Shown here: piece after piece, positions 1-64,000 of the stretch | Layout: every line of letters begins with the position of its first letter | Numbering within the stretch: the stretch's first letter is position 1 | DNA from: Candidatus Omnitrophota bacterium | GTDB lineage: Bacteria > Omnitrophota > Gorgyraeia > Zapsychrales > Fredricksoniimonadaceae | Assembly: GCA_903836515.1 (NCBI GenBank) | Contig: CAILQW010000050.1 | Span: 14,861-78,860, forward strand | Direction of reading: 5' to 3' | DNA length: 64,000 nucleotides | Notes under the pieces: model-generated | Database searches by the model: none | Told to the model about the DNA's origin: nothing | What the model saw: the letters and a program-made list of their open reading frames with translations, nothing else | Program-made: the position numbers and the translations under genes

Positions 1-105
1 AGAAGATCGTTTTTTACGGGACGTTCGACGCTTTTTGTCATTCTCCTGAAATGGGGACCCATTTCGGGGCAGGCCAGCATCTTATCTGTCACAGGCACGG
101 TTGAT

Positions 106-918
106 ATGATATCTCCAATAATCGACGCCTTGCATTATGCTTTCATCCAGCGGGCCCTTTTGGCAGGGTGTTTTGTCGCGGTCTCCTGTGCGTTTCTGGG
201 GGTCTTTCTGGTCCTGCGGCGTTTTGCCATGATCGGCGACGGGCTGGCGCATGTCAGTTTCGCGACCATTGCCATCGGCCTGGTCCTTAACATCACACCG
301 GTCTTCGTTTCTGTGCCCCTGGTGGTTCTGGCGTCCCTGGGGGTTCTAAAGCTTTCCGACCGTTCCATGCTCTACGGGGATGCGGCCATCGGCCTCTTGT
401 CTGCCATGGGTGTGGCTACGGGTATCCTCATCGCGAGTGTCGGCGGCGGGTTTAACATTGACCTTTTCAGTTACCTTTTCGGGAATATCCTCTCGATCAG
501 CCCGGCGGAGGTGTGGTTGTCGGTCCTTTTGTCCCTGTTGGTCATCGGGGTGGTTAAATTCTTTTACCATGATCTTTTTGCCGTGAGCTTCGACGAAGAC
601 CATGCCCGGGTTTCCGGGATCAGGGCCGGGTTTATCAACAGGGTCCTGATCATCCTCACGGCCCTTACGGTTGTTCTGGGGATCAAGGTGGTGGGCACCA
701 TGCTTGTGTCAAGCCTGATCATTTTTCCGGCCGTGAGCGCTCTTTTTGTGGCCAGGAATTTCAAGGCCGTCATCTTGCTGGCAACGCTTTTTGCCGTGTT
801 ATCGGTTATTGTCGGCATCCTTATTTCGTATGCGTTCAACCTGCCTTCAGGGGCAGCCATCGTGTATGTGAACTTCGTGTTCTTTGCGGGGGCTTTCTTT
901 TTTCGGGGAAGAAGCTAG
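106..918 (+). CDS. znuB: ABC-3 family metal (Zn/Mn) ABC transporter permease
   Basis: 270-aa polytopic membrane protein. N-terminal region (IIDALHYAFIQRALLAG ... GVFLVLRRFAMIGDGLAHVSFA) is typical of ZnuB/MntB permeases. No ATPase or binding-protein gene in window (may lie upstream of window start). Confidence 0.75.
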   Translation: MISPIIDALHYAFIQRALLAGCFVAVSCAFLGVFLVLRRFAMIGDGLAHVSFATIAIGLVLNITPVFVSVPLVVLASLGVLKLSDRSMLYGDAAIGLLSAMGVATGILIASVGGGFNIDLFSYLFGNILSISPAEVWLSVLLSLLVIGVVKFFYHDLFAVSFDEDHARVSGIRAGFINRVLIILTALTVVLGIKVVGTMLVSSLIIFPAVSALFVARNFKAVILLATLFAVLSVIVGILISYAFNLPSGAAIVYVNFVFFAGAFFFRGRS

Positions 919-941
919 CCGTTTGTTAATTACTCCCGAGT

Positions 942-1793
942 ATGGGGAACAATCCCCAGGAGGTCATCATGCTCAATTTCTCGGTAAACAAGAAGACCTG
1001 TACGGTTTGCGGCCTGTGTGTGGCTGATTGTCCGGCCAATATCATTACCCTGGCCAGTGAAGGGCCGGCGATCCCTCCGGAAAACGAGGTCCGGTGTTAC
1101 AGGTGCCAGCACTGCCTGGCGGTCTGCCCGACAGGTTCTATTTCGATCCTTGGGGTGCAGCCTGAAGCGTGCCGCCCTTTGGCAGGGCATCTGCCGTCAG
1201 CGGATCAGGTTGAAACCCTGATCAGGGGGCGCCGGACCGTGCGCCGCTATAAAGACGAAAATCTTTCTCCCCGCATCATCCAGCGTTTGCTGGATGTCAC
1301 AGCCCAGGCGCCCAGCGGCCGCAACGAGCGCAAGGTCCTGTTGACCGTCATTGATGACCGCAAGGTCATGGCTGATTTTCGTCAACAAACCATGGACGCG
1401 TTGGCGCGGCTGGTCCGCGACAAGAAACTCCCGGCGGGCCGGGAACGTTTTGCGGACATTGTTGCGGCCTGGGAGAACAAGGGCGTGGATATTATTTTTC
1501 GCGGTGCCCCGCATTTTCTGGTCGCTTCGGCCCCAAGGACCTGCGCGACACCTGCTGCCGATTGCTTCATTGCGCTTTCCTATTTTGAACTTTTTGCCCG
1601 AAGCATGGGCGTCGGTACGCTGTGGGATGGCCTGGCTTATTGGGCGCTGACCGACCTTGTTCCGGAAGTACGGACCAAGCTAGGGATCCCTGAAGATCAT
1701 CAGATCGGTTATATGATGCTTTTTGGCAAGCCTGATGTGGAATATTTTCGCGGGGTTCGGCATGAACCGGCACAGATCGCCAGGGTTCATTGA
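942..1793 (+). CDS. Nitroreductase-family protein with N-terminal 2x[4Fe-4S] ferredoxin domain
   Basis: Two CxxCxxCxxxCP motifs (CTVCGLCVADCP; CYRCQHCLAVCP) followed by a nitroreductase-like fold region (RRTVRRYKDENLSP ... GAPHFLV). Confidence 0.65.
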   Translation: MGNNPQEVIMLNFSVNKKTCTVCGLCVADCPANIITLASEGPAIPPENEVRCYRCQHCLAVCPTGSISILGVQPEACRPLAGHLPSADQVETLIRGRRTVRRYKDENLSPRIIQRLLDVTAQAPSGRNERKVLLTVIDDRKVMADFRQQTMDALARLVRDKKLPAGRERFADIVAAWENKGVDIIFRGAPHFLVASAPRTCATPAADCFIALSYFELFARSMGVGTLWDGLAYWALTDLVPEVRTKLGIPEDHQIGYMMLFGKPDVEYFRGVRHEPAQIARVH

Positions 1794-2452
1794 AAATGGC
1801 ATTGTCACCGCTGACCCGGGGGCGTACCCTTGACCATGTGGCCGCGGTCTATGATGCGTTAAGCCCGCTCATGTTGTTTGGACAGGAACAGCGCATGGCC
1901 AGGCCCTGCCTTCAGTATATCCGGGAATCGTCCGTGCATGCGGTGCTGGACGTGGGGTGCGGCACGGGAACCCTGACGCTTGAGATCGCCGCGATCCTCG
2001 CCCAGCGCGGCGGCACGGTTGTCGGCGTCGATGCGGCGCCTAAAATGATCGCTGTGGCCCGCCGCAAGGCTGGTGCCCGGAGCAATGTCCGTTTCGATGT
2101 GGTCGCGGCCGAGGCCTTGCCTTACGGGGACGAGAGTTTTGACCATGGGCTGTCGACATTCTTCTTTCATCATATTGATTTTCAATTGAAGGTAAAGGCC
2201 CTCGATGAAGCTTTCCGTGTCCTTAAGCCGGGAGGGTCATTTGTTATTGTGGACGTGGATACTCCTACCAGCCTGTTTGGCCGTATATGCGCCTGGTCAG
2301 GATATTATTTATTCAAGCAGGAAGAGATCCGGGAGAACATCGAAGGCAAGCTCCGCCTGGCTATTGAAAAGTCCCTTTTTGGTTCTTTCAAGCGCGTGGC
2401 GCATTACCAGGGGTATGTTTCAGTATTCCAGTTGTCCAGGGCGGATTATTGA
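1790..2452 (+). CDS. Class I SAM-dependent methyltransferase (UbiE/COQ5-like)
   Basis: Motif I VLDVGCGTGTLT, post-I acidic residue, LKPGGSFVIVD motif. Start overlaps stop of upstream gene (ATGA). Confidence 0.7.
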   Translation: MKMALSPLTRGRTLDHVAAVYDALSPLMLFGQEQRMARPCLQYIRESSVHAVLDVGCGTGTLTLEIAAILAQRGGTVVGVDAAPKMIAVARRKAGARSNVRFDVVAAEALPYGDESFDHGLSTFFFHHIDFQLKVKALDEAFRVLKPGGSFVIVDVDTPTSLFGRICAWSGYYLFKQEEIRENIEGKLRLAIEKSLFGSFKRVAHYQGYVSVFQLSRADY

Positions 2453-2506
2453 TGTCCTGATTAAGCGTTCAATTCATATATTAATTAACATTTAACGGGG
2501 TAAAAG

Positions 2507-2881
2507 ATGGAAAAGTGGATCTATCTGATCGTCGGAGGGATCGTTGGCACGGTGTCCCGTTATGTCATGGCCGGGGCCGTGGCCCAGCGCATGGGCGCGG
2601 GGTTCCCGTGGGGGACGGTCGCGGTCAATCTGACAGGATGCCTGGTGATCGGCTTCCTGGATGTTCTCTTTGAGAAGAAATTCATGCTTAGTCCCAACAT
2701 GCGGATACTGCTCATGACGGGGTTTTGCGGGGCATTCACCACATTCTCGACCTTGATCCTGGAAACATCGAATCTCCTCCGGGAGAATGAATTCTTGTAT
2801 GCTTTTGGGAATGTGATGATCAGTTTCGGGATCGGTTTTGCCGCGTTCAAACTCGGGGCCGTCATCGCCGAGTTCATCTGA
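2507..2881 (+). CDS. crcB: Fluoride ion channel CrcB/Fluc
   Basis: 124 aa, four TM segments, GxVGxxxRY and GFCGAFTTFSTL signature typical of CrcB. Confidence 0.85.
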   Translation: MEKWIYLIVGGIVGTVSRYVMAGAVAQRMGAGFPWGTVAVNLTGCLVIGFLDVLFEKKFMLSPNMRILLMTGFCGAFTTFSTLILETSNLLRENEFLYAFGNVMISFGIGFAAFKLGAVIAEFI

Positions 2882-2903
2882 TACCCAAGCCAAGGGAGGC
2901 GTG

Positions 2904-3233
2904 ATGAAAATACCTGCGCAAGGACAACTTTTAAGGATATTCGTGGGGGAGCAGGACAAGTGGGAGGGAAAACCTCTGTATGAGGCCATTGTCATGCTGG
3001 CACGTCAGGAAAAGATGGCGGGCGCCACGGTGGTCAAGGGCTGTATGGGCTTTGGCCGCAAGAGCCACATGCATACGGCCAAGATCCTGCGCCTTTCCGA
3101 GGATCTTCCCATGATCATCGAGATCGTGGACAGTCGCGAAAAGATCGAACTCTTCCTCCCGCGCATCGATGCCATGGTTAAAGAAGGCCTTGTGACCCTG
3201 GAAGATATCCAGGTCATTGTATATCGTTCGTAA
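2904..3233 (+). CDS. DUF190 (PII-like) protein, fluoride-resistance associated
   Basis: About 110 aa, LLRIFVGEQDKWEGKPLYEAIV ... IIEIVDSREKIE typical of DUF190, which is commonly co-encoded with crcB. The ATG at 2904 is preferred over the longer ORF beginning at 2838, which overlaps crcB. Confidence 0.7.
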   Translation: MKIPAQGQLLRIFVGEQDKWEGKPLYEAIVMLARQEKMAGATVVKGCMGFGRKSHMHTAKILRLSEDLPMIIEIVDSREKIELFLPRIDAMVKEGLVTLEDIQVIVYRS

Positions 3234-3254
3234 CCCTATAAAACAGGGTATCCT

Positions 3255-4646
3255 TTATGTCCTTCGGCCGTTTGGGATGACAGCTGCTTTTTCAACCGCT
3301 TCGGCGATCTTTTCGTGGACATTGATGTGCATGAAGTTGGGGACCAGGTCGTGCTTGCCGCTGAGTGAGGCGAGGGTTTCGGCCGCGGCGAATTTCATGG
3401 CGCTGGTGATTTTACCGGCTTTGGCGTTAATGGCGCCCTTGATGAGACCCGGGAACGCCAGCGCATTATTGATGGTCCTGCCGTCCATGGCAATGGCCGC
3501 ACCCGCCGCCAGGGCATCCTGGGGCCATATCTCCGGAACCGGGTTAGCCAGACTGAACACGATCGCTTTTTTGGCCATGCTTTTGACCATGGCTGATTTG
3601 ACAGCGCCCGCCGATGAAACACCAATAAGAATATCAGCGCCTTTAAGTGTGTCGGCCAGAGACCCGGTGATCTTCCTTATGTTGGTAACAGCCGCGATGG
3701 CTTCCTTGTAGGGGTTCATCCCATCCTTACGTCCGGCGTAGATGGCGCCGGTCCTGTCGCACAGGGTGATGTCCTTGAAACCGTATTCCAGCAATAGTTT
3801 GCACGCCGCCATGCCAGCAGCCCCTGCGCCGTTGATGACCGTGCGGACGGATTGTTTCTTTTTTCCGGTCAGCTTGAGGGCTTTGATCAGGGCCGCGAGG
3901 ATCACTACGGCCGTGCCGTGCTGGTCGTCATGGAACACGGGGATATTCACCCGTTCCTGGAGCGCCGCTTCAACCTCGAAGCATAGCGGTGCACTGATAT
4001 CTTCCAGCATGATCACGCTGAATGTTTTCGATAAAAGCGCCAGGGCGTCCACGATGGGGCCCGCATCACGGCTTTCCAGGAGTAAAGGGACACAGCTGAC
4101 GCCGGAGAACTTGTTGAGGATCATGGATTTGCCTTCCATGACAGGCATGGCTGCGAGAACGCCGATATCGCCCAGTCCCAGCACCGCCGAGCCGTTGGTG
4201 GCAATGCACACGGTGTTGCCGATGGAGGTATAGGTTCTGGCTCCTTCAGGATAGCGGTGGATGAACTGGCAGACCTGGGCCACGCCCGGCGTGTAGATCA
4301 TCCGCAGGTCGCTTAAGGTGTCCATCTTGACCCGGGGGGTCATGGCGACCTTGCCGCCCTTGTGGATCTCAAGCACTTCGTCTTCCACATCAAGAACCTT
4401 GTAACCTTTAAGTTTGTTAACGGCGCTGACAGCGGCGTTGAACTGTTCCTTGGTATCAAAGAAGATGGTGATGTCGCGGACGATGTAGTTGGACGTGACA
4501 TGCTCGGTCACGATATCGCCCAGGACCGCTCCCTGCGCGCCCAGGGCCGAGGCCAGGTGGCCGAGAGCACCGGGCACATCGGGGATGCGGAAGCGGATCT
4601 TTTTGACAAGCTTATGCGCGTATTTTTCCATCGGGGAATTTATCAT
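3255..4646 (-). CDS. NAD(P)-dependent malic enzyme with N-terminal ACT domain
   Basis: ACT-like N-terminus, then malic-enzyme core (MIYTPGVAQVC ... GNTVCIATNGSAVLGLGDIG ... NGAGAAG Rossmann motif). Confidence 0.85.
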   Translation of the reverse strand: MINSPMEKYAHKLVKKIRFRIPDVPGALGHLASALGAQGAVLGDIVTEHVTSNYIVRDITIFFDTKEQFNAAVSAVNKLKGYKVLDVEDEVLEIHKGGKVAMTPRVKMDTLSDLRMIYTPGVAQVCQFIHRYPEGARTYTSIGNTVCIATNGSAVLGLGDIGVLAAMPVMEGKSMILNKFSGVSCVPLLLESRDAGPIVDALALLSKTFSVIMLEDISAPLCFEVEAALQERVNIPVFHDDQHGTAVVILAALIKALKLTGKKKQSVRTVINGAGAAGMAACKLLLEYGFKDITLCDRTGAIYAGRKDGMNPYKEAIAAVTNIRKITGSLADTLKGADILIGVSSAGAVKSAMVKSMAKKAIVFSLANPVPEIWPQDALAAGAAIAMDGRTINNALAFPGLIKGAINAKAGKITSAMKFAAAETLASLSGKHDLVPNFMHINVHEKIAEAVEKAAVIPNGRRT

Positions 4647-4693
4647 GGGCGGTCCTGTTCGTCATGGATGATTAATAATCTGGTCATTATATA

Positions 4694-5011
4694 TCAAAGT
4701 TCCAGAAAAGAAAGCACAGGCGTGTGCGGCGTGATGCTGACAATGACAGGCTTGAGGCCTTGCAGGTCATGGCGCAGGGAGGCCAGTTGCTGTGGGGTGA
4801 TGGTGAAAGTAACACCGTGACCGGCGCTGTCGGTATTCATGGCTTGCCCGTTGAGCGTCCATGTCATGGGGTTTGGGTTTAGGTCAATACCGCTGAAAAT
4901 CATTCCCGGCGCTTCCGACGAGGACGTGCGGCACACGCTGTCGCTGGCGAGTGCGGTTTCATTGAATATCGAGACAGCCGGTGAGGCCAATTTCAAGCGC
5001 TTGAGCCACAA
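4694..5011 (-). CDS. Mini-protein consisting essentially of the GIDL C-terminal module (family copy A)
   Basis: C-terminal 66 aa SGIDLNPNPMTW...TPQQLASLRHDLQGLKPVIVSITPHTPVLSFLEL aligns with the C-termini of four other ORFs in the window. The track start appears to be a non-ATG codon. An internal ATG (MIFSGIDL) would give 69 aa. Confidence 0.4.
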   Translation of the reverse strand: MWLKRLKLASPAVSIFNETALASDSVCRTSSSEAPGMIFSGIDLNPNPMTWTLNGQAMNTDSAGHGVTFTITPQQLASLRHDLQGLKPVIVSITPHTPVLSFLEL

Positions 5012-5280
5012 AAAAAATTACACCCGGGATATCCTGGGAAGCATCCAGTTTATCAGCCGGTTGACAGCCAGAGGTTCTTCTTTTGAACGGGTCAAGCAGA
5101 CGACACAGTTTGTGGCCGGAGCCTCGGGGGAAGACCTTTTAACCGCCGCCGTCTTTTTATTATCTTGTCTTCTCTCGCAAGGGTTAATGCTGTATGATGA
5201 TATTTGTGCTGGTGGAGAATAGTTCGTCTATGAGCTCGTCGTTATGCCGTCGGAGAATCTTGGCACATCCAGGAGGGGCT

Positions 5281-5679
5281 ATGTACAGCAAGAAAATATT
5301 GGTCGTGGACAATGACAAGGATTTTCTTAAGGAACTGGAAGAGGTGCTGATGTTTAGCGGCTATCAGGTCATCGCGATGGACAATTCTTCCGCGGTGGCC
5401 GGGATTGTCGACCAGGTCAGCGTCGATCTGGTTCTCATGGACCTTCAAATGCCGGGGAAGACCGGGTTTGAATTGGCGTATGAGCTGAGGGATCTGCCGC
5501 GTTTTTATGATGTGCCGATCATTGCCATGACCGGTTTTTACAGGGAAGAATACGAGCCTTTGCTGAAGGCCTGCGGGATTTCGTATTGCCTCCAGAAGCC
5601 TTTTCATCCCTTGGATGTTATCGCGAAGGTCGAGGGTATCCTGGCTAAACACCCCAGTAAAGCATCGTCGATGTCTTGA
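5281..5679 (+). CDS. Single-domain response regulator (CheY-like receiver)
   Basis: KILVVDNDKDFL ... LVLMDLQMPGKTGFEL ... PIIAMTG receiver signature. The ATG at 5281 is preferred over the longer track ORF. Confidence 0.8.
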   Translation: MYSKKILVVDNDKDFLKELEEVLMFSGYQVIAMDNSSAVAGIVDQVSVDLVLMDLQMPGKTGFELAYELRDLPRFYDVPIIAMTGFYREEYEPLLKACGISYCLQKPFHPLDVIAKVEGILAKHPSKASSMS

Positions 5680-5688
5680 GAGGATGAT

Positions 5689-6237
5689 ATGAAATGCCCT
5701 GATTGCGACAATAAATTACAGGTATCTTCCTGCCGCGGGATCATCATTCATGAATGCCGTGTCTGTAAAGGGAAATGGTTCGAGCGTGATGAACTTAAAC
5801 GGGTCAAGGACAAGACGGATGAGGGGTTAAGGTGGATCGATTTCGATCCTTTCGGTCTGGAGACAGAAAGCAGGCGGGTTCCCTCCCATGGGAAATTTTG
5901 TCCCAGCTGCCATAATGGCATGGCGTTGATCCGCTACATGCACTCCGATGTTGTGATCGACAAGTGCTGTGCCTGTAAAGGGGTATGGCTAAGCTCGGGA
6001 GAGCTCAGAAAGATCATTGCGTACCTGGAACATCTGGTCAAGGATAAAGAAACCAAAACGCTGGCCAAGGACACCTTCAGGAAGTTTATTGAGGTCTTTT
6101 CTGGCCGCAAGGATATGACCGCAGAGATACAGGATTTATTCGCAGTCTTTTATCTGCTTGAATTGAAGATATCCATCGAGCATCCCGACCTCACCCTGGC
6201 GACCCAGAAAATCTATGAAGCGGTCCCTTTCATTTGA
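5689..6237 (+). CDS. Zinc-ribbon (zf-TFIIB-like) domain protein
   Basis: Two CPxC...(17-19)...CxxCKG(K/V)W(F/L) repeats (CPDCDNKL...CRVCKGKWF; CPSCHNGM...CCACKGVWL), then a helical C-terminal part. Confidence 0.6.
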   Translation: MKCPDCDNKLQVSSCRGIIIHECRVCKGKWFERDELKRVKDKTDEGLRWIDFDPFGLETESRRVPSHGKFCPSCHNGMALIRYMHSDVVIDKCCACKGVWLSSGELRKIIAYLEHLVKDKETKTLAKDTFRKFIEVFSGRKDMTAEIQDLFAVFYLLELKISIEHPDLTLATQKIYEAVPFI

Positions 6238-6327
6238 CGCAGGTGTTTTGTGCCTCCCTTTATTCCTTGTAATTTTATGCCATCGTATAAAAGAATATGA
6301 TATGATTATCAAAATTATACGTAATCT

Positions 6328-6861
6328 TTGACGCGGAGGGATGGTATGGGAGAGAAAAAGCTCAAGATGATCGCGTTGGTTCTGGCTGCAGCCCTGGTCG
6401 TTGTGATCCTTGTCCTGGTTAAAGTTTACGCTGATGGCGCTGAAGCGTCAAAACAGCTGGAACTGCAATCCAGTGACAGTGTGTCCGCCAGGCAAAAGAG
6501 CGATGCGGCCATCAAGAAATTGACGGAGCAGTCATCGGTCAAAGATAAGGAAACGGCCGCGTTGAGCGACGAATTAAACGGGGTGAAGGCCGAATTGAAA
6601 GATGCCAAAGAGGCCTTGACGGGATCCAAGAGCGATCTTGAAGTCCTGGACAAGAAAGCCATTGCCTTGACGGAGCAGGTTTATAACGCCAAAAAAGAAT
6701 TGGCTGCCAAGACAGATGAATTGAAGGCAGCTGAAAATAAAGCGGCGGCATTATCAGATGAATTGACGTCGGTTAAGAAAGAACTTATAGATACCAAGAT
6801 CCTCCTGGAGTCAAACAAGGAAAGATCTGTTGGTATTCCTTCACTAACGCCGGTCAAATAG
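6328..6861 (+). CDS. Membrane-anchored coiled-coil protein (hypothetical)
   Basis: N-terminal TM helix (IALVLAAALVVVILVLV), then low-complexity heptad-like A/E/K/L-rich sequence. Confidence 0.45.
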   Translation: MTRRDGMGEKKLKMIALVLAAALVVVILVLVKVYADGAEASKQLELQSSDSVSARQKSDAAIKKLTEQSSVKDKETAALSDELNGVKAELKDAKEALTGSKSDLEVLDKKAIALTEQVYNAKKELAAKTDELKAAENKAAALSDELTSVKKELIDTKILLESNKERSVGIPSLTPVK

Positions 6862-6951
6862 ACAGGGCTGATCCTTGATCTGCTTGACAGATCTAAAACC
6901 CTCCGTACTCTGGTTGTACGGAGGGTTTTTGGCAATTTTTATGGGAAAAAC

Positions 6952-8343
6952 ATGAATCTTTTTGTATATGGCATGATGACATGTGTGTGTGCCGGTTTTT
7001 TGGCCGGTTGCGCGGTGGGGCCTGATTTTCACCCACCCGCCGCCACCTTGATGGCCGCGGACATTCCAGGGGAATGGTGGGGCTTGTTCAAATCTCCGGA
7101 ACTGGATCGCCTTATCCGTGGTGCCCTGGCGGATAATCCTACGCTTGAGGCGGCGCAGGCGGCGTTGCGTCAGGCGAGGGAAGATCTTAACGCCAGAGCG
7201 GGGGGCGAATATGTTCCGGAGGTGAATGGTTCCCTCTCAGCGTCCCGGCAGAAGACATCGTCAGCGGCCATGGGGCTTCCGCAAGGTCCGGCAAGTATTT
7301 TTACCCTCTACCATGCTTCGGTCAATGTTTCCTATGTGTTTGATGTTTTCGGACGCGGCAGGAGGGAACTTGAAGCGCTCAGGTCTTTGGTGGATTATCA
7401 GGCTTACCAGCATGAAGCCGCACGCCTGGCGCTGACAGCCAATATCGTGACAACGGTTATCATGGAAGCTTCCTTGCGGGAACAGGTCCAGGCCACCCTG
7501 CAGATCATGGCTATCCAGCAGAAACATCTGATCATGCTCAGGAAACAGCAGGATCTGGGTGGTGTTTCGCGTGCCGAGTTTTTGTCCCAGCGCACGGAAT
7601 TCGAACAAACCCGTGCCCTTTTGCCCCCCCTGCGTCGTGAGCTTTCGCAGCTGCGGTATCACCTGACAGTATTGGCCGGAAAAATGCCGGTTGAAGCGCG
7701 CCGTTTTCCTAAATTTCATCTGGCCATGCTTCATTTGCCCCTAGGGCTTCCTTCCGGGCTGCCTGCATCTCTCACGCGTCAGCGCCCGGATCTCCAGGCG
7801 GCGGAAGCGCTCTTGCATGCGGCGAGTGCCCGGGTAGGTGTTGCCACCGCAGATCTTTATCCCCGGATAACGTTAAACGGCAGTTATGGACGTTCTTCGG
7901 CAGGTTCGGGAAATCTTTTTGATGCCAACAACGCGGTATGGGATCTTGGGGCGGGATTGGTGCAGCCGCTGGTTAACGGAGGGGCGCTGCGCGCCAAACG
8001 CCGCGGAGCAGTGGCGGCGATGGATGAGGCGTCGTCCCGGTTCAGGCAAACGCTCCTGATGGCATTCGAGGATGTGTCCAATGCGCTCAGGGCCCTGGAA
8101 GAAGATGGTATGGCCTATCAGGCAAGGGTTGCGGCGCAAAGCGCTGCGCGTGATTCGCTGACACTGGCCCGTGAACAGTTTGTTTCCGGCGCGGCCAGCT
8201 ATATTCTGCTGTTAAATGCCGAGCGCCAATATCAACAGGCCTGTATCGCGCTCATTCAGGCCAGGTCAACGCGTCTGGCAGATGCTGTTGCATTATTCCA
8301 GTCATTGGGCGGTGGTTGGTGGAACCGTACTAAGGAGAAATGA
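6952..8343 (+). CDS. RND efflux outer-membrane factor lipoprotein (TolC/NodT family)
   Basis: Lipoprotein signal (FLAGCAV), two OEP-type helical repeats, first gene of a three-gene efflux operon. Confidence 0.85.
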   Translation: MNLFVYGMMTCVCAGFLAGCAVGPDFHPPAATLMAADIPGEWWGLFKSPELDRLIRGALADNPTLEAAQAALRQAREDLNARAGGEYVPEVNGSLSASRQKTSSAAMGLPQGPASIFTLYHASVNVSYVFDVFGRGRRELEALRSLVDYQAYQHEAARLALTANIVTTVIMEASLREQVQATLQIMAIQQKHLIMLRKQQDLGGVSRAEFLSQRTEFEQTRALLPPLRRELSQLRYHLTVLAGKMPVEARRFPKFHLAMLHLPLGLPSGLPASLTRQRPDLQAAEALLHAASARVGVATADLYPRITLNGSYGRSSAGSGNLFDANNAVWDLGAGLVQPLVNGGALRAKRRGAVAAMDEASSRFRQTLLMAFEDVSNALRALEEDGMAYQARVAAQSAARDSLTLAREQFVSGAASYILLLNAERQYQQACIALIQARSTRLADAVALFQSLGGGWWNRTKEK

Positions 8344-9476
8344 TCATGGGTAAACGGATGTTGATCATGCTGATGGTCGTCGGGATTGTGTTTGGTGGCC
8401 TTTTTGGCTATCAGGCATTTATGCGTTCCATGATGAAGAAATACATGTCCAGCGGTAAAGTGCCGCCTGTGACAGTTGCTGCAATGAAAGCCACGATCAG
8501 CCCCTGGCAGACCTTGATCAGGGCAACCGGGACCCTGCGGGCTGTCAAGGGCGTGGATGTGACCACGGAGGTTTCGGGGATCATCCAAGGTGTGTTTTTT
8601 ACATCCGGCAGTGCTGTCAAGAAAGACCAGATCCTGCTGAAACTTAACACGGACACGGATGTGGCTCAGCTACATGCCCTGGAGGCGGCGGCCGGACTGG
8701 CGAAGACCGTTTATGCGCGCGATAAAAAGCAGTTGAAGGTGATGGCCGTGAGTCAGGCGGTTGTGGATGCGGATGCCGCGGATCTGAAAAACCGCCGTGC
8801 CCAGCTGGCCCAGCAGGCAGCGGTCATCCGTAAAAAGATCATCCGTGCGCCCTTTGACGGGAAGCTGGGTGTGAGTGCGGTCAACGCCGGGCAATACCTC
8901 AATCCAGGGGAAAAGATCGTGTCCCTGCAGGATCTGGATCAAGTGTTCGTCGATTTTTATCTGCCCCAGCAGGAATTGTCACGGGTGAAGGTCGGGCAAA
9001 TGGCCGCCATGGCCATTGATGCGGTGCCGGACCGTGCGTTCCGGGGGAAGATCACGGCCATTAATTCAAAGGTTGATCCGGATTCACGCAATGTCCTCAT
9101 CGAGGCATTGATCGGCGAAGCGCGCGGCGCGCTCCTGCCCGGGATGTTTGCTTCTGTCCGTATTGAAGCCGGGATACCGCAGGAATATGTGACCCTCCCG
9201 CAGACAGCTGTCAGTTTTAATCCTTACGGGGAGACAGTCTTTATTGTTCAGCCTTCGCCCAAGGATGCCCAGGGGCCTGAGGTGCTGACGGTCAGGCAGG
9301 TTTTCGTCAAGGTCGGCGAACTGCGCGGCGACCAGGTGAGCATCCTCGAGGGGGTCAAACAGGGGGACCTGGTAGTCACCAGCGGTCAGCATAAACTCAG
9401 GAATGGGAGTGTGGTCCTTATCAATAACTCCATCCAGACGTCCTCAGACCAGGCCCCGCAGCCGGTGGATCAATAA
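8340..9476 (+). CDS. RND efflux periplasmic adaptor (membrane fusion protein, AcrA-like)
   Basis: N-terminal TM, biotinyl/lipoyl-like and beta-barrel HlyD-type segments. Start overlaps the OMF stop. Confidence 0.85.
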   Translation: MIMGKRMLIMLMVVGIVFGGLFGYQAFMRSMMKKYMSSGKVPPVTVAAMKATISPWQTLIRATGTLRAVKGVDVTTEVSGIIQGVFFTSGSAVKKDQILLKLNTDTDVAQLHALEAAAGLAKTVYARDKKQLKVMAVSQAVVDADAADLKNRRAQLAQQAAVIRKKIIRAPFDGKLGVSAVNAGQYLNPGEKIVSLQDLDQVFVDFYLPQQELSRVKVGQMAAMAIDAVPDRAFRGKITAINSKVDPDSRNVLIEALIGEARGALLPGMFASVRIEAGIPQEYVTLPQTAVSFNPYGETVFIVQPSPKDAQGPEVLTVRQVFVKVGELRGDQVSILEGVKQGDLVVTSGQHKLRNGSVVLINNSIQTSSDQAPQPVDQ

Positions 9477-9503
9477 ACCCGGCGGGATAAAGGAATATTC
9501 TTT

Positions 9504-12500
9504 ATGTTTTTTACGGATATCTTCATCAAACGTCCGGTCCTTGCCGTTGTTATAAGCCTCCTGATCCTTCTTTTGGGCTGGCGTTCCGTCATGCTTTTAA
9601 GTGTGCGCGAATATCCCCAGACCCAAAACGCCGTGGTTACGGTCACGACAGTTTATACAGGAGCGGATCCGGCGCTTGTGGCCGGATTCATTACAACCCC
9701 GCTTGAAAATTCTGTGGCCCAGGCCAACGGGATCGATTATCTCACATCGGCCAGCAGCCAGAGCGTGAGCGTCATCAAGGCCAACCTCCGCCTGAATTAC
9801 GATGCCAACAAGGCACTGACCGAGATCAATACCAGGGTGAATGCGGTGGTGAATCAACTGCCCAAGGAGGCCCAGCAGCCTGCGATAACGGTGGCGGTCG
9901 GGGAGTCAGTTGACTCGATGTACATCGGTTTCTACAGCAAAGTCCTTCCCACCAACAAGATCACCGATTACCTCATCCGTGTGGTTCAGCCGAAATTGCA
10001 GACGGTCGAGGGCGTCCAGACGGCCGAGATATTGGGCAGCCGCACCTTTGCCCTGCGGGCCTGGCTTGACCCCGAAAAGATGGCTTCTCGCGGCGTCACC
10101 GCTACCCAGGTCAATGATGCGCTGGCGGCCAATGATTTTATCGCGGCCGTAGGGCGGACCCGGGGGCAGATGGTGAGTGTGGATCTTGCCGCCAATACAG
10201 GGATGCATTCTGTCGAGGAATTCCGGCGGCTTATCATCAAGTCATCGGGAGGCACTGTGGTGCGCCTGGAGGATGTGGCACGTGTCACCCTGGGGTCCGA
10301 GGATTATGACACAGCGGTCGCTTTTGACGGCGATAATGCGGTTTTCATCGGCATCAAGGCCGCCCCCAGCGCCAATTTACTGAAAGTGATCGAGGGCGTT
10401 CGTAAGGTTTTTCCCGATATCAAGGATCAGCTTCCCGATGGCCTTGAAGGGCGTGTTGTTTACGATGCAACCGAGTATATCAATAGTTCCATTCATGAGG
10501 TTATAAAGACCCTTGTTGAGGCGTTGATCATTGTGACGCTGGTCATCTTTCTTTTCCTGGGATCTTTTCGTTCGGTGGTTATCCCGACGATCGCCATGCC
10601 CTTGTCGCTGGTGGGTACTTTTTTTGTCATGTTCCTCATGGGGTATACGATCAACCTCCTGACCCTCCTGGCCCTTGTTCTGGCCATCGGTCTTGTGGTG
10701 GATGATGCGATCATCGTGGTTGAAAATATCCATCGTCATATTGAAGAGGGGCTTTCGCCGATGGACGCGGCCATCAAAGGTGCCAGTGAACTTGCCGGAC
10801 CGATCCTGGTCATGACGCTTGTGTTGGTTGCCGTTTATGTGCCCATCGGGTTTATGGGAGGATTGACCGGTGCTTTGTTCACGGAATTTGCCTTTACGCT
10901 GGCGGGCGCCGTTTCGGTATCGGCGCTTGTGGCGCTGACGCTCTCACCCATGATGTGTTCGGTTTTTTTGCGCCAGCATGACACCGGTGCCAGGAAGTCT
11001 TTGACCGCATTCGTGGACACAAAGTTTGAACGCCTGCGCGGGGGGTATCAGAAAACGCTCCATGGTGCCTTGGACACGCTGCCGGTGGTCGCTGTTTTTG
11101 CCGTCCTTATTTTGGCGAGCAATTATTTTCTTTATATGAATGCGAAAAGCGAACTGGCGCCCCAGGAAGACCAGGGATTTATCCTTTCTTTGTATTCAGG
11201 GGCCCCTGATGCCTCGCTGGATCAAACGCTGCTTTATTCCAGGGAGGTCCACCGGGTTTTATCCGCTTACCCTGAAACCGCGCACATTTTTCAGATCGAC
11301 GGGCTGGGAGGGCTCAATGCCGGGATCGCGGGACTTGTCCTCAAGCCCTGGGATGAACGGAAACGTTCTTCTGTTACATTGCAGGAGGATATTCAAAAGA
11401 AGCTGGCAGGGATGGCCGGTGTCAACGGCGTCGCGTTTCTTCCGCCGTCACTGCCTGGCGGCGGGGAAGGCCTACCGGTGCAGTTTGTCCTGCAGACGAC
11501 AGATTCTTTTGAACGCCTCAATGAGGTGGCTTTAGCGTTCCTGGATAAAGCACGGGCCAGCGGGATGTTCATTTTCCTGGATTCCGATCTTAAGATCGAC
11601 AAGCCGCAGGCCGAGGTTTCCATTGACCGCGAAAAGGCTGCCCGGATGGGGCTGTCCATGCGGGATGTGGGCGGGGCCATGGGGGCCATGCTGGGCGGCG
11701 GGTATGTGAATTATTTCAGCCTGTCGGGGCGTTCGTACAAGGTCATCCCGCAGGTCATGCAAAAAGAACGTTTAAACCCCGACCAGATCAGAAATTATTC
11801 CATCACCACATCCAGCGGGGCGGTGGTCCCCTTGTCAACCATCGTGACGTTGTCCACGCGTGTGGTGCCGCAGGCGCTTAATCATTTCCAGCAGCTTAAC
11901 GCGGCCACCATTTCGGGAGTACCCATGCCCGGCATTCCTCTGGGGCAAACGCTGTCCGCCATGAAAAAAATCGCCGGGGAAGTCCTTCCCGAAGGGTATG
12001 CTGTCGATCATGCGGGCCAGTCGCGGCAGTTTGTGCGGGAGTCCAGTGCCATCATGTTCACGTTTTTCTTTGCACTGCTTATTATCTTCCTGGTGCTGGC
12101 CGCGCAGTTTGAAAGTTTTCGCGACCCGCTCATCATCCTTGTCAGCGTCCCGATGTCCATCTGCGGTGCCATGATCTTTATATCTCTTGGGATCGGCGGG
12201 GCCAGCCTCAATATTTATACCGAGGTGGGACTGGTGACCCTGATCGGGCTGATCAGTAAACACGGAATCCTGATTGTGCAATTTGCCAATGACCTTCAGC
12301 GTCAGGGCATGGCCAAACGCCAGGCGGTTGAGACAGCGGCCGGCATACGCCTGCGCCCCATCCTGATGACGACGGCCGCCATGGTTTTGGGGGTGATGCC
12401 GCTGGTCCTCGCCACCGGTGCCGGCGCCGCCGGCCGTTTCAATATGGGGCTTGTGATAGCCGCCGGGATTGCCATTGGAACGCTGTTCACCCTTTTTGTT

Positions 12501-12557
12501 GTTCCGGCCATGTATATGCTCGTCGGGACAGATCATGCCGCGGTGAAGGTGCGATGA
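9504..12557 (+). CDS. RND family multidrug efflux permease (AcrB/AcrD-like)
   Basis: 1017 aa, 12-TM architecture with two large periplasmic loops and conserved AcrB motifs (LAIGLVVDDAIVVVENI; GLISKHGILIVQFAN). Confidence 0.9.
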   Translation: MFFTDIFIKRPVLAVVISLLILLLGWRSVMLLSVREYPQTQNAVVTVTTVYTGADPALVAGFITTPLENSVAQANGIDYLTSASSQSVSVIKANLRLNYDANKALTEINTRVNAVVNQLPKEAQQPAITVAVGESVDSMYIGFYSKVLPTNKITDYLIRVVQPKLQTVEGVQTAEILGSRTFALRAWLDPEKMASRGVTATQVNDALAANDFIAAVGRTRGQMVSVDLAANTGMHSVEEFRRLIIKSSGGTVVRLEDVARVTLGSEDYDTAVAFDGDNAVFIGIKAAPSANLLKVIEGVRKVFPDIKDQLPDGLEGRVVYDATEYINSSIHEVIKTLVEALIIVTLVIFLFLGSFRSVVIPTIAMPLSLVGTFFVMFLMGYTINLLTLLALVLAIGLVVDDAIIVVENIHRHIEEGLSPMDAAIKGASELAGPILVMTLVLVAVYVPIGFMGGLTGALFTEFAFTLAGAVSVSALVALTLSPMMCSVFLRQHDTGARKSLTAFVDTKFERLRGGYQKTLHGALDTLPVVAVFAVLILASNYFLYMNAKSELAPQEDQGFILSLYSGAPDASLDQTLLYSREVHRVLSAYPETAHIFQIDGLGGLNAGIAGLVLKPWDERKRSSVTLQEDIQKKLAGMAGVNGVAFLPPSLPGGGEGLPVQFVLQTTDSFERLNEVALAFLDKARASGMFIFLDSDLKIDKPQAEVSIDREKAARMGLSMRDVGGAMGAMLGGGYVNYFSLSGRSYKVIPQVMQKERLNPDQIRNYSITTSSGAVVPLSTIVTLSTRVVPQALNHFQQLNAATISGVPMPGIPLGQTLSAMKKIAGEVLPEGYAVDHAGQSRQFVRESSAIMFTFFFALLIIFLVLAAQFESFRDPLIILVSVPMSICGAMIFISLGIGGASLNIYTEVGLVTLIGLISKHGILIVQFANDLQRQGMAKRQAVETAAGIRLRPILMTTAAMVLGVMPLVLATGAGAAGRFNMGLVIAAGIAIGTLFTLFVVPAMYMLVGTDHAAVKVR

Positions 12558-12922
12558 TCGATATACCGGATTCCTTCTTCGAAAAGGATGCCCATGGGCA
12601 ATTCCTTTGTCCTAAATGCCGCCGTATCATTAACGCGTGTACCTGTCCGTCGATTGACCCTCCCGGGCCGCGACCCATGACCTTTACGCCAAGGCTTCGT
12701 CTGGACAGGTCGGGGCGCAAGGGCAAGGTTGTGACCTTGATCGAGCGTTTACCGCACGACGAGAATTTTATCAAGGCCATGGCCCATGATATCAAGGCCA
12801 GGACCGGCAGCGGCGGGACTTTTTATCTCGCCGGAGATGAGGGCGTGATCGAGATCCAGGGCGATCACCGCAAGAAGATCAGCGATCTTCTGGCCCTAAA
12901 GAAATCCTCTTTATCCGCATGA
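12554..12922 (+). CDS. yciH: Translation initiation factor SUI1/YciH family protein
   Basis: C-terminal SUI1 fold (GRKGKVVTLIERL ... GSGGTFYLAGDEGVIEIQGDHRKKISDLLALKK) closely resembles E. coli YciH. ATGA overlap with the RND permease stop. Confidence 0.75.
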   Translation: MIDIPDSFFEKDAHGQFLCPKCRRIINACTCPSIDPPGPRPMTFTPRLRLDRSGRKGKVVTLIERLPHDENFIKAMAHDIKARTGSGGTFYLAGDEGVIEIQGDHRKKISDLLALKKSSLSA

Positions 12923-13099
12923 CCACCTTCCCGGGCCAAATTGAAACACCATTGTCTTTGGCCCGAACGTTACCGCCGGGCGATCACCCGATAGGATAAG
13001 GCGGGGATGGATGGCACGTGATTTTCAAGGAAATGTGATCTGTGTGCGGTTAATCTTTTTTTTGTTGTTTTAATCCGTTTTTACAGCACAATAGAACAC

Positions 13100-14215
13100 A
13101 TGCGCCTACGTCTTACCAGCAACATTCTTACAGCTTTCTTCCTTGCCGCAGCCATTCTTTTTCCAGCGACGACCCAGGCGCAGGCCGTGCCTCAGCGGGG
13201 GATATTTGTCAGTGTTATCGAGAAACAAACGGTTTTGGCCAGCCGTAAGGCCATGGATGACCTTATTGCGTTTTCCAGGCAGGCGGGGATCACGACATGT
13301 TTTCTTCAGGTCTATCGGGCAAACCAGGCCTGGTTTCCTACCAGGACAGGGGATACGTCCCCGTATCAAGCCGCATTGAAGGCTGTGGGGGAGGACCCTC
13401 TGGCGCTCTTTATCCGCAAGGCCCACGCCGCGGGGATCGAGGTACATGCCTGGGTTAATCTGATGAGCCTTAGCAAGAATGTCCATGCGCCCATCCTCAA
13501 GAAATATGGGCGGGGTATCCTGACAAGGAATCTGGCCCCTAAAAGAAGCCTGAAGGATTACCAGATCGACGGACAATATTTTCTTGAACCTGGAGATTTG
13601 CGCGTCCGCGATCAACTTGAGGTTATGGTGGGCGAGCTTCTGGGGAAGTACCCTCAACTGGACGGAATTCAGTTCGATTATATCCGTTATCCGGACATCA
13701 ATCCTACCTATGGCTATACACGGATGAACCTGGATCGTTTCAGGGCGGCGACCGGGATCAATCTCATTAAGGAAGACAGCCCCGCCTGGAAGAACTGGAA
13801 GAGGACCCAGGTCACGGAGCTGTTGCGTTTGCTGGCGGCCAAAGCGCGTACTGTTCATCCCGGGATCCATATTTCCACGACCGGATGCATGTCCTACGCC
13901 AGGGCATACCATGAAGCCTTTCAGGATTGGCCCTCCTGGGTCAATGACGGCCTGGTGGAGTTTGTTTCAGTCATGACGTACCCTGACAATGTCCCGGATT
14001 TTGTCAAACAACTCGCGGAAGCCAGGGCTCATGCCGGGGATTTCACAAAGATCAATATTTGCGTGGGGGCCTACAAGTTTATCAAGGCGCCGGGTATTTT
14101 TGCGGACCAGTTTCGCTTATGTGAAACATCGGGCGCCAGGGCGTGTCTTGTTTTCTACTACGGGAACCTTCTCGAGAATCCTGTGCTTGCGCAAAGCCTG
14201 ATCCGCCAGCCCTGA
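13100..14215 (+). CDS. Secreted glycoside hydrolase-like family 10 (GHL10/YngK-like) protein
   Basis: Signal peptide (AAILFPATTQAQA), then a TIM-barrel-like GHL10 region (GIEVHAWVN; DGIQFDYIRYPD). Confidence 0.55.
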   Translation: MRLRLTSNILTAFFLAAAILFPATTQAQAVPQRGIFVSVIEKQTVLASRKAMDDLIAFSRQAGITTCFLQVYRANQAWFPTRTGDTSPYQAALKAVGEDPLALFIRKAHAAGIEVHAWVNLMSLSKNVHAPILKKYGRGILTRNLAPKRSLKDYQIDGQYFLEPGDLRVRDQLEVMVGELLGKYPQLDGIQFDYIRYPDINPTYGYTRMNLDRFRAATGINLIKEDSPAWKNWKRTQVTELLRLLAAKARTVHPGIHISTTGCMSYARAYHEAFQDWPSWVNDGLVEFVSVMTYPDNVPDFVKQLAEARAHAGDFTKINICVGAYKFIKAPGIFADQFRLCETSGARACLVFYYGNLLENPVLAQSLIRQP

Positions 14216-14296
14216 TCAAGAATTTGAGTTTGTTTATTTGATCTTTTATGTCATGATATACATTCTTGTCAGTAAAAAATATAGGGAGATTCTTTT

Positions 14297-14701
14297 ATGC
14301 AGGTTGAAGTCTTTGCCATCTGTGACGCTGCGACATCCGACAGCGGCAAGCTTAATATCCTCGGCGCCTTTGACACCATCTGGGTGAGGCAGTTCCCGGC
14401 TGTTTATCCCCACTGTGCGGTTGCGGTCAAGATGCGTTTTGAGGCCATTGAAAAGGGTGATCATGCGATGGTCACACGCCTCATCGATGAGGACGGGAAG
14501 AATGTCCTGCCGCCGGCGACGGGGTCTTTTACAATGAATATGCCTGAGAACCAGCGTTCAGCTTCGACTGATGTGGTCCTGAACATCCAGGGGTTGAACT
14601 TATCCAAACCAGGTGAATATGCCCTCGAACTTGCGGTCGACGGCCGCAGTGAGATATCCCTGCCGCTCTTTATCCGTCAGGCAGCGGCGGTCGCCCCGTG
14701 A
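14297..14701 (+). CDS. Hypothetical protein
   Basis: 134-aa ORF with good RBS context (agggagattcttttATG). No family recognised by eye. Confidence 0.4.
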   Translation: MQVEVFAICDAATSDSGKLNILGAFDTIWVRQFPAVYPHCAVAVKMRFEAIEKGDHAMVTRLIDEDGKNVLPPATGSFTMNMPENQRSASTDVVLNIQGLNLSKPGEYALELAVDGRSEISLPLFIRQAAAVAP

Positions 14702-15492
14702 GCTCATCCGACATGTTTCAGGACGCCCATATCCATATCCAGGACTTGAAGAATGACAGCCAGATAACCCGTTTTCTGGAAGAAGCGCGGGCGCATGAGG
14801 TGGGTTGTTTCTACGGCTGTGCCATCACGCCGGCTGACTGGGACATGGTTGAGTCTCTTTCCCTGCGTTATGCGGGCTTTATTCCATTCTTCGGCATTCA
14901 TCCCTGGTTTGCGGATATAGCTCCATCCGGCTGGGAAGAGCGCCTCCGCGGCCTTCTGGAGAGATACCCCCTGGCCTGTGTCGGGGAAACCGGACTTGAT
15001 AAAACACGCAAGAACATCGACATGGAAGACCAGAAAAATATTCTGGCGTGTCATTTGCGCATGGCCCGGGATTACCATCGGCCTTTTGCCCTTCATTCTG
15101 TCCGTGCGTGGGCAGAGGCGATCGCGCTTATCAAGGAGCATGCACCGGGAGTTCCTTTTATAGCGCATTCTTTTTATGCAGCGCCTCCGATCCTGGGAGA
15201 GGTGCTGGATCTGGGAGGGTATGCGAGTTTCTCGACCAAACAATTGATGCGCCCGGATGAGGCATTGAAGGAGCTTGTCAAGGCCGCGCCCATTGACCGG
15301 ATACTGATTGAAACGGATTTCCCCTACCAGATCAAGTGGACATCGCCGGAAGATTACATAGAAGCCTTAAAGGCCGCCTATGCCATGGCGGCAGATATCA
15401 AGGGGGTCCCCCTGGATGAATTTATCCGCGTGATTCGGCACAATGGCCGGTTTCTTGCCAGTCAGGCGTTGCCGCGTCAAGGAACAACCTGA
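14698..15492 (+). CDS. tatD: TatD-family metal-dependent hydrolase (DNase)
   Basis: DAHIHIQD N-terminal metal-binding motif, GLHPW, internal histidines and ETD(F/S)PY C-terminal motif. Confidence 0.8.
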   Translation: MSSSDMFQDAHIHIQDLKNDSQITRFLEEARAHEVGCFYGCAITPADWDMVESLSLRYAGFIPFFGIHPWFADIAPSGWEERLRGLLERYPLACVGETGLDKTRKNIDMEDQKNILACHLRMARDYHRPFALHSVRAWAEAIALIKEHAPGVPFIAHSFYAAPPILGEVLDLGGYASFSTKQLMRPDEALKELVKAAPIDRILIETDFPYQIKWTSPEDYIEALKAAYAMAADIKGVPLDEFIRVIRHNGRFLASQALPRQGTT

Positions 15493-15738
15493 TCTTTTCT
15501 TGCGGTTCATAAAATATATTGGCAATATAAGCGTTGATGGTGTATAGTTAGTTCATCCAAGTCGTAAGGTTTGTTCACGTTGGGCAGATCTTTTTATATA
15601 GAACTCAAGAAAGGCAGGTGCAACATGAGTGAATGGAAAGAAGACAAACCGATCAAAATCAACCAGGCTCAGCGTGAGATCTTTGGTTGGGATAATATTG
15701 ACATCCTTATCTAAGATATCCTGAAGTTGATCCCAAAA

Positions 15739-15773
15739 GCCCTGTAAGGCATAGTCTTACAGGGCTTTTCTGT
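15739..15773. terminator. Bidirectional rho-independent terminator between convergent tatD and queH
   Basis: Perfect 13-bp stem AAAGCCCTGTAAG / CTTACAGGGCTTT with 7-nt loop, flanked by A-run and T-run. Confidence 0.6.
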
Positions 15774-16332
15774 TGTTAGCCTTTTTCATGGAGTAACGGC
15801 ATCCGCAATAGGTCTGGCGGTAGAAATTTTCTGTTTTTGCCACCGTGTGCATACGTTGTATGCCCCCCTCTTGGCGCCAATCACGGTTAAGGCAGGCAAG
15901 GTTGGGGTAGGGGGCGGCGGCGTTGACCAGGGCCCGGCCTACCTGGGCCGGATCTTTCCACCGGGATATGCCGTTAGTCGTTGCCAGTGCAGTAAATCCA
16001 TTCTCATGGGCATAGCGGGCGGCACGTTCAAGGCGCATGTCAAAGCATGCGCTGCAGCGCAGGCCTCGTTCAGGCGCGTCTTCCAGCCCTTTGACGCGTT
16101 CAAGCCATAGATCCGGGGTATTGTCTTCATCCACACAAGGGATGCCTGACCTTTGGGCAAACCGGAGGACTTCATCCTTGCGGCGGAGGTATTCTGCCTG
16201 GGGGTAAATGTTGGGGTTATAGAAATAGAGGGTGAACTCAGTTCCTTCATCCCGGAGTGTGGCCACGATCCCGCCGCAACAGGGGGCACAGCAAACGTGC
16301 AAAAGAAGGGAGGAGAATCCAGTGCGTGCCAT
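15757..16332 (-). CDS. queH: Epoxyqueuosine reductase QueH (DUF208)
   Basis: LLHVCCAPCCGG ... CSACFDMRLERAARYA ... YCGCRYS cysteine pattern characteristic of QueH. Confidence 0.85.
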   Translation of the reverse strand: MARTGFSSLLLHVCCAPCCGGIVATLRDEGTEFTLYFYNPNIYPQAEYLRRKDEVLRFAQRSGIPCVDEDNTPDLWLERVKGLEDAPERGLRCSACFDMRLERAARYAHENGFTALATTNGISRWKDPAQVGRALVNAAAPYPNLACLNRDWRQEGGIQRMHTVAKTENFYRQTYCGCRYSMKKANNRKAL

Positions 16333-16424
16333 TAAATTTAAATCCGGGTTGATTGAGAATACTACTATGTTATACTAAAAAAATTGGTTTTCTATATTAA
16401 ACTGCAGCGTGAAGGGCTGGTGAT

Positions 16425-17225
16425 ATGGGTTTGTCCAAGGATACGAGCTGGGCGGCTATACTTCGCAAATCTGTTTTTTTACTGATCTTTCTTATTCTGA
16501 TGCCAAGGGCATTCGCAGGATCGCCCAGCATCGACGCTGGCGGTTTCGGGTTTGACGTCCAGAGTGTTTCTATCGGAGATTGGGAGGGCAAAAGGTATCT
16601 CGTTATATTTTTTCGTTTCACGAACAAGACGCCTTCCCGTAAAGTTGACCTTGATCGCGCTTTTCAGTATACCCTCTCTGATAACCTGGGCAATCATTAC
16701 CGCCAGCTCCCGGTTCCTAAAGATTACACCAAGCCCCTGGATGAGCTGTCACCGAATTTTCCGAGTGTTTACCCGGGTGACGCATGTGCAACCACATTAT
16801 TCTTTGAAGCGCCTGTGCCCAAGGCGGCCTCTCTTAAGTTAGACGTTCTGGCAGATATTATTGGTCTTCATACGCCAGTGGGGCTTGAATTCTCTTTGGG
16901 CCGCTATGCCGATGATGGGGATAACAATGCCATTGATATTGCAAGCCCCGGGAACGGGGATGTCTTCGCCCCTGGGGATATGTTTCCGTTGCACGTCCGG
17001 ATCCGCTCGGCCGCGGCGCCTCACAAGATCATTGTCGTTGCTTTTGGCCGCACCTTCGAAGATGCGGCACCTGGGGTTGATAATACGTACACTATTACAA
17101 TTCCCTCTGGCTGTCCTGCGGGGGAATCCGGGATCAGCGTCATTGGGAAATGGGACACGCCTAATATCAGCGGGCAGGTTGCCTCAAAGAACATTGTTGT
17201 TCAGGTTCATCTTGCAAGTCGTTGA
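16425..17225 (+). CDS. Secreted hypothetical protein
   Basis: N-terminal signal peptide (FLLIFLILMPRAFAG), then a beta-rich sequence. No family recognised with confidence. Confidence 0.45.
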   Translation: MGLSKDTSWAAILRKSVFLLIFLILMPRAFAGSPSIDAGGFGFDVQSVSIGDWEGKRYLVIFFRFTNKTPSRKVDLDRAFQYTLSDNLGNHYRQLPVPKDYTKPLDELSPNFPSVYPGDACATTLFFEAPVPKAASLKLDVLADIIGLHTPVGLEFSLGRYADDGDNNAIDIASPGNGDVFAPGDMFPLHVRIRSAAAPHKIIVVAFGRTFEDAAPGVDNTYTITIPSGCPAGESGISVIGKWDTPNISGQVASKNIVVQVHLASR

Positions 17226-17282
17226 GCGGGTTCTTATGTTGTGTTAGGGGTATGTTATACTTGGCGTACGGAGGTTGGTGAC

Positions 17283-17714
17283 ATGCGGTATTTTGTGTTA
17301 GGCATCAGTTTTTTCATCCTTTTGGCAAGGCCGTTGCCTGTGCTTCACGCCCAGGAAATCCAGCCGGCGACTGTTCCTTTCAATGAGGCGACTGAAGAAG
17401 ATATTGACCCTCAGGATGTAGAAAAGGCGCCGGCCATTGAGAAAGTGTACAAGCCTGAAGACAAGGCTGTCAAGAAGGCGCGTCTTCGCCTGATCGCAGA
17501 GCGCAAGAAAGCCGAATTGGCCAAGCTCAAGGCCCTGCAAAAAGCAAGGGCTGAATTAAAGCGAAAAGAGGCTGACCGGCTTAAAGCCAGGGCGAGGGCC
17601 AGTGCCGAGGACCGCAAGAAAATTAAAGAACTGAGGAAGAAAAGAGAAATCAAGATGCGGGATCTCAAACGCAATCAGCGGATGCGTCGGAATCGTTACA
17701 AAACATCTTCTTGA
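17283..17714 (+). CDS. Secreted highly basic K/R-rich coiled-coil protein
   Basis: Signal peptide (FVLGISFFILLARPLPVLHA), then a KKARLRLIAERKKAELAKLKALQKARAELKRKEADRLKAR low-complexity charged segment. The ATG at 17283 is preferred over 17241. Confidence 0.45.
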   Translation: MRYFVLGISFFILLARPLPVLHAQEIQPATVPFNEATEEDIDPQDVEKAPAIEKVYKPEDKAVKKARLRLIAERKKAELAKLKALQKARAELKRKEADRLKARARASAEDRKKIKELRKKREIKMRDLKRNQRMRRNRYKTSS

Positions 17715-18388
17715 TGGGCTCTTCCAGAAAACTTCCAGTGTTAAAAGCAGTTATTTTCGATATGGATGGGGTCATCACCATGACCATGCCGTATCATGTG
17801 CGTGCCTGGACCAGGGTGTTTGCCGGGGCTGGGATCCATGTGCCATCATTCGAGATTTATGCACGTGAAGGCCAAAAAGGTCTTGTCAGTGTCATGGAGA
17901 TTTTTGCCCGGCACGGGAAGCCGCTTTCAGCCATGCGTGCCAGGGAGTTGTTGGCTAAAAAAGAGATCATTTTCAAGCGGATTGTGCGTACCCGTTTTGT
18001 GCCTGGCGCCCGGCGTTTTATTAAGACATGTTGTGCGCGTGGGGTGAGGCTTGCGCTCGTAACAGGAACGGCGCGGCACGAACTTGAAAAGATCCTTCCC
18101 AAGGAATTGATCGCCAGGTTTGAGGTGATCGTCACGGGGAACGACGTGAAAAATGGCAAGCCCCATCCTGAGCCTTATCAGAAGGCGCTTAAGGCGCTGA
18201 GGATGCCCGGGGGAGGGGCCGTGGTGGTGGAGAACGCGCCTTTTGGGATCACCTCTGCGGTGAGAGCCGGGCTGGTTTGCGTGGCCCTGGAGACATCTTT
18301 GCCCAAGTCCTATCTTAAGGAGGCGGATAAGGTTGTCAGTGATTATCATGGCCTTGAAAAATTTATCTCCCAGCATTACAGCTTATGA
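17711..18388 (+). CDS. HAD-superfamily hydrolase (beta-phosphoglucomutase-like)
   Basis: Motif I VIFDMDGVIT, motif II LVTGT, C-terminal ENAPFGITSA(V) motif. Confidence 0.75.
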   Translation: MMGSSRKLPVLKAVIFDMDGVITMTMPYHVRAWTRVFAGAGIHVPSFEIYAREGQKGLVSVMEIFARHGKPLSAMRARELLAKKEIIFKRIVRTRFVPGARRFIKTCCARGVRLALVTGTARHELEKILPKELIARFEVIVTGNDVKNGKPHPEPYQKALKALRMPGGGAVVVENAPFGITSAVRAGLVCVALETSLPKSYLKEADKVVSDYHGLEKFISQHYSL

Positions 18389-19233
18389 AAATACCTCGGG
18401 TTCTTGTCGTTTACAAGCGTAGCTCATTGTCCGTTGCCGGCAAGCTGGCATCGCGCCTGCGCCACATTGCGCGTTTTCAGGCGAACCATGCCGCGCATGG
18501 TGCCACCCTGCGTGTTGTTGAAGAAGTCCTCGTCAAGAACGGCATTCCGTATCACAAACATGTGCGCGGGCCGCATGTGGATTACGCACCGTATGACCTT
18601 GTTATCACGGTAGGCGGTGACGGGACCGTCCTGGGGGCGGCGCGTGCGGTGACCGGTCGTCAGGTCATTTTGGGGGTTAACTCGGATCCGTCCTGGAGTG
18701 TGGGCAAGTTTTGTTACGCCAATGCCGGCACATTCGAGCCGTTCCTTAAAGCGTTTTTATCAGGCCAAGCCAGGATTTGCCGGCTTTATAAACTTAAAGT
18801 ATGCCTTAATGACAGCAAGACTGTGCGCCGCATGGAATGCCTCAACGACATTTTGATATGTCATGCCAATCCGGCGGCCATGAGCCGTTACATGATCGCC
18901 GTCGGCCGGGAAAAGGAAGAGCAGCGCGATTCGGGGATATGGATATCCACGGCGGCAGGTTCAACCGGGGCCATTGCCTCGGCCGGCGGGGTACAGATGC
19001 CTCTTTCTTCGACAGATCTTCAGTATAAGCCCAGGGAGCTTTATTGCGGCCGCGGAGCCCGGTATCATTTGACCGGCGGTTTTGTGGCGCGTCCCGGCCG
19101 TATTGTTATCGAGTCCATGATGCCGCGCGGGCTGATTTTTGTCGACGGGTCGCATGTCAGGCTGCCTTTCACGTACGCCAGCCGTGCCGAGGTGTTTTCG
19201 TCGCCTCATTTTATCCAGCTTGTTCATGCCTGA
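18385..19233 (+). CDS. nadK: NAD+ kinase
   Basis: GGDGTVLGAARA motif and DG(S)HV C-terminal region typical of NadK/PpnK. Confidence 0.85.
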   Translation: MKIPRVLVVYKRSSLSVAGKLASRLRHIARFQANHAAHGATLRVVEEVLVKNGIPYHKHVRGPHVDYAPYDLVITVGGDGTVLGAARAVTGRQVILGVNSDPSWSVGKFCYANAGTFEPFLKAFLSGQARICRLYKLKVCLNDSKTVRRMECLNDILICHANPAAMSRYMIAVGREKEEQRDSGIWISTAAGSTGAIASAGGVQMPLSSTDLQYKPRELYCGRGARYHLTGGFVARPGRIVIESMMPRGLIFVDGSHVRLPFTYASRAEVFSSPHFIQLVHA

Positions 19234-20281
19234 TACATTTGCCATCCAACTCCTGCGCTGGTACCGTGTGCACGCGCGTGACCTTCCGTGGCGGCATACA
19301 CGCGATCCGTATTCTATATGGATATCCGAAGCCATGCTCCAGCAGACGACCGTTAAGACGGTCTTGGGGTATTACGCCCCGTGGCTGGCAGCATTTCCGG
19401 ATGTGTACGCGCTGGCATCGGCACCCATCGAGAAAGTCCTGAAGGCCTGGCAGGGGCTTGGTTATTACAACAGGGCCAGAAACCTTCACAAGGCGGCCGG
19501 AATCGTAGTAGCGCAATTCCAGGGGCATGTTCCGCAAGATCCCGACATTCTCAGAAAGCTTCCGGGGTTCGGCCCGTATATGTCGGCATCCGTGGCCAGC
19601 ATCGCTTTTGACCGGCGTGTACCGCTGGTCGACGCCAATGTGCGGCGTGTCATGATGCGTATTTCCAATATTCACGGCCCGGCATCAGGCACTTGGGATA
19701 AAGATATTCTGATATTCCTGGATCGGGTCATGCCGGCACATCGCGCCGGTGATTTTAACCAGGCGTTGATGGAGCTTGGTGCTCTTGTTTGTACAAGTCA
19801 ACAGCCCAAGTGCAACATGTGTCCGCTGACACGGCATTGCCGGGCTTTTGAAAAAGGCCAGCAGGAGCTTATCCCGGAGCCAAAAAAAGTTTCTTTAAAC
19901 GAGATTACGGCCGTTATTGGTCTTGTCAGGGATAAAAAGAAGTATCTGATCCAGCAAAGGCCTGAGAAAGGACTTTTGGCTGGCATGTGGGAATTTCCAG
20001 GGGGAAAGGTTGGAGCATCAGATAAGTCGTTCAAAGAGGCATTAAAGCGTGAGTTGATGGAAGAATTGGGTGCGGTATGTCGGGTGAATGAAGAATTCTG
20101 CCGGGTGAGGCATTATTATACAACAAACAAAGTCCAGTTGATTGCGTTCAATGCTGTGTTGAAGGGCGGCTTTAAGCCCAGGGCCAATCAGCGCTGGGTG
20201 AGCGTTGGAGATTTGACGGCGTATCCGATGCCGTCAGGGAGTGCCAAGATTGTGGTTAAACTCCTGGAAAACAATCCTTAA
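19230..20281 (+). CDS. mutY: A/G-specific adenine DNA glycosylase MutY with C-terminal NUDIX-like domain
   Basis: HhH-GPD core (WYRVHARDLPWR ... EAMLQQTTV), [4Fe-4S] cluster loop cysteines (CTSQQPKCNMCPLTRHC), C-terminal MutT-like [10 protein letters not shown] domain. The ATG at 19230 is preferred. Confidence 0.85.
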
Positions 20282-20418
20282 AGATTTTGTTCATGGCAAT
20301 TCTTTCCGCCTTCCAGCAACTTCCTATAATATATGTTATGTTAACTTCGCATATATGAAATGCATAAAATGGCGTTTAGTTGACGCCGACCCTGCCAAGC
20401 GTTTACGATGTGTCTTGC

Positions 20419-22491
20419 CTAGCTGATCCTGTTGTGTTGATTGTGATTGGTGATGACTCGCCTGATGTGTTCGAGGTTGGCTCGGGTCGCGGCTTCCCCG
20501 CGCTTGATCAGTTCTTCAGCCTGATTAAGCTCATACCAGTTCAATCCTGAAAGGTCCGGATGGATCACGATATCGGCATGCTGCCCGCTTTGCTGGGCCA
20601 GCACGTTTTCCGAGGCTTCCAGGGTGCGCACGATGATGTCGGAAATATTCGGGAAGAAACTCCGATTGACCCAGAATTTAAGGTGAATGCCCATGTAAGT
20701 CAACGGGGCCTGAACAAACCGGACCTGCAGGGATCTTTCAATCTCCAGGCGTGTTTTTTCATACCCCTTGATCACATCTTCCGGTGTCTGAAGCACGTTC
20801 ACGGCAATGATGCGTTTCACGCCCGCCTGTACCAGCACATTTGTTGGTAAAGGGTTCATGACGCCGCCATCAATGATGAGCTGGTCATGAGAAACGATCG
20901 GCTGGAAAACGCCCGGGATAGAGATACTTTTACGGATCGCTTCGACCAAAGAGCCTTGTTCGATGATGAGGTCACGCCGATGAATAAGGTCGTAGGCTAT
21001 GATTTTTAAAGGGATTTTGGTGTCACGGAATGTCCGTTGCCCGAATTTCCCACGAAGCCAGGACATGACAGCTTTGCCGCTGATGAGTCCCGAGAGCGGA
21101 AAAACAATGTCGATCAGTTTGATGAGATTTGAGCGTTTCTTGAACTCATAGGCCATTTTTTCGATGTCCGCAGCCATATAACCTGTGGCCCAAAGGCTTC
21201 CGATCAAAGCACCCATGGAGCTGCCCGCCACAATATCCACCGGAATGCCTTCTTCTTCAAGGACTTTAAGGACGCCGATATGCGCCAAACCAAATGCGGC
21301 CCCGCCGCCCAGAACCAGCCCGATGGAAACTCCCGATATCTGCCTTGAGATGCGCGTGATCATCTTGCGGTAATTGCTGGCAGGATCAAGCCCCATAAAA
21401 GACACTGCCGGCAGGTTGACCATGGTGTCAAAATCCTTGCGCTGGATATGCGGCAGGAATGCTGTGACATCATAGTCCAGGAGGCTGCGGACAGTGTCTT
21501 CGGAAATATTGCGGTGGGCGTGGACGCCGCCGATGATGACCTTGACGCGTTCTTCTGTAAAGTCTTCCTTAAACGTTTCTTCAATGCGGTCCAGGACAGA
21601 TCTTCCTGTGGCCAGGGCCTCGCGTTTGCGAACCATGACCAGGTGGACCAGGTCGGATTGCGACAGGGTTTTCATCACCACCGCGTCCATGTCGCTGGGA
21701 AGGTCGACAATGACATAGCGGTATTCATCGATGAAGCGGCTGATGAATTCGCTGATATGTTCCACGATAGACTGGTTATTTTTGTCAAAGGTGACGTTGA
21801 GGAAATCGACGCCGATATCGCTTTTGATAATATGCTCAGGGATAAGTTCGAAATCTTTTGCCAGGGCCACAATATCCTGGGCCGGCTGGTTCCATTGCGG
21901 GCGCACCTCTTCGATGTCGGACATCGGGGTGTGGGCCGGTACGTTTCTGGAGCGGAGGCTGACCCAGATCACCCTCTCCCCTGTTTCCCTGGCAAGGCTT
22001 GTGGCAAGGTTGACGGCGTAGGTCGACCCGCCTGACCCCGCAATGGGGGCGTAAACCGCAATAATTGTGCTGCGATTTACCAGCTGGGTCCGTGTGACTT
22101 TGCTGCGGATGCGCTGGGAAAGGATCTTGCTGAATTTTATCCCCAGTTGAGGGGATTGTTTGAGTATCCGGCGGAACTCGGAATATGAGATGCGGAAGAT
22201 CACAGAGTCGTTGATAGCTTCAAATGTCTGGGAGTGCACTTCGCCTGTGAGCGCGGAAATGATCCCGAAAAACATGCCGCGGTGGATGAATTCTATGTCG
22301 TCTTTGCCGCCGGAAGCATCGGGGGCGAAAGACTCAAGCCGTCCGGAAACAAGGAAGTAGACAAAGTCCGGCGCCTGTCCCTGTCGGGAAACGCTTTCGC
22401 CTTTTTTGTAGAAAACAATTTCACCGGATCGGGCAATGGCCTGGACCCGGTACCAGTTGAGACCTGAAAAGACAGGTATTTTCTTGACCAT
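20419..22491 (-). CDS. cNMP-binding / degenerate ParA-MinD-like / patatin-like phospholipase fusion protein
   Basis: N-terminal cyclic-nucleotide-binding fold (IPVFSGLNWY ... GEIVFYKKGE ... GMFFGIISALTG). Middle P-loop-NTPase-like segment IIAVYAPIAGSGGSTYAVNLATSLA lacking the Walker-A lysines. C-terminal patatin motifs GLVLGGGAAFGLAHIG (GxGxxG), AGSSMG (GxSxG) and DGG. The ATG at 22491 (MVKKIPVF) is preferred to avoid overlap with the upstream SDR gene. Confidence 0.7.
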   Translation of the reverse strand: MVKKIPVFSGLNWYRVQAIARSGEIVFYKKGESVSRQGQAPDFVYFLVSGRLESFAPDASGGKDDIEFIHRGMFFGIISALTGEVHSQTFEAINDSVIFRISYSEFRRILKQSPQLGIKFSKILSQRIRSKVTRTQLVNRSTIIAVYAPIAGSGGSTYAVNLATSLARETGERVIWVSLRSRNVPAHTPMSDIEEVRPQWNQPAQDIVALAKDFELIPEHIIKSDIGVDFLNVTFDKNNQSIVEHISEFISRFIDEYRYVIVDLPSDMDAVVMKTLSQSDLVHLVMVRKREALATGRSVLDRIEETFKEDFTEERVKVIIGGVHAHRNISEDTVRSLLDYDVTAFLPHIQRKDFDTMVNLPAVSFMGLDPASNYRKMITRISRQISGVSIGLVLGGGAAFGLAHIGVLKVLEEEGIPVDIVAGSSMGALIGSLWATGYMAADIEKMAYEFKKRSNLIKLIDIVFPLSGLISGKAVMSWLRGKFGQRTFRDTKIPLKIIAYDLIHRRDLIIEQGSLVEAIRKSISIPGVFQPIVSHDQLIIDGGVMNPLPTNVLVQAGVKRIIAVNVLQTPEDVIKGYEKTRLEIERSLQVRFVQAPLTYMGIHLKFWVNRSFFPNISDIIVRTLEASENVLAQQSGQHADIVIHPDLSGLNWYELNQAEELIKRGEAATRANLEHIRRVITNHNQHNRIS

Positions 22492-22519
22492 GGAACAGCA
22501 CTGGAAGAATGAGGCTTCT

Positions 22520-23398
22520 TCACGCATGGGGTTTGGTAGTCCCACGGAAGAAAATCCTGGCGACAGCCCAGGCGTAAAGTTCAAAAGGGATATGGCGTAC
22601 AACCCAGCAGCGCAGGCGGGAAAGAAGGCCGATAATATTGCGGAAGCGGGTATGCTCCTGTGTGGCCAGGGCGCTGATGACTTTGGCCACTTCTTCCGGA
22701 GAACGCCGTGACCGGCGCAGGTAACTGTCTACAAATGATTTTAACTGGCAGCTCATGGCGTAATACGGGCTGTCCTTGCGGTTGAAATTTGCGGCGTAGC
22801 GTGCATTCTCGGTAAATATCCTGGTGCGGTAGGATCCTGGTTCCACCAGGATAACATCGATGTGGAAGGGTTTAAGTTCCATATAAAGGCATTCGGAGAA
22901 TCCCTCGAGCGCCCATTTGCTGGAGGCATAGGCGCTGAAAGCCGGTGATCCCGAAAAGGCCGCCATGCTGGAAATATTGATGATGCGTCCCGCTCGCCGG
23001 GGGCGCATGACAGGAAGGACTTCGCGGGTGACATTCAGGACCCCGAAAAAGTTGGTGTCAAATTGCCTGCGCCAGTCTTCGTCCGAAAGATCTTCGAAAA
23101 ATCCACCAATCCCGAACCCCGCGTTGTTGATGAGGACATCGATGACGCCTTCGCGGGAGGCTATTTCGGTGACCACGGCTTTGATCGACACCGGGTCAGC
23201 GACATCCATGGCGTGTACTGAAAGATTTTTGGCGCCGCCGCGCGAGGCTGTCTCGACGTGCAGATGCTGAGATTTCTTAAGGTCGCGCACGCAGGCATGG
23301 ACACGATGACCTTCGCCGGCCAGGCGTGCCGCGGACAACAGTCCAAATCCGCTTGAACATCCGGTGATCAGGATAACACGTGAGCGTCGGACGGCCAT
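22520..23398 (-). CDS. Short-chain dehydrogenase/reductase (SDR) family oxidoreductase
   Basis: ILITGCSSGFGL Rossmann motif, NNAG, catalytic YxxxK (YASSKWA). Confidence 0.8.
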   Translation of the reverse strand: MAVRRSRVILITGCSSGFGLLSAARLAGEGHRVHACVRDLKKSQHLHVETASRGGAKNLSVHAMDVADPVSIKAVVTEIASREGVIDVLINNAGFGIGGFFEDLSDEDWRRQFDTNFFGVLNVTREVLPVMRPRRAGRIINISSMAAFSGSPAFSAYASSKWALEGFSECLYMELKPFHIDVILVEPGSYRTRIFTENARYAANFNRKDSPYYAMSCQLKSFVDSYLRRSRRSPEEVAKVISALATQEHTRFRNIIGLLSRLRCWVVRHIPFELYAWAVARIFFRGTTKPHA

Positions 23399-23402
23399 GG
23401 CG

Positions 23403-24467
23403 TTAATGGATCGTCTTCTGGATCAGGAACGCATCGGCCAGGGTCAGGGCTGTCATGGCCTCGACCACAGGGATGATGCGCGGGCAAAGGCATGGGTCAT
23501 GCCGGCCCTGGATCTGGATAGACTGAAGCGAAAGGTCTTTGGCAGGGGCGATCTGGGAACGCGCGATGGAGGATGTCGGTTTGACCGCAATGCGGAAACG
23601 GATCCCCTCCCCTGTTGTGATGCCGCCAATAATACCGCCGGCAAGGTTGTTCCTTGTTTTAAGGCAGGCATTCTCGACAACAGGTGTGTCGTTGTGCTCG
23701 GAGCCGGTCATCCTGGCTGCGGCAAAACCCGTCCCGAATTCGATCCCCCTGACAGCGCCGATAGAGAGGATGGCATGTCCGAGCCTGGCTTCCATTTTGT
23801 CGAAAACCGGGTCTCCCCAGCCCGCGGGACAGCCGAGGACGACGCCCTCCACCAAACCTCCGATGGAATCCCCGTTATCCCTGACTTCATTGATCCTGGC
23901 GATCATGGCCTGGGCCTGACGCAGGTCAGGGGCGCGGACGATGTTTTGTTCAATGACATCGTAGTTGATGACTTCGGCGCGGATGTCGCCCACCGCGAGG
24001 GTATATGCCAGTATCCGGATGCCTTCCATAGCCAGGATTTTTTTGGCCACAGCCCCGGCGGCCACACGCGCGGCCGTTTCGCGCCCCGAAGACCTGCCGC
24101 CGCCGCGGTGATCGCGGATGCCGAATTTTTTGAAGTAGGTGTAGTCCGCATGGCCGGGACGAAAAACATCCTTGATTTGGGTATAATCCGCGGAGTGCTG
24201 GTCTTTGTTGCGGATGATCATGGCCAGGGGTGTGCCTGTGGTACGGCCCTCGAAAACACCCGAAAGGATTTCGACTTCATCCGTTTCCTGGCGGGATGTG
24301 GTGACTTCGCTTTGGCCAGGCCTGCGCCGGTCGAGTTCCTGCTGGATATCTTTTACGGAAAGGATAATGTTGGGCGGGACTCCGTCGATGACACAGCCGA
24401 CGGCATTGCCGTGGCTTTCGCCGAATGTCGTGACGCGAAAAATCTCGCCGAAGGTGTTCCCTGCCAT
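23403..24467 (-). CDS. aroC: Chorismate synthase
   Basis: N-terminal MAGNTFGEIFRVTTFGESHG and other conserved AroC blocks. 354 aa. Confidence 0.9.
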   Translation of the reverse strand: MAGNTFGEIFRVTTFGESHGNAVGCVIDGVPPNIILSVKDIQQELDRRRPGQSEVTTSRQETDEVEILSGVFEGRTTGTPLAMIIRNKDQHSADYTQIKDVFRPGHADYTYFKKFGIRDHRGGGRSSGRETAARVAAGAVAKKILAMEGIRILAYTLAVGDIRAEVINYDVIEQNIVRAPDLRQAQAMIARINEVRDNGDSIGGLVEGVVLGCPAGWGDPVFDKMEARLGHAILSIGAVRGIEFGTGFAAARMTGSEHNDTPVVENACLKTRNNLAGGIIGGITTGEGIRFRIAVKPTSSIARSQIAPAKDLSLQSIQIQGRHDPCLCPRIIPVVEAMTALTLADAFLIQKTIH

Positions 24468-24557
24468 AACGGCCTCACATGAACATGTTGATGGTCAAAC
24501 CACACTGATGATGGTTTGATTGTAGCATCGTTTCAGATCTTTGCCAGCGGGCGATGA

Positions 24558-25169
24558 TTATTTCAGCCACGGCTTTGAAACAGCGATCGCGGCTTCAAAG
24601 GCGTCGATTTTTCCGGCATGCTGGAGTGTCCAGCCGATCTGGTCAAGCCCTCTGAGGAGGCATTCCTTGTTAAAGGCTTCGATCTGGAACGCAAATTTTT
24701 TACTGGCGGCACCCACCACCTGTTTGTCCAGGTCTACCGCGATCAAGCCGGACCCGCCAAAAGCGGCGACGGCAAAAAGCTCATCCATTTCATCGGCCTT
24801 TAAGGTAACAGGCAGGATGCCGTTTTTGATACAGTTGTTGTAAAAAATGTCGGCGAAGCTTGGTGCGATGATGCAGCGAAAGCCGTAATCGTAAAGAGCC
24901 CAGGGCGCATGCTCGCGTGAAGACCCGCAGCCAAAATTGTCTCGTGCCAGCAGGATCTTGGCCTTGCGAAAAGGCGGCTTGTTCAAAATGAAGTCGGGGT
25001 TTTCATGCATGCCTTCGTAATCGATGTAACGCCATTCATGGAACAGGTGTTTGCCGAAGCCTGTCCGTTCGATTTTTTTAAGAAACTGCTTGGGGATGAT
25101 CGCGTCGGTATCCACGTTGGAACGGTCCAGCGGAACGGCGATACTAGTTAAAATGGTAAAAGGTTCCAT
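24558..25169 (-). CDS. leuD: 3-isopropylmalate dehydratase small subunit
   Basis: 203 aa. GDNIDTDQIIP-type N-terminal equivalent ([14 protein letters not shown]) and [14 protein letters not shown] motif. Confidence 0.9.
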
Positions 25170-25172
25170 GGG

Positions 25173-26582
25173 TTATCCTCTTTTGATGAATTCCCTGATG
25201 TCGGTGATATGGCCTGTTACGGCCGCGGCCGCAGCCATCTCCGGGCTCATCAGATGGGTTCGGCCTCCCGGGCCTTGACGTCCTTCGAAATTGCGGTTTG
25301 AGGTAGACGCGCAGCGCTGTCCCGGGGTGAGCTGGTCGTCGTTCATGGCCAGGCACATGGAGCATCCCGCATAGCGCCATTCACATCCGGCGTCGGTGAA
25401 GATCTTGTCGAGGCCTTCGCGTTCAGCATAGCGTTTAACCCGGCCTGATCCCGGGACGATGAGCGCCTGCACCCCCGCGGCGACTTTCTTCCCCTTGATT
25501 ACGGCCGCGGCAGCACGCAGGTCCTCAATGCGCCCGTTGGTGCATGAACCTATAAAAACCACATCGATCTTGATGTCCGTGATCTTCCTCCCGGGTTCAA
25601 GTCCCATGTAGCGCAGAGCGTTGATCGCCGCTGTCTTTTCAGCGGGGTCCTTGAATTGCGCCGGGTCCGGAACCTGGGAGTTTACGGCTGTGACCTGGCC
25701 CGGGCTTGTGCCCCAGGTGACCTGCGGGAGGATGGCTTCGGCCTTGATGTCGACGACCTTGTCAAAGGAGGCGTCACGGTCGCTCGCCAGGGTTTTCCAG
25801 TAAGTGACCGCCTTGACCCAGTGGTCGCCTTTGGGTGAATGGTCGCGCCCCTGCAGGTAGGTGAATGTTTTATCGTCGGGCGCGATCATGCCGGCGCGCG
25901 CGCCAGCCTCAATGGACATGTTGCAGATCGTCATGCGGCCTTCCATACTCATCCCCCGGATGACATCCCCGGCGTATTCAATGATGTATCCTGTAGCGCC
26001 TGCCGTACCGATCATGCCGATCACGTACAGGATGATATCCTTAGAGGTCACCCCGTCTGCAATGCGGCCGTTGATATTGATGAGCATTGTTTTCGACGGT
26101 TTCTGCTGGAGCGTCTGGGTGGCCAGCACATGTTCGACTTCCGAGGTGCCGATGCCGAAGGCCAGGGCACCGAGCGCGCCGTGGGTAGCTGTGTGTGAAT
26201 CGCCGCACACGATGATCATCCCCGGCTGGGTGATGCCAAGTTCTGGCCCGATGATGTGCACAACCCCTTGATCATCGTCGTTAAGGTCAAAGCATTTGAT
26301 GCCAAAAGCGTCGCAATTCTTTTTAAGCTGGTCCAGCTGGGCGCGCGAGATCTCGTTGGTCGAGGCAAGGTCCCGGCTGCGGGTGGGGACATTATGGTCC
26401 ATGGTCGCGAAAGTTTTTTGTGGACAGCGGACCTTGCGTCCTGTGGCCCGCAGGCCTTCAAACGCCTGGGGGCTTGTCACCTCATGCACAAGGTGGCGGT
26501 CCACATACAAAAGGGATGCCGTCCCCTCCCCGTCATGGACAAGGTGGGCATCCCATATTTTCTGGTACATTGTTTTACCCAT
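25173..26582 (-). CDS. leuC: 3-isopropylmalate dehydratase large subunit
   Basis: 469 aa. Aconitase-family cluster cysteines (CGDSHT; [11 protein letters not shown] ... [14 protein letters not shown]). Confidence 0.9.
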
Positions 26583-26606
26583 AATGACTCCTCTGTGGAT
26601 GTGTCT

Positions 26607-29315
26607 TCAGGATGACGCCGCGAGTTTACGCAAGACCGTTGGGAGTATCCCTCCGTTACGGTAATAGTCGATCTCCACGGGTGTATCAAGCCTGACGATG
26701 ACCTTGAATTCTTTTTTCATGCTATCTCCTGCAACAGCTGTAACCAGGACTTCCTGGCGCGGCTTGAGATTTTCATCGAGACCGGCGATCGTGAATGTTT
26801 CGTTTCCCTTAAGGCCCAGGACGGATGCCGTATCCCCCGAAAGGAACTGAAGCGGGAGGATGCCCATGCCCGCCAGGTTCGAGCGATGGATGCGCTCAAA
26901 GCTTTCGGCAATCACAGCGTTGATGCCCAGCAGGGCCGGCCCTTTGGCGGCCCAGTCGCGGCTAGAGCCTGTGCCATACTCCTTGCCCGCGATGGCAATG
27001 AGAGGGATGCCGTCTTTTTTGTAACGGCAGGAAGCGTCGAAGATGCTCAGAATGTCACCCGTCGGGAAATGTGTTGTCCATGAACCTTCTGTGCCGGGTG
27101 CAAGTTTGTTGCACAGGCGGATGTTGGCAAACGTCCCGCGGCTCATGACGCGGTCATTGCCGCGGCGTGCGCCGTAACTGTTGAAATCCTGCGCGGCGAT
27201 GCCCAGGGACAACAGGTACTTCCCGGCCGGCGATGCGGCCGAAATATTCCCCGCCGGAGAAATGTGGTCCGTGGTGATCGAATCCCCCACCATGACAAGG
27301 GCGCGCGCTGCAAAGATATCCTTGATTTGCTTCAGTCCGGCAGCCATGGTTTCAAAATAAGGCGGCTCCTGGATGTAGGAACTTGCCAGGGACCAGGGGT
27401 AGAGTTCGCCCTTAAGCTCTTTGACGGCCTTCCAGTGGGCACTGCCCTTGACCGCATCCTTGTATTTGCCGCGGAAGACCTTTGCGGTCACGTATTTTTT
27501 AACGGCCCTGGCAATTTCTTTTTCAGCGGGCCAGATGTCTTTCAGATAGACAGCCTTGCCCTTGAGGTCTGTCCCCAAGGGTTCGTTAAGAAGGTCTGTT
27601 CGGACCGAACCTGCGATGGCAAAGGCCACAACCAGCATGGGAGATGCCAGGTAGTTGGCTTTCACATGCGGGTTAATCCGTCCTTCAAAGTTGCGGTTCC
27701 CCGATGTCACGCTGGCCGCGATCAGCCGGCCCTGGTCGATGGCGCAGGCCACGGCTTCAGGAAGGGGGCCGCTGTTGCCGATGCATGTGGCACAGCCATA
27801 ACCGACATTATTGAAACCAAGGGCGTCCAGGCTTTTCATAAGTCCGCTCTTGGTCAAATATTCATCCACGACCTGCGAACCGGGCGTCAGGGATGTTTTG
27901 ACAAATTTCTTAACTTTTAATCCCCTGGCTACAGCATTTTTGGCCAATAAGCCGGCGCCGATGAGGACGGAGGGATTGGATGTGTTCGTACAGCTTGTGA
28001 TGGCTGCCAGAACAACACTGCCGTGGGTGATGGTATCCTTTGATGTTCCGACGTGCTCATTTTTTTGGATATCAGCGTCGGCCAGCCCGAAGCCCTTGTG
28101 GCCTGCGGGAGCGCCGAGTACCGCGGCAAAACTTTTTTTCAAGTCCGTCAGGCGTACGCGGTCTTGCGGACGTTTGGGGCCTGCAAGGCAGGGTTCGATC
28201 GCGGCAAGGTCAAGTTCAAGGGTATCCGTAAAAAGAGGCGTTGATTCTTTGTAAGGGTCAAACAGCCCCTGGGCTTTGTAATAAGCTTCAACCAGCCTGG
28301 CTTCCTGCACGCGGCCTGTCATCCTATAGAAGGAGATCGTTTCAGCGTCAACCGGGAAAAGCCCGATGGTCGCACCGTATTCGGGGCACATATTGGAGAT
28401 GGTGGCGCGGTCCGGGAGGCTCAAGGTTTTTACGCCTGGACCGAAAAATTCCACAAATTTATCCACCACCCCGCGTTGGCGGAGGATTTCGACGATGGTA
28501 AGCACAAGATCTGTGGCCGTTACGCCGGGGGGCAGTTTGCCGGTCAGGCGCATCCCAATCACCTCCGGCATCACCATGGAAAGGGGTTCGCCAAGCATGA
28601 CGGATTCGGCTTCAATGCCGCCAACCCCCCAGCCCACAATGCCCGCGCCGTTGATCATGGTCGTGTGGCTGTCAGTTCCCACCAGGGAGTCTGGATAAAG
28701 AACAGGGTTGGCGCCTGGCTTCTTTGGAGTGCACAAGACCCCGCTGGCAAGGTATTCCAGGTTTACCTGATGGATGATGCCGGTCGCCGGGGGGATGACA
28801 CGGAAATTCTGAAACGTATGCTGTCCCCATTTAAGGAAGGCGTAGCGTTCTTTGTTGCGCTTAAATTCGAGGGATACGTTTGTGTCAAAAGCTTTGGAAG
28901 AACCATACGCATCCACCTGAAGCGAATGGTCGATCACAAGGTCGCAGGGTACCTGGGGGTTGATCTTGTTGACATCCCCGCCCATCCGTTTCATCTGCTC
29001 GCGCATGGCTGCCAGGTCGACAACGCAGGGTACCCCTGTGAAATCCTGAAGGATCACGCGTCCCGGTTTGAAGGCGATCTCTTTGAGTTCGTTTTTGGGT
29101 GCCCAGCCAGCGAGGGTTTTAACATCCTCCAGGGTCACCTGATAATCGTCATAATTACGCACAGCGCTTTCAAGGAGAATGCGGATCGAGAACGGGAGCC
29201 GGGATATATTGCCGAAGCCCTGCCCCGTCAGTCCGGGGATAGAGAAAATCGCGTACTTCTTCCCCGCAACGGTCAATGATTTTTTTAATGCTGTTTTATC
29301 AAATGCCATAGACAC
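26607..29315 (-). CDS. acnA: Aconitate hydratase (AcnA/IRP-type)
   Basis: 902 aa. Full-length aconitase A with cluster-ligand cysteines (ITSCTNTSNP; CATCIGNSG) and C-terminal swivel domain. Confidence 0.9.
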   Translation of the reverse strand: MSMAFDKTALKKSLTVAGKKYAIFSIPGLTGQGFGNISRLPFSIRILLESAVRNYDDYQVTLEDVKTLAGWAPKNELKEIAFKPGRVILQDFTGVPCVVDLAAMREQMKRMGGDVNKINPQVPCDLVIDHSLQVDAYGSSKAFDTNVSLEFKRNKERYAFLKWGQHTFQNFRVIPPATGIIHQVNLEYLASGVLCTPKKPGANPVLYPDSLVGTDSHTTMINGAGIVGWGVGGIEAESVMLGEPLSMVMPEVIGMRLTGKLPPGVTATDLVLTIVEILRQRGVVDKFVEFFGPGVKTLSLPDRATISNMCPEYGATIGLFPVDAETISFYRMTGRVQEARLVEAYYKAQGLFDPYKESTPLFTDTLELDLAAIEPCLAGPKRPQDRVRLTDLKKSFAAVLGAPAGHKGFGLADADIQKNEHVGTSKDTITHGSVVLAAITSCTNTSNPSVLIGAGLLAKNAVARGLKVKKFVKTSLTPGSQVVDEYLTKSGLMKSLDALGFNNVGYGCATCIGNSGPLPEAVACAIDQGRLIAASVTSGNRNFEGRINPHVKANYLASPMLVVAFAIAGSVRTDLLNEPLGTDLKGKAVYLKDIWPAEKEIARAVKKYVTAKVFRGKYKDAVKGSAHWKAVKELKGELYPWSLASSYIQEPPYFETMAAGLKQIKDIFAARALVMVGDSITTDHISPAGNISAASPAGKYLLSLGIAAQDFNSYGARRGNDRVMSRGTFANIRLCNKLAPGTEGSWTTHFPTGDILSIFDASCRYKKDGIPLIAIAGKEYGTGSSRDWAAKGPALLGINAVIAESFERIHRSNLAGMGILPLQFLSGDTASVLGLKGNETFTIAGLDENLKPRQEVLVTAVAGDSMKKEFKVIVRLDTPVEIDYYRNGGILPTVLRKLAASS

Positions 29316-29627
29316 CCCAAGTTAGAATGGATGAATTATATGGAAAGGAGGGCTTTACGTCAATGAAGTTGAAGGTATTTCTTGAAAAAGGTATTCATTG
29401 TGCATAATATACCTAAACAAAATGAAACTCCAATATTCTATATTTGTGAAGTTTTATGTGCTTAAATTTCATCCTAAGCATCAATAATATTGAAAATAGA
29501 GCTTTGCGGCATGTCTTGATGTGCGTTCAGAAACCAAGCTGACCACAATATCTTTCTGGAAAAAGCTGTTTCTGCTGTCTGAGCAGCAAGACATACCGCG
29601 AAGCTCAATCAGACTGGACGTACACGC

Positions 29628-31070
29628 ATGAAGATTGCTATCCTCAACCCCTCATTTGGCAAGAACTTTGTCCGCGTTGCCCGCTGGGCGGCCCGGTCGC
29701 GGGGGCGTGTTCAGCGTCATCCCGATTATTTGCTCATCGCGGCCCAGGTCCTCCTGGATGCCGGCCATGAGGTGATTTTCGTAGAAGCCGCGGCATGCAA
29801 TATGTCACCGGAGGAAAGTTTCAAGGTCATCCGGGCGTTTACGCCGGAACTGCTCGTGATCCATGCCACGACCCCATCGATTTATGCGGACATGGAACAG
29901 GCCCGCACGATCAAGGCGCAGAATGACTGCCGGGTGGTCTTTGTCGGCCAGCATGTGAGTGCAGAACCCCTGAATACGTTTGAGATAGCCCGCGGCGCCG
30001 TGGATTATATCCTGCGCGGCGAATATGATCACTCCTTGCGCGATCTGGCCAATGGTTTGCCCTCTGGGGATATCAAGGGGATGAGCTGGCATAACGGGCA
30101 GACTGTTATTACCAATCCCGACCGTCCTGCCCTGGATGTGAACGAGCTTCCCTTCCCTGCCTGGCATTTGATCAAGCCGGAGTGGTATCCGGATGCGGGT
30201 AAGAAATTCCCATTCTTGACGCTGTTCACCGGGCGCGGGTGCAATAATGCCTGCAGTTTTTGCCGTGATCCTCAGCTCATGTATGGCTATCGTTTGCGTA
30301 ACCGTGATGCCCAACGGGTCGTCGACGAAATGGAATTCGACCTTCGGTTGTTCCCCGGTATCCGTGAGATCATGTTCGAAACAGATACTTTTGCAGCCGA
30401 TCCCAAACATGTTCAGGCGGTTTGCCAGGAGATCATCCGGCGGGGCCTTCACACGAAGATATCCTGGTCCTGCAATATGCGCATTAATACGGACCTTGCC
30501 CTGCTTCCTTTAATGAAGAACGCCGGCTGCCGCATGCTTATGGTCGGGTATGAATTCGGCACGGATGAGACCCTGCGCGCGGTGCGCAAGGGCGATGTGA
30601 ATGTGGCCATGGGCCGGCGATTCAGCCAAAGAGCTCATGAACTGGGGTTTACCCTGCACGGGTGTTTTATGATCGGCGCTCCCGGGGAAACCCATGAAAG
30701 CGCCCGCGCCACCATCGATTATGCCAAGTCCATGACCCTGGATACCATCCAGATCACAGGGATCGCCACATACCCTGGCACGCATCTTTATAGTTGGGCC
30801 AAAGAGAACGGGTATCTGCTGGCCAAGGACTGGACCGACTGGCTGACGGCGGAAGGCGAACAGAAAACCCTGCTGTCGTATCCCCAACTTTCCAACAAAG
30901 AGATCGATACCCTTATTGATACCGGCCTGAAAGAATTCTACCTGCGCCCCGTTCAGATGTGGCGCATGCTGGTCAGCATCCGTTCCGTGGGAGATCTCCT
31001 ACGGAAACTCTACGGCCTGGGGGCATTCATCGATTATTTCTGGAAGAAAATCATTCGGTCACACCCATAA
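29628..31070 (+). CDS. B12-binding-domain radical SAM protein
   Basis: N-terminal cobalamin-binding-like Rossmann region, then radical SAM CxxxCxxC motif (GRGCNNACSFC). 480 aa. Confidence 0.8.
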   Translation: MKIAILNPSFGKNFVRVARWAARSRGRVQRHPDYLLIAAQVLLDAGHEVIFVEAAACNMSPEESFKVIRAFTPELLVIHATTPSIYADMEQARTIKAQNDCRVVFVGQHVSAEPLNTFEIARGAVDYILRGEYDHSLRDLANGLPSGDIKGMSWHNGQTVITNPDRPALDVNELPFPAWHLIKPEWYPDAGKKFPFLTLFTGRGCNNACSFCRDPQLMYGYRLRNRDAQRVVDEMEFDLRLFPGIREIMFETDTFAADPKHVQAVCQEIIRRGLHTKISWSCNMRINTDLALLPLMKNAGCRMLMVGYEFGTDETLRAVRKGDVNVAMGRRFSQRAHELGFTLHGCFMIGAPGETHESARATIDYAKSMTLDTIQITGIATYPGTHLYSWAKENGYLLAKDWTDWLTAEGEQKTLLSYPQLSNKEIDTLIDTGLKEFYLRPVQMWRMLVSIRSVGDLLRKLYGLGAFIDYFWKKIIRSHP

Positions 31071-31679
31071 AAGACGGGACTGTTGTTGTCATCGGGCGGA
31101 TGTCAATGATGACCGGCGTGATGCCCGCGGCGTCCTGCAGGCGCTGGATCATGGCGGGGTCGAATTTATACTGGACAATTTCCCCATTATTATTCTTGAC
31201 GTTTATTCTGTCGCGGGTCAGGTCGATGCCGCCGGTGCCAGATTGAGACGCAGAATCGGGCAGAACAACATCGGGTATCCGGTTAACTGGTGATTTTAAC
31301 GAATTATCCCGAGGGGTGTTATTGTGTTTCGTTAGAAAATAATATAATTTCTCTTCATTCTTTACTGTAAAATCCCGTTTCAGCAGATCCTTTCTAAAAT
31401 ATCCGTTTAGAAATTCCTGGCCGGATGTTAAATCCGTAATATCAAACCCAGGTTTAATAAACGGTTGCAGCAATCAAAAAAATAATTGTTCAGATCCCCA
31501 TGGCTTAACCTTTTATAGAAACTGATGAGCATTTTTCTCAAGTCATCAATAACAAAGAAGGCGAATTCATCTCTGGACATACGACCTGCTGCGATACGGG
31601 CATCTTGAAAGTCGACTAATTTTAGACGGCTGATATATCCATCAGGGATTCTAAATTGTCCAAGTAGATTGATGTTCAT
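31051..31679 (-). pseudogene. Frameshifted small GIDL-module protein (family copy D, paralog of 62921..63598)
   Basis: Two overlapping ORFs in different frames on the same strand (31428..31679 and 31051..31473) reconstruct a ~210-aa protein. It ends in GGIDLTRDRINV...FDPAMIQRLQDAAGITPVIIDIRPM. The locus is AT-rich. Confidence 0.4.
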
Positions 31680-31817
31680 AAAGATCGCAAAAGTATATAT
31701 TATTATTTATATTCCTGCTATTCCCTGAATGGGAACCTGTCTAAAAATCGTTTTGACAATTCACGCCGGCTCTGGTATATTTTCTTCACTGTTCAACCAT
31801 TTATCAGGAGTCAATGT

Positions 31818-32093
31818 ATGCCACATGTTGTTTGCGAACCCTGCGTGAATTGCCGCACCACCAATTGTTGTGTCGTGTGCCCCGTGGAAGCTTTTCGCGA
31901 GGATACCAATATGCTCGTCATCGATCCGGACGTCTGCATTGACTGCGGCGCGTGCGCCGGCGAATGCCCGGTACAGGCCATCTACCCCGACGGCGACGTA
32001 CCTGCCAAGTGGCAGAAGTATATCGCGCTCAACAAGGAAAAAGCGCCGTCGCTTCCTCCGATCAACACAAAAAAGACGCCGCTGAAGAAGTAA
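31818..32093 (+). CDS. fdxA: 7Fe ferredoxin ([3Fe-4S][4Fe-4S], FdxA-like)
   Basis: 91 aa. CxxxxxxCxxxCP then CxxCxxCxxxCP pattern, followed by the FdxA-type C-terminal helix (DVPAKWQKYIALNKE). The longer antisense ORF 31761..32633 is judged spurious. Confidence 0.8.
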   Translation: MPHVVCEPCVNCRTTNCCVVCPVEAFREDTNMLVIDPDVCIDCGACAGECPVQAIYPDGDVPAKWQKYIALNKEKAPSLPPINTKKTPLKK

Positions 32094-32113
32094 TACAGCG
32101 ACCATTGATTGAA

Positions 32114-32147
32114 AAAGGGCGCTGAAACGATCAGCGCCTTTTTTTTT
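32114..32147 (+). terminator. Rho-independent terminator after fdxA
   Basis: GGGCGCTGA / TCAGCGCC stem, followed by a run of nine T. Confidence 0.6.
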
Positions 32148-32174
32148 GACGGGATCATATAAAGGAAAAATGCG

Positions 32175-33902
32175 ATGACAAAGAAGAAAACCCCTTCCAA
32201 ACCTATGACCGGTGCCCAGGCCCTCATCAAGTGCCTGGAAGCGCATGGCGTCCAATACATTTTCGGCCTTCCCGGTGGATCGGCGATCCCTATCTTCGAT
32301 GCCCTTTATGAGTCGAAGATCAAGACGATCTTGACCCGTCATGAGCAGGGTGCCACACACATGGCGGATGGGTATGCCCGTGCGACCGGCAAAGTCGGTG
32401 TGGCCCTTGTTACCTCTGGGCCCGGTGCGACCAATACCGTTACTGGCATCATGACGGCCATGATGGATTCCATCCCCATCGTGGTGTTTGCCGGGCAGAC
32501 CATCTCTCCCATGCTGGGCAAAGATGCGTTCCAGGAATCCGATATCACCGGCATTACCATGCCCGTGGTGAAACACAATTACCTGGTCAAGGACATCAAT
32601 GCGATCCCGCGGATCGTCAAAGAAGCGTTCCATATCGCTTCAACCGGACGCCCCGGCCCCGTGCTGGTGGACCTTCCCAAAGATGTGACCGCCGGATTGT
32701 TCACCGGCTCCCTTGACCAGGACATGGACCTGCCTGGGTATACGATCCCGGCCAAAGGGAACAAGGCCGATATCCTGAAACTGGCAAAAATGTTCAAGCA
32801 GGCCAAGAAACCGCTTATCCTCGCCGGACACGGCGCGGTCATCGCCAATGCGGACAAGGCGGTCAGGACCCTGGCCGAAAAAACACATTCCCCTGTCACG
32901 GTGACATTGTTAGGAAAAGGTGCTTTCCCGGAAACCCATCCCTTATCGCTGGGGATGCTGGGGATGCACGGCACGGTCTACGCCAACAAAGCATTGACGG
33001 CCTGCGACCTGATCGTTTCCATCGGCTCGCGCTGGGACGACCGCATCAACGGCAATAATGACGAGTTCTGCATCGGGGCCAAGAAGGTCCACATTGACAT
33101 TGACCCCGCGGAAATAAACAAGATCGTGAAACCCGACCTTTCTATCGTGGGTGACGCGCGGCTCATCGTCGAAGAACTGATCAAGCACGTGAGCCCGCTG
33201 GATACGGCGGAATGGCTTGAGGAACTTGAATTCTGCAAAAAGGAATTCCCGCTCCATTATTCCGATGCGGAAGGGCTCACGGCCCAGCGTGTGATCGACG
33301 ACCTGTACCATGTGACCGGCGGGAAGGCTGTTGTCACGACGGACGTTGGGCAGCATCAGATGTGGGCGGCACAGTTTTACAAGACGGATCATTGCCACAA
33401 CTGGCTTTCATCGGGCGGCGCCGGCACCATGGGTTATGGCTATCCCGCGGCCATTGGGGCGCAGTTTGGTCGTCCGGGTGAACTGGTCGTGGCCATTGTC
33501 GGCGACGGCGGGTTCCAGATGACCCTGTGTGAACTGGCCACCGCTGCGGTCAACAAGCAGCCCGTCAAGGTGCTTGTTGTTGACAATAAGTACCTCGGCA
33601 TGGTCCGCCAGTGGCAGTCGCTCTTTTTTGACAACCGTCTTTCGGGGGTTGATCTCGCCGGGAATCCCGATTTCGTGAAACTTGCGGAAGCTTACGGGGT
33701 CAAGGGTTTTCATATTGATTCAGTCAAGGATTGCCGCAAAGTCCTGGCCCAGGCCATGGCGCACAAGGGGCCGGCCCTGATCCACGCGGAAGTTATCAAG
33801 GAAGGTAATGTTTTTCCGATGATCCCGGCGGGAAAATCAGCGTATCATATCATTACAGAAGCACCCAAGACAAAAATGGAAAAACCGACGGGTTCCACCT
33901 GA
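32175..33902 (+). CDS. ilvB: Acetolactate synthase large subunit (biosynthetic type)
   Basis: 575 aa. TPP-enzyme N/M/C domains ([14 protein letters not shown] ... GPGATN ... GDGGFQM). Confidence 0.9.
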
Positions 33903-33960
33903 TCGGCATCAACATAGAGGAGCGGCCTGCGATGGCTGCTCCCCCACAACAAGGGTTTTT

Positions 33961-34458
33961 ATGAAACAGGATGGAATTCACACACTGAGCATTCTCGTCG
34001 CCAATAAACCCGGAGTCCTCGTACGTGTGGCGCTCACCTTTGCCCGGCGTGGATACAACATCGACTCTCTGGTGGTGTCGGCGACGCATAATCCGAAATT
34101 TTCACGCATGACCGTGACCGCCAAGGGAGATCCGGCGACACTCGAGCAGATCATTAAACAGCTAAATAAACTGATCGATGTGATCCACGCCAGCGAACAT
34201 AACACCGCGACGTCCCTCGACCTTGAATTGTCGCTGCTCAAGGTCAGGGTGGCCGGCGCGTCCAGGGCTGTCATCATCAAACACATCCGGGAACACCAGG
34301 CAAAACTCATGGATGAGACCGACGACAGCCTTATCATCGCCCAGATGGGAACCACCGATGAACTTAACAGCTTTGAAAGCCTTATCACCAAGTACGGGCT
34401 GGTGGAAATGGTGCGTTCCGGAAAACTTTTGATGACCCGGGGAAAAGAAACGACCTGA
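33961..34458 (+). CDS. ilvN: Acetolactate synthase small (regulatory) subunit
   Basis: ACT-domain N-terminus (HTLSILVANKPGVLVRVALTFARRGYNIDSL) and the IlvN C-terminal domain. Confidence 0.85.
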   Translation: MKQDGIHTLSILVANKPGVLVRVALTFARRGYNIDSLVVSATHNPKFSRMTVTAKGDPATLEQIIKQLNKLIDVIHASEHNTATSLDLELSLLKVRVAGASRAVIIKHIREHQAKLMDETDDSLIIAQMGTTDELNSFESLITKYGLVEMVRSGKLLMTRGKETT

Positions 34459-34477
34459 TTTTTCCCGGTCATTCTAT

Positions 34478-34900
34478 TTATTCTTCCCAGGCAATATCCG
34501 ACGGGTTGACAGCATCCGCCGAGGGTTCCTGACCATAGCTGCCTTCAGGGCGTGTCCGTGGTGCGCCTCCGTCATCATTTCGTTTGGGCATGAAATGGAT
34601 GTTGTTCGCCGAGATTCTGACACGGCTTTGCGTTTTGCCGTCTTTCTCCCAGCGGTCCTGCTTCAAGCGGCCCTCCACAATGATGCCGCTGCCTTTCTTT
34701 AAATATTTGCCGCAATTCTCAGCGACAGGCCCCCAGACTTCAATATCGAAGTAAGATACTTCCGTGACCTTCTCGTTATTTTTGGAATAGACCCGGTTAT
34801 TAGCGATCGAAAGTGTGCATACAGTTTTTCCGGAAGGCGTGTTTTTCAGTTCGGGATCGCGTGTCAGATTGCCCATGATGTTCACAGAGTTCAAGCTCAT
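34478..34900 (-). CDS. ssb: Single-stranded DNA-binding protein
   Basis: OB-fold SSB N-terminus (MSLNSVNIMGNLTRDPELKNTPSGKTVC ... FDIEVWG), G/P-rich tail and acidic C-terminus (DIAWEE). Confidence 0.85.
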   Translation of the reverse strand: MSLNSVNIMGNLTRDPELKNTPSGKTVCTLSIANNRVYSKNNEKVTEVSYFDIEVWGPVAENCGKYLKKGSGIIVEGRLKQDRWEKDGKTQSRVRISANNIHFMPKRNDDGGAPRTRPEGSYGQEPSADAVNPSDIAWEE

Positions 34901-35073
34901 TGGTCATCCTTTCATTGGTGTGTTGCGGCGCTCGTCGGAGATCAAAAAGAGGCCGGTCATAATTATTTTATTGTTTATAAAATATCATAAATTATTTGAA
35001 CATTATAAAACACATATTATTATAAAGAAAGAAACGCAGTAAAAAACATGCAACCTTGGAAAGGAGAACAACA

Positions 35074-35139
35074 TGGCCACAGCCAAAAAAGCCGCGAAGA
35101 AAGCTCCTGCGAAGAAGACAGCAAAAAAGAAGAAGTAAT
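35074..35139 (+). CDS. Possible 21-aa lysine/alanine-rich micro-ORF (MATAKKAAKKAPAKKTAKKKK)
   Basis: Strong SD (ggaaaggagaacaacATG) and an intrinsic-terminator-like hairpin immediately downstream. No other ORF sits in this 300-bp AT-rich gap. Confidence 0.3.
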
Positions 35140-35159
35140 AGCTTCTCCCTTATTTATAA

Positions 35160-35193
35160 AAAACCCTCTCATCCACGTGGAGGGTTTTTTATT
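35160..35193. terminator. Putative bidirectional terminator (downstream of sod on - strand and of the micro-ORF on + strand)
   Basis: A6 - ACCCTC ... GAGGGT - T6 hairpin between convergent ORFs. Confidence 0.45.
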
Positions 35194-35210
35194 TCTGGCT
35201 CGCCCATGTT

Positions 35211-35822
35211 TCATTTAGCCGCAAGATAAAGTTCGTTCACCGTCTCCCAGTTGATCACATTGTAAAATGCGTCGATGTACTCGGGGCGCCTGTTCTGGTA
35301 TTTCAGGTAGTACGCGTGTTCCCAGACGTCGATGACCAACAAGGGCTTCTTTCCGATAGACAGCGGGCTGTCCTGGTTAGGGGTTTTGATGACCTCAAGC
35401 TTTCCGTCCTTGGTCATGACGAGCCATGCCCACCCCGAGCCGAATTGGGTTGTTGCCGCATCGGTAAACTTCGCCTTGAATTCCTGGAATGAGCCAAACC
35501 CTGCCCTGATGGCATCAGCGACGGGCCCCTTGGGTTCTCCGTTTTGCCGGGGGCCGATCACCGCCCAGTAAAATGAATGGTTAACCGCGCCGCCGCCGTT
35601 ATTGCGTACCGCCGCACGAATATCTTCCGGAACGGTGTCAATATGGACCAGGAGATCTTCGGCGCTCTGGCTTTCGAGCAGAGGCTTGCCGGCCACCGCC
35701 GCGTTAAAACGGTCCACATAGGTCTTGTGATGCTTGCTGTGGTGTATTTCCAAGGTTTTTGCGTCGATGAAAGGTTCAAGCGCGTCATAGGCATACTTGA
35801 GTTGGGGCAACTGATAAGCCAT
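35211..35822 (-). CDS. Fe/Mn superoxide dismutase
   Basis: 203 aa. [28 protein letters not shown] and DVWEHAYY motifs. Confidence 0.9.
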
Positions 35823-35871
35823 AAAATCCTCCGTTGTTTTTTAAAATTTAGTCGTCCAAGAAGATAAAGCC

Positions 35872-36270
35872 TTACAAGGCGGTGTTGAACCGTCGGCGCC
35901 ATTCTTCAGGGATGGGGGTTTTTACCCCCGTTTTTTTGTTTACCGTGACGTTGACAGTACTGGCCGTGCCGACTGGCCGTCCTTCCCTTGTCAAGGTAAA
36001 GGCGAATACGACGGACGTTTCACCGATCTTGGCAATGCGCACAGCGATATCCAGTGCATCACCGGCCTTGAGCATGGCCGTGTAATCCGCCTCCGCATGG
36101 ACGAGCGGAAAAGTTAAGGTCGGATGGTCCATCCATTCAGCCATGTCAAGTCCCAGGGATTCGAGGAAATGTTCTTTGGCTTCGTGGATCAGATAAAACT
36201 GGTTGGCAAAAAAAAGCCGTCCTGCCGCGTCGGTGTGGTGTAAATAAATACGTGCATGATGGGTAAACAT
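35872..36270 (-). CDS. Hotdog-fold acyl-CoA thioesterase (YbgC/4HBT family; candidate DHNA-CoA thioesterase given men context)
   Basis: 132 aa. HHTDAAGRLFFANQFYL ... hotdog thioesterase signature. Adjacent to men genes. Confidence 0.65.
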   Translation of the reverse strand: MFTHHARIYLHHTDAAGRLFFANQFYLIHEAKEHFLESLGLDMAEWMDHPTLTFPLVHAEADYTAMLKAGDALDIAVRIAKIGETSVVFAFTLTREGRPVGTASTVNVTVNKKTGVKTPIPEEWRRRFNTAL

Positions 36271-36842
36271 TAATTCTCCTCAATCACCAGGGGGTCCCCT
36301 GTTTCAAGGCAATGAAAAAGATTTTGAAGGTCTCCGGGGTCGGCCTTCAGCATCGGATAGGACAACAGCGTCCTGGCCGGTACGATCCGTAAAATAAGGC
36401 AACGGTCCGTGTCAATTCTCGGACCCAGGGCGGCATCGCTTCCAAGGAACATATCATTATACCCGTAAGCGACGGCATGTTCAATATCGGTCCAGCGCAA
36501 GTTCCTGGAAAAAATTTTTTTGTTCGTCCGCGAGCTGATCACAAGCCCCGGATTGACGTCAGCGATAATTGTTTCAGGGCCAGGCCCTAAAGCGGCAGGC
36601 GGCAGTGGACAAACAAGCGCACCGATGCGCCATAGGGCCATAAGCACGATGAAATAGGATGGCGATTTTTCCGCAACGAGAAGGATCCGCGTGTCGGCGT
36701 GCACCGCGATTTCTTTCAAATACCTGGACGTGTTGTGCACGTAACTGTTGACGGCCCCCCAAAGGATGCTGCGTCCGCCCCAGGATATGGCCGTACGTTG
36801 CGGATAACGGCAGGCATTGAGGTAGACCGGGCAGGGTTCCAC
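36270..36842 (-). CDS. Degenerate MenE-like (o-succinylbenzoate-CoA ligase) N-terminal fragment
   Basis: 190 aa. Resembles only the first ~110 residues of AMP-binding enzymes / MenE (RTAISWGGRSILWGAVNSYV ... LWRIGALVCPLPP). No T/SGxTG P-loop or downstream adenylation motifs. No room for the rest, because menC abuts upstream and the thioesterase start overlaps its stop. Confidence 0.4.
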   Translation of the reverse strand: MEPCPVYLNACRYPQRTAISWGGRSILWGAVNSYVHNTSRYLKEIAVHADTRILLVAEKSPSYFIVLMALWRIGALVCPLPPAALGPGPETIIADVNPGLVISSRTNKKIFSRNLRWTDIEHAVAYGYNDMFLGSDAALGPRIDTDRCLILRIVPARTLLSYPMLKADPGDLQNLFHCLETGDPLVIEEN

Positions 36843-36846
36843 GCGA

Positions 36847-38007
36847 TTACACCGCTTTCAGCCGGCCCGTCAATGACGGGGTAAAGAATTTTGTGACGAT
36901 ATGCAATCGGTCTTTGGGGATGCGTCCGGCGTCGACCAGGACCGGACGAAGTAAAAGATCGCCGTCAAACCAGTTGGCCGTTCCCAGATTGGCTGTTGCA
37001 GGGGTCATGGATGCAAGATTCGCAAGGGCTGTCATCCCGATACCGGATTCAAAAAGTCCCTCCACGATCACATGAAGCCCAAGATCTTTGGCGGTATCAA
37101 GGAGTTTCATATGTCCGCTGATGCCGTTCATGAGCATGGGGCATGCGATCACATGGGTGAGACCGACAAGCCCTCCGAGTTCCTCGAGCGGCCGTTGGGT
37201 TCCTGACAGGCCCAGAGCAACAGGCATCGCCGTACGCCGGGTGAACTGTTCGATTTGAAGGAAGTTAGCCACGGGATCCTGAAGATATTCAATGCGGTCC
37301 ATGCCGGTATTTTCCGCAAAAACGATCGCTTCATCGAGGCGCCATCCGCCTTCAGCGTCAAGCCGCAGTTTCCCTTCAGGCCCTATCACCTGCCGGAGCG
37401 ATTCCACCCGCTGGATATCAAGGGGAATATTGCGGCTGCCGACTTTGAGTTGAAAGGTTGTATAACCTTTGGCGCTAAGGAATCGTGCCTGGCGGACAAT
37501 ATCCGTTGATGACCCATGCAGGAATCCTGCACTGGAAGCCTCCTGGGCCACATCCGTGCCCAGGAATGCGGCCACGGAGAGATTATGGGTGTCGGCGGCC
37601 ATGGCTGTGAGTGCGGCTTCGAAACCGAATTTTACCGAAGGGCAAATCTCCCCGCCCGAAAAGCGCCTGGTCAGCCATTCAAGCAGGTGCGGCCCATCCA
37701 CAGGGACAGGCGCATTCTTAAGTTCACGCGCCAGGGTTTCAGCCTGGTGAACGGCTTTCTTGAGGAGTTCGCTGCTGACGCCCGGTAATGGCGCTATTTC
37801 TCCAAATCCCATGCATCCCCTGTCGGAAATGATGTGCACGACAAGCCCTTCCCGGCAAATATGTTCTTGCCCGCGTCCGGTCACAGGCTGCGCGAGTGGC
37901 AGCAGGAAAGGATAGCAATGAATGCTTTGGATAACTAAAGAAGCCATGTGCAGGAATATCCAACGGCCTGGACGAATAAAAGAAGGATTGTCAATCCCAA
38001 GACCCAA
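36847..38007 (-). CDS. menC: o-Succinylbenzoate synthase-like enolase-superfamily enzyme
   Basis: Enolase-superfamily capping and barrel domains (KVGSRNIPLDIQRVESLRQ ... LRLDAEGGW ... LQDP). The true start is probably internal (about 37947) to avoid a ~70-nt overlap with menA. Confidence 0.65.
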   Translation of the reverse strand: MGLGIDNPSFIRPGRWIFLHMASLVIQSIHCYPFLLPLAQPVTGRGQEHICREGLVVHIISDRGCMGFGEIAPLPGVSSELLKKAVHQAETLARELKNAPVPVDGPHLLEWLTRRFSGGEICPSVKFGFEAALTAMAADTHNLSVAAFLGTDVAQEASSAGFLHGSSTDIVRQARFLSAKGYTTFQLKVGSRNIPLDIQRVESLRQVIGPEGKLRLDAEGGWRLDEAIVFAENTGMDRIEYLQDPVANFLQIEQFTRRTAMPVALGLSGTQRPLEELGGLVGLTHVIACPMLMNGISGHMKLLDTAKDLGLHVIVEGLFESGIGMTALANLASMTPATANLGTANWFDGDLLLRPVLVDAGRIPKDRLHIVTKFFTPSLTGRLKAV

Positions 38008-38771
38008 TTGAGGCTGGTGGTGTCTTCACGGGTGAATACCCCGTGGATCAGCGGGATCGCGGCAAAGGCCGTCAATGAGGTTAAAAGTGTGGCGGGATGC
38101 TGATCTGTCAGGTAATAGATGGCCACCGGGCCTGCGGCGGCGGCCAGCACGCAAAAAAGGTATTCGATTTGCGGGAAGGTTTTGCCAAGCTGGACGGCCA
38201 GGGTGCGTTGGCCGCTGGCTGCATCCGTCGTCATGTCGCGCAGGTTGTTGACAGCCAGCACCGCCGTTCCCATAAAGCCTGTCATGGTGCCTGCCAAAAC
38301 GATCGCTGCATTATATTCGAACGACTGGGCGTAGTAGGTACCTGTTACCGCCACAGGGCCGAAAAGAACGCATGCCGCAAGGTCACCCAGGCCGGTCCTG
38401 GCCAAGGACCATCGTCCGGTGTTGTAAAAGATCCCCACCAGGACAGAAAGCCCAAGGACCAGCAAGGCAGGATACCCCACCCGGACAATGAGCCCGGATC
38501 CTGCGGAAGTTGCCAGAAGGAACAACAAGATAGAGCCATGCCGCAGGGCGCGTGATGTCAAAACCGATGATCCGCTGATGCGGCTGCCGGCGCTGCGGTA
38601 CAGATTTATGGCTCCCTGCAGGGCAACCGCCAGGGCCAGGGCGGATAAGGCGGATGGGAAATGAAAGAATCCGTCGCCATAAGCCATGGCGGACCCAATC
38701 ATGACCGGGGCAAGGGCAATGAGGAGTGTGTGCGGGCGGATGGCCGCAGTCCACGCGATAAGTTTTTTCAT
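37935..38771 (-). CDS. menA: 1,4-dihydroxy-2-naphthoate polyprenyltransferase (UbiA family)
   Basis: UbiA-type polytopic membrane protein (MKKLIAWTAAIRPHTLLIALAPVMIGSAMAY ... NNLRDMTTDAASGQRTLAV). The ATG at 38771 is preferred over the track start. Confidence 0.8.
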   Translation of the reverse strand: MKKLIAWTAAIRPHTLLIALAPVMIGSAMAYGDGFFHFPSALSALALAVALQGAINLYRSAGSRISGSSVLTSRALRHGSILLFLLATSAGSGLIVRVGYPALLVLGLSVLVGIFYNTGRWSLARTGLGDLAACVLFGPVAVTGTYYAQSFEYNAAIVLAGTMTGFMGTAVLAVNNLRDMTTDAASGQRTLAVQLGKTFPQIEYLFCVLAAAAGPVAIYYLTDQHPATLLTSLTAFAAIPLIHGVFTREDTTSLNWVLGLTILLLFVQAVGYSCTWLL

Positions 38772-38790
38772 GATTCCCCGGGAGGGTTTT

Positions 38791-39141
38791 TCATTCAATG
38801 TTGCCCTTAAGATGCTCCCGGATGTGCAGGACTTCCCCCTTATAGCGCGGGATAAGATGGACATGGGCGTGCATCACGATCTGCCCTGCGGCTTCGCCGC
38901 AATTGATCCAGATATTGTAGCCGTCTGGTGTATGCTCTTTTTCGACGGAATTTTTCATGTGTCCCAGGAGCTGCTGAATGGCGTTGAATTCTTCCCTGGT
39001 GGCTTCGAATATGTCCCTGATGTGGCGGCGGGGAATAATGAGGGTGTGCCCCTTAGACAGGGGGCGGATATCGTAAACGGCATATGCCAAATCATTCTCC
39101 ATGATCCGGGGTATGTTTTTGCAAAAGACACAATCGGGCAT
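38791..39141 (-). CDS. HIT-family (histidine triad) hydrolase
   Basis: 116 aa. CVFCKNI ... HVHLIPR histidine triad motif. Confidence 0.8.
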   Translation of the reverse strand: MPDCVFCKNIPRIMENDLAYAVYDIRPLSKGHTLIIPRRHIRDIFEATREEFNAIQQLLGHMKNSVEKEHTPDGYNIWINCGEAAGQIVMHAHVHLIPRYKGEVLHIREHLKGNIE

Positions 39142-39150
39142 CGAAGACTC

Positions 39151-39417
39151 CTAGGCGTGCATATTGCGTTCGAACTCTTCCACTTCCTTGCGGGCGCGTT
39201 CAATATCTTCCATGGCAAAGATGTCGCAGTAAAGCTGTACGGCCAGGTCCTTGTCGCCTTCACGCAGGACTTCCCGTACATCCCACATGGTGGGTTCTTC
39301 CTGGCGCGTGCGTTCCTGATACAGTTTTTGAGCCTTGCGCAGCGCCACGATCCAGTAAATCTGCAAACCCAGCAGAACCGTTAGTACAACGCTGATAAAA
39401 ATAGCGAACCAGATCAT
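39151..39417 (-). CDS. Small membrane protein (hypothetical)
   Basis: 88 aa. N-terminal TM helix (IWFAIFISVVLTVLLGLQIYWIV), then a charged helical tail. Confidence 0.45.
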   Translation of the reverse strand: MIWFAIFISVVLTVLLGLQIYWIVALRKAQKLYQERTRQEEPTMWDVREVLREGDKDLAVQLYCDIFAMEDIERARKEVEEFERNMHA

Positions 39418-39466
39418 GATCCCTCCCTGATGGGTGCGTCCAATACTTTTTTAGGTATCGCCGCCG

Positions 39467-39670
39467 TTAGGCCGCAGGGGCATCGAACTTTTGAACGATT
39501 TCCTTGACCTCGAATTCAGCTTTCTCGATCTTGTCCTTGCACAGTTTGACAAGGGTGACGGCTTCCTTGACTTTTTCCGAAAGTTCGTCGATGTCGATCT
39601 CCTCGTTCTCGATCTTGCGAATGATCTCCTCGAGCTTTTCGACAGCTTTTGAGTATTTAATGTCCGGCAT
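39467..39670 (-). CDS. xseB: Exodeoxyribonuclease VII small subunit
   Basis: 67 aa. LEEIIRKIENEEIDIDEL ... typical XseB helical hairpin. Overlaps the xseA stop by 14 nt. Confidence 0.85.
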   Translation of the reverse strand: MPDIKYSKAVEKLEEIIRKIENEEIDIDELSEKVKEAVTLVKLCKDKIEKAEFEVKEIVQKFDAPAA

Positions 39671-41000
39671 CCTGTTTCTCCCTTAGATCGTTTTCTTCGA
39701 CAGTCACACTGCCGACAAAGCCGTCATAAAGTTCGGTCCGTAAAGCCTGGCCCGGGTGGACATCGGCAGATGAACGTAACGCACGGCCGTTTTGGGCCCG
39801 TGTGATGGAAAAACCGCGCTTGAGGACATTCTTTGGGGAAGCCATCTCGATCAGTTTTTGACAATGACCTATTTTAGTCACACAGGCCGTTAAACGCAAT
39901 TGAATTGTCTTTTTTAGCTGGTCCCTTGACCGTTGAAGACCCGTGCGCGCATCGGACACAGATTTTGCGGGAATTGATCTCAAACGCTCAAAAAGCCGGG
40001 CATGATGTTCTTTTCGTCCGGTCATCATGTGCCTTAAGGCTGTTTGCAGGTCGATGGCCGCATCCTTGAGGCATATTCTACGGGCATTCAGGGCTTCATC
40101 GGCCATGCCTTGCAGCGCCTGCCAGGTCTCATCCAAATTCTCTGCGAAGGCCCTGACCCGGCCGGCCAGGAACTGGGCGGCTGCCGTGGGTGTTTTGGCT
40201 GATGTGTGTGCGGCAAGGTCCGCGATGCTTGTGTTGATTTCATGCCCGATACCGGTAATGACAGGGTGTTTTGATGCGGCAATGGCCAGGGCGATCTCTT
40301 TGGAATCGAAACAGGCTAATTCCGCGATAGAACCTCCCCCGCGGGTAATTACAACCGCGTCCAGTCTCTCCATGGCGTTAAACGCCGCGAGGGCCGCGCA
40401 GACGGATGGCGCACAGTTTTTTCCCTGCATCACGGCCCGGGCCAGGTGGACATGAAACCCGCAGCTGCTTTGCACGAGTTCATCTACAAAGTCGTTGTAG
40501 GCCGCCGAATCGAAAGCGGTAATAAGCCCGATTTCAAGCGGTACGGGGCCAAGCGGCTGAGTTTTGTTTTTTGCCAGGACTCCCGATTTTGTGAGTTCAG
40601 CAACGAGTTTTTGACGGTCCTGGGCGATCTTCCCGAGAGTATAAACAGGATCGATATCTTCAACGATGAGGCGGATCTGCCCGAATCCAGGGTAAAAATC
40701 GACCCGGCAAAGAAACTTGACTTCGATATCATCCTTGAGTTCAAAAGCGTTTTCCGCACGCCTGAGGACCGCTTCGATCCGTGGACGGGTGTTCGCCCAG
40801 ATGACCAGGCCAAGACGGGCCTTGACATCGTTGGCGTCGGAAGATCTTTCGACGAGTTCAAAAAAAGCGTGCTGTTTCCCCTTGTTGCGGTCATAACTCT
40901 GGATTTCCCCGCATACCCATACCGCCTGCGGAAAACCCGATGTGACGACATCGCGGATAAGATTGTTGAGTTGCGATACGGTAAAGAATTCCCGGGACAC
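39657..41000 (-). CDS. xseA: Exodeoxyribonuclease VII large subunit
   Basis: 447 aa. N-terminal OB-fold (FTVSQLNNLIRDVV ... VWVCGEIQ) and catalytic core (VITRGGGS). Confidence 0.85.
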   Translation of the reverse strand: MSREFFTVSQLNNLIRDVVTSGFPQAVWVCGEIQSYDRNKGKQHAFFELVERSSDANDVKARLGLVIWANTRPRIEAVLRRAENAFELKDDIEVKFLCRVDFYPGFGQIRLIVEDIDPVYTLGKIAQDRQKLVAELTKSGVLAKNKTQPLGPVPLEIGLITAFDSAAYNDFVDELVQSSCGFHVHLARAVMQGKNCAPSVCAALAAFNAMERLDAVVITRGGGSIAELACFDSKEIALAIAASKHPVITGIGHEINTSIADLAAHTSAKTPTAAAQFLAGRVRAFAENLDETWQALQGMADEALNARRICLKDAAIDLQTALRHMMTGRKEHHARLFERLRSIPAKSVSDARTGLQRSRDQLKKTIQLRLTACVTKIGHCQKLIEMASPKNVLKRGFSITRAQNGRALRSSADVHPGQALRTELYDGFVGSVTVEENDLREKQDAGH

Positions 41001-41004
41001 GGCG

Positions 41005-41412
41005 TTACCTCTTTCCCGCCGGATAAACCGGCATGTGCTGCGCCAAGATGATCTGCGGCTTGAGGGCGTTGAATGCGGCCATCATGGTTTCGTACTTGCG
41101 GTCCAGGATAAGGGCATTGGCGCGCGTTTTATGGTCCATGCTTGAAGCATATTCGGCCTGGAACCGCTGATGTTCATCGAACGCCGCATTGAAGGCGCGG
41201 ACAGCCTGGGCGTAGGGTTCGAATCCCGGCGGGACCGTCGCGGCGAGGTCCATTTTACGGCTGACGATCTGGCGTTGTTCCATCACCTGGACGCGTTGCA
41301 GGTTGCGGGCCATCTCTTGGCGAAAGGCATCAGCCAAAGGCGCGACGCCGGGTGTGCGCCGCCATTTGAACGGCCACCACAGGATCACAAAGGGGCCTCG
41401 TCTTTTTCCCAC
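41005..41412 (-). CDS. Hypothetical protein
   Basis: 135-aa ORF, helical, between xseA and the PEBP gene. No family recognised. Confidence 0.35.
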   Translation of the reverse strand: MGKRRGPFVILWWPFKWRRTPGVAPLADAFRQEMARNLQRVQVMEQRQIVSRKMDLAATVPPGFEPYAQAVRAFNAAFDEHQRFQAEYASSMDHKTRANALILDRKYETMMAAFNALKPQIILAQHMPVYPAGKR

Positions 41413-41948
41413 AATTGGTTCTGGTAGGTGCCGATCAACTGGGCTTTGCCAACGATACGCCCCTGCATAGCCTTTTCCACGATATCCATGGTGGCTCCTT
41501 CGTTGACATCATCCAGGTAGCTGTTAAGGGCATAAAGCGTGAACACAAAATGATGTTCTTTGGCATCAAAGACACAAGGTCCCCCGTAATAAAAATTCCC
41601 GAAGTCGTTCAAGGCCTGCGTCCCGGGGATCGAATTGGCTTCCACTGTACGCGTGCCGGGGCGGATATTGTAGACCAGCCAGTGCGTCCAGGGTGTTATC
41701 GGGTTGTCCGGTTCGCGCAGGGTCAGGACCATGGACCGTGTGCCCGCGGGGATATTATGAAATGCGAGCGGAGGATTGATATCCGCTTCCTTGCAGGAAT
41801 ATGTTCCGGGAATGGCTGTACCGTCGTTAAAAGCGGAGCTGGTCAATGTGAAGAGGGCTGGCGGCGTTTTCTTTTCCGGTGAGCAGAATGCCGGACCCGG
41901 GAAAGATAAGAAAAAGGCTGTGAAGGACAGGATGAAGAACATCATCAT
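41385..41948 (-). CDS. YbhB/YbcL (PEBP/RKIP) family secreted protein
   Basis: Signal peptide, then PEBP signature (NPPLAFHNIPAGTRSMVL ... DPD..HW..YNI ... YGGPCPP-like GGPC). Confidence 0.75.
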   Translation of the reverse strand: MMMFFILSFTAFFLSFPGPAFCSPEKKTPPALFTLTSSAFNDGTAIPGTYSCKEADINPPLAFHNIPAGTRSMVLTLREPDNPITPWTHWLVYNIRPGTRTVEANSIPGTQALNDFGNFYYGGPCVFDAKEHHFVFTLYALNSYLDDVNEGATMDIVEKAMQGRIVGKAQLIGTYQNQLWEKDEAPL

Positions 41949-41994
41949 AGAAAGATTATATACACCCTTTTGGGATGCCGGGCATCTAATTTAA

Positions 41995-42756
41995 TTATAA
42001 AATTTCAATCCCTACAGGACAGTGGTCCGATCCAGGGACATCCTTCAAAATGAAGGCATTACTGAGCCTGGTGAGAAACTCCCGGTCCACAAAGAAATAA
42101 TCGATGCGCCAGCCGACATTGCGTTCCCGCGCACGGGTTTTGTAATCCCACCATGAATAATGACCGCCATCCTGGTGAAAATGACGGAACGTGTCCACAT
42201 ATCCTTTATTCAGGAAGCGGGTTATCCAGGCCCGCTCTTCGGGGAGGAACCCTGTATTTTTTTCGTTCTCTTTGGGACGGGAAAGGTCAATGGGCTGATG
42301 CGCGGTATTGACATCGCCCGTAATGACAACATGGCGGCCCTGGCGGTGAAAGGTTTCAATTTTTTTGAGGAAGAGCTCATAGAACGCGAGTTTGAAGGGA
42401 ACCCGCTTGTTCCCTGCCCCTCCATTGGGATAATAAATATTGAAAAGGACAAAATCACCCATATCCATGACAAGGGTACGGCCTTCGTTGTCGAATGAAG
42501 GGTCGCCCAGGCCGTATCCCACAGATAAGGGCTCTTTTTTCGTGTAAACCGCCACACCGCTGTAACCTTTTTTCTGCGCCGCGCACCAGTAGGATGTGTA
42601 GCCGGGAACATGCCGCAGGGCGTCGTCAAGTTGCTGGGGGTCAGCCTTGGTTTCCTGAAGGCAGAGGATATCCGGAGCTTCGGTTTTTAACCAGGTCAGG
42701 AACCCTTTTTTTTGTACGGCCCGAATACCATTCACATTCCAGCTGATCAGGCGCAT
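41995..42756 (-). CDS. xth: Exodeoxyribonuclease III
   Basis: [14 protein letters not shown]-terminus, [15 protein letters not shown]-like [11 protein letters not shown] and C-terminal SDHCPV motif. The ATG at 42756 is preferred. Confidence 0.85.
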
Positions 42757-43187
42757 GTTGATTGATCCTTTTGATTTATGGGAAGCTCCGCCAGTGTCCG
42801 GATCACACGGCCCAGCGATGGCGATACAGCCATATTCTTGAGGGTGTCCGGGGAGAACCATCCAAAAGCGTCATGTTCATCGGATAGGGTTATCGCGGCA
42901 TGATCGGCGTTGACCATGAAAATGAGATAAAGGATGCGGTCATGCTCGCGTTCCCACTCAAAAGCGTCAAGCAAGCCGTTGGGGGTGACATTGATGCCGG
43001 CTTCCTCGCGCCATTCACGTTGAAGGGCGTCGATCATGTTTTCTCCCGCGTCCACTTTCCCGCCGGGGAATTCCCAGCATCCCGGGTAATTTTTTGAATG
43101 CGGTGCGCGGCGCATGAGGAGTGTTTTTCCTGAAGTGTCTTGAAGGACACCCCGCAATACCAGAAGATAAGGTTTGATGTCAGCCAT
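42747..43187 (-). CDS. NUDIX hydrolase (MutT-like)
   Basis: Nudix box [24 protein letters not shown]. Confidence 0.8.
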
Positions 43188-43199
43188 TGGGAGAACAGC

Positions 43200-43673
43200 T
43201 CAGGATTTCTTGCGGTTTATCCTGGCAAAAGTGCCCAGCACTTTTTCCAGGAGTTCACTCCAGACAACGCCATAGGCCTTGTCGAAATAAATAGTTTGCT
43301 CCACATCCACCCCATTGACCTTGGCAATCTCGACACCGACCTGAAAGACGGGTTTGCCTTCAGGCGGAGGATTGGCAGGCTGGCACCAGCATACCTCCCC
43401 TTGCATGAAAATGACTTCGCGGCTCTTGGGCAAATGCATGTCGATCCACAATAACTCGCCCGGTTCCAGGGTTTTGGGTGTTTCAAACGATAGCCCGTGT
43501 ACCGAGATATCCCTTGAAAAGCCGTTGTACTGATGTTCGCGGCCTTCCATGACTTCTTCATCGATCTTGAAGTCCACTTCAGCCTTGAAATCATACTGGA
43601 TGCGGAATTCCAGGCGGGCATCGGTTTCATAACGTTTGTGCCGGCGTTGGTTGGTCACAGCGTGTTGTTCCAT
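43200..43673 (-). CDS. PilZ-domain protein (putative c-di-GMP receptor)
   Basis: RRHKRYET (RxxxR) and DISVHGLSF (DxSxxG) PilZ motifs. 157 aa. Confidence 0.6.
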   Translation of the reverse strand: MEQHAVTNQRRHKRYETDARLEFRIQYDFKAEVDFKIDEEVMEGREHQYNGFSRDISVHGLSFETPKTLEPGELLWIDMHLPKSREVIFMQGEVCWCQPANPPPEGKPVFQVGVEIAKVNGVDVEQTIYFDKAYGVVWSELLEKVLGTFARINRKKS

Positions 43674-43758
43674 GGGCTATTCTCCTGTCCCGATGATCAT
43701 TTATTCACTTGGATATTATCCCTGCCGGCAGATAGTTTGGGAAGGGATTTTTACAGGG

Positions 43759-44334
43759 TCATTTTTTGACCAGAAATGATGAGAAACCTTTGATGGTACG
43801 CGCGGTCAGCGGATCAATATTCTCACCGTATTGGCCGTTTGAGAAATGAATAATACCCAAGGCGTTAGTGTTCTCTCCCGGCAGGGCCGTGACTGGCAGG
43901 GGGACACACAGCATGCCCATATATTTTGCGTAGGTATGCAGGGCTTGCAGGCAAAGATCTCCGCCGCCTTGCGGATTTCCCGCGGAGGTGAATGCCGCGA
44001 ATTTCTTGCCGGCGAGGCTCCCTTCGACCCATAGTTTTCCCGTGGAATCCATAAAAGCCTTCATCGACGCAGAGACGTTGCCAAAATATGTCGGAGAGCC
44101 CATGATGATGACATCGGCTTTGATCAATGCGTCGGGCGTGGCTAAAGGGATCGCGCGCATCGCGCGGAGGTTCGATTGTGCGGCAGGAGAAATGCCCGGT
44201 TTTTCGGTCCATCCCTGGTCCGGAGTGCGCAGGAGCCTTACGGCAGCGCCGATCGATTTCAACTCTTTCTCGAATTGATCCGCGATGAGGTAATTGTTGC
44301 CGCACATACTGTGAAATATGATCGCGATGTTCAT
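43759..44334 (-). CDS. Flavodoxin-like NAD(P)H-dependent FMN reductase family protein
   Basis: MNIAIIFHSMCGNN ... IIMGSPTYFGNVSASMKAFMD flavodoxin-fold signature. Confidence 0.7.
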   Translation of the reverse strand: MNIAIIFHSMCGNNYLIADQFEKELKSIGAAVRLLRTPDQGWTEKPGISPAAQSNLRAMRAIPLATPDALIKADVIIMGSPTYFGNVSASMKAFMDSTGKLWVEGSLAGKKFAAFTSAGNPQGGGDLCLQALHTYAKYMGMLCVPLPVTALPGENTNALGIIHFSNGQYGENIDPLTARTIKGFSSFLVKK

Positions 44335-44359
44335 GGGAAGGCCTCCTGTTACAGTAAAA

Positions 44360-45817
44360 TTAACCGATCAGCGCATAAGCCAGGCTGATCAACACGACAG
44401 CATAGGGCAATGACATAAGGAACATGCGCAAATAGGACAAGCCTATATGCCGGGCGATCGCGCTGGTGAGGAGAAAAAGGAACGCGGCCTGGCCGTTAGG
44501 CGTCAGGATTGAAAAAATATTGGTTCCTGCGTTGATTAAGAGCGCCATTTTATCGAACTGGATGCGGTCAATGACGCCCTGGGTCAATGCGTTGGATGCC
44601 TGGTGGATGTAGATGCTGGCGACAAAAACGTTGTCGCTTACGGCTGAGAGGATGCCGCTGGACAGGAAGAAGGCGTATAACTGCCCTTTCCCCCGGGATT
44701 GCAGGGCCATATGGGTGATCGGTGAAAAAAGCCCCAGAGATTCGATCATCGCCACGATTACGAAGAAAACGACCAGGAGTCCGGCAAAGGGCATGGCTTC
44801 TTCAAACGACTTGCCGATCTCATGTTCGTTGGTTTGTCCGGTCAGTACCGGAAGGCAGATGAGAAATCCCAGGCCGATGATGCCGATAGGGGCGATCTGA
44901 AAGGCAAGCGCAAGCATAAGGCAGAGGAATGCCGATGACATGATGATCATTTTTGTCGTGTGTGCAGGATCGTTTTCTCCCAACAACTCCCCGGATTTTT
45001 TTTCGATGGATGCGGCGATGCGCTCCGGCAGGCGGTAGCCGAATCCAAAGGCGCGCACACGCCAGAATTCAAGGGCAAGGCAGACGAGGATACCCGCTCC
45101 CTGCAAGGGAATGGAAAAATGCGCCATCTTGAGGTAGAAATCCTGGAAAGTCCAGCCCGCGTATTTGCCGATAAGAAGATTCTGGGGCTCACCAATGAGC
45201 GTGGCCACTCCCCCCAAAGCGGTCCCCACGGCCCCGTGCATCAGGAGGTTTCTTAAAAAGCCATTGAATGCCTCGGTCTCTTCAGGGGATGTGCGTTCCA
45301 CCGACAGATAAATTTTCCTGACCGCCACACTGACACTGATCATCACCGCCAGAACTGTGAGCGCGTCAAGCCAGGCGGAAAGAAAGGCGCCGGAGATTAA
45401 GAAAACAAGGCTCAGCAGGATTTTATTGCGAATGGTTGAAAACATGCGCAGGAAGAGCCATCCCAAAAGGGGCTGCATGAAATAGATGGCCGGGACCATG
45501 AACATGAGCAGCATCAGCACATCGATATTGCGTGTGATCTCATGCATGACACTGGTTGAGGATGTCATGTTCAGGCAGAGCGCTTCCAGCGCCAGAAGGC
45601 CGCCTGGGAAAAGCGGGTAAGACTTCAGGGCCATGCCCAGGACGAGAAGGAATTCGAGGAGGACAGCCCACCCTGCGATAAAAGGACCGCAAGAGAAATA
45701 GACTGCTGCGTTAGTTGTGAGAAATACGGCGATGAGGATCTTGTACCAGCGGGGGGAAGATCCCATGAAAAGCGTTGCCGCGTTATGGATATGACGCCGG
45801 ATGGTCCCCGCCCCCAT
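44360..45817 (-). CDS. ArsB/NhaD-superfamily ion transporter (NhaD-like Na+/H+ antiporter)
   Basis: 485 aa, about 12 TM. Two-repeat permease with conserved mid-protein loops, resembling the NhaD/ArsB/citrate-transporter fold. Confidence 0.6.
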   Translation of the reverse strand: MGAGTIRRHIHNAATLFMGSSPRWYKILIAVFLTTNAAVYFSCGPFIAGWAVLLEFLLVLGMALKSYPLFPGGLLALEALCLNMTSSTSVMHEITRNIDVLMLLMFMVPAIYFMQPLLGWLFLRMFSTIRNKILLSLVFLISGAFLSAWLDALTVLAVMISVSVAVRKIYLSVERTSPEETEAFNGFLRNLLMHGAVGTALGGVATLIGEPQNLLIGKYAGWTFQDFYLKMAHFSIPLQGAGILVCLALEFWRVRAFGFGYRLPERIAASIEKKSGELLGENDPAHTTKMIIMSSAFLCLMLALAFQIAPIGIIGLGFLICLPVLTGQTNEHEIGKSFEEAMPFAGLLVVFFVIVAMIESLGLFSPITHMALQSRGKGQLYAFFLSSGILSAVSDNVFVASIYIHQASNALTQGVIDRIQFDKMALLINAGTNIFSILTPNGQAAFLFLLTSAIARHIGLSYLRMFLMSLPYAVVLISLAYALIG

Positions 45818-45820
45818 GAG

Positions 45821-46234
45821 CTATTCGACCCTCACAGCCGCGATATCGAGTTTGGATATGCCCAGGGCGGTCATGATATCCAGGACATCAACGACGTCCT
45901 TGAAGCGGGTCTGCTGGTCGGATCTCAGGTAAACGTTCAGGCCGGGGCTGGTTTTCTTCATGGCAGCGATTTTGCTCTTTAGCTCCTTGTGCGTCACGAC
46001 TTTTTCATCAAGGTAAACCATTCCTTCGCTCGTGATTGTCACAACCGTCTGCTTGACCTTGCCGGCATCCCGGGGTTCGGCACTCTTTGATTCCGGGAGC
46101 TTGACCTTGATGTTGGACTGATAAATAAGGGGGGTTGCCAGCATGAAAATGACCAGGAGAACCAAAATCACATCCGTGAACGGCGTGATATTGATCTCGG
46201 CGACGAGCGGGCGTGTGCGCGGACGCCTTTTCAT
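45821..46234 (-). CDS. exbD: Biopolymer transport protein ExbD/TolR
   Basis: 137 aa. EINITPFTDVILVLLVIFM TM, then the periplasmic domain. Confidence 0.8.
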   Translation of the reverse strand: MKRRPRTRPLVAEINITPFTDVILVLLVIFMLATPLIYQSNIKVKLPESKSAEPRDAGKVKQTVVTITSEGMVYLDEKVVTHKELKSKIAAMKKTSPGLNVYLRSDQQTRFKDVVDVLDIMTALGISKLDIAAVRVE

Positions 46235-46849
46235 GACCTGGCTCCGATCAAAAGATCGCGTGCTTCGGAAGCCGCGATGTCCATGTCCATCACAAAACGT
46301 TCAATCCGGCTTTGGCAGTAATTGAAGGCGATGACCGCAGGGACCGCCACACAAAGCCCGACGGCCGTGCAGATCAGCGCTTCCGCGATGCCATTGATAA
46401 CAACCCCCATGCCGCCAGCCCCCTGCTGGGCGATATCATGGAAGGCGCGGATGATTCCCAGGACCGTGCCAAAAAGGCCGATATAGACCGCGGTACTGCC
46501 GATGGTGCCGATGATGGCCGTGCGGCGTTCCAGTTTGATGGTTTCGATGGTGATCTGACGTTCCATGGCGTTGTCCATGACTTCGCCCGTACTGTTACGC
46601 AAGGCCAGCCCGGTACCGACAACAGCGGCAAAAGGGGTCTCGGTGTGCTGGCAGATCTCCTGGGCCTTGGTAAAATTGCCCCGGCGGATCTGTCCGGCAA
46701 TATCCATCATGAAAATGTCGCGCGTGACACGGGATGACCTGTAATAAAGAATGGCCCGTTCGATGATAACCGCCAGGGAAAGCGTGGAAAGGAACATCAG
46801 GAGGATGACAGTCCCCCCGCCCAGTTGCAGCATTTGCCAGAGTGACATG
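46231..46849 (-). CDS. exbB: MotA/TolQ/ExbB proton-channel protein
   Basis: Three TM. Conserved C-terminal channel region (AIIGTIGSTAVYIGLFGTVLGIIRAF ... GIAEALICTAVGL). The ATG at 46849 is preferred over the track start at 47016. Confidence 0.8.
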
Positions 46850-46957
46850 AAAAACAACCTCCCCAGGAAGATCCTGTTACCGTTTGGATGGAAAAATACG
46901 TATGAAACTGTAGCAAAAACAAGTCGCGCCGTCAATGGGCAGGCGGAAAAAGAGAGA

Positions 46958-49106
46958 TTATGGGTTAACGGGGACCGATGGCGGGACAGCCGTTCCCGGG
47001 CCAAACAACGCATCAATCTTGACCGGACGCGGGCTTCCTACCGGAACTGGAAGAAAGCCTCGCAGGTCGCGTTGAAGGTGCAGGATTTCGGCGGGGTTAA
47101 ATTGAGAGCTGCCGTCAGGGCTCATCCCCATCACGTGAAGATAATGCCCCTGCCCCAGGTCAATACCGCCGTTGGGGGAAGCAGTGTCGATCGAAGTGGA
47201 TTCTTCACTGTTCCGGAAATGCTTCTTTAGAGCGAGCCAATGCCTGTTCAAAATATCGTTGTATATCTTCATCTTTGTTTTTGTGGTTTGATCATTCAAG
47301 TCCGTATGACGCGCGATGATCCTCATGAAAAGAGGAAAGAAAGGAAGATCGAGCCATAAGGAGATGAATGCCCCGCCTGCCGTGGCGGCGCAGATCTTGC
47401 CCACAGATGAATATTTTTTCCACCATGTCTTCATCCTGTCCGTGTTCCAGGGGGGCATATCATCCGTATCAGAACCGGATGTTTGCGCTTGATCCCTGAG
47501 CGTCCGGTAAGGCCGTGGTGGTACGAAACGTTTTGGCCATGGTTGAGCTCTGGATTTTTTTTGAAAGGCGTCCGCACGTGTTTTTTGTAACATATAAACT
47601 TCGGACATAAACATTTCAATTTTTTTGATTTTTTTAATATTATCACCCATAGACTCTTTGTGGGTCCTGAGAGCGTTAAACAGGTTGTTTAGCGCCACCT
47701 GATTGAACGTGTGATAATTGCGATGCAGGGCATCAGCCCCATTTGTGGATTTGAGTTTTTCCAGGAAATAACCGTAAGTATTGAGGCGTTGGTGGGTTTG
47801 TTGAGCCGCATCGTATTCCTGGTCGCTGTCTGTGGACATATCAAATTTTAGCTGGTAGGTAATTGTTTTATAATCTTCATTAAATCTTATGCCGTAGTTG
47901 TTATTGGCGTTATCAGGGTGCAGGGCTTTGTGAAAGGCAAGCCCGCCCGCGAAATATTTGCGTGCAAGAGGTTGTTGGGTCGTGCGGTCAAATTCTTCTT
48001 TCACGTAGTTGTAAACACCTTTCCGGTACGCCTGAAGGTATTGCGCGTATACCTGTTCCCTGGCGTTCTTCTGCGCGATTTCAAAGGCCGACTACCTTAT
48101 TTGTGCCTATATAAATCCGATTGATCAGACTGTTCTTTAAGCTGTTTTTGTACCACCCCGCCAGGATCAGGGAGTAAAAAATTTGCCGTAAGGGGGCAAA
48201 GTTTTTACCTTCGTTGACTTCTTTTTCGAGGATGGGGATGACGATGTCACGCAGGACATCCTTGATGATTATATTACGGGAGGACACAAGGTCCTCCCCT
48301 ACGCTCATGGAATTAACATTTTGTAGTGTAGGGGCGGACCTTGTATCCGCCCGTGCCATGTCCTTCTGTTGGGACATGGCTACGTCCCCGGCAGGAGCCG
48401 AGGATTCCGCCATGTCCTTCTGTTGGGACATGGCTACATAATCGCTTTCCAGCATTACCTTCAAATGGGCTTTTGTCACGAAGGCGTTGCCGTCGTGTTG
48501 ATATACTTCGGCTTCATCGGGGGTGATCCAGACCTTGTTGAAAGTATCCACCGGGATATCGGCATGGCCGAATTTCGCGTATACCTGGTTGTAAATGGTA
48601 TCCCAAAACTTCCGCCCAAGATCATTTTCCGGGTACATCAAGGTTGACATCACCTGCTTAAGGATGTAATCCTGCGCCAGCATGTCGCGCCCGGCATCGG
48701 TATGACTTAACGGATCGGCCATGATCCTGTTTTTTTCGGCGGGCGACAGGTTAACCCACAACTCGTTCTCCGGGACGGCCAGTCCTGCCAGGAAATATTT
48801 TACAAGACGGGTGGTCTCATCGGTCAACGTTTGCTCTTTCAGATCAGCCGTCCCGTTATCCACAATAAAATCGATCAGGAGAGGATCTTCAGGATGGAGG
48901 GACACACCCTTGAGCAGGACCGGCGTAACAGGTTCTGAAAGCCCGATCATCTCCCCCGGCTGGGGCAGATTAAAAACAGACTGGGCGTACCCCTGAGGAG
49001 GGATAATTATGTTAAAACAGAATATTGTTAGAATAATATATGTTTTAAGTCGTTGCATGGGTAGACCAATTGCCGGGAATTTTTGTAAAAAGTATAATAT
49101 ATACAA
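46958..49106 (-). pseudogene. Frameshifted paralog (~716 aa) of the N-terminal region of the giant protein, ending in the GIDL module (family copy E)
   Basis: ORFs 48081..49106 and 46958..48004 (same strand, different frames) are collinear with giant-protein residues ~40-400 (QPGEMIGLSEPV.. vs QPGAMVGLSPAY..; LHPEDPLLIDFIVD vs LHPEDPFRFDFMVH; DMLAQDYILKQV vs DLLAQDYLLKQL; KVWITPDEAEVY vs KVWIIPDRASVY; ARKYFAGG vs PRKYFSGG). The frame switch lies at about 48004-48081. The C-terminus is GGIDLGQG...FNPAEILHLQRDLRGFLPVPV. Confidence 0.55.
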
Positions 49107-49119
49107 ATAAAAATAACAA
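49091..49119 (-). promoter_or_regulatory. Candidate sigma70-type promoter for the paralog gene (TTGTTA-17-TATACT on - strand)
   Basis: Reverse complement of 49091..49119 reads TTGTTA, a 17-nt spacer, then TATACT. Compatible only with translation starting at the second Met (MQRLKTY..., 49058). Confidence 0.25.
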
Positions 49120-49123
49120 TTTT

Positions 49124-49162
49124 TTTGATTCCGGATAAAAAAAGCCCCTGAGAACTTTCGTG
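49124..49162 (-). terminator. Rho-independent terminator of hppA
   Basis: 10-bp stem AGCCCCTGAG / CTCAGGGGCT. On the minus strand it is followed by a run of seven T (complement of the A7 at 49126..49132). Confidence 0.6.
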
Positions 49163-49213
49163 CTCAGGGGCTTTAATTCAACACTACAGATGCGGAATAA
49201 CCGCTTTAGGTAC

Positions 49214-51619
49214 TTACTTCTTGACTTCTTCCTTGATGATCTGCATGTCTGTGAATGACTTGATCACGAAGAACACCGACACCGCGAAGAACACGATCGC
49301 CAGGCCCATATTGAGCGCGGCGCTCAACTGGAGTGCGATCTCGATGGCCAAGAGGCCGAACAATGTCGTGAACTTGATGATCGGGTTCAGCGCGACAGAT
49401 GAGGTGTCCTTGAAGGGATCGCCCACCGTATCGCCCACCACTGATGCCGCGTGGAGTTCGGTGCCTTTTTCACGCAGATTGACTTCAACGACCTTCTTCG
49501 CATTATCCCAGGACCCGCCGGCATTAGCCATAAAGATAGCCTGGTAAAGGCCGAAGATCGCGATGGAGATCAGGTAGCCGATGAAAAAGTAGGGATTCAG
49601 GCACGCAAAGGACAGCGTGGCAAACAAGACGGCAAGAAATAAATTGATCATGCCCTTTTGCGCGAACATGGTGCAGATCTCGACAACTTTCTTGCTGTCT
49701 TCGGTCGATGCCTTGTCAGAACCTTCGAGTTTGATGTTCTTCTTGATGAACTCGACGGTATGATACGCGCCGGCCACAACCGCCAGGGTTGATGCGCCTG
49801 TAAACCAGTAGATCATGGCCCCGCCCAGGATAAGCCCCAGGAGGAAAGGCGGATATAGGACAGACAAGAACTGGATGTTCGTTGTAAGCCCCACGGTCAG
49901 GATCATGATGATCGAAAAGATCATGGTGGTCGCGCCGACAACAGCTGTCCCGATCAAGACCGGCTTGGAGGTGGCTTTGAATGTGTTACCTGCACCGTCA
50001 TTGGATTCCAGGTAATGCTTGGCTTTTTCAAAGTCAGGCGTAAATCCAAAGTCCTTCTTGATCTCCGCAGGAGAAACTTTCTCAATGAGGGAAAGTTCAT
50101 AGATCGACTGCGCATTATCAGCGACCGGGCCATAGGAATCGACCGCGATGGTGACCGGTCCCATACCCAGGAACCCGAAGGCTACAAGACCGAACGCGAA
50201 GACCGATGGTGCCAGCATGAGGACGTCAAGTCCAAGGGCGCTGATGCCGTAGGCGATCGCCATAAGAGACGCGATGGTGAGCCCCATCCAGTAAGCACTG
50301 TAATTGCCGGTCACAAATCCCGCCAGAATATTCAGGGATGCGCCGCCTTTTTTGGAAGATTCCACGATGTTCTTCACGAACGCAGATTCAGGCGATGTGA
50401 ACAGTTTGACCAGTTCAGGAATAATGGCGCCGGCGATCGTGCCGCAGGTAATGATCGAGGCGAGCTTCCACCACATGGTGCCATCCCCCATCGTCGGGAT
50501 CAAAAGGAAGGATGCCGCGAAGGTGAAAGCGATAGAGACCAGCGACGTGATCCAGACCAGCGACGTCAGGGGGTCTTCGAAATTCATTTCCTTGGCTCCC
50601 GCATAACGGGCCTTGGAAATAACACCATTAAGCCAGTAGGAGAAGGCACTGGCAATGATCATTAAAAGACGCATGACAAAGATCCAGACCAGGAGCTGAA
50701 CCTGCACCAGCGGGTCCTTGACGGCCAGGAGGATAAAGGAAATGAGCGCCACACCTGTAACGCCGTAAGTTTCAAAACCATCGGCTGTCGGGCCGACGGA
50801 ATCGCCCGCGTTGTCGCCGGTACAATCCGCGATGACACCGGGATTACGTGCGTCATCTTCTTTAATATTGAACACGATCTTCATCAGGTCGGAACCGATG
50901 TCGGCGATCTTGGTGAAGATCCCGCCCGCGATACGCAATACAGAAGCGCCCAAAGATTCGCCGATGGCGAAACCGATAAAACAGGGACCCGCATAGGAAG
51001 GATCGATGAACAGGAGGATGCAAAGCATGACCAACAGCTCGGTCGAGATGAGGAGCATGCCGATGGACATCCCCGCCTGGATCGGAATGGAATAAACGGG
51101 ATACGGAGAACCCGCCAGCGAGGCAAAGGCGGAGCGGGAATTGGCCATGGTGTTGATGCGCATGCCGAACCAGGCCACCCCGTAACTGCCGGCAATACCG
51201 ATCAGCGAGCAAATGAGGATCATCACGACCTTGGCGAATTCCATGTGGCGCAGCCAGCCGAAGTACGCGATCATGACAATGCCCACCAGCAGCTCGAGGA
51301 TCAGGAGGAATTTACCTTGCGTGATCAGGTAGGTTTTGCACGTTTCATAAATTAGTTCGGAGATGTCTTTCATCGCCTTGTGCACGGGCATTTTCATGAT
51401 GCTGACAAACTGGACGAGCCCGAAAAGAAAACCGAACACGCAGATCGTCATCCCATAGAGCAAGAGGGTTTTGCCGTCAATACCTAGAAAAGACACGGAT
51501 GATAGATTGGGGACGATCAAATCCGCTTCACCGGCCCATGCGGGTGTCAGGCTTGCGGTCAAAAGGACCAGCGGTGACAAAAGCATGGGTTTAAGTAGAT
51601 TCTTAAAAAAACGCCTCAT
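49214..51619 (-). CDS. hppA: Membrane-bound H+(/Na+)-translocating pyrophosphatase
   Basis: 801 aa, about 16 TM. Conserved GGIFTKIADIGSDL, DNAGDSVGP and DCTGDNAGD-type motifs. N-terminal signal-like extension. Confidence 0.9.
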   Translation of the reverse strand: MRRFFKNLLKPMLLSPLVLLTASLTPAWAGEADLIVPNLSSVSFLGIDGKTLLLYGMTICVFGFLFGLVQFVSIMKMPVHKAMKDISELIYETCKTYLITQGKFLLILELLVGIVMIAYFGWLRHMEFAKVVMILICSLIGIAGSYGVAWFGMRINTMANSRSAFASLAGSPYPVYSIPIQAGMSIGMLLISTELLVMLCILLFIDPSYAGPCFIGFAIGESLGASVLRIAGGIFTKIADIGSDLMKIVFNIKEDDARNPGVIADCTGDNAGDSVGPTADGFETYGVTGVALISFILLAVKDPLVQVQLLVWIFVMRLLMIIASAFSYWLNGVISKARYAGAKEMNFEDPLTSLVWITSLVSIAFTFAASFLLIPTMGDGTMWWKLASIITCGTIAGAIIPELVKLFTSPESAFVKNIVESSKKGGASLNILAGFVTGNYSAYWMGLTIASLMAIAYGISALGLDVLMLAPSVFAFGLVAFGFLGMGPVTIAVDSYGPVADNAQSIYELSLIEKVSPAEIKKDFGFTPDFEKAKHYLESNDGAGNTFKATSKPVLIGTAVVGATTMIFSIIMILTVGLTTNIQFLSVLYPPFLLGLILGGAMIYWFTGASTLAVVAGAYHTVEFIKKNIKLEGSDKASTEDSKKVVEICTMFAQKGMINLFLAVLFATLSFACLNPYFFIGYLISIAIFGLYQAIFMANAGGSWDNAKKVVEVNLREKGTELHAASVVGDTVGDPFKDTSSVALNPIIKFTTLFGLLAIEIALQLSAALNMGLAIVFFAVSVFFVIKSFTDMQIIKEEVKK

Positions 51620-51909
51620 ACAAAACTCCTCCTTTTAGATTAATACTTTGCTCATGCGGCACTGGAAACTGTAAATACACTTCTCTCCGCGCGCAGAGGC
51701 TATAACATTACTTCTTCACGGACCGAAGCTCACGCGAAGAACTGGATAAAGTGAATTTAGAGAATATAACTCCAATCAGCGGTCAAGTCTAGTGTAAAGA
51801 TAAGAAAAATTTAACCTGCTTTTTGAAGTGCGGCGCCTTGACAATAAAACATCATCTGGTAGGCTATGTTCATCATGGTATTTCAGGCGCAACTCATCAA
51901 GGAGCCCTT

Positions 51910-53016
51910 ATGATTATCGGCGTTGTCAAAGATACGATCCCTGGAGAACTTCGCAGTGCGCTTGTGCCCTCCGGGGCGCTGCGACTTGTTAAAAAAGGCT
52001 GTCAGGTCATGGTTGAGGCCGGACTAGGCGGCCCATCCCGTATCGCCGACAATGAATATGCGGCCGCCGGGGCTGTTCTTTCTTCCCGTGCCGATATTTT
52101 GGCCAGGGCCGACATCCTTTTAAAGGTGCGTAAGCCTCTTATAGATGAAGTCCGCGCGATGAAAAACGGGAGTATCCATATCAGTTTTCTGGATCCGTTC
52201 AATGAAAAAGACCTCATCAACGGGTTGGCCCAGGCAGGTATTTCCGCGGTCAGCCTGGAAATGATCCCGCGTACGACCATGGCCCAAAAGATGGATGCCT
52301 TGAGTTCCCAGGCGAATCTGGCAGGCTACGCTGCGGTTGTGCTTGCCGCCGAACGGATCAACAGGATATTCCCCATGATGATGACACCATCCGGCACCAT
52401 CTCCCCGGCACGCATTTTTGTGATCGGCGCCGGTGTGGCCGGCTTGCAGGCTATTGCCACTGCCCGACGCCTGGGCGCACGGGTGGACGCTTTTGACACG
52501 CGTCCTGTGGTCAAAGAGCAGGTTCAGTCCCTGGGAGCCAAATTCGTGGAAGTAGATCTGGGTGAGACCGGACAGACCCAGGATGGTTACGCCAAAGCCT
52601 TGACACCGGAACAGCTGGCAAAACAGCGCGCGGGCATGGCCAAGGTTTGCGCCCAGAGCGATATCATCATCACGACCGCACAGATATTCGGCAAGAAAGC
52701 GCCTGTCATCATCACCCGGGACATGCTCTCGGGCATGAAACCCGGCAGTGTAGTCGTCGATATGGCGGTTGAATCCGGTGGTAATGTGGAAGGTTCTGTG
52801 CTTAACGCAGAGGTTGACGTCAATGGGGTGCGTGTGATCGGTCCGGGGAATCTCGTGTCCCGTGTCTGTGTGAATGCCTCCGAGATGTTCAGCGCTAACC
52901 TTGTCAATTTCATCGAGCATTTCTGGAATAAAGAGAAGAACACCTTTGTCCTCAACCAGGAAGATACCCTCATCCAGGGCTGTCTCATCACCCATCAGGG
53001 AAAGGTATTGAAATAA
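51910..53016 (+). CDS. pntAA: NAD(P) transhydrogenase alpha subunit, part 1 (dI)
   Basis: MIIGVVKDTIPGE, alanine-dehydrogenase-like Rossmann fold (VIGAGVAGLQAIATARRLGA). Confidence 0.85.
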   Translation: MIIGVVKDTIPGELRSALVPSGALRLVKKGCQVMVEAGLGGPSRIADNEYAAAGAVLSSRADILARADILLKVRKPLIDEVRAMKNGSIHISFLDPFNEKDLINGLAQAGISAVSLEMIPRTTMAQKMDALSSQANLAGYAAVVLAAERINRIFPMMMTPSGTISPARIFVIGAGVAGLQAIATARRLGARVDAFDTRPVVKEQVQSLGAKFVEVDLGETGQTQDGYAKALTPEQLAKQRAGMAKVCAQSDIIITTAQIFGKKAPVIITRDMLSGMKPGSVVVDMAVESGGNVEGSVLNAEVDVNGVRVIGPGNLVSRVCVNASEMFSANLVNFIEHFWNKEKNTFVLNQEDTLIQGCLITHQGKVLK

Positions 53017-53024
53017 GGAGTCCT

Positions 53025-53360
53025 ATGGAACAGCACATCATCCCTTTTATCTATCTTTTGTATATCCTGGTCTTGTCGGTATTTTTAGGTTTTGCGCTCA
53101 TCAGCCGCGTGCCGCCTTTATTGCACACGCCTCTTATGTCCGAAGCCAATGCCATTTCCGGCATCACCATTGTGGGCGCGCTCATCGCGGCGGGGTCCGG
53201 TGACGCCCATTCTCCGCTGACCATCTTTCTGGGCACCGCGGCCGTCGCCATGGCTGTTTTCAATGTTGTGGGCGGCTATTTGGTGACAGAACGCATGCTC
53301 AAGATGTTTAAATCAAAAGTTTCCGTTCATTCTGCTGCAACCGCAAAGGCAAAATCATGA
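53025..53360 (+). CDS. pntAB: NAD(P) transhydrogenase alpha subunit, part 2 (membrane dII-a)
   Basis: 111 aa, three or four TM (SGITIVGALIAAG motif). Confidence 0.8.
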   Translation: MEQHIIPFIYLLYILVLSVFLGFALISRVPPLLHTPLMSEANAISGITIVGALIAAGSGDAHSPLTIFLGTAAVAMAVFNVVGGYLVTERMLKMFKSKVSVHSAATAKAKS

Positions 53361-54733
53361 ACCACCTCTCCTGGATCAACGGTGTTTATATCATCAGCTG
53401 TATCCTGTTCGCGTTCGGGCTGAAATTTCTTGGATCCCCTGAAACCGCCCGCCGCGGCAACTGGCTTTCCGCCATGGGTATGCTCTTGGCTGTGCTGGCG
53501 ACCCTGACGTCGCGTGAGATCATTTCTTTCCAGTGGATCCTGATCGGGGGTATTATCGGCGCATCGTTGGGGACCCTGGTGGCCTTGCGCGCGGGCATGA
53601 CCCAGATGCCCGAGATGGTGGCCTTGCTCCATGGATTCGGGGCCTTGGCCAGCGTTTTTGTGGACTGGAGCGCATACCACAACCACACGCCGGATAACGC
53701 GATTGTCGTCACCGCGATCTATCTGTCGATCCTCATCGGCGGGGTGACGTTCACCGGAAGTCTTGTGGCCTGGGGTAAGCTGAGCGAACGGCTTCCCGGG
53801 AAACCACTGCTCTTCCCCGGCCAGCAAATGATCAGCATCCTGACCGTTGCAGCCATAGGTCTGCTGGCGATCCCGTTCTTCCTGAATCCTTCTGTTTATC
53901 CGGTATTTTTATGGATCCTGGGCCTGTCCCTCGTCCTTGGCGTCCTCTTGGTGATCCCTATCGGCGGGGCTGATATGCCGGTGGTGATCTCGGTCCTTAA
54001 CAGTTATTCCGGGCTTGTGGCGTGCACCACAGGGTTTGTGATCAACAATATCCTTCTGATTGTCGTCGGGGCTCTTGTCGGGGCCAACGGGATCATCTTA
54101 AGCTACATCATGTGCAAGGCCATGAACCGTTCGCTCAACAATGTACTTTTTGGCGCCTTCACCGCACGCGCAAAGAAAGCCGCAGGAACGGCCAAGGGTG
54201 AAGTCAAACCCATCAGCCCCCAGGATGCATTCCTCATCCTGGAGTCCGCACGTTCGGTCGTTATTGCCCCCGGCTACGGTCTTGCGGTCGCCCAGGCCCA
54301 GCACGCGGTTCGCGAATTGGGAGAACTTCTGGAAAAGAACGGGGCTGATGTGAAATACGCCATCCATCCGGTGGCCGGCCGCATGCCCGGGCACATGAAT
54401 GTCCTTTTGGCCGAAGCCAATGTCCCCTACGACCAGCTGGTGGAAATGGAACACATCAATCCGCTGATGGACAGCGTTGATGTGGCCATTGTGATCGGGG
54501 CCAACGATACCGTCAACCCCGCCGCGATCCACGACAAGACCTCCCCCATTTACGGCATGCCCATCATTGAAACATTCCGGGCCAGGACTGTGTTTGTGAT
54601 CAAGCGTTCCATGGCGTCGGGTTTTGCGGGGATCGAGAATGAACTTTTCTATTATGACAATACGCGCATGATCTTCGGCGATGCCAAGGATGTGGTGCAG
54701 AAGCTTGTGGCGGAATTCAAGGCCGGGAACTGA
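53357..54733 (+). CDS. pntB: NAD(P) transhydrogenase beta subunit
   Basis: 458 aa. N-terminal membrane domain plus C-terminal NADP(H)-binding dIII (VIAPGYGLAVAQAQH ... GANDTVNP). Confidence 0.9.
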   Translation: MNHLSWINGVYIISCILFAFGLKFLGSPETARRGNWLSAMGMLLAVLATLTSREIISFQWILIGGIIGASLGTLVALRAGMTQMPEMVALLHGFGALASVFVDWSAYHNHTPDNAIVVTAIYLSILIGGVTFTGSLVAWGKLSERLPGKPLLFPGQQMISILTVAAIGLLAIPFFLNPSVYPVFLWILGLSLVLGVLLVIPIGGADMPVVISVLNSYSGLVACTTGFVINNILLIVVGALVGANGIILSYIMCKAMNRSLNNVLFGAFTARAKKAAGTAKGEVKPISPQDAFLILESARSVVIAPGYGLAVAQAQHAVRELGELLEKNGADVKYAIHPVAGRMPGHMNVLLAEANVPYDQLVEMEHINPLMDSVDVAIVIGANDTVNPAAIHDKTSPIYGMPIIETFRARTVFVIKRSMASGFAGIENELFYYDNTRMIFGDAKDVVQKLVAEFKAGN

Positions 54734-57700
54734 CCGGCAGGACCGCATCTGCGATCAGGGCGGGAAGATCGGTCACAGGCTGTATATCCATGATCACAGG
54801 GATCAGCCCCGGGATCGGCCCCTCCGGCAGCGGACGGCGGTATTCCGGGAACCGGATGCAGATCTCATCCCCGCCGGTGTGCAGTTCGGTATTACGCGGA
54901 TTCAGATCGATACCACCTTTATCAAGCGGCTGTATTGAATTCCCATCCAGAGCCGGCTTGGCAGAATAATCCTTCTTTTCCCCTGGGATCAAACCAAGTT
55001 CTTGGCCCATTTCAATGATGTGCTCTGCCATATAGATTTTTCGATGATAATGCCGCTGTGTTGTTGAATGTTCTGAAGAAATCCAATAGCTCAGATCATC
55101 ATAGCCATCTTCATCCATTCCAACAAAACCCTGACTCACATAATGCTTGCCTAAGGCATACGCCAGATGTGTTATGCCGCCTTCAACCGTACCAACAATA
55201 TCAGCGGCTTCCATTAAATAAAGGATGCCCCGTTCATGCGGTTGCGGCACAGGCGCAAGCATGATGGAATTCAAATATTGCTCAGGAATAAAATTCATGA
55301 TAGATTTTTCATCTTCAGAACGGCTGAATCCCCACCCTGCTAAATGATTCATGTTCGGCATAAGAATGACAAAGAATCCCGATTCAATCAACTGTTGAAT
55401 TTGCCGGGCCCCGTAGCGAAACCCGAATTCCGATAATCCCTTGGCTGTCAACTCCCCGCCGAACGGATTCAAAAACACAACCGGTCTTTTTTCGATATTT
55501 TTCTCAGCCAATTCGGCCAAGAGTCTTATTTTCTGATCGGCCTCAGAACCTGAAACTGTCGTCATATAATGATCGGTTACTCCCTGGTTGTTACCTGACC
55601 TGTGTGGAAGGCCGAGTTGCTTCAAAAGATTAAGGGTGGGGGCATATTGATTGTCATCGTTTATCGGGCTCAACACGTCATTTCCCACACGGATGATATC
55701 ATAACCTTTGCGTCCGTAGGCGTAGGGGGAATGAATATAAATAGCAGGTTGCTGTCTTTTAATGACATCCTGGATCGCATCTTCCGCCCTTTGTGAAAGA
55801 ATTTTTCTGTCAGCGTCATAACGGTGAATGATCATGTCAAACTTTACAGCGTCAAACATAAAAGGAGGTGTCACTTTTATCCGCGGATGATTATACAACT
55901 GCGTTTGTTTCGTATAAACATAGATCTCAAGCTCCGGGTTGTAATCCAGCAGTGCTTGAACGAGTGATCCATTGCGTATGATTTCATCTCCCAGGCCTTC
56001 ATCCAGATTATGGACCAGCAGGACATTTTTCTTGCCGGTCTTAAGAATTTCCTCAACTTTCTTATGAATTGCGGTCTTCTCGTTTTTCCCAAGGTCCGGT
56101 TTTTTCTCATTAATCAAAGGAATGAGTTGTTCAAGCCCTTGTCGAAAATCATTCAAAGATCCGGCCTCATGTATGTTATTTTTAATCAGTAAATTCCAAA
56201 AAGTAGCAACACGTCCGTGAACACGTGAACTCATTTCAGCAAAAATCCTCAACTGCTCAAGTGATAGTGATGCCCCATGAAACCCAATCCTCCCTTCTAG
56301 TTGGTAATAGATAAAGTTGTGCGGTGAACTATCCAGATTGAGCAGGATCGCCTTGATCGAAGGCCAATATTCAAAGAAACTTTCGCCGTAATGTTCCTTT
56401 AAGTCCATAAAACTCCCGTTAATTAAATAACCCATGCTTGTCGCATCCGGTTCCTTAAACATGAGCTTAAAGATGTCTCCAATTTCATCAAAAAACCTGT
56501 GACCAAAAATTTTCTTAACTTCAGGCAAAAACTTAAAATATTGTCCGGGACGCCGACCCGCCGATAAGATCGCGAATTCTTTTAAATCATCCCAGTATTG
56601 CGGGATTTTATCGTCAAACACATCAACGGCGATTTCCCATATTCCCCAAACGTCACGACCCAGATCATTCTCGGCCGCCATGGTCCAATACATATTTTCC
56701 AATTCATCCAGAATACGCCGCATATCCTCACGGGAATGGATTAAATACGGTTTTAACGTCTTCAGTGAAGATAAGGCCAACTCAGCACCGACATTGGGTT
56801 GACGAGCATCGTTTTCTATCGAGCTTTGAATCAGCTTGAGTCCTAATTCAGGAAAATACTCCAGGTATTCCTCATTGGAATAACCATCAAACGGCATCCC
56901 GCCATTTGTCGTAAAAAACGGTTCTCTCCATTGCCGCACGCCAGCAACAGTGTCAACAACCTCATAGCCATAACGTTTAATAATATCTTCTATCAGCTGT
57001 CTTTTATCATCTGGCAGTTTTTTATATAACGATTGGGCATAAAATTCATTCTTAAAAGAGCTCTCAGACCTGTTATTAACACCTCGTTTAGCCCGTAAAG
57101 CCAATATTATTTCCTCTGCCGGCATTGATACCGGAACTCCACCCAAACCATCAATAAAACGGTTCCCGTTCATCGCGCCATCTTTCTTCTCTCCATCTTT
57201 CCTGGACGATCTTGATCCGGCGGTTTCATTCTTCGCGGCATGGAATAGATAGAGATTCGGATAAAATGCCGCATCATTTGCGATGCGAAGGATACCCTCT
57301 ACTGGATCTCCAACCAGATTGTTTTTCTTCAAAAATTCTTTGATCCGCATTTCATAACTTGCTTCCGGGATATCATCAATAAGACCAGAACTCGGACCAA
57401 TAATTATCCGCCAGAGAGCCAGAGAATTTTTATTCTGCGCCAACTTTTCTTTAAGTTCATTAAACAACATAATGAATTCACCAGGTGTTATATAATAAGC
57501 CCGGCTGTTATAGGAGAATCCCCTACGACGAAGATACCACGCAAGGAATTCTTCATTATAAACGGCCGGTGCGTTAAACAGATACACATCGGCATCGCCC
57601 ATCTCGCGAGACTGCTCAACCTCACCGCCTATGGGAATCTGTCCGGTGTCCCGCGCATAGCGCACATTCCACGCGGTCAACAGATTATGTGCCGGATTGA

Positions 57701-60700
57701 TATCATAGTATGTGACCCTGCGTGCCCCTGACAACAATGCCAGCAGGACATCGATCCCGGTTCCGGGCCCCTGGACACGAACAGTCTTGTTTTTAAATAT
57801 CCCGGCATTCTCAATAACAGCTTTCTGAAAATCTGCACTGCGATTATGGCGCGCCGAGAATATCTTCTCATGTGGAAGAGCATCAAGCATAACTTCTTGA
57901 AGGAATCCATCCGTCTTCTGTTCTGTGTAAGGCTTTACTGTCAGAAGAGAAAGCTTGTATCCTTGATCCCTTCCTTCCACGTTCCGGGACGCATTAATAT
58001 CTTGTGTATTTTCCGGAGATAAGATCAGTCCCGACCAGTCTTTAAAAGTTGCCAGTTTTGTCTTATTGATGACATCTTGCGCGTTTTTCAATATCCAATC
58101 CATTTTTCCAGGGTAAGACCATAAGAAAGATATATCAAAAAGAATATTTTTATCTTGGATCGGATCCTCCACAACCAGCGCCATGGGCAAATTGTGGAGA
58201 GTGTCAAATTTCCCACCATAATTCCCTTCTTGGGAATTAAAAGTAATCAGAAAGGCACGTTGGCTGGCCACAGGTCTTTCTGTATCACTAAATGTTCCGA
58301 AAAACGCTTGGCCCGCCTCATTGAGACGGATGGGGATATACCCCCACGCATTGCCATCACTGTCCGTATGAACGTGCGTATACTCCTGCGCCAGCTTCTC
58401 ATAATTCATACCGGGCGTATCCGGGAACTTTGCCATGGAGCTCAAAATCTCCCGGAACATCGGCAGGAACGCATGCTCACCGATGGAATGAATATACTTT
58501 TCCAAGAAATCCCCGGAACGGTCTCTTGAAGGTGGCAATATCATTTCTCCTGATCCCTGATTACCCGTAATAATGGATGCCTTGTCTTCAGCCGCTGTTC
58601 CCGTTGCCTCCATCCTGCTCTGGCCTGGCTGGTTATTAATCCTCTCATCGGCATCATGATTCTGTGTGAACGCCGGATTGTTGCGCGCAAAAGGCTCAAA
58701 AAAGTCCGGATTCTTTGATGCCGCAACCAGAAAATGTCCGGATGACAGGATGTGATGCGCGAGCGCATAATAAAGGGCGGACTGATAGTCCGGCGATGTG
58801 CTTGTCCCGGCTTCCGCCATCACCGCCAACACCGGCTGATCCGATGTCATCAAGTCCAGGAATTCCGTCAGCTGTTTGATGTTGTTTCCAAAGAGGCTCA
58901 GCTCCGGTCGCCGGTACCGGTATTCAAGCGTATCATCGTAATATGCAAATTTTTGAAACACCGGCATTGTCATCTTCTGATTTGGCGCATACCCTGTCGC
59001 CTGAGCGCACAGCAGATTTAAGACAAGTGTCTTCAAGTCTTCGCGTGTTAACGACCCTTCAGGTTCACCGTAAAGCTGAACATGGCGATGGGCATCTATC
59101 AAAAAATCAACCGGCTTGTATTCCTTCCCGGATTTAAGAAAATTCCGCGCTCCCTTAATTTCAACCTCCGGATTTTCATGAAACTGAACCAGTGTCCATT
59201 GCCGTTTCTGAATAAAACGAGCCAACTTTATCAAGGCCCCCATTTTATTTAACTCAAACTTGATATCAATATGCGATTCCTCATCAATCAGATATCCCCG
59301 TACCGCAGCCCTCACGGCCTCCTGTTGTGCCAGGAATCTCAGATAATCCATGCCATTTTTAAAATCTCCTAACCAATGTCGCAGTATCTTTTCAAAATAA
59401 TTGCCGAATTGATTCAAATAAACCGAATCAAAACTCTTCAACGCATCAACCAGATCCTTAACGGCATCTCCCGGCATTAATAGCGTTTTGATCCGATAGG
59501 CGTACATCACACTGGGCATTCCGGGGATATTCATCCCCCACACCCCTGGTTGTCTATCAAGAAAAGCAACAACCTTGTCGATCTGCGCGCGGACAATGTC
59601 CCAGCGTGTTTCATCATAAAGCGACAACGGAGGGACCTTTTGAAAAAGAATTTCATTAATGCGTCTCTGTAAGTCCGCGATCAGAGGGATCACTGTCGGT
59701 AATGGCATGCCCTCTTGCTGTCTGATTTTGTAAATTTCATTGAGCTCTTTATCAATTCCAACTTTCTCCTGCGTAAGATCGCCGCCCAAACTCAAGACCA
59801 TCTCGACCATTTTTACATACGCATCAACAAGAATGAAATAGGAGTCTCTCTTAATATTTCCATCTTCCTTGGTATAAATCATGAATTTTAAAAGTTCATG
59901 ATTAAACCGTGTCCAATCTATGTCACGATCCACACTGGACGTCACTGACAATAAGCCCTGTATCCGCTCCAGGGCTGTTTCTATTTTCTCAATATTGGGG
60001 GCATATTCCGGCGCTCCTAAAAGACCAAACATCTTTTGGCGTTCGAAGATCTCTTGGGGGTCACGGGAAGTTCCCTGTAGAAGGAATTTCTGAATCTCTT
60101 GGCCATAAAACATACCCAAAATATTCATGTCTTCTTTACTCATATCAAAAGGCGATCCACCATTCGATAATTCCATATCGTTGGAAAACATCTTGAATAC
60201 AGGATCATAGGTCAACTCCTTCTCTTTCAACGGGCCGCCAACCGAGGGATGAGAACCTTCTCGTTTTGCCACCGGGACAAGCCAGCCTCTTTCTGGAAAG
60301 AATCCGTAGAAATTCCCGGTTCTTTTCTTGAGAATTTCCCGTTGCTTTTCAGAATAGGTTTTAAGGGCAATCATTGGCAAAGGACGGATATTCTCCACAG
60401 AACGCTCAACGCCATCATGATAGTTTTGCGCGGTTTGCACGACGTCTTCCGGAAGACCAAGATCTCGTGCCACCTCAAGTGCATGCGAATCATCCGGCCC
60501 CGGGTGCATCTGATGGGTCTGAACGATCTGGCCATCATGCTGGTCAATCTTAAAGTGATAGACCGCTGTAGTTTTAGGATCATTAAGCCTGGAATCGACA
60601 AAAAGGCTATTATGCGTCGCCACCCTCACCCTAGCTCCGCGTTTAAGCAATTCATTTGTAAGCAGTTGTAATTTTAAGGTATGTTCCTCGGGCGACAACC

Positions 60701-62918
60701 TTGAGAATGGTTCATCAAGACAGACCAGCGTTTCATGCGTCACGCCGGATTCTTCTGGAAAAAGTTTGGCAATTTCAATACGTGAACTTTCCCGATCATC
60801 TACGAAGGCTAATTTCTTATAGATTCGGAAGTTTCCATCTGCAAAGGGACCATATCCAAATGTCTGGACCATCTTTTGGATCAGATAGTCGCGTTTGAGC
60901 CCGGTAAAGGTCTTGCCGGACATATTTGCTCCCCGGTAGATCACCAGCGGCTTATCCTCGGGTGAATCATTAAGGACCTGACCTTCTTTTGGTGCGTACG
61001 GCATCCAGGCGTCCTTGTATCCAATATGCTCATCGAGATTGAATGTTGCCGGGTGAAATCCCTCCCGGCGCGCCCACCATGTAAAATGCAGAAAAACATC
61101 AATCCGTTCCACAGCCGCAGAGATCGCCTCGAGTTCTTTACGGCGTCCCGCCAGAGCCTTGTAATCCTTTTCTCGGGCATAGGATAAAAGTGTTGCAATA
61201 TCAGATATATGTGATCCCGTGAGCAAGGCGTCGGCTTCATCCGCCAATTCGGTTAATAAAGGATCCTCCAGTTTTTTGACATCCTGAAGGAAAGCCGCAA
61301 CATCCTCAGCAACCTTAGTGAAGCGCGAAAAAACAGGATGATTGACGTCAATATCCGTGGCATTCTGAACACCGATCACAATGAGCGGCTCGGTGGCCCC
61401 AGGCAAACGAAGAAACAAATTTATGCACCAACCGATCTTGCCTTGGAGTCCCTGACTTTTTTCCACCAACAGGGCCTGTTTATCATCATTCAGCTTTAAA
61501 ATACATTTCACCGCAGCCTGCCGCTTCAAGATATCCGCCTTGTTAATTAATGGCGCGTCAATCAGATCGCCGATCAGCCTGTGATGTGTCCAAAAGTTTT
61601 CTTCCTCAGGTTTTTGTAAACTGTCACGGATCTGCGCTGTGGCGGTAGGAAACAGCGCCCCAGACTTTTGCGAATCCGTTGGTTGTTTAGAATTTTCTTG
61701 TGAGGCATCATTGGATCGTTGCGACGCAATATCGGCGCGTGTCCTAACAATAACAGAATCGGTTGCTTTTTTACGCATCTTGTCTGGCAGTTGCAACTCA
61801 TTGCTGATTTGTTCATACTTCTCCACCACGCCGCCGGAAAAATATTTGCGCGGGATCATGGTCCTGGAGCCCTCGTCATAATCCTCTTTAATGAAATTAT
61901 AAACACCTTGTTGGAACGCCTTAAGATACTGCTGATAAATCTTCTGGTTGATCTGTTTATCCTGGGTATCTACACCTGCGGTCCTGTTGTGATCGGTGTA
62001 AATATCCTGCAGAACACTGCCCGCCACATGGCGCTTGTACCAGGTTGCGAGGATCACGGCGTTTGAGATCTGGCGCAGATGCGCGAACGACTTGCCGGTA
62101 TTGACCTCCCGCTCGATCTCGGGGATGATGATCTCCCGGATAATTTCTTTGGCGATATCGCTCAGCGGCGTCAGATCCTCAGGGCGTGCGTCCCCCAGCC
62201 CGTGCCGGGTGTGGCTCTGATTGGCCTCCAGGGCCAGATAATCGTTTTCCAGCATAACCTTATGGTGACATCCGGTCACAAAGACCGATGTTCCGCTGAC
62301 ATAGACCGACGCACGGTCCGGAATAATCCACACCTTGTGAAAGGTCTCCATCGGGATCTCGTTTGTCCCGTATTTCTCCCGGGTTTTATCCTTTACCCGC
62401 TTCCAGAACGTACGCCCCAATTCTTTCTCGGGATACATCAGGCTGGCGGTCAACTGCTTGAGGAGATAATCCTGCGCCAAAAGGTCCCGCCCTATCTCGG
62501 TTGCACCGAATCCCTGCGGAATAATGCGGTCTTTCTCATACGGAGAAAGGTTGACCCACATCTCGTCTTCAGGCACTGTCATGGCCGCAAAGAAATATTT
62601 GATCAGGCGGCTGGATTCATCCCGCAGACTATCCCCTTTAAGATTGTCATCCCCGGGATGCACCATGAAATCAAACCGGAACGGATCCTCAGGATGGAGT
62701 TTCATGCCGATCATCAGGACAGGATCATAGGCGGGGCTTAAACCAACCATGGCGCCGGGCTGCGGCAGGCCGGGGATCGTTTCAACCGCGGGCACAATCT
62801 GCTGTGCCTGCGCCTGGGACAATCCGGATGAAAAAACAGACTGACAGATAAAGGAGATCAAGACCGTCAGGATCAGGGTTTTCTCAAGAAATTTGTTTTT
62901 TAAATGAAAATTGTGCAT
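54717..62918 (-). CDS. Giant (2733 aa) multidomain protein: signal-like N-terminus + conserved N-domain + MutS-type ABC ATPase + class-I MTase-like + GT9 heptosyltransferase-like + C-terminal GIDL module (family copy B)
   Basis: Continuous ORF. MutS domain V match at about aa 600-840 (RGANMSGKTF Walker A; LVCLDEPFSRLSPEEHT Walker B region; ATHN). MTase motif I VRVQGPGTGIDVLLAL plus YYDINP plus DVYLFNAPAV at about aa 1710-1790. GT9-like LLVHNLDEGLGDEII ... VVFLNPFGGE ... VEGGITHLAYALGKHYVS at about aa 2295-2600. C-terminus is GGIDLNPRNTELH...IPGLIPVIMDIQPV. GC is visibly lower than in neighbouring genes. Confidence 0.7.
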   Translation of the reverse strand: MHNFHLKNKFLEKTLILTVLISFICQSVFSSGLSQAQAQQIVPAVETIPGLPQPGAMVGLSPAYDPVLMIGMKLHPEDPFRFDFMVHPGDDNLKGDSLRDESSRLIKYFFAAMTVPEDEMWVNLSPYEKDRIIPQGFGATEIGRDLLAQDYLLKQLTASLMYPEKELGRTFWKRVKDKTREKYGTNEIPMETFHKVWIIPDRASVYVSGTSVFVTGCHHKVMLENDYLALEANQSHTRHGLGDARPEDLTPLSDIAKEIIREIIIPEIEREVNTGKSFAHLRQISNAVILATWYKRHVAGSVLQDIYTDHNRTAGVDTQDKQINQKIYQQYLKAFQQGVYNFIKEDYDEGSRTMIPRKYFSGGVVEKYEQISNELQLPDKMRKKATDSVIVRTRADIASQRSNDASQENSKQPTDSQKSGALFPTATAQIRDSLQKPEEENFWTHHRLIGDLIDAPLINKADILKRQAAVKCILKLNDDKQALLVEKSQGLQGKIGWCINLFLRLPGATEPLIVIGVQNATDIDVNHPVFSRFTKVAEDVAAFLQDVKKLEDPLLTELADEADALLTGSHISDIATLLSYAREKDYKALAGRRKELEAISAAVERIDVFLHFTWWARREGFHPATFNLDEHIGYKDAWMPYAPKEGQVLNDSPEDKPLVIYRGANMSGKTFTGLKRDYLIQKMVQTFGYGPFADGNFRIYKKLAFVDDRESSRIEIAKLFPEESGVTHETLVCLDEPFSRLSPEEHTLKLQLLTNELLKRGARVRVATHNSLFVDSRLNDPKTTAVYHFKIDQHDGQIVQTHQMHPGPDDSHALEVARDLGLPEDVVQTAQNYHDGVERSVENIRPLPMIALKTYSEKQREILKKRTGNFYGFFPERGWLVPVAKREGSHPSVGGPLKEKELTYDPVFKMFSNDMELSNGGSPFDMSKEDMNILGMFYGQEIQKFLLQGTSRDPQEIFERQKMFGLLGAPEYAPNIEKIETALERIQGLLSVTSSVDRDIDWTRFNHELLKFMIYTKEDGNIKRDSYFILVDAYVKMVEMVLSLGGDLTQEKVGIDKELNEIYKIRQQEGMPLPTVIPLIADLQRRINEILFQKVPPLSLYDETRWDIVRAQIDKVVAFLDRQPGVWGMNIPGMPSVMYAYRIKTLLMPGDAVKDLVDALKSFDSVYLNQFGNYFEKILRHWLGDFKNGMDYLRFLAQQEAVRAAVRGYLIDEESHIDIKFELNKMGALIKLARFIQKRQWTLVQFHENPEVEIKGARNFLKSGKEYKPVDFLIDAHRHVQLYGEPEGSLTREDLKTLVLNLLCAQATGYAPNQKMTMPVFQKFAYYDDTLEYRYRRPELSLFGNNIKQLTEFLDLMTSDQPVLAVMAEAGTSTSPDYQSALYYALAHHILSSGHFLVAASKNPDFFEPFARNNPAFTQNHDADERINNQPGQSRMEATGTAAEDKASIITGNQGSGEMILPPSRDRSGDFLEKYIHSIGEHAFLPMFREILSSMAKFPDTPGMNYEKLAQEYTHVHTDSDGNAWGYIPIRLNEAGQAFFGTFSDTERPVASQRAFLITFNSQEGNYGGKFDTLHNLPMALVVEDPIQDKNILFDISFLWSYPGKMDWILKNAQDVINKTKLATFKDWSGLILSPENTQDINASRNVEGRDQGYKLSLLTVKPYTEQKTDGFLQEVMLDALPHEKIFSARHNRSADFQKAVIENAGIFKNKTVRVQGPGTGIDVLLALLSGARRVTYYDINPAHNLLTAWNVRYARDTGQIPIGGEVEQSREMGDADVYLFNAPAVYNEEFLAWYLRRRGFSYNSRAYYITPGEFIMLFNELKEKLAQNKNSLALWRIIIGPSSGLIDDIPEASYEMRIKEFLKKNNLVGDPVEGILRIANDAAFYPNLYLFHAAKNETAGSRSSRKDGEKKDGAMNGNRFIDGLGGVPVSMPAEEIILALRAKRGVNNRSESSFKNEFYAQSLYKKLPDDKRQLIEDIIKRYGYEVVDTVAGVRQWREPFFTTNGGMPFDGYSNEEYLEYFPELGLKLIQSSIENDARQPNVGAELALSSLKTLKPYLIHSREDMRRILDELENMYWTMAAENDLGRDVWGIWEIAVDVFDDKIPQYWDDLKEFAILSAGRRPGQYFKFLPEVKKIFGHRFFDEIGDIFKLMFKEPDATSMGYLINGSFMDLKEHYGESFFEYWPSIKAILLNLDSSPHNFIYYQLEGRIGFHGASLSLEQLRIFAEMSSRVHGRVATFWNLLIKNNIHEAGSLNDFRQGLEQLIPLINEKKPDLGKNEKTAIHKKVEEILKTGKKNVLLVHNLDEGLGDEIIRNGSLVQALLDYNPELEIYVYTKQTQLYNHPRIKVTPPFMFDAVKFDMIIHRYDADRKILSQRAEDAIQDVIKRQQPAIYIHSPYAYGRKGYDIIRVGNDVLSPINDDNQYAPTLNLLKQLGLPHRSGNNQGVTDHYMTTVSGSEADQKIRLLAELAEKNIEKRPVVFLNPFGGELTAKGLSEFGFRYGARQIQQLIESGFFVILMPNMNHLAGWGFSRSEDEKSIMNFIPEQYLNSIMLAPVPQPHERGILYLMEAADIVGTVEGGITHLAYALGKHYVSQGFVGMDEDGYDDLSYWISSEHSTTQRHYHRKIYMAEHIIEMGQELGLIPGEKKDYSAKPALDGNSIQPLDKGGIDLNPRNTELHTGGDEICIRFPEYRRPLPEGPIPGLIPVIMDIQPVTDLPALIADAVLPVSSRP

Positions 62919-62920
62919 CG

Positions 62921-63598
62921 CTAACCGCCTTTTAAGGCAACAGGCTGGATACCCAGGAAGCTCGACAGGTTATCCATGGGCTGAATATTGATGATCACAG
63001 GCTCAAGCCCTGGCGCGGACTGATAACGCTCAAGAACAGCCGGATCCATTCTGAACACCAGACCAGGATTGTCGGATATTGTCTCCAGGCCTAACCGTTC
63101 GGGGGTAAGGTCAATACCGCCGGTATTATCCATTGTCACGGGAGTCCCTTGGAAAGCCACGACATTAAGGGGGAAATATTGGAAGAATGCTGCATTCTTC
63201 CTCGCCAAGGACTGGAACTCAGGCGAAAGCTTATAAAATGACCCCGGAAAAACATCTTCCCCATGATTCCCAGAGCTTTCGCTGTCAGTTACTTTCGAAG
63301 GAATGTCGTTTGTCCCCGCCCATCCTAATTTCAACGGGATTAACATTGCCCGCCCCTGGCTATCAACCTCTAGTTCCAGGTCGAATTCTGACGGGATAGG
63401 CATATCCTTTAATTGTGCATATAAGACACGACGCCCCTCCGGCGTCATGTTGTCAAGACGCCCCTTGAGAGGATCTGAAGAAAAGAAGAATTTGAACAAA
63501 GGGTCCAGCGCAGTGCCAGGCTTAATGCCCCTGATATCACTTTTATTGACAGATACTCCTATAGGATGCTGATGCGCCTCTTTCAGTATCATGTCCAT
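62921..63598 (-). CDS. 225-aa GIDL-module protein immediately upstream of, and abutting, the giant gene (family copy C)
   Basis: Stop codon TAG at 62921..62923 is 2 nt from the giant gene ATG (62916..62918). C-terminal 67 aa GGIDLTPERLGLET...FRMDPAVLERYQSAPGLEPVIINIQPM share the module. Confidence 0.55.
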   Translation of the reverse strand: MDMILKEAHQHPIGVSVNKSDIRGIKPGTALDPLFKFFFSSDPLKGRLDNMTPEGRRVLYAQLKDMPIPSEFDLELEVDSQGRAMLIPLKLGWAGTNDIPSKVTDSESSGNHGEDVFPGSFYKLSPEFQSLARKNAAFFQYFPLNVVAFQGTPVTMDNTGGIDLTPERLGLETISDNPGLVFRMDPAVLERYQSAPGLEPVIINIQPMDNLSSFLGIQPVALKGG

Positions 63599-63757
63599 TA
63601 AGTCATCACTTAAACCCTTCGTGGAATGTAACGGAATGAATCTGGCGGTTTTGAAATACTCAAGAAATAATTTAAATCCTGATGAATCGAGTCTGTCATA
63701 AAATTTGTGTAAATGGTCAACGGCGGTACACTATTACGGTCAACGAAAGGACCAGCC

Positions 63758-64000
63758 ATGGCCATACGCAAAGAGATTATAGAAGAATTGATGGCGGAGT
63801 ACAAGAAGCCGGATGATTTGATCGGTGAAGGCGGATTGATCCGGCAATTGAGCAAGGCTCTTTTGGAACAAGCCCTGAAGGGCGAAATGACCCATCACCT
63901 GGGTTATGAAAAGAATCATAGCCGGCCGGAAGGCGCCGAGAACGCCCGTAACGGCCAGACGAAGAAAAAAATCATTACCCGGGACGGCCCGATTGATATT
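63758..64000 (+). mobile_element. IS256-family transposase gene, 5' part (runs off window end)
   Basis: Translation MAIRKEIIEELMAEYKKPDDLIGEGGLIRQLSKALLEQALKGEMTHHLGYEKNHSRPEGAENARNGQTKKKI matches the conserved N-terminal region of IS256/mutator-family transposases (..LLGxxGLLKQLTKxLLExALEAEMTEHLGYEKHD..NxRNGxxxKTL..). Not in the ORF track because no stop lies within the window. Confidence 0.7.

Follow-up and report, generated by a model that had tools for sequence, protein, structure and literature searches.

The question raised by this locus is what kind of enzyme joins, in a single polypeptide, a cyclic-nucleotide-binding (CNB) fold, a ParA-type domain without its lysines, and a patatin lipase. 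The existence of such a protein in Candidatus Omnitrophota was confirmed here. Within the window (the whole 64,000-nucleotide stretch of DNA analyzed), the reverse strand of positions 20419-22491 translates into an uninterrupted protein of 690 aa, and an HMM search against Pfam recovered all three domains that the earlier note had read from the sequence, namely cNMP_binding, AAA_31 (ParA/MinD-type), and Patatin, in that order. The reading frame delimited in that note is open throughout, but its start was placed too late. Translation actually begins at ATG 22527 rather than 22491, as supported by the 12 residues that this adds (MREEASFFQCCS, 22492..22527), which fit an N-terminal motif kept in homologs (M-x-E-x-A-S-F-[FL]-Q-R-C-S). 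The complete gene, on the minus strand like every feature described below, spans 20419..22527 (702 aa plus stop) and is predicted to encode a CNB-fold domain, a ParA/CpaE-type pseudo-ATPase, and an NTE-type patatin esterase. Its ATG overlaps the stop codon of an upstream short-chain dehydrogenase (SDR) gene (ATGCGTGA; SDR at 22520..23398, Pfam adh_short E=8.6e-52), so that the two genes are translationally coupled and probably co-transcribed. A still earlier TTG start at 22602 (727-aa ORF) was rejected, since homolog N-termini begin 12 residues before the methionine of the earlier note, not 37. Homologs number more than 863, and the best 120 are nearly all equal in length and architecture. No second CNB, ParA-like, or patatin gene was found elsewhere in the window. 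Residue numbers follow the 690-aa translation, in which, for example, the CNB-fold domain occupies residues 26-112.

The catalytic half of the protein is the easiest to place. The patatin domain (residues 392-553, 20833..21318; Pfam Patatin E=2.9e-31) carries a nucleophile elbow, GSSMG, with the catalytic Ser425 (21211..21225; G, S, S, and G each in 117/117 homologs), a DGG motif with the catalytic Asp541 (20863..20871; 117/117), and a Gly-rich oxyanion motif, GGGAAFG (21289..21309). The claim that all patatin motifs are present thus holds for GGGxxxG, GxSxG, and DGG, which are essentially invariant, but not for the basic residue of the Gly-rich motif. The usual Arg (GGGxRG), which is found in the aligned motif of PlpD (SGGAARG) and in the NTE consensus (GGGGARG), is Phe here, and Leu, Phe, or Tyr in 81, 35, and 1 of the 117 homologs, respectively. 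PlpD (5fqu) is the best solved patatin match (E=1.8e-30, 109 bits). The domain is followed by a C-terminal extension (PNISDIIVRT ... ADIVIHPDL, 20452..20832; NCBIfam RssA, hhalign) that is common to RssA- and NTE-type patatin proteins, and the hhalign alignment with the NTE family reaches the C-terminus. The whole RssA (YchK) model of NCBIfam aligns to the patatin core plus this extension (residues 388-680), although its score of 122 bits is far below the equivalog cut-off of 272, and neither the RssA nor the PlpD match goes upstream of residue 388, so that the CNB and P-loop-like regions lie wholly outside both. Against a profile of NTE-type patatin domains from 58 NTE_Ploop-containing proteins, the same half scores 207 bits. 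This higher score and the shared three-part order bear out the earlier description of the protein as NTE-like. Unlike the NTE family, the Omnitrophota lipase has no transmembrane anchor: a 19-residue hydropathy scan found no membrane anchor in the protein, its highest value (1.85) lying at the buried strand 1 of the patatin domain.

At the other end, the CNB-fold domain (CAP/CRP-type; residues 26-112, 22156..22416; Pfam cNMP_binding E=3.8e-17) has PDB sequence matches to PKG, PKA-R, SthK, and CRP. Functional cAMP- or cGMP-binding domains carry a phosphate-binding cassette (PBC) of the form FGE...R[ST]A, in which, as in CRP and PKA, the Glu contacts the ribose 2'-OH and the Arg contacts the phosphate. 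The cassette of the Omnitrophota lipase (FGIISALTGEVHSQ, 22228..22269) is non-canonical: aligned to PKG (FGE...RSAT), it reads FGI...HS, with the Glu replaced by Ile and the Arg by His. The Arg-to-His replacement is found in all 117 homologs, as is the replacement of Glu (by Ile, Val, Met, or Leu), and the His is kept in 57 of 61 representatives of the wider tripartite family. The earlier reading of this domain as a cNMP sensor therefore draws no support from the sequence, both canonical contact residues being replaced family-wide, and appears doubtful. Evidence that the CNB domains bind cAMP is likewise lacking for eukaryotic NTE (PMC6995513).

It had also been suggested that the protein is reminiscent of signal-activated lipase effectors, and in its strongest form this would make it a Pycsar- or CBASS-like anti-phage phospholipase that destroys the membrane when triggered by a cyclase. 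The resemblance is confined to the domain level. Like CBASS CapV and the Pycsar CNB effectors, the Omnitrophota lipase combines a nucleotide-sensor domain with membrane-damaging or lipid-cleaving effector logic, and database models register this: the CNB region is hit by PADLOC models of PycTIR and TIR effectors (E about 1e-8) and the patatin region by those of CBASS phospholipase effectors (E about 1e-5), and there are weak NCBIfam matches to CBASS_lipase and DS2_1_antiphage. However, it differs from these effectors in its additional ParA-like domain, in a PBC without the cNMP-binding Arg and Glu, and in a patatin half that is of the NTE type, not the CapV type. The surroundings of the gene also argue against a defense role. 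A Pfam scan of the products of ten neighboring genes turned up no cyclase family; these comprise SDR, AroC, LeuCD, aconitase, MutY-like, NAD kinase, HAD, and QueH products, nine of the ten being housekeeping genes and one having no Pfam match. Fourteen related loci (L001-L013, L022) share a stable gene order, as expected of a vertically inherited housekeeping gene, and the family, with its more than 863 members, is spread across Omnitrophota. The defense-system reading is thus largely refuted, and we consider it highly improbable.

The neighborhoods are instead housekeeping or lipid-catabolic in character, with synteny specific to each clade and no neighbor conserved across the whole family. 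Adjacency to the SDR gene is conserved only within the clade of the window. At L019 and L020, the lipase gene comes after a beta-oxidation-type run of genes for, in order, an AMP-binding enzyme, a thiolase, and a VLCAD-type acyl-CoA dehydrogenase, and at L015 and L021 an acyl-CoA dehydrogenase homolog lies directly upstream of the lipase gene. This lipid-catabolic setting belongs to one sub-clade only, the other sub-clades having unrelated housekeeping neighbors.

Between the two recognizable ends lies the domain that gives the protein its interest, at residues 138-388 (21328..22080), the position occupied by NTE_Ploop (PF24179) in NTE-family proteins. The proposal that this segment is related to ParA/MinD, which had started from a stretch (IIAVYAPIAGSGGSTYAVNLATSLA) corresponding to residues 143-167, was corroborated by three kinds of evidence. 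Pfam AAA_31 matches residues 142-307 above its cut-off (E=5.9e-8, 33.3 bits vs. 27) and is matched in all 28 family members examined. A profile of the middle domain, with a mean column identity of 52%, finds end-to-end matches to ParA-family proteins in the PDB, led by 3EA0 (E=4e-12) and followed by PF-32, Soj, ParA, VpsO, and MinD. An AF2 model of the domain (pLDDT 87.9) gives Foldseek probabilities of 1.0 to 3EA0, MinD, FlhG, ParA2, FleN, and Soj, the top match again being 3EA0 (3e-13, TM about 0.67-0.72). The domain ends in a junction helix (NYRKMITRISRQISGV, 21328..21375; hhalign, and AF2 helix at domain-model residues 243-256) that runs directly into strand 1 of the patatin domain. According to hhalign, this helix is common to bona fide NTE-family proteins (RLARLLTGxGVGLVLGGG).

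The earlier note described the ParA-like domain as an insertion, a description that does not hold, since NTE-family proteins, both bacterial and eukaryote-sized, already carry PF24179 at the same place. Pfam defines PF24179 as the "NTE family P-loop like domain", sited between CNB and Patatin, and we found it there in P0158 (607 aa, with one CNB domain), in the protein of L025, and in P0179 and P0186, both eukaryote-sized. P0158 is a bacterial single-CNB member of the NTE family, from Acanthopleuribacter pedis. Among mycobacterial proteins, Rv2565 presumably has an NTE-like architecture. It is listed as an esterase (PMC10865251). The three-domain layout is therefore already known, automatic annotation already displays the three domains, and the protein is not a new kind of system. 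Our search of the literature on NTE and P-loop, PF24179/NTE_Ploop, and Omnitrophota and patatin returned no description of this protein or domain.

Whether the two middle domains are homologous is a more delicate matter, and one that profile comparisons address. The Omnitrophota domain matches AAA_31, not PF24179 (0/28 members match PF24179 at E<=10), and reciprocal HMM-to-sequence searches with HMMER between the two middle domains gave at most 7 bits. A single-sequence hhalign comparison of the Omnitrophota domain with the L025 middle region likewise gave nothing (probability 0.2%), and detection of the likeness needed profiles on both sides. With these, residues 108-180 of the Omnitrophota domain aligned with 65-131 of NTE_Ploop, in register, at a modest P-value of 0.0014, and the register was reproduced by an independent hhalign run. 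The aligned part comprises the Walker-B strand and the following QSD-hhhLV strand, while the N-terminal half (strand 1, loop, and helix 1) showed no NTE_Ploop alignment in local mode. From the Walker-B strand, however, a continuous alignment with the NTE family (E=3e-55) runs through the junction helix and the patatin domain to the C-terminus. When a bona fide NTE_Ploop domain was modeled with AF2 (pLDDT 94.2), the model matched MipZ, 3EA0, BchL, FlhG, BcsQ, ParF, and Soj, so that both domains are predicted to have a ParA/MinD-type fold, and 3EA0, first for the Omnitrophota model, ranks third for this one. Homology of the middle domains would thus rest on a modest profile-profile P-value together with position and predicted fold.

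An alternative is that two separate fusions took place, one giving rise to the NTE_Ploop proteins and the other placing a CpaE/ParA-type domain between CNB and RssA/NTE-type patatin partners, in which case the shared position would reflect convergence or domain replacement. Such an origin would account for the absence of HMMER-level similarity between the two domains, for the failure of the NTE_Ploop profile to find any P-loop protein among PDB sequences (only spurious TIM-barrel matches were returned), for the greater length of the Omnitrophota domain (about 250 aa vs. about 160-220 aa in NTE, a difference of about 70 residues), and for the different CNB types, the PBC being of the His type in the Omnitrophota family and of the canonical Arg type in NTE_Ploop proteins. 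It is less easily reconciled with a middle-domain profile alignment that is in register on its own and continuous with the junction helix and patatin domain, with a shared class of closest structures that includes 3EA0, with identical domain order and direct abutment, and with a patatin half nearer to the NTE type than to RssA, and we regard it as decidedly unlikely. Overall, the Omnitrophota lipase is probably a bacterial esterase of the NTE family, although a divergent one, in which the P-loop-like domain can still be recognized as CpaE/ParA-derived. With the NTE family it has in common the three directly abutting domains in the same order, the junction helix, the NTE-type patatin domain, and the C-terminal extension, and it differs in a middle domain that retains the ParA elements of the C-terminal part along with a Walker-B Asp and a P-loop of full length.

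The P-loop of this domain is nonetheless unusual. The Walker-A-like loop reads PIAGSGGST (22021..22047; canonical xKGGxGK[ST]T, aligned to KGGVGKTT of Soj) and contains no lysine. At the P-loop Lys position, Gly155 here, homologs have S, G, N, A, or T (Lys in 0/117), and at the signature-Lys position, Ile150 here, they have V, I, L, M, and others (Lys in 1/117). The loss of the Walker-A lysines proposed earlier is upheld by these columns and by the profile alignment to ParA-family structures. The proposed register was one residue off, KGGVGKTT pairing with IAGSGGST, which leaves the conclusion unchanged because the loop has no Lys at all. The switch-I-equivalent strand, VIWVSLRSRN (21943..21972; canonical hhhhDxDxQ), likewise lacks both catalytic aspartates, the corresponding positions (Ser178 and Arg180) being Asp in 2 and 1 of 117 homologs, and is followed by a variable loop modeled at low confidence, with pLDDT down to 66-79. 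Given that both Walker-A lysines and the switch-I aspartates are absent, ATP hydrolysis by the middle domain is, as judged from its motifs, very unlikely. Yet to call the domain degenerate is misleading, because the lysine-less P-x-x-G-[ST]-G-x-S-T is among its best-conserved segments: Gly154 is found in 117/117 homologs and Ser156 and Thr157 each in 116/117, the loop has kept the length of KGGxGK[ST]T, and it is modeled at pLDDT >90. In addition, the Walker-B-like strand YVIVDLP (21697..21717) retains Asp263 in 114/117 and its Pro in 117/117.

Relatives of the protein suggest how this state arose. An exhaustive profile search ranked tripartite proteins first; next came proteins of about 400 aa that combine a receiver domain with AAA_31, and one of these is named CpaE by a source. 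Among free-standing proteins, CpaE/TadZ-type ATPases are thus the nearest to the middle domain in sequence. CpaE/TadZ-type proteins function in localizing pilus machinery, not in lipid hydrolysis. As in the Omnitrophota lipase, their ParA-like domain is preceded by an N-terminal sensor-type domain, but the relatives found have a receiver domain in place of the CNB domain, no lipase domain, and canonical KGG[VI]GK[ST]T and DLDLQF motifs. The closest solved structure, 3EA0, an uncharacterized ParA-family protein of Chlorobium tepidum, resembles the Omnitrophota domain in having Gly at the P-loop Lys position (KGGDGGS). Divergent tripartite members from Omnitrophota, Verrucomicrobiae, and Lindowbacteria keep GK[ST], and most also keep the first switch-I Asp, while in other lineages of the tripartite family the loop is wholly scrambled (as in HNEPEHTA and SSETNNIR) and the lipase motifs are intact. 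The relatives can thus be graded by the state of the loop, with GK[ST] intact at one end, the lysine absent but the loop conserved in the middle, and the loop scrambled at the other end. In a neighbor-joining tree of the patatin region, built without support values, the lysine-retaining proteins are basal and the clade of the window forms one nested lysine-less group, a placement that shows the lysine-less state of this crown group to be derived, as far as such a tree can be read.

That G-[ST]-G-x-S-T and the Walker-B Asp are so strongly conserved speaks for a pocket that still does something, and a pure scaffold may be too simple a description. It is possible, although we think it somewhat unlikely, that the middle domain is a non-hydrolyzing ligand-binding switch, in which the lysine-less loop G-S-G-G-S-T and the Walker-B Asp bind ATP/ADP, acyl-CoA, or a lipid head group, and occupancy controls dimerization or lipase activity. 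The near-invariance of Gly154, Ser156, Thr157, and Asp263 against the 52% mean column identity of the domain, the preserved length and confident modeling of the loop, and the precedent of 3EA0 all favor such a switch, and GK[ST] in the deeper relatives makes a nucleotide-controlled ancestor plausible. However, MinD/ParA-type ATPases require the P-loop Lys in order to bind ATP, the two switch-I aspartates and the signature Lys are also gone, and the scrambled loops of other lineages indicate that an ordered P-loop is not a general requirement of the lipase.

We return to the reading of the middle domain as a regulatory pseudo-ATPase. The lipase would be soluble and cytoplasmic and would belong to the NTE (PNPLA6-like) branch of the patatin esterases, being composed of a CNB-fold domain, a P-loop-like domain, and a Ser-Asp esterase of the patatin type that continues into a C-terminal extension. 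Its P-loop-like domain has not been eroded beyond recognition and is still a full-size ParA/MinD-fold domain with CpaE-type proteins as its nearest free-standing relatives, and in the clade of the window it is a putative pseudo-ATPase because both Walker-A lysines and the switch-I aspartates have been lost. Together with the CNB domain it may constitute a module without catalytic activity of its own, regulatory or scaffolding in role, by which the esterase domain is held or released depending on a ligand that is probably neither cAMP nor cGMP. Eukaryotic NTE, in which the R region restrains the C region, offers a model by analogy: NTE activity resides in the C region, which starts well before the patatin domain, and the R region inhibits lipid-droplet binding (PMC6995513). 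The predicted activity is the deacylation of membrane or neutral lipids, with the fatty acids passing to turnover or beta-oxidation. Taken as a whole, this explanation, an NTE-branch esterase with a CpaE/ParA-derived pseudo-ATPase regulatory module and a predicted role in lipid deacylation, is the one we favor as reasonably probable.

The finding bears on the NTE family at large. Human NTE/PNPLA6 is a disease gene, and most of the non-catalytic mass of NTE, including the region just before the patatin domain, has no assigned mechanism. A 2025 review still describes these segments as poorly defined (PMC13224342), and the Pfam label for the region upstream of the NTE patatin domain is merely "P-loop like". 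The Omnitrophota family presents the same three-part enzyme with that domain still a full ParA/CpaE-type module and so points to the origin of the NTE P-loop-like domain; it also suggests that the ancestral enzyme may have been nucleotide-gated. A bolder proposal, which we put forward tentatively and consider fairly unlikely, is that tripartite AAA_31-type proteins represent the ancestral state of NTE, with a CpaE/ParA-like ATPase, placed between a ligand sensor and a patatin lipase, serving as a nucleotide-dependent dimerization switch. If so, the lysine-retaining relatives in Omnitrophota, Verrucomicrobiae, and Lindowbacteria would be ATP-gated lipases, the clade of the window would have re-purposed its G-S-G-x-S-T and His-type CNB pockets for another phosphorylated metabolite or a lipid head group, and the family would provide a tractable bacterial model in which to study the human PNPLA6/NTE regulatory region, so far unexplained. 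These small soluble bacterial proteins offer a means of studying how a sensor and a P-loop-like domain control a lipase.

The reverse strand of 20419-22491 is free of stop codons and translates into 690 residues; the gene proposed in the earlier note lies on the minus strand of the window. Homologs share a conserved 12-residue N-terminal extension (M-x-E-x-A-S-F-[FL]-Q-R-C-S) ahead of the Met first taken as the start, and the window encodes MREEASFFQCCS upstream of that Met, from an ATG at 22527. Because this conserved N-terminus is encoded from that ATG, we assign the gene to 20419-22527 (702 aa), while keeping the 690-residue numbering here. The earlier note's assignment of cNMP-binding, ParA/MinD-like and patatin domains holds, as Pfam identifies, in that order, cNMP_binding (residues 26-112, E=3.8e-17), AAA_31 (residues 142-307, E=5.9e-8, 33.3 bits against a cut-off of 27) and Patatin (residues 392-553, E=2.9e-31). 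Residues 388-680 align to the whole NCBIfam RssA model with a score far under its cut-off, and no transmembrane segment was predicted in the protein. Automatic annotation already shows the three domains, and this is not a new system.

The patatin motifs GxSxG and DGG, which the earlier note had listed as present, are invariant among 117 homologs, and the patatin half of the protein reaches 207 bits with an NTE-type profile and 122 bits with RssA. By its sequence, the protein carries an intact predicted Ser-Asp esterase of the NTE type. In the Gly-rich oxyanion motif (21289-21309, minus strand), the Arg of SGGAARG in PlpD and of the NTE consensus GGGGARG is replaced by Phe400. This position is Leu, Phe or Tyr in 117/117 close homologs, and it is Arg or Lys in just 9 of 61 wider representatives with the same tripartite layout (CNB, AAA_31, patatin). 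ATGL-type neutral-lipid lipases have Leu at the corresponding position (GCGFLG motif). The absence of the oxyanion Arg may indicate a neutral-ester or other non-phospholipid substrate.

The N-terminal domain has the CNB fold, but the cNMP sensor envisaged for it is unsupported, since both canonical cNMP contacts are missing. In the phosphate-binding cassette (PBC), FGE...RSAT of PKG/PKA domains aligns to FGI...HSQT; the Arg equivalent is His, and the Glu equivalent Ile, Val, Met or Leu, in 117/117 homologs. A His-type cassette is a hallmark of the whole tripartite group (57/61 representatives), with the Glu retained in its deeper members.

All three domains are under purifying selection and directly abut one another. 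By analogy with eukaryotic NTE, the CNB-fold and ParA-fold domains would serve the esterase as a regulatory or scaffolding module. In eukaryotic NTE, catalytic activity resides in a C region beginning ~300 residues ahead of patatin, the R region, which contains the CNBDs, restrains binding to lipid droplets, and cAMP binding has not been demonstrated (PMC6995513).

The genomic neighbourhood differs between sub-clades, and no family-wide conserved neighbour was found among those compared. In the clade of the window protein, genes for aconitase, LeuC, LeuD, chorismate synthase, a short-chain dehydrogenase (SDR) and the lipase stand in this order in 14 related loci (L001-L013 and L022; incomplete where contigs end early), followed on the opposite strand by MutY-like, NAD kinase and HAD genes. 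The lipase ATG and the stop codon of the SDR gene before it overlap (22520-22527, minus strand: ATGCGTGA), suggesting translational coupling, and the SDR-lipase adjacency is kept in the same 14 loci. Elsewhere (L019 and L020, about 1334-9666), genes for an AMP-binding, acyl-CoA-synthetase-like enzyme, a thiolase and a VLCAD-type acyl-CoA dehydrogenase precede the lipase gene, which lies ~35 bp downstream of the last and is followed by an NmrA/DUF2867 gene. This run looks like a beta-oxidation-type operon. A homolog of the dehydrogenase is also directly upstream in L015 and L021 (4103-5965), and L014, L017 and L018 have an RNA methyltransferase upstream, with an aminotransferase gene downstream in L014 and L017. 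The beta-oxidation neighbourhood is a hint, and nothing more, of a lipid-catabolic role. No nucleotide cyclase families were found among the ten flanking gene products scanned, PADLOC returned nothing beyond domain-level matches for the lipase, and no other CNB, ParA-like or patatin gene occurs in the 64-kb window.

Several nearby genes were also recorded. The MutY-like gene (19139-20281, plus strand; HhH-GPD and NUDIX_4) has strong PADLOC matches to 'Type II nicking endonuclease' and PDC-S07, which look like shared domains rather than defence; its true start is probably further downstream, because the listed TTG overlaps the NAD kinase gene by ~95 bases. Two ORFs carry no family assignment. 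One, at 16425-17225 (plus strand), has a hydrophobic N-terminus and no Pfam match, and is weakly conserved (about 30%) beside the HAD/NAD kinase genes of related loci; the other, at 17241-17714 (plus strand), is Lys/Arg-rich and of low complexity. Just past the aconitase gene, a 480-aa ORF (29628-31070, plus strand) contains GRGCNNACSFC, a CxxxCxxC motif of the kind typically seen in radical SAM enzymes.

The middle domain has a ParA fold but cannot be a normal ATPase. A profile of this domain from 28 diverse homologs (A1), all 28 of which match AAA_31, aligned end to end with solved ParA-family proteins (3EA0, E=4e-12, then PF-32, Soj, ParA, VpsO and MinD). An AF2 model (pLDDT 87.9, pTM 0.88) retrieved 3EA0, MinD, FlhG, ParA2, FleN, Soj and TadZ in Foldseek, all with probability 1.0. 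The profile aligns KGGVGKTT of Soj to IAGSGGST, one residue out of register with the Walker-A pairing first proposed, although with the same outcome that the lysines are absent. Among 117 full-length homologs, Lys occupies the signature position in one and the P-loop position in none (Ser 78, Gly 31, Asn 5, Ala 2, Thr 1), and the two switch-I Asp positions are Asp in 2/117 and 1/117. Gly154 (117/117), Ser156 and Thr157 (116/117 each) and the Walker-B Asp263 (114/117) are retained. The roles of the Walker-A Lys, switch-I and Walker-B residues are established for MinD/ParA ATPases, and ATP hydrolysis by the domain is very unlikely because such catalytic residues are missing. The lysine-less loop is under strong purifying selection and therefore reflects more than simple decay.

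Two further observations concern this loop. Many tripartite relatives (e.g., P0233, P0237, P0239 and P0244) have a Lys one place past the canonical signature position (x-K-G-x-G-K/R-[ST]), as do 38/117 close homologs at residue 151 (V-K-G-[ST]-G-S-S-T), which is Ala in the window protein; such a Lys may be the signature lysine in a displaced position. The closest solved structure, 3EA0, an uncharacterised 'ParA family ATPase' of Chlorobium tepidum, reads KGGDGGS with Gly at the P-loop Lys, and lysine-less ParA-like proteins therefore also exist free-standing.

A word-indexed search returned at least 863 homologs, the best 120 of which are nearly all 677-729 aa, share the architecture and come from Candidatus Omnitrophota MAGs, under the names "patatin-like phospholipase family protein", "NTE family protein" or "RssA/BcsQ" (JGI). 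GTDB species representatives yielded 24 loci of the family, from Omnitrophota or from probably mislabelled bins, and one Chloroflexi locus (L025). Loci labelled 'uncultured Planctomycetales' (L003, L009, L015) or 'Elusimicrobia' (L013, L024) all carry the gene, and L003, L009 and L013 also share the Acn-LeuCD-AroC-SDR synteny of Omnitrophota loci; these five labels are probably wrong. In an exhaustive search, the middle-domain profile matched 3008 proteins at E<=1e-3, tripartite proteins ranking first and many ~400-aa receiver + AAA_31 proteins, one named CpaE by a source, appearing below about 1e-15. A P-loop Lys or Arg is kept in 30 of the 61 tripartite representatives tabulated, most of the 30 also having the first switch-I Asp (e.g., P0257 from Omnitrophota, the P0270 cluster from Verrucomicrobiae and P0313 from Lindowbacteria); others have fully scrambled loops, and GxSxG and DGG are essentially always intact. 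The protein is one of a series of relatives in which the Walker-A motif ranges from intact to lost. When NTE_Ploop-type proteins root an NJ tree built on the patatin region, GK[ST] is found on its basal branches and the window protein falls in one nested, uniformly lysine-less clade; as it has no support values, the tree gives no more than an indication that the lysine loss is derived.

The earlier note regarded the ParA-like domain as inserted, a description that does not fit its position, which is that of the normal NTE middle domain. The distantly matching L025 protein has two canonical CNB domains, a middle region matching PF24179 ("Neuropathy Target Esterase family P-loop like domain", NTE_Ploop; E=2.6e-21) and patatin. 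PF24179 also links the last CNB domain directly to patatin in P0179 (1331 aa; NTE_Ploop 807-1023, Patatin from 1028), P0186 (1132 aa, from the mollusc Solemya velum) and P0158 (607 aa, Acanthopleuribacter pedis; one CNB 39-121, NTE_Ploop 152-309, Patatin 327-486). CNB, P-loop-like domain and patatin therefore constitute the standard NTE architecture.

Unlike NTE_Ploop proteins, the window protein matches AAA_31 and not PF24179, which matched none of the 28 A1 members even at E<=10 (HMMER); reciprocal HMM scores were <=7 bits. Compared profile to profile without their flanks, the two middle domains gave P=0.011 and P=0.0014, both runs pairing the Walker-B strand and the next Q[SA]D-hhhLV strand in identical register. 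With flanks added, an unbroken alignment (E=3e-55) ran from the Walker-B strand through a junction helix common to both (RIARQISGVSVGLVLGGG here versus RLARLLTGxGVGLVLGGG in the NTE type) and patatin to the C-terminal extension. A bona fide NTE_Ploop domain, modelled with AF2 (pLDDT 94.2), best matched MipZ, 3EA0 (rank 3), BchL, FlhG, BcsQ, PF-32, ParF and Soj, that is, the same structural family, and with 3EA0 the same individual structure, as the Omnitrophota domain. Taken with the NTE-type score of the patatin half, these matches lead us, at moderate confidence, to place the protein as a divergent member of the NTE family, with a middle domain that is homologous to NTE_Ploop but far less eroded. 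As such, this enzyme reveals a probable ParA/CpaE origin for the P-loop-like domain of the NTE family.

What the first reader, a model, noticed from the sequence alone, without database searches (positions are those of the whole stretch)
46958..49106. Second, frameshifted copy of the giant protein's N-terminal domain, fused to its own GIDL module and sitting directly upstream of exbB-exbD
Two same-strand ORFs in different frames (48081..49106 and 46958..48004) together encode ~716 aa. These are collinear with residues ~40-400 of the giant protein, with blocks such as LHPEDP..DF, DLLAQDY(L/I)LKQ, PE(N/K)(D/E)LGR.FW, KVWI.PD.A.VY and (P/A)RKYF.GG. Nucleotide-level relatedness is visible. The antisense six-frame ORFs 48721..48996 and 62524..62730 translate to similar peptides (MILFFSAGDRLTHNSFSGTASPARKYFTRRVVSS vs MRSFSYGERLTHISSSGTVMAAKKYLIRRLDSS). 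This defines a novel N-terminal domain family, signal peptide plus ~300 aa, that I do not recognise. The frame switch at about 48004..48081 (..GTNKVVGL* then, in the other frame, AFEIAQKNAREQVYAQYLQAYRKGVYNYVKEEFD..) may be a genuine pseudogenising frameshift or a sequencing error. I see no obvious slippery heptamer there. The gene is immediately followed on the same strand by exbB and exbD with no tonB. This raises the untested possibility that a MotA/ExbB-type motor is functionally linked to this protein family.
Basis: partly seen in the sequence, partly recalled or inferred. Interest (0 to 1): 0.65.

Follow-up and report, generated by a model that had tools for sequence, protein, structure and literature searches.

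The report
Frameshifted copy of an Omnitrophota protein family
This is a real but broken (one extra T) copy of a very large, so far undescribed protein family of Omnitrophota bacteria, built from a signal peptide, a conserved ~340-residue head, a variable middle and a ~65-residue 'GGIDL' tail. Its position next to exbB-exbD looks like a local accident of gene order, not a functional link.

Summary
ORFs 48081..49106 and 46958..48004 (minus strand) are two halves of one 699-aa gene. It aligns with residues 20-365 of the 2733-aa neighbour at 42% identity (E 1e-85), straight through the frame junction.

The break is a single extra T, giving GGC CTT TGA where two intact orthologues read GGC CTT GAA. 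The same base is present in at least five further public assemblies that are 100% identical. A random sequencing error is therefore unlikely.

The insertion creates CUU UGA, the prfB-type +1 shift site. There is no correctly spaced Shine-Dalgarno, no RNA structure and no conservation. I read it as a recent inactivating, possibly leaky, mutation.

The gene belongs to a phylum-wide multi-copy family. The N-domain has at least 1908 database hits. The C-terminal GGIDL module has 6463 cluster representatives. Genomes carry tandem arrays. The variable parts are cytoplasmic-type enzymes and repeats. Neither module matches Pfam, NCBIfam, PDB or the searched literature.

The exbBD link is not supported: 1 of 78 N-domain loci and 1 of 47 informative exbB loci show it, and one close relative has PPase-exbBD with no such gene.

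What the family does remains inferred.

The parts
46958..49058 (-). The whole gene: 699 codons once one T is skipped. It consists of a signal peptide, the N-domain, a variable middle and the C-terminal GGIDL module.
   Evidence: reconstruction and alignment; P0001, 703 aa, 82% identity over 98% of the length as one ORF.
48981..49058 (-). Sec-type signal peptide MQRLKTYIILTIFCFNIIIPPQGYAQ (basic n-region, 14-residue hydrophobic core, PP..YAQ c-region).
   Evidence: Read directly from the sequence. The ..P...YAQ motif is conserved in the family consensus. AF2 predicts helix 5-29 in the paralogue. No signal-peptide predictor was run.
47942..48980 (-). N-domain (about 345 aa), interrupted by the frameshift.
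   Evidence: HMM hits at 48360-49055, 48084-48317 and 47930-48082; 42% identity to the giant protein.
48081..48086 (-). Frameshift site CTT TGA. T 48083 is extra relative to the intact orthologues.
   Evidence: sequence; L001 has GGCC-TTGAAATC; L086/P0008 is in one frame here; the same base in other assemblies.
48276..48437 (-). In-frame repeat and hairpin cluster in the variable loop of the N-domain. Two 29-nt direct repeats each encode VAMSQQKDMA, next to a 30-nt inverted repeat.
   Evidence: Contigs L002 and L005 and protein P0127 break or switch here.
47312..47371 (-). Hydrophobic segment (residues 563-582) about 70 residues before the C-module.
   Evidence: Kyte-Doolittle 19-residue window at or above 1.6. 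Soluble control proteins also reach 1.6-1.85, so this is weak evidence.
46994..47182 (-). C-terminal GGIDL module: GGIDLGQGHYLHV..FNPAEILHLQRDLRGFLPVPVG.
   Evidence: The profile finds 6463 cluster representatives.
46231..46848 (-). exbB/tolQ-like gene (205 aa), a neighbour and not part of the family.
   Evidence: PF01618, 109 bits; gene call of 205 aa in L005.
45821..46234 (-). exbD/tolR-like gene (137 aa), a neighbour.
   Evidence: PF02472, 100.3 bits.
61818..62918 (-). Paralogous N-domain at the start of the 2733-aa protein.
54750..54926 (-). C-terminal GGIDL module of the 2733-aa protein.
62939..63133 (-). GGIDL module of the 225-aa ORF 62921..63598, immediately upstream of the giant gene.
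   Evidence: An IS transposase lies just beyond it.
31057..31248 (-). GGIDL module of short ORF 31051..31473.
4703..4891 (-). Divergent GGIDL-type module (SGIDLN) of short ORF 4694..5011.

Best explanation
The two ORFs are one gene of an Omnitrophota-specific multi-copy family, recently broken by insertion of a single T.

Shown:
- The intact form, seen in orthologues P0001 and P0008, is a single protein of about 700-820 aa.
- It consists of an N-terminal Sec-type signal peptide, a conserved N-domain of about 340 aa with a mixed alpha/beta fold, a fast-evolving middle part, and a C-terminal 'GGIDL ... FDPA ... G..PV' module of about 65 aa.
- In this lineage the extra T turns CTT GAA into CTT TGA A. 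Translation therefore stops after residue 325, inside the N-domain.

Inferred about the frameshift:
- The mutation is a recent loss-of-function event.
- Because CUU UGA is intrinsically prone to +1 slippage, a small fraction of ribosomes may still make the full-length protein.

Inferred about the family:
- Its members are exported by Sec.
- The N-domain acts as a common envelope-located handle, either an anchor or a recognition domain.
- The unstructured C-terminal module acts as a recognition or docking peptide.
- Together these modules place many different passenger domains at one cellular site. The passengers include sugar-phosphate enzymes, NUDIX, methyltransferases, GGDEF, HEAT/ankyrin repeats and MutS-like ATPases.

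The neighbouring exbB-exbD belongs to a conserved block of ion-motive genes (pntAB, H+-PPase, exbBD, nhaB). The family member sits inside that block in only some lineages.
For: Paralogy and collinearity through the junction.

One-base insertion relative to the intact orthologues: L001/P0001 and L086/P0008.

The frameshift is in the genome:
- The exact 325-aa and 348-aa fragments are on record on 9 and 7 contigs from NCBI, JGI, ENA and Logan.
- L004, L006 and L007 are 100% identical to the window across the site.

Nothing suggests programming:
- The AAGG lies 8 nt, not 3 nt, before CUU.
- Local RNA folding has z = +0.62.
- The shift is absent from both orthologues.

The break is recent or the gene still matters: dN/dS after the shift is 0.32 against L001.

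Family size and architecture:
- At least 1908 N-domain hits, nearly all labelled Omnitrophota and fused to many Pfam families.
- At least 588 loci in GTDB genomes, several per genome.
- 105 N-domains and 84 C-modules in 78 loci, always in the order N...C on one strand; 22 loci carry tandem copies.
- 104 of 106 copies are intact.
- The C-module profile finds 6463 representatives, and in the best 150 it is almost always at the extreme C-terminus.
- Alone, the C-module is predicted unfolded (pTM 0.21).

No known family matches either module.

exbBD linkage is not general.
Against: - All assemblies that carry the frameshift are one clonal population at 100% identity and may share reads. No reads were inspected.
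- dN/dS below 1 after the shift is also what a still-translated gene would give.
- The export-and-handle model is inference only. The passenger domains need ATP, GTP, SAM or DNA, which is odd for Sec-exported proteins.
- About 12 of 88 members have a strong hydrophobic helix after the N-domain. That would put the passenger and the C-module in the cytoplasm.
- C-modules also sit on short ORFs without a signal peptide, though these may be remnants.
- The N-gene-then-exbBD order recurs in one distant genome, L066, with pntAB upstream as here. The adjacency may therefore be old rather than accidental.
Confidence: 0.6

Rival explanations
1. Programmed +1 ribosomal frameshift of the prfB type. Ribosomes pausing at the UGA with tRNA-Leu on CUU slip to UUU and continue. 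The ratio of a truncated N-domain protein to the full-length protein would then be regulated, for example by RF2 level.
For: The junction is exactly CUU UGA, and the +1 frame restores full collinearity with the paralogue and the orthologues. A partial SD-like AAGGU lies upstream. The downstream half shows dN/dS of 0.32.
Against: The two closest orthologues are in frame with CTT GAA. None of 106 family copies in other genomes shows a frame change. The SD-like element is 8 nt rather than 3 nt from CUU. There is no stimulatory structure. Any single T inserted into CTT GAA would produce this hexamer by itself.
Confidence: 0.08
2. Sequencing or assembly artefact: the true genome has CTT GAA and the gene is intact.
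For: The site is a short T run. All frameshifted contigs are 100% identical and might derive from overlapping read sets. Assemblies of this gene are error-prone in the nearby repeat.
Against: The same base appears in contigs produced by different pipelines and accessions: JGI 3300022555, ERZ27245625, ERZ27313161, ERZ1426688 and Logan ERR4194907. From general knowledge, consensus indels in a 3-base run are rare in short-read assemblies. The chimeric breakpoints lie about 300 nt away, not at the shift site.
Confidence: 0.07
3. The gene has become two functional genes. One is a secreted, C-terminally truncated N-domain protein (325 aa). The other is a separately initiated protein (GTG 48004 or a later ATG) carrying the hydrophobic segment and the GGIDL module.
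For: Gene callers annotate both halves. Short ORFs consisting of little more than a C-module exist in this window. dN/dS of the second half is below 1. An AAGGTG lies 12 nt before the GTG.
Against: The break removes the last conserved helix and the invariant PRKYFSGG motif of the N-domain. The putative start lies inside conserved coding sequence and its SD spacing is poor. There is no precedent among 106 other copies. The short C-module ORFs may themselves be remnants.
Confidence: 0.15
4. The family is functionally coupled to the ExbB/ExbD proton motor. This would be analogous to the way the PorLM/GldLM motor energises secretion of proteins bearing a C-terminal domain in type IX secretion.
For: The N-domain gene is followed by exbB-exbD in the window, in L086 (ExbB 91% identical) and in the distant L066 (ExbB 52% identical). 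No tonB or tolA lies nearby. The analogy between a motor and a C-terminal signal exists in T9SS (general knowledge).
Against: 77 of 78 N-domain loci lack exbBD within 10 kb. 46 of 47 exbB loci with at least 1200 nt upstream lack an N-domain or C-module. L087 keeps PPase-exbB-exbD-nhaB without the gene. exbBD is instead recurrently next to H+-PPase.
Confidence: 0.07

Closest known systems
prfB (release factor 2) programmed +1 frameshift site
   Same: Identical shift hexamer CUU UGA. Slippage of tRNA-Leu from CUU to UUU would restore the productive frame.
   Different: There is no Shine-Dalgarno 3 nt upstream (AAGG is 8 nt away). The shift is not conserved in orthologues. The site arose from a single T insertion. 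No autoregulatory logic is evident.
Type IX secretion cargo (Sec signal peptide plus conserved C-terminal domain, TIGR04183/Por_Secre_tail), driven by the PorLM/GldLM motor
   Same: Many unrelated passenger domains share an N-terminal signal peptide and a conserved C-terminal module of about 65-80 residues. This is also the only known case where a MotAB/ExbBD-like motor serves such a family.
   Different: No sequence match to the T9SS C-terminal domain. The module is predicted unfolded, not an Ig-like sandwich. An extra conserved 340-aa N-domain is present. The phylum is Omnitrophota, not Bacteroidota. There is no conserved motor linkage.
Giant RTX/LapA-type adhesins of type I secretion (N-terminal retention module plus C-terminal secretion signal)
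   Same: 'Bookend' logic: a conserved N-terminal module and a C-terminal signal flank a long variable region. Family members reach thousands of residues.
   Different: No RTX repeats and no adjacent ABC transporter or membrane-fusion genes. A Sec-type signal peptide is present. The passengers are enzyme-like rather than adhesin repeats.
Two-partner secretion TpsA proteins (signal peptide plus N-terminal TPS domain)
   Same: A conserved domain of a few hundred residues directly after the signal peptide, on large variable exoproteins that often lie in arrays.
   Different: The predicted fold is mixed alpha/beta with long helices, not a beta-helix. There is no PF05860 hit and no TpsB neighbour.
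Giant ORFs of Omnitrophota (West-Roberts et al. 2023, bioRxiv 10.1101/2023.11.21.568195; Seymour et al. 2023, PMC10066038)
   Same: Same phylum. The same unusual mix of HEAT, NUDIX, GGDEF, HAD and methyltransferase domains sits in signal-peptide-bearing long proteins. Their N-terminal regions are described as lacking identifiable domains.
   Different: Those papers do not describe this N-domain or the GGIDL module. Whether the >20-kb ORFs carry them was not tested here.
Rickettsia palindromic elements inserted in frame into genes (from memory)
   Same: Short hairpin-forming repeats sit in frame in a surface loop of a protein-coding gene (48276-48437).
   Different: Copies were found only inside this gene family's loop, not elsewhere in the window. 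Mobility has not been shown.

Membership tests
N-domain/GGIDL family of Omnitrophota (defined here) | N-terminal hydrophobic signal-like segment followed by the conserved N-domain (WVNLSP, FNKVWI, EVNxGxNF, PRKYFSGG motifs) | tested here: met
   HMM positions 12-358 are covered by the two ORFs together.
N-domain/GGIDL family of Omnitrophota (defined here) | GGIDL-type module within the last ~90 residues | tested here: met
   (46994-47182; the protein ends 12 residues later).
N-domain/GGIDL family of Omnitrophota (defined here) | Single uninterrupted reading frame | tested here: not met
   One extra T at 48083. 104 of 106 other copies are intact.
prfB-type programmed +1 frameshift | Shift site CUU UGA, with the +1 frame giving the full-length product | tested here: met
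prfB-type programmed +1 frameshift | Shine-Dalgarno-like element about 3 nt upstream of CUU | tested here: not met
   Only AAGG(U), 8 nt upstream. The organism's 16S 3' end is not in the window.
prfB-type programmed +1 frameshift | Conservation of the shift in orthologues | tested here: not met
   L001/P0001 and L086/P0008 are in frame.
prfB-type programmed +1 frameshift | Measured frameshifting efficiency above background | not testable with these tools
   Needs a reporter assay or a proteome.
Pseudogene | Reading frame disrupted relative to intact orthologues | tested here: met
Pseudogene | Relaxed selection after the break | tested here: inconclusive
   dN/dS is 0.32 after the shift against 0.13 before. 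The comparison spans mostly pre-break history, and no polymorphism was found among the frameshifted contigs compared at DNA level (L004, L006, L007).
MotA/ExbB/TolQ - ExbD/TolR proton-channel pair (the neighbours) | Pfam PF01618 and PF02472 above gathering score, adjacent and co-directional | tested here: met
   109 and 100.3 bits.
MotA/ExbB/TolQ - ExbD/TolR proton-channel pair (the neighbours) | Assignment to the TonB system (ExbB/ExbD equivalogs, tonB nearby) or to Tol-Pal (tolA, tolB, pal nearby) | tested here: not met
   All NCBIfam equivalog scores are below cut-off (TolQ 113.6 against 221; ExbB 82.9 against 206). No TonB or TolA domain appears among called neighbours within ~8 kb. The rest of the window was not scanned exhaustively.
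Type IX secretion C-terminal domain | Match to TIGR04183/Pfam CTD models; folded beta-sandwich | tested here: not met
   No consistent NCBIfam or Pfam hit in 51 modules. The AF2 model is unfolded.
Two-partner secretion TPS domain | PF05860 match, beta-helix fold | tested here: not met
   No Pfam hit. AF2 predicts helices plus two beta-hairpins. Foldseek against PDB finds nothing with E < 0.5.

The most novel reading that the evidence does not exclude
The N-domain and the GGIDL tail are the two address labels of a phylum-wide, undescribed protein-sorting or delivery system of the host-dependent Omnitrophota. The system would export dozens of cytoplasmic-type enzymes, nucleotide-signalling domains, DNA-binding domains and ankyrin/HEAT repeat proteins per genome. 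Their destination would be the cell surface or a partner or prey cell, which would make this an effector repertoire with its own targeting code. The frameshifted copy would then be one snapshot of birth-and-death turnover in that repertoire.
Probability: 0.2. Interest if true: 0.85.

Novelty: new variant of a known kind. Interest (0 to 1): 0.5.

Why it matters
The frameshift and the exbBD adjacency are minor in themselves.

What matters is the family they expose. It has two conserved terminal modules with no match in Pfam, NCBIfam, PDB or the searched literature. The C-module alone has thousands of sequence clusters. Copies lie in tandem arrays in genomes of an uncultivated phylum thought to live on other cells. 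The modules are attached to passenger domains that normally work inside a cytoplasm.

Defining these modules would give a sequence handle for cataloguing a large share of the 'hypothetical' long proteins of Omnitrophota. It would also make it possible to ask where those proteins go. That bears on the open question of how these nanobacteria interact with hosts.

Tried and rejected
- Profile searches of both modules against PDB sequences, Pfam and NCBIfam: nothing in the N-domain, and only scattered chance hits for the C-module.
- Word-indexed homologue search with the 225-aa C-module ORF: only 4 hits, so it was too insensitive. It was replaced by the exhaustive profile search.
- Stimulatory RNA structure at the shift site: none. 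Rfam and tRNA scans of the window: empty.
- Promoter and terminator scan of 45.7-49.4 kb: counts at chance level, so not used.
- 'Periplasmic sensor flanked by two TM helices' model for the N-domain. The crude hydropathy count gave 1 TM after the domain in 28 of 89 proteins. Soluble control proteins reach the same score, and only about 12 are strong, so the model fits at most a minority.
- 'C-module occurs on proteins without a signal peptide, hence it acts in the cytoplasm'. Weakened, because many such database entries are 5'-truncated fragments. The window's short ORFs may also be remnants next to an IS element or of a P0015-like gene.
- P0002 (869 aa, N-domain fused to a CX3CX2C radical-SAM-like motif, read by eye) as an alternative structure of this gene. 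Its contig L002 and the reciprocal L005, from the same sample, diverge from the window exactly at the 29-nt repeat. L001, L004 and L006 support the window's arrangement. P0002 was therefore treated as an assembly chimera or a recombinant, left unresolved.
- Literature searches for GGIDL, and for Omnitrophota with N-terminal domain, sorting or giant genes: no description of these modules.
Full report
**1. The observation**

On the minus strand, ORF 48081..49106 and ORF 46958..48004 lie in different frames. The plausible start is ATG 49058, giving MQRLKTYIILTIFCFNIIIPPQGYAQ....

Frame A reads ...GGC CTT TGA, with CTT at 48086-48084 and TGA at 48083-48081. If the T at 48083 is skipped, the next codons are GAA ATC GCG (E I A). 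The joined product has 699 residues.

BLASTP of this product against the 2733-aa protein encoded at 54717..62918 gives 42% identity and 62% positives, with E = 1e-85. Residues 4-374 align with residues 20-365, and the alignment runs through the junction with no gap (GTNKVVGLEIAQKNAREQVYAQY against DHNRTAGVDTQDKQINQKIYQQY).

The DNA itself is 66% identical over 297 nt (E = 3e-20). That follows automatically from the DNA similarity. The paralogy, the frame change and the C-terminal GGIDL motif are therefore all real.

**2. The frameshift**

The best database relative is P0001 (703 aa, 82% identical over 98% of the length), and it is one ORF. Its contig L001 is 88% identical in DNA and reads GGCC-TTGAAATC where the window has GGCCTTTGAAATC. 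That is a one-base difference.

A second relative is L086, which encodes P0008 (817 aa). Its ExbB is 91% identical to the window's, so it is the positional orthologue. It is also in one frame across the site.

The exact 325-aa and 348-aa fragments of the window are on record on 9 and 7 contigs from NCBI, JGI, ENA and Logan. Contigs from JGI 3300022555, ERZ27245625 and Logan ERR4194907 are 100% identical to the window across 48083. ERZ27313161 and ERZ1426688 carry the same split gene calls. The extra T is therefore very probably in the genome of this population. The caveat is that all these contigs are clonal and no reads could be inspected.

The insertion creates CUU UGA, the shift site of prfB (established knowledge). 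The other hallmarks of a programmed event are missing:
- The only SD-like element (AAGG) is 8 nt upstream of CUU, not 3 nt.
- The surrounding 141 nt fold no better than shuffled sequence (z = +0.62).
- Both orthologues, and all other family copies examined, lack a frame change.

dN/dS against L001 is 0.13 before the shift and 0.32 after it. That fits a recent break or continuing use, and it does not discriminate between the two.

My reading is a recent inactivating insertion that may be slightly leaky because of the hexamer it happens to create.

**3. The family**

Nearly all named ones are Candidatus Omnitrophota/Omnitrophica. They are typically 42-65% identical over the first ~370 residues only.

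Behind the N-domain, the precomputed Pfam annotations show a wide range of passengers:
- phosphoglucomutase, phosphoglucose isomerase, ROK kinase, NDK and aldose epimerase;
- sugar epimerases, glycogen-synthase-like domains, HAD, NUDIX and methyltransferases;
- GGDEF, HD/HDOD, and HEAT and ankyrin repeats.

The window's giant protein adds a MutS-type ATPase.

Neither Pfam nor NCBIfam recognises the N-domain.

An AlphaFold2 model was built from 68 sequences (pLDDT 74, pTM 0.68). It shows an N-terminal helix, two beta-hairpins and several long helices. Foldseek against PDB gives nothing better than E = 0.58. A profile search of PDB sequences gives nothing within the domain.

In those 78 loci there are 105 N-domains and 84 C-modules, always in the order N...C on one strand. 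22 loci carry tandem copies. 104 of 106 copies are uninterrupted.

**4. The C-terminal module**

The module has the pattern GGIDL, about 20 variable residues, (F)DPA, about 10 residues, G..PVI..I.P, then ..LLG. It is often followed by an acidic tail ending LSxLN.

A 77-position profile searched exhaustively against 1.84 billion cluster representatives finds 6463 proteins at E <= 1e-3 and 3078 at E <= 1e-10. These proteins are 72 to 3551 aa long. In the best 150 the match is almost always within a few residues of the C-terminus.

The module on its own is not predicted to fold (pTM 0.21). It matches nothing consistent in Pfam, NCBIfam or PDB.

The window contains five such modules: 4703-4891, 31057-31248, 46994-47182, 54750-54926 and 62939-63133. 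Three sit on short ORFs without an N-domain. These may be remnants:
- One abuts a transposase just outside the window.
- Another matches only the last 77 residues of a full-length member.
- Many database 'C-only' entries are truncated fragments.

**5. How the family may work (inferred)**

The N-terminus has the features of a cleavable Sec signal: a basic n-region, a hydrophobic core of about 14 residues, a Pro-rich c-region and a nearly invariant YAQ.

Most members have no convincing further transmembrane helix. About 12 of 88 have a strong one, often directly after the N-domain. The simplest model is that the proteins are exported. In that model the N-domain is a shared envelope handle, and the unfolded C-module is a recognition or docking peptide.

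The difficulty is that the passengers are of cytoplasmic type: ATP-, GTP- and SAM-dependent enzymes, HTH and receiver domains. This leaves three possibilities open:
- delivery into another cell;
- an unusual compartment;
- for the minority with a second helix, a cytoplasmic location of the passenger and the tail.

None of these could be tested here.

**6. exbB-exbD**

The neighbours are bona fide MotA/ExbB and ExbD family proteins. They fall below every TolQ/ExbB equivalog cut-off. There is no TonB or TolA domain among the called neighbours.

The linkage tests gave these results:
- Of 78 N-domain loci (1.27 Mb in total), only L066 has exbB/exbD within 10 kb.
- Of 80 loci found with the window's ExbB, 47 have at least 1200 nt upstream. 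Only L086 has an N-domain or C-module there.
- L087 (ExbB 79% identical, PPase 90% identical) has H+-PPase, exbB, exbD, nhaB and an FMN reductase in the same order as the window, but with only 150 nt between PPase and exbB.

The family member is thus an optional occupant of a block of ion-motive genes: pntAB, H+-PPase, exbBD and nhaB. L066, a distant genome with pntAB, then an N-domain gene, then exbBD, shows that the arrangement can recur or persist. There is nevertheless no general association.

**7. Literature**

I searched full text for GGIDL, and for Omnitrophota together with N-terminal domain, signal peptide, sorting or giant genes. I also read the relevant passages of West-Roberts et al. 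2023, Seymour et al. 2023 and a 2026 preprint on complete Omnitrophota genomes. None describes these modules.

West-Roberts et al. note that the N-terminal regions of giant ORFs 'generally lack identifiable domains'. They list the same unusual passenger domains. A connection is therefore plausible but untested.

**8. Verdict**

The paralogy and the 'unrecognised domain family' are supported. The frameshift is real and best read as a recent, possibly leaky, inactivation. The exbBD hypothesis is not supported.

The locus itself is ordinary. The family it belongs to is large, undescribed and odd enough to deserve a dedicated study.

Noticed in passing
window 48276-48437 (minus-strand gene loop); loci L002, L005; protein P0127: The variable loop of the N-domain holds two 29-nt direct repeats, each a 9-bp hairpin encoding VAMSQQKDMA, and a 30-nt inverted repeat, all in frame. 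Similar loop peptides (VAMSHQKDMAESSAPAEDV..RADTRSAPT) recur in paralogues from other genomes. Three public contigs or proteins switch to other sequence exactly here, two of them reciprocally in one sample. This is either assembly chimerism or recombination between paralogues.
   Followed up: partly
window 4694-5011(-), 31051-31473(-), 62921-63598(-): Three short ORFs carry a GGIDL-type C-module but no N-domain and no signal peptide. The last is 2 nt from the start of the giant gene and abuts a Transposase_mut gene just beyond the window end (L166). The second matches only the last 77 aa of P0015. They may be gene remnants or stand-alone module proteins.
   Followed up: partly
window 44360-54733; loci L087, L097, L105, L124, L139 and others: exbB-exbD sits in a block of ion-motive genes: pntAB, H+-PPase, exbBD and nhaB. 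In 13 of 80 exbB loci from metagenomes, a distantly related H+-PPase (29-43% identical) lies just downstream of exbD. This is a recurrent PPase-ExbBD linkage without tonB.
   Followed up: partly
window 56000-62000: The interior of the 2733-aa gene is markedly AT-richer (GC 0.43-0.47) than the rest of the window (0.50-0.56) and has negative GC skew.
   Followed up: no
window 54717-62918: The giant protein combines the N-domain and C-module with a MutS domain V ATPase (residues 660-835) and a second weak KamC/MutS-like ATPase hit (1295-1398). Most of its length has no Pfam match.
   Followed up: no
locus L053 11040-12698: One N-domain gene in another Omnitrophota MAG is interrupted by a single in-frame stop codon between HMM positions 131 and 133. 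It is the only other disrupted copy among 106.
   Followed up: no
window 46958-49058 versus L001: Synonymous divergence of the N-domain part (dS 0.21) is about half that of the middle and C-terminal parts (0.42-0.67). The first 25 residues and the upstream neighbour also differ between the two genomes. This suggests a mosaic history or gene conversion among paralogues.
   Followed up: no
C-termini of P0034, P0036-type hits: Many C-modules are followed by an acidic stretch and a terminal motif [FLV]x[LV]S[QSK][LM]N, which may be a further signal.
   Followed up: no
window 1-64000: No Rfam family at gathering score and no tRNA gene in 64 kb.
   Followed up: yes

What the first reader, a model, noticed from the sequence alone, without database searches (positions are those of the whole stretch)
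54717..62918. 2733-aa giant protein combining a MutS-type ATPase, a methyltransferase-like fold and a GT9 heptosyltransferase-like domain behind a signal-peptide-like N-terminus
The sequence shows a single uninterrupted 8.2-kb ORF. Reading the translation by eye, I see three regions that normally belong to unrelated cytoplasmic enzymes. First, a MutS domain-V ABC ATPase at about aa 600-840 (nt ~60398..61121): PLVIYRGANMSGKTF, ..LVCLDEPFSRLSPEEHTLKL.., ..VATHN. Second, a class-I SAM-MTase-like core at about aa 1700-1800 (nt ~57518..57818): VRVQGPGTGIDVLLALLSGARRVTYYDINP ... DADVYLFNAPAV, a possible degenerate (D/N)PP(Y/F) motif. Third, a GT-B/GT9 ADP-heptose-transferase-like region at about aa 2295-2600 (nt ~55118..56036): LLVHNLDEGLGDEII, VVFLNPFGG, VEGGITHLAYALGKHYVS. 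These are preceded by a hydrophobic signal/anchor-like N-terminus and a ~300-aa N-domain that is duplicated elsewhere in the window. The protein ends in the GIDL module. I know of no characterised protein with this combination. The MutS ATPase outside a repair context and the ATPase-versus-secretion topological conflict are both unusual. Hand-sampled GC (~45-50%) is lower than in flanking pntB (~60%), which suggests foreign origin.
Basis: partly seen in the sequence, partly recalled or inferred. Interest (0 to 1): 0.85.

Follow-up and report, generated by a model that had tools for sequence, protein, structure and literature searches.

The report
Omnitrophota signal-peptide multi-enzyme giant protein

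Summary
The 8.2-kb ORF (54717..62918, minus strand) is intact. The identical protein occurs on 7 contigs drawn from NCBI, Logan and ENA. MutS domain V is a direct Pfam hit with intact Walker A/B motifs, and a second, degenerate MutS-like copy follows it. The methyltransferase and GT9 calls fail on this protein alone. Both are recovered through its homologue families: PrmA/PRMT-like (profile vs PDB E=1e-9) and Glyco_transf_9/WaaF-like (Pfam 1.7e-8 in a 37%-identical homologue; profile vs PDB 7e-5).

The main result is context. At least 1976 protein clusters and at least 588 genomic loci, all apparently Omnitrophota, share the same frame. It consists of a Sec-type signal peptide, a ~330-aa N-domain with no known fold, variable enzyme cassettes, and a single ~60-aa C-terminal GGIDL tail that AlphaFold does not fold. 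No other retrieved protein combines this member's three cassette types (MutS-like, MTase, helical+GT9); one 7778-aa protein shares only the helical+GT9 cassette.

I favour export, with the enzymes acting outside the producer's cytoplasm and directed at a host or prey. This is inferred, not shown. The low GC of the cargo is a family-wide trait and is not evidence of foreign origin. Novelty: a new variant of the known Omnitrophota long multi-enzyme proteins.

The parts
62805..62918 (-). Sec-type signal peptide (aa 1-38). It has a basic n-region, the h-region TLILTVLISFICQSVF and an SQAQA|QQ site.
   Evidence: This is the only hydropathy peak above 1.6 in the protein. Family-wide, the n-region has a net charge of about +3 and the uncharged stretch is about 18 aa. 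A small-x-small motif is present in 111/115 members, and Q is the commonest +1 residue. This is a heuristic; SignalP was not run.
61803..62804 (-). Family-defining N-domain (aa 39-372). Conserved motifs include WVNLSPYEKDRIIP, TE(M/I)GRDLLAQDY.LKQ and PRKYFSGG.
61281..61802 (-). Hydrophilic linker plus a helical lead-in to the MutS cassette (aa 373-546).
   Evidence: There is a weak MutS_III match at aa 447-483 (E=0.1). The P0001 alignment starts at aa 547.
60309..61280 (-). MutS-type ATPase module 1 (aa 547-870), with catalytic motifs intact.
   Evidence: Pfam MutS_V matches aa 660-835. Walker A GANMSGKT, Walker B LVCLDE and ATHN are present. The best PDB sequence match is MutS2 at 7e-5.
58659..60308 (-). 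MutS-like module 2 (aa 871-1420), a degenerate pseudo-ATPase copy.
   Evidence: NCBIfam KamC matches aa 1295-1398 at 3.8e-11. It aligns in register with module 1: LAVMAEAG replaces LVCLDEPF, and AASKN replaces ATHN. GEPEGSLT, a Walker-A-like motif lacking the Lys, lies upstream at aa 1284-1291; its correspondence to GANMSGKT is my reading by position, because the alignment does not reach it. Module 1 also matches the second module of P0001.
57219..58484 (-). Methyltransferase cassette (aa 1479-1900). A ~200-aa accessory domain precedes a class-I SAM MTase core (aa ~1685-1870; GPGTG 1717-1721, D1739, YLFNAP 1779-1784).
   Evidence: The cassette is shared with P0002, P0003, P0006 and P0010 and with ~25 representatives, many of them 400-490-aa stand-alone proteins. 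PrmA hits 9/21 homologues. The profile hits PRMT at 1e-9 and PrmA at 2e-5 in PDB.
55059..57218 (-). Helical region plus GT9-like glycosyltransferase cassette (aa 1901-2620; GT module aa 2274-2620). GT motifs: GLGDE at 2308, NPFGGELTAKG at 2484, TVEGGITHLAYALGK at 2577.
   Evidence: aa 1957-2644 align as one block with P0126 (28.6% over 716 aa). About 120 representatives match the GT module. Glyco_transf_9 hits 4/52 homologues. WaaF 1psw is hit at 6.8e-5. Invariant G, D, K and E-G-G-x-x-H-L columns are seen.
54720..54953 (-). GGIDL C-terminal tail (aa 2656-2733; GGIDL at 2668, PVIMDIQPV at 2707). The stop codon is at 54717-54719.
   Evidence: The tail is found in 115/120 family proteins, always as a single copy, ending a median of 8 residues before the C-terminus. 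AF2 gives pTM 0.21 and almost no secondary structure. There is no PDB relative.
62921..63598 (-). A 225-aa ORF directly upstream. It has a GGIDL tail but no signal peptide and no N-domain. Its stop codon lies 2 nt before the giant's ATG.
   Evidence: No Pfam hit. It is on record on 15 contigs.
46958..49106 (-). A short paralogue: signal peptide, N-domain, ~300 aa and a GGIDL tail. It is split into two ORFs (48081..49106 and 46958..48004).
   Evidence: tblastn gives 40% identity to aa 1-365 across two frames. The second ORF continues the N-domain with ...ARKYFAGG and ends in a GGIDL tail.
31051..31473 (-). A small ORF (140 aa) ending in a GGIDL tail.

Best explanation
SHOWN. This is an intact gene of an Omnitrophota bacterium. 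It belongs to a very large family restricted to that phylum, with a fixed frame:
- a cleavable-looking Sec signal peptide;
- a ~330-aa conserved N-domain of unknown fold;
- a variable string of enzyme cassettes;
- one ~60-aa GGIDL tail at the extreme C-terminus that does not fold on its own.

The cassettes also exist as stand-alone proteins without a hydrophobic N-terminus, which suggests they were recruited from ordinary cytoplasmic proteins and shuffled between family members.

This member carries three cassettes:
- a tandem MutS-type ATPase, one copy with intact motifs and one degenerate, like an intramolecular asymmetric MutS dimer without DNA-mismatch domains;
- a PrmA/PRMT-like SAM methyltransferase with an accessory domain;
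- a helical region plus a GT9-like GT-B glycosyltransferase.

INFERRED. The protein is threaded through Sec and the signal peptide is cut after AQA. The shared N-domain and the unstructured tail are the family's common handles for what happens after Sec: recognition by a sorting, anchoring or release machinery, or docking to one another. The cargo needs ATP, SAM and a nucleotide sugar. I therefore take its site of action to be outside the producer's own cytoplasm, most plausibly on or in the host or prey cell that these small episymbiotic or predatory bacteria attach to. The three enzymes need not form one pathway.
For: Family and frame:
- 1976 hits, of which the 120 best share only aa 1-~370 (50-60% identity) plus the tail.
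- At least 588 loci in species-representative genomes. The 80 best are listed (78 distinct loci); nearly all are titled Omnitrophota/Omnitrophica or 'uncultured Planctomycetales' MAGs, with a few unclassified or Planctomycetales-labelled, and several fall in the same genome.
- The tail is present once, at the C-terminus, in 115/120. 73 of 108 N-domain ORFs in the loci carry it.

Signal peptide:
- It is the only TM-grade segment.
- Family-wide it has a +3 n-region, an ~18-aa h-region and a small-x-small motif in 111/115.

Cassette shuffling:
- Each cassette is found in different family members and as stand-alone proteins.
- Stand-alone versions lack hydrophobic N-termini (1/52 and 3/21, against 97/120 in the family).

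Domain identities.

Cargo in relatives is pathway-coherent enzymes. P0087 has enolase, PPDK, GAPDH, TIM and PGK. P0078 has isocitrate lyase and malate synthase. P0100 has glycogen synthase and branching enzyme.

Tail unstructured.

Literature:
- Omnitrophota long proteins with multi-enzyme content and signal peptides are read as extracellular or effector proteins (10.64898/2026.06.07.730766 sections 8, 9 and 21; 10.1101/2023.11.21.568195).
- PMC12419801 lists comparable domain mixes in gigantic Omnitrophota proteins, in its section on predator-prey toxins.
- A predatory or parasitic lifestyle is proposed in PMC10066038.
Against: - No experiment or dedicated predictor supports cleavage or export; the signal-peptide call is my own heuristic.
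- ATP-, SAM- and ADP-sugar-dependent enzymes have no known substrate supply outside a cytoplasm, and no delivery machinery is identified.
- No conserved neighbouring gene was found in 78 loci.
- The tail also occurs on proteins without a signal peptide, for example the 225-aa ORF just upstream. That fits poorly with a signal that would act only after Sec export.
- Pathway-coherent cargo in relatives is what a cytoplasmic metabolon would also look like.
- The N-domain model is only moderately confident, so 'no known fold' is provisional.
Confidence: 0.5

Rival explanations
1. Membrane-tethered cytoplasmic enzyme scaffold. The hydrophobic N-terminus is an uncleaved anchor, or is not used for export. 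The cargo works in the bacterium's own cytoplasm. The N-domain and GGIDL tail mediate assembly of many enzymes into membrane-associated super-complexes (a metabolon on a string).
For: - All three cassettes need cytoplasmic cofactors, and their motifs are intact.
- Stand-alone homologues look cytoplasmic.
- Relatives fuse consecutive pathway enzymes.
- The tail also occurs on proteins lacking a signal peptide.
Against: - The positive charge lies before the hydrophobic segment, not after it.
- A conserved small-x-small site follows the hydrophobic segment.
- There is no second TM segment to return the chain to the cytoplasm.
- By the positive-inside rule, everything after residue ~38 would therefore be outside.
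Confidence: 0.25
2. Surface coat or adhesion protein. The protein is exported and retained on the cell surface. The enzyme-like domains serve mainly as binding or scaffold modules: the GT9-like module would bind heptose/LPS-type glycans and the MTase-like module would bind protein. They would not act as cofactor-driven catalysts.
For: - Signal peptide.
- Giant Omnitrophota proteins have been proposed to form a coat or to mediate adhesion (PMC10066038).
- HEAT/helical scaffolding accompanies the GT module in homologues.
- One MutS copy is already degenerate.
Against: - Catalytic and cofactor motifs are conserved in MutS module 1, in the MTase (GxGxG plus an acidic residue) and in the GT module (GD, K, EGGxxHL) across homologues.
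- No adhesin-type domains were detected.
Confidence: 0.12
3. One reading: a one-off, horizontally acquired chimeric enzyme whose MutS, MTase and GT9 parts cooperate in a single novel function.
For: - The exact combination is unique among retrieved proteins.
- The cargo GC3 (0.40-0.50) is well below that of neighbouring genes (0.58-0.73).
Against: - Each cassette recurs separately in other family members with other partners.
- The head and tail have native GC3, and the low-GC middle is a family-wide pattern.
- No orthologue with the same architecture was found among 5.8 billion clusters or 1.84 billion representatives.
Confidence: 0.04
4. Artefact or decaying gene: an assembly chimera or a pseudogene that happens to stay open.
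For: - A neighbouring paralogue is split into two ORFs.
- The cargo has a relaxed-looking composition.
Against: - The sequence is identical on 7 contigs drawn from NCBI, Logan and ENA.
- 2733 sense codons without a stop at 46% GC cannot arise by chance.
- The catalytic motifs are kept.
Confidence: 0.02

Closest known systems
Omnitrophota very long 'multi-enzyme metabolic cluster' proteins (Nielsen & Lui 2026 preprint, class 1; West-Roberts et al. 2023 giant genes)
   Same: Same phylum. Both have many unrelated cytoplasm-type enzyme domains on one polypeptide and a frequent N-terminal signal peptide. Methyltransferase, glycosyltransferase and ATPase content is shared, as is the same unresolved topology paradox. 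One 7778-aa multi-TM protein (P0126) shares the helical+GT9 cassette.
   Different: Those studies define the class at >=10,000 aa (or >20 kb) with many TM helices. This protein is 2733 aa with no internal TM segment. It belongs to a sequence family defined by a specific N-domain and a GGIDL tail. I found neither described in those papers nor anywhere in the full-text library ('GGIDL' search), and neither has a Pfam or NCBIfam model.
Two-partner-secretion exoproteins (TpsA/CdiA) and polymorphic toxins
   Same: The logic is the same: signal peptide, then a conserved N-terminal ~250-330-aa handle shared by many paralogues, then variable payload. Modules are shuffled between paralogues.
   Different: There is no Haemagg_act/TPS Pfam hit. 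The predicted N-domain is mixed alpha/beta and not a beta-helix. The payload is central, not C-terminal, and consists of metabolic or housekeeping-type enzymes rather than toxins. No immunity gene or TpsB partner was seen.
Type IX secretion cargo (signal peptide + functional domains + conserved C-terminal domain)
   Same: A Sec signal peptide is combined with a conserved sorting-like element at the extreme C-terminus, shared by many otherwise unrelated proteins.
   Different: The T9SS CTD is a folded ~80-aa Ig-like domain and, to my knowledge, confined to the Bacteroidota. The tail here is shorter and is predicted unstructured. It has no database match, and it also occurs on proteins without a signal peptide.
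MutS2 / MutS-like ATPases without mismatch recognition (e.g. NCBIfam KamC reactivase ATPase)
   Same: An ABC-type MutS domain V with Walker A, Walker B and His motifs. Domain I is absent.
   Different: There is no Smr or other nuclease domain. The two copies sit in tandem on one chain and the second is degenerate. The module is embedded in a signal-peptide protein.
GT9 ADP-heptose:LPS heptosyltransferases (WaaC/WaaF)
   Same: The homologue family reaches Pfam Glyco_transf_9 and WaaF 1psw. The N-terminal G-D motif, the mid-domain G-G-x4-K motif and the C-terminal (D/E)-G-G-x-x-H-L-A motif are conserved.
   Different: This protein does not reach the Pfam threshold itself. Homologues are usually flanked by HEAT repeats. 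E replaces the usual D/S in the nucleotide-sugar motif. There is no LPS-core gene context.
PrmA / PRMT protein methyltransferases
   Same: A class-I SAM-binding motif I plus an acidic beta-2 residue. Homologues hit PrmA. The profile hits PRMT1, PRMT3, PRMT8 and CARM1 structures.
   Different: The similarity is confined to ~45 residues of the SAM-binding region. The accessory domain is unrelated. The substrate is unknown.

Membership tests
MutS family (Pfam MutS_V, ABC-type ATPase) | Domain V match above the Pfam gathering score | tested here: met
   31.6 bits against a cut-off of 30.2, aa 660-835. The margin is small, but TIGR01070 at 1.5e-10 and PDB MutS2 at 7e-5 agree.
MutS family (Pfam MutS_V, ABC-type ATPase) | Walker A GxxxxGK[ST], Walker B hhhhDE and a conserved His | tested here: met
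   GANMSGKT, LVCLDE and ATHN in module 1. Module 2 is degenerate.
MutS1/MutS2 orthologue (repair protein) | Mismatch-binding domain I, connector II and clamp IV, or a C-terminal Smr nuclease; equivalog score | tested here: not met
   No MutS_I, MutS_II, MutS_IV or Smr hit at E<=1. MutS_III matches only at E=0.1 over 37 aa. The TIGR01070 score is 40 against a cut-off of 642.
Class I SAM-dependent methyltransferase (PrmA/PRMT-like) | Motif I GxGxG and an acidic residue at the end of beta-2 | tested here: met
   GPGTG at aa 1717-1721 and D1739 in YYDINP. G132, G134 and G136 are invariant or nearly invariant in the homologue alignment.
Class I SAM-dependent methyltransferase (PrmA/PRMT-like) | Significant profile match | tested here: met
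   Not met for this protein alone (none; E~0.1-0.2). Met for its homologue family: PrmA in 9/21, best 1.8e-7; PRMT at 1.2e-9 and PrmA 3grz at 2e-5 in PDB.
Class I SAM-dependent methyltransferase (PrmA/PRMT-like) | Seven-strand Rossmann-like fold | not tested
GT9 heptosyltransferase (GT-B) | Pfam Glyco_transf_9 match | tested here: inconclusive
   There is none on this protein. P0019 gives E=0.19. 4 of 52 homologues match, and P0128 (37% identical to this module) scores 34.5 bits against a cut-off of 22.
GT9 heptosyltransferase (GT-B) | Similarity to solved heptosyltransferases and their conserved motifs | tested here: met
   The family profile hits WaaF 1psw at 6.8e-5 (0.63 with only 4 sequences). 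The G-D, G-G-x4-K and E-G-G-x-x-H-L columns are invariant. Assigning these to the GT9 catalytic motifs rests on my own knowledge of WaaC/WaaF.
GT9 heptosyltransferase (GT-B) | Two-Rossmann GT-B fold; ADP-heptose donor | not tested
Omnitrophota N-domain/GGIDL family (defined here) | Signal peptide + N-domain + single C-terminal GGIDL tail | tested here: met
Omnitrophota 'very long protein' catalogue (>=10 kAA; Nielsen & Lui 2026) | Length >=10,000 aa | tested here: not met
   2733 aa.
Two-partner secretion TpsA | TPS (Haemagg_act) domain with a beta-helix fold; TpsB partner | tested here: not met
   No Pfam hit. The model is alpha/beta with long helices. No conserved neighbour was found.
T9SS cargo | Folded Ig-like CTD matching the T9SS CTD models | tested here: not met
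   No NCBIfam or Pfam hit. AF2 gives pTM 0.21 with no beta-sandwich.
Anti-phage defence ATPases | Match to PADLOC models | tested here: not met
   Only PtuA at E=0.0047 and 14 bits.

The most novel reading that the evidence does not exclude
The conserved N-domain and the unstructured GGIDL tail are the two ends of an undescribed, phylum-wide sorting, delivery or docking system. Omnitrophota would use it to send multiple cytoplasm-type enzymes per genome (glycolysis, glycogen and glyoxylate enzymes, kinases, methyltransferases, ATPases) out through Sec. The enzymes would then work on or inside a host or prey cell, as a form of exported metabolism. Alternatively they would be assembled head-to-tail into an extracellular multi-enzyme coat.
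Probability: 0.3. Interest if true: 0.9.

Novelty: new variant of a known kind. Interest (0 to 1): 0.62.

Why it matters
Long multi-enzyme proteins with signal peptides are a recognised but unexplained hallmark of Omnitrophota. These are ultra-small, mostly uncultured bacteria thought to live on other cells.

This gene points to a compact, sequence-defined subfamily of 1.5-5 kAA proteins. Its head and tail are conserved well enough to be modelled, searched for and tested. That turns a vague phenotype ('giant proteins of unknown function') into concrete experiments:
- Does the signal peptide export?
- What binds the N-domain and the GGIDL tail?
- Are the cargo enzymes active, and where?

If the enzymes really act outside the producer, this would be a new mode of host exploitation. 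If they act inside, it would be an unusual way of organising metabolism on membranes.

For annotation, it also shows that names such as 'glucose-6-phosphate isomerase' or 'class I SAM-dependent methyltransferase' given to such 2000-aa proteins are misleading.

Tried and rejected
- Direct Pfam/NCBIfam scan for MTase and GT9 on the protein: nothing at E<=1. Scans of single homologue segments gave only sub-threshold PrmA and GT9 hints.
- Word-indexed homologue search with the GT module alone found nothing. With a 4-sequence profile it found only 3 proteins. The exhaustive representative search was needed.
- Tail: AF2 gave no fold, so no fold search was run. The profile against PDB was empty.
- I tried to model GT+tail together, but MAFFT misplaced the short tail fragments in a trial, so I modelled the tail alone.
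- Conserved gene neighbourhood: clustering ORFs in 78 loci gave only generic response regulators (15 loci) and histidine kinases (10 loci), and no dedicated partner.
- Defence-system reading of the ATPase: PADLOC was negative.
- Mobile or viral origin: only 3 N-domain loci in 2.9 million viral contigs.
- Foreign-origin reading of the low GC: rejected as specific evidence because the pattern is family-wide.
- Lipoprotein reading: SFIC does not fit a lipobox (my inspection).
- Double-glycine (C39) cleavage at GG|IDL: the residues upstream of GG are not conserved as in such leaders, so I did not adopt it.
Full report
OBSERVATION

The window holds a single open reading frame on the minus strand, 54717..62918. 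It is 2733 codons long and starts with ATG. The identical protein sequence is on record on 7 contigs drawn from NCBI, Logan and ENA; two were read here (one ENA, one Logan), and the longest on record is 89,946 bp. All show the same neighbours: a 225-aa ORF upstream and pntB convergent downstream. The gene is therefore real and continuous.

A member of the pntB cluster at >=90% identity is named 'Candidatus Omnitrophota' by NCBI. Nearly all listed relatives of the giant's N-domain come from Omnitrophota MAGs. The rest of the window is ordinary chromosome: aconitases, chorismate synthase, an RND efflux pump, MutY, exonuclease VII, H+-PPase, NhaB and pntAB.

THE THREE DOMAIN CALLS

1. MutS
- Pfam MutS_V matches aa 660-835 just above its gathering score (31.6 against 30.2 bits, E=2e-7).
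- NCBIfam mutS1 and mutS2 models match aa ~590-860, far below equivalog level. The best PDB sequence match is MutS2.
- Walker A (GANMSGKT), Walker B (LVCLDE) and the ATH motif are intact.
- There is no domain I, II, IV or Smr.
  - It is detected through the NCBIfam KamC model (aa 1295-1398, 3.8e-11). It aligns in register with module 1, but with LAVMAEAG for LVCLDEPF and AASKN for ATHN.
  - A Walker-A-like GEPEGSLT without the Lys lies upstream at aa 1284-1291. That alignment does not cover it, so I equate it with GANMSGKT by position only.
  - Module 1 also aligns to the second module of relative P0001.
  - The cassette is therefore an active plus degenerate tandem. It resembles an asymmetric MutS dimer on one chain; that comparison is my inference.

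2. Methyltransferase
- Nothing is found directly. PDB phmmer gives only E~0.1-0.2 to PRMT/CARM1.
- The exhaustive representative search found about 25 relatives of aa ~1479-1900, many of them 400-490-aa stand-alone proteins.
- Of 21 of these, 9 hit Pfam PrmA (best 1.8e-7) and others hit Methyltransf_23/25.
- Their profile hits PRMT structures at 1e-9 and PrmA at 2e-5, over the SAM-binding motif.
- GPGTG and D1739 are in place. The call is supported at family level. The fold was not modelled.

3. GT9
- Nothing is found directly.
- About 120 representatives match aa 2274-2620, most of them ~700-800-aa proteins with HEAT repeats.
- 4 of 52 hit Glyco_transf_9. P0128, 37% identical to this module, scores 34.5 bits against a cut-off of 22.
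- The family profile hits WaaF (1psw) at 6.8e-5, the only PDB hit outside HEAT/armadillo-type helical-repeat proteins.
- Invariant G-D, G-G-x4-K and E-G-G-x-x-H-L columns correspond, from my knowledge of WaaC/WaaF, to the GT9 catalytic and donor motifs.
- The apparently orphan aa 1901-2273 belongs to this cassette. aa 1957-2644 align as one block with the 7778-aa protein P0126.

THE FAMILY

The full-length search returned 1976 proteins.
- The 120 best are 1509-4743 aa long, and every source name that gives an organism says Omnitrophota/Omnitrophica.
- They share with the query only aa 1-~370 (50-60% identity) and, in most, the last ~60 residues.
- The N-domain is very strongly conserved (WVNLSP.E, TEMGRDLLAQDY.LKQ, PRKYFSGG), with 41 invariant columns in 29 diverse sequences.
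- It has no Pfam or NCBIfam model and no PDB sequence relative.

A hydrophobic N-terminus precedes the N-domain in the great majority of members examined (98-115 of 120, depending on the measure). It has a basic n-region (mean net charge +3.2), an uncharged stretch of ~18 residues and a small-x-small site, commonly AxA|Q, about 10 residues before the conserved mature sequence. No other segment of the giant reaches TM-grade hydropathy.

The tail has the consensus GGIDLNP..L.L......P.......I.GF.PVIINI.P..NLP.LLG.
- It is present once, ending a median of 8 residues from the C-terminus, in 115/120.
- AF2 leaves it essentially unstructured (pTM 0.21). It behaves like a linear signal or docking peptide and not like a folded domain.

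The 78 retrieved loci contain 108 N-domain ORFs, so tandem arrays are common. Only 3 loci were found in 2.9 million viral contigs.

Between head and tail the family carries very diverse Pfam content. Examples are PGI, PGK, enolase+PPDK+GAPDH+TIM+PGK, isocitrate lyase+malate synthase, glycogen synthase+branching enzyme, UbiB kinases, radical SAM enzymes, histidine-kinase ATPases and GGDEF domains.

Each of this protein's cassettes recurs in other members with different partners, and also as stand-alone proteins.
- The stand-alone forms mostly lack a hydrophobic N-terminus (1/52 and 3/21, against 97/120 in the family).
- No other retrieved protein combines its three cassette types (MutS-like, MTase, helical+GT9).
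- The only protein matching more than one of the regions I queried is P0126, and it carries just the helical+GT9 unit.

Four ORFs in this window end in the tail:
- the giant itself;
- the 225-aa ORF whose stop lies 2 nt before the giant's ATG;
- a split ~700-aa paralogue at 46958..49106;
- a 140-aa ORF at 31051..31473.

COMPOSITION

The gene is 46.5% GC, against 52.5% for the window.
- GC3 is 0.66 in the signal peptide plus N-domain and 0.59 in the tail. That is close to neighbouring genes (0.58-0.73). Every cargo cassette is 0.40-0.50.
- In 50 complete family genes from other genomes, the N-domain exceeds the middle in 43 and the tail does in 37. Flanking genes exceed the middle in 34/48.
- The low-GC cargo is therefore a property of the family. 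It could reflect relaxed codon selection, AT drift, or repeated cassette exchange. It is not specific evidence that this gene is foreign.

MECHANISM

The frame and the cassette identities are shown. The following steps are inferred.
- By the positive-inside rule and the conserved cleavage-type site, the chain after residue ~38 should cross the membrane through Sec.
- The head and tail are the only parts common to thousands of otherwise unrelated proteins. They are therefore the likely handles for a shared downstream step: sorting, anchoring, release or mutual docking.
- The cargo needs ATP, SAM and a nucleotide sugar. I favour action on or in a host or prey cell.
- This agrees with how the literature reads Omnitrophota long proteins (10.64898/2026.06.07.730766; 10.1101/2023.11.21.568195; PMC12419801; PMC10066038).

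The main rival is a membrane-tethered cytoplasmic scaffold. It explains the cofactor needs, the pathway-coherent cargo and the tails on proteins without signal peptides, but it contradicts the topology signals. I put roughly 0.5 on export and 0.25 on the scaffold.

No conserved partner gene was found, so the machinery is unknown.

NOVELTY

Long multi-enzyme, signal-peptide-bearing proteins of Omnitrophota are described, at >=10 kAA, in two preprints. The head-and-tail-defined 1.5-5 kAA family seen here is not described in the papers I could search ('GGIDL' finds nothing relevant). It also has no model in Pfam, NCBIfam, PADLOC or PDB. I rate it a new variant of a known kind. This particular protein is an ordinary member of that family with a unique cassette set.

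Noticed in passing
window 46958..49106 (-): A short paralogue of the family (signal peptide, N-domain, ~300 aa, GGIDL tail) is split into two ORFs (48081..49106 and 46958..48004). The N-domain continues across the break, so there is a frameshift, a stop, or a sequencing error. It overlaps the start of a MotA/ExbB-family gene (46231..47016).
   Followed up: partly
window 62921..63598 (-): A 225-aa ORF with a GGIDL tail but no signal peptide or N-domain. Its stop lies 2 nt before the giant's ATG, and an AAGGCGG Shine-Dalgarno-like run sits at its end. It is probably co-translated with the giant, and could be a remnant of an upstream family gene.
   Followed up: partly
window 31051..31473 (-) and 31428..31679 (-): A small ORF ending in a GGIDL tail. 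It overlaps a second small ORF in another frame, so this may be another disrupted tail-bearing gene. It lies next to a B12-binding radical SAM gene (29628..31070).
   Followed up: no
window 54717..62918 (-); loci L001-L078: GC3 is bimodal inside family genes. The conserved head and tail resemble neighbouring genes, and the cargo is lower. This holds here (0.66 and 0.59 against 0.40-0.50) and in most of 50 family genes from other genomes.
   Followed up: yes
alignment A5 (family C-termini): After the NLPLLLG end of the tail, many members have an acidic stretch and then a terminal (E/Q)LS(L/F)x(K/Q/N) motif at the very C-terminus. This giant lacks it.
   Followed up: no
window 54717..54733: The 3' ends of the giant gene and of pntB (53357..54733, +) overlap convergently by 17 nt.
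   Followed up: no
window 20419..22602 (-): A 727-aa protein fuses a cyclic-nucleotide-binding domain, an AAA_31 (ParA/MinD-like) ATPase and a patatin-like phospholipase.
   Followed up: no
window 24558..29315 (-): Two aconitase-family sets lie side by side: a 902-aa aconitase (26607..29315) and a split large/small subunit pair (25173..26582 and 24558..25169).
   Followed up: no
P0126 (7778 aa, from the representative search): A much longer protein with clusters of TM-like segments and no family N-domain shares the helical+GT9 cassette (28.6% over 716 aa). The same cassettes therefore circulate between this family and the multi-TM giant proteins.
   Followed up: partly
N-domain model m6be048ed51cc, residues 86-93 (giant aa ~125-132): The most conserved motif of the N-domain (WVNLSPYEKDRIIP) falls in a loop of low AF2 confidence. 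That would fit a ligand- or partner-binding site rather than a structural core.
   Followed up: no
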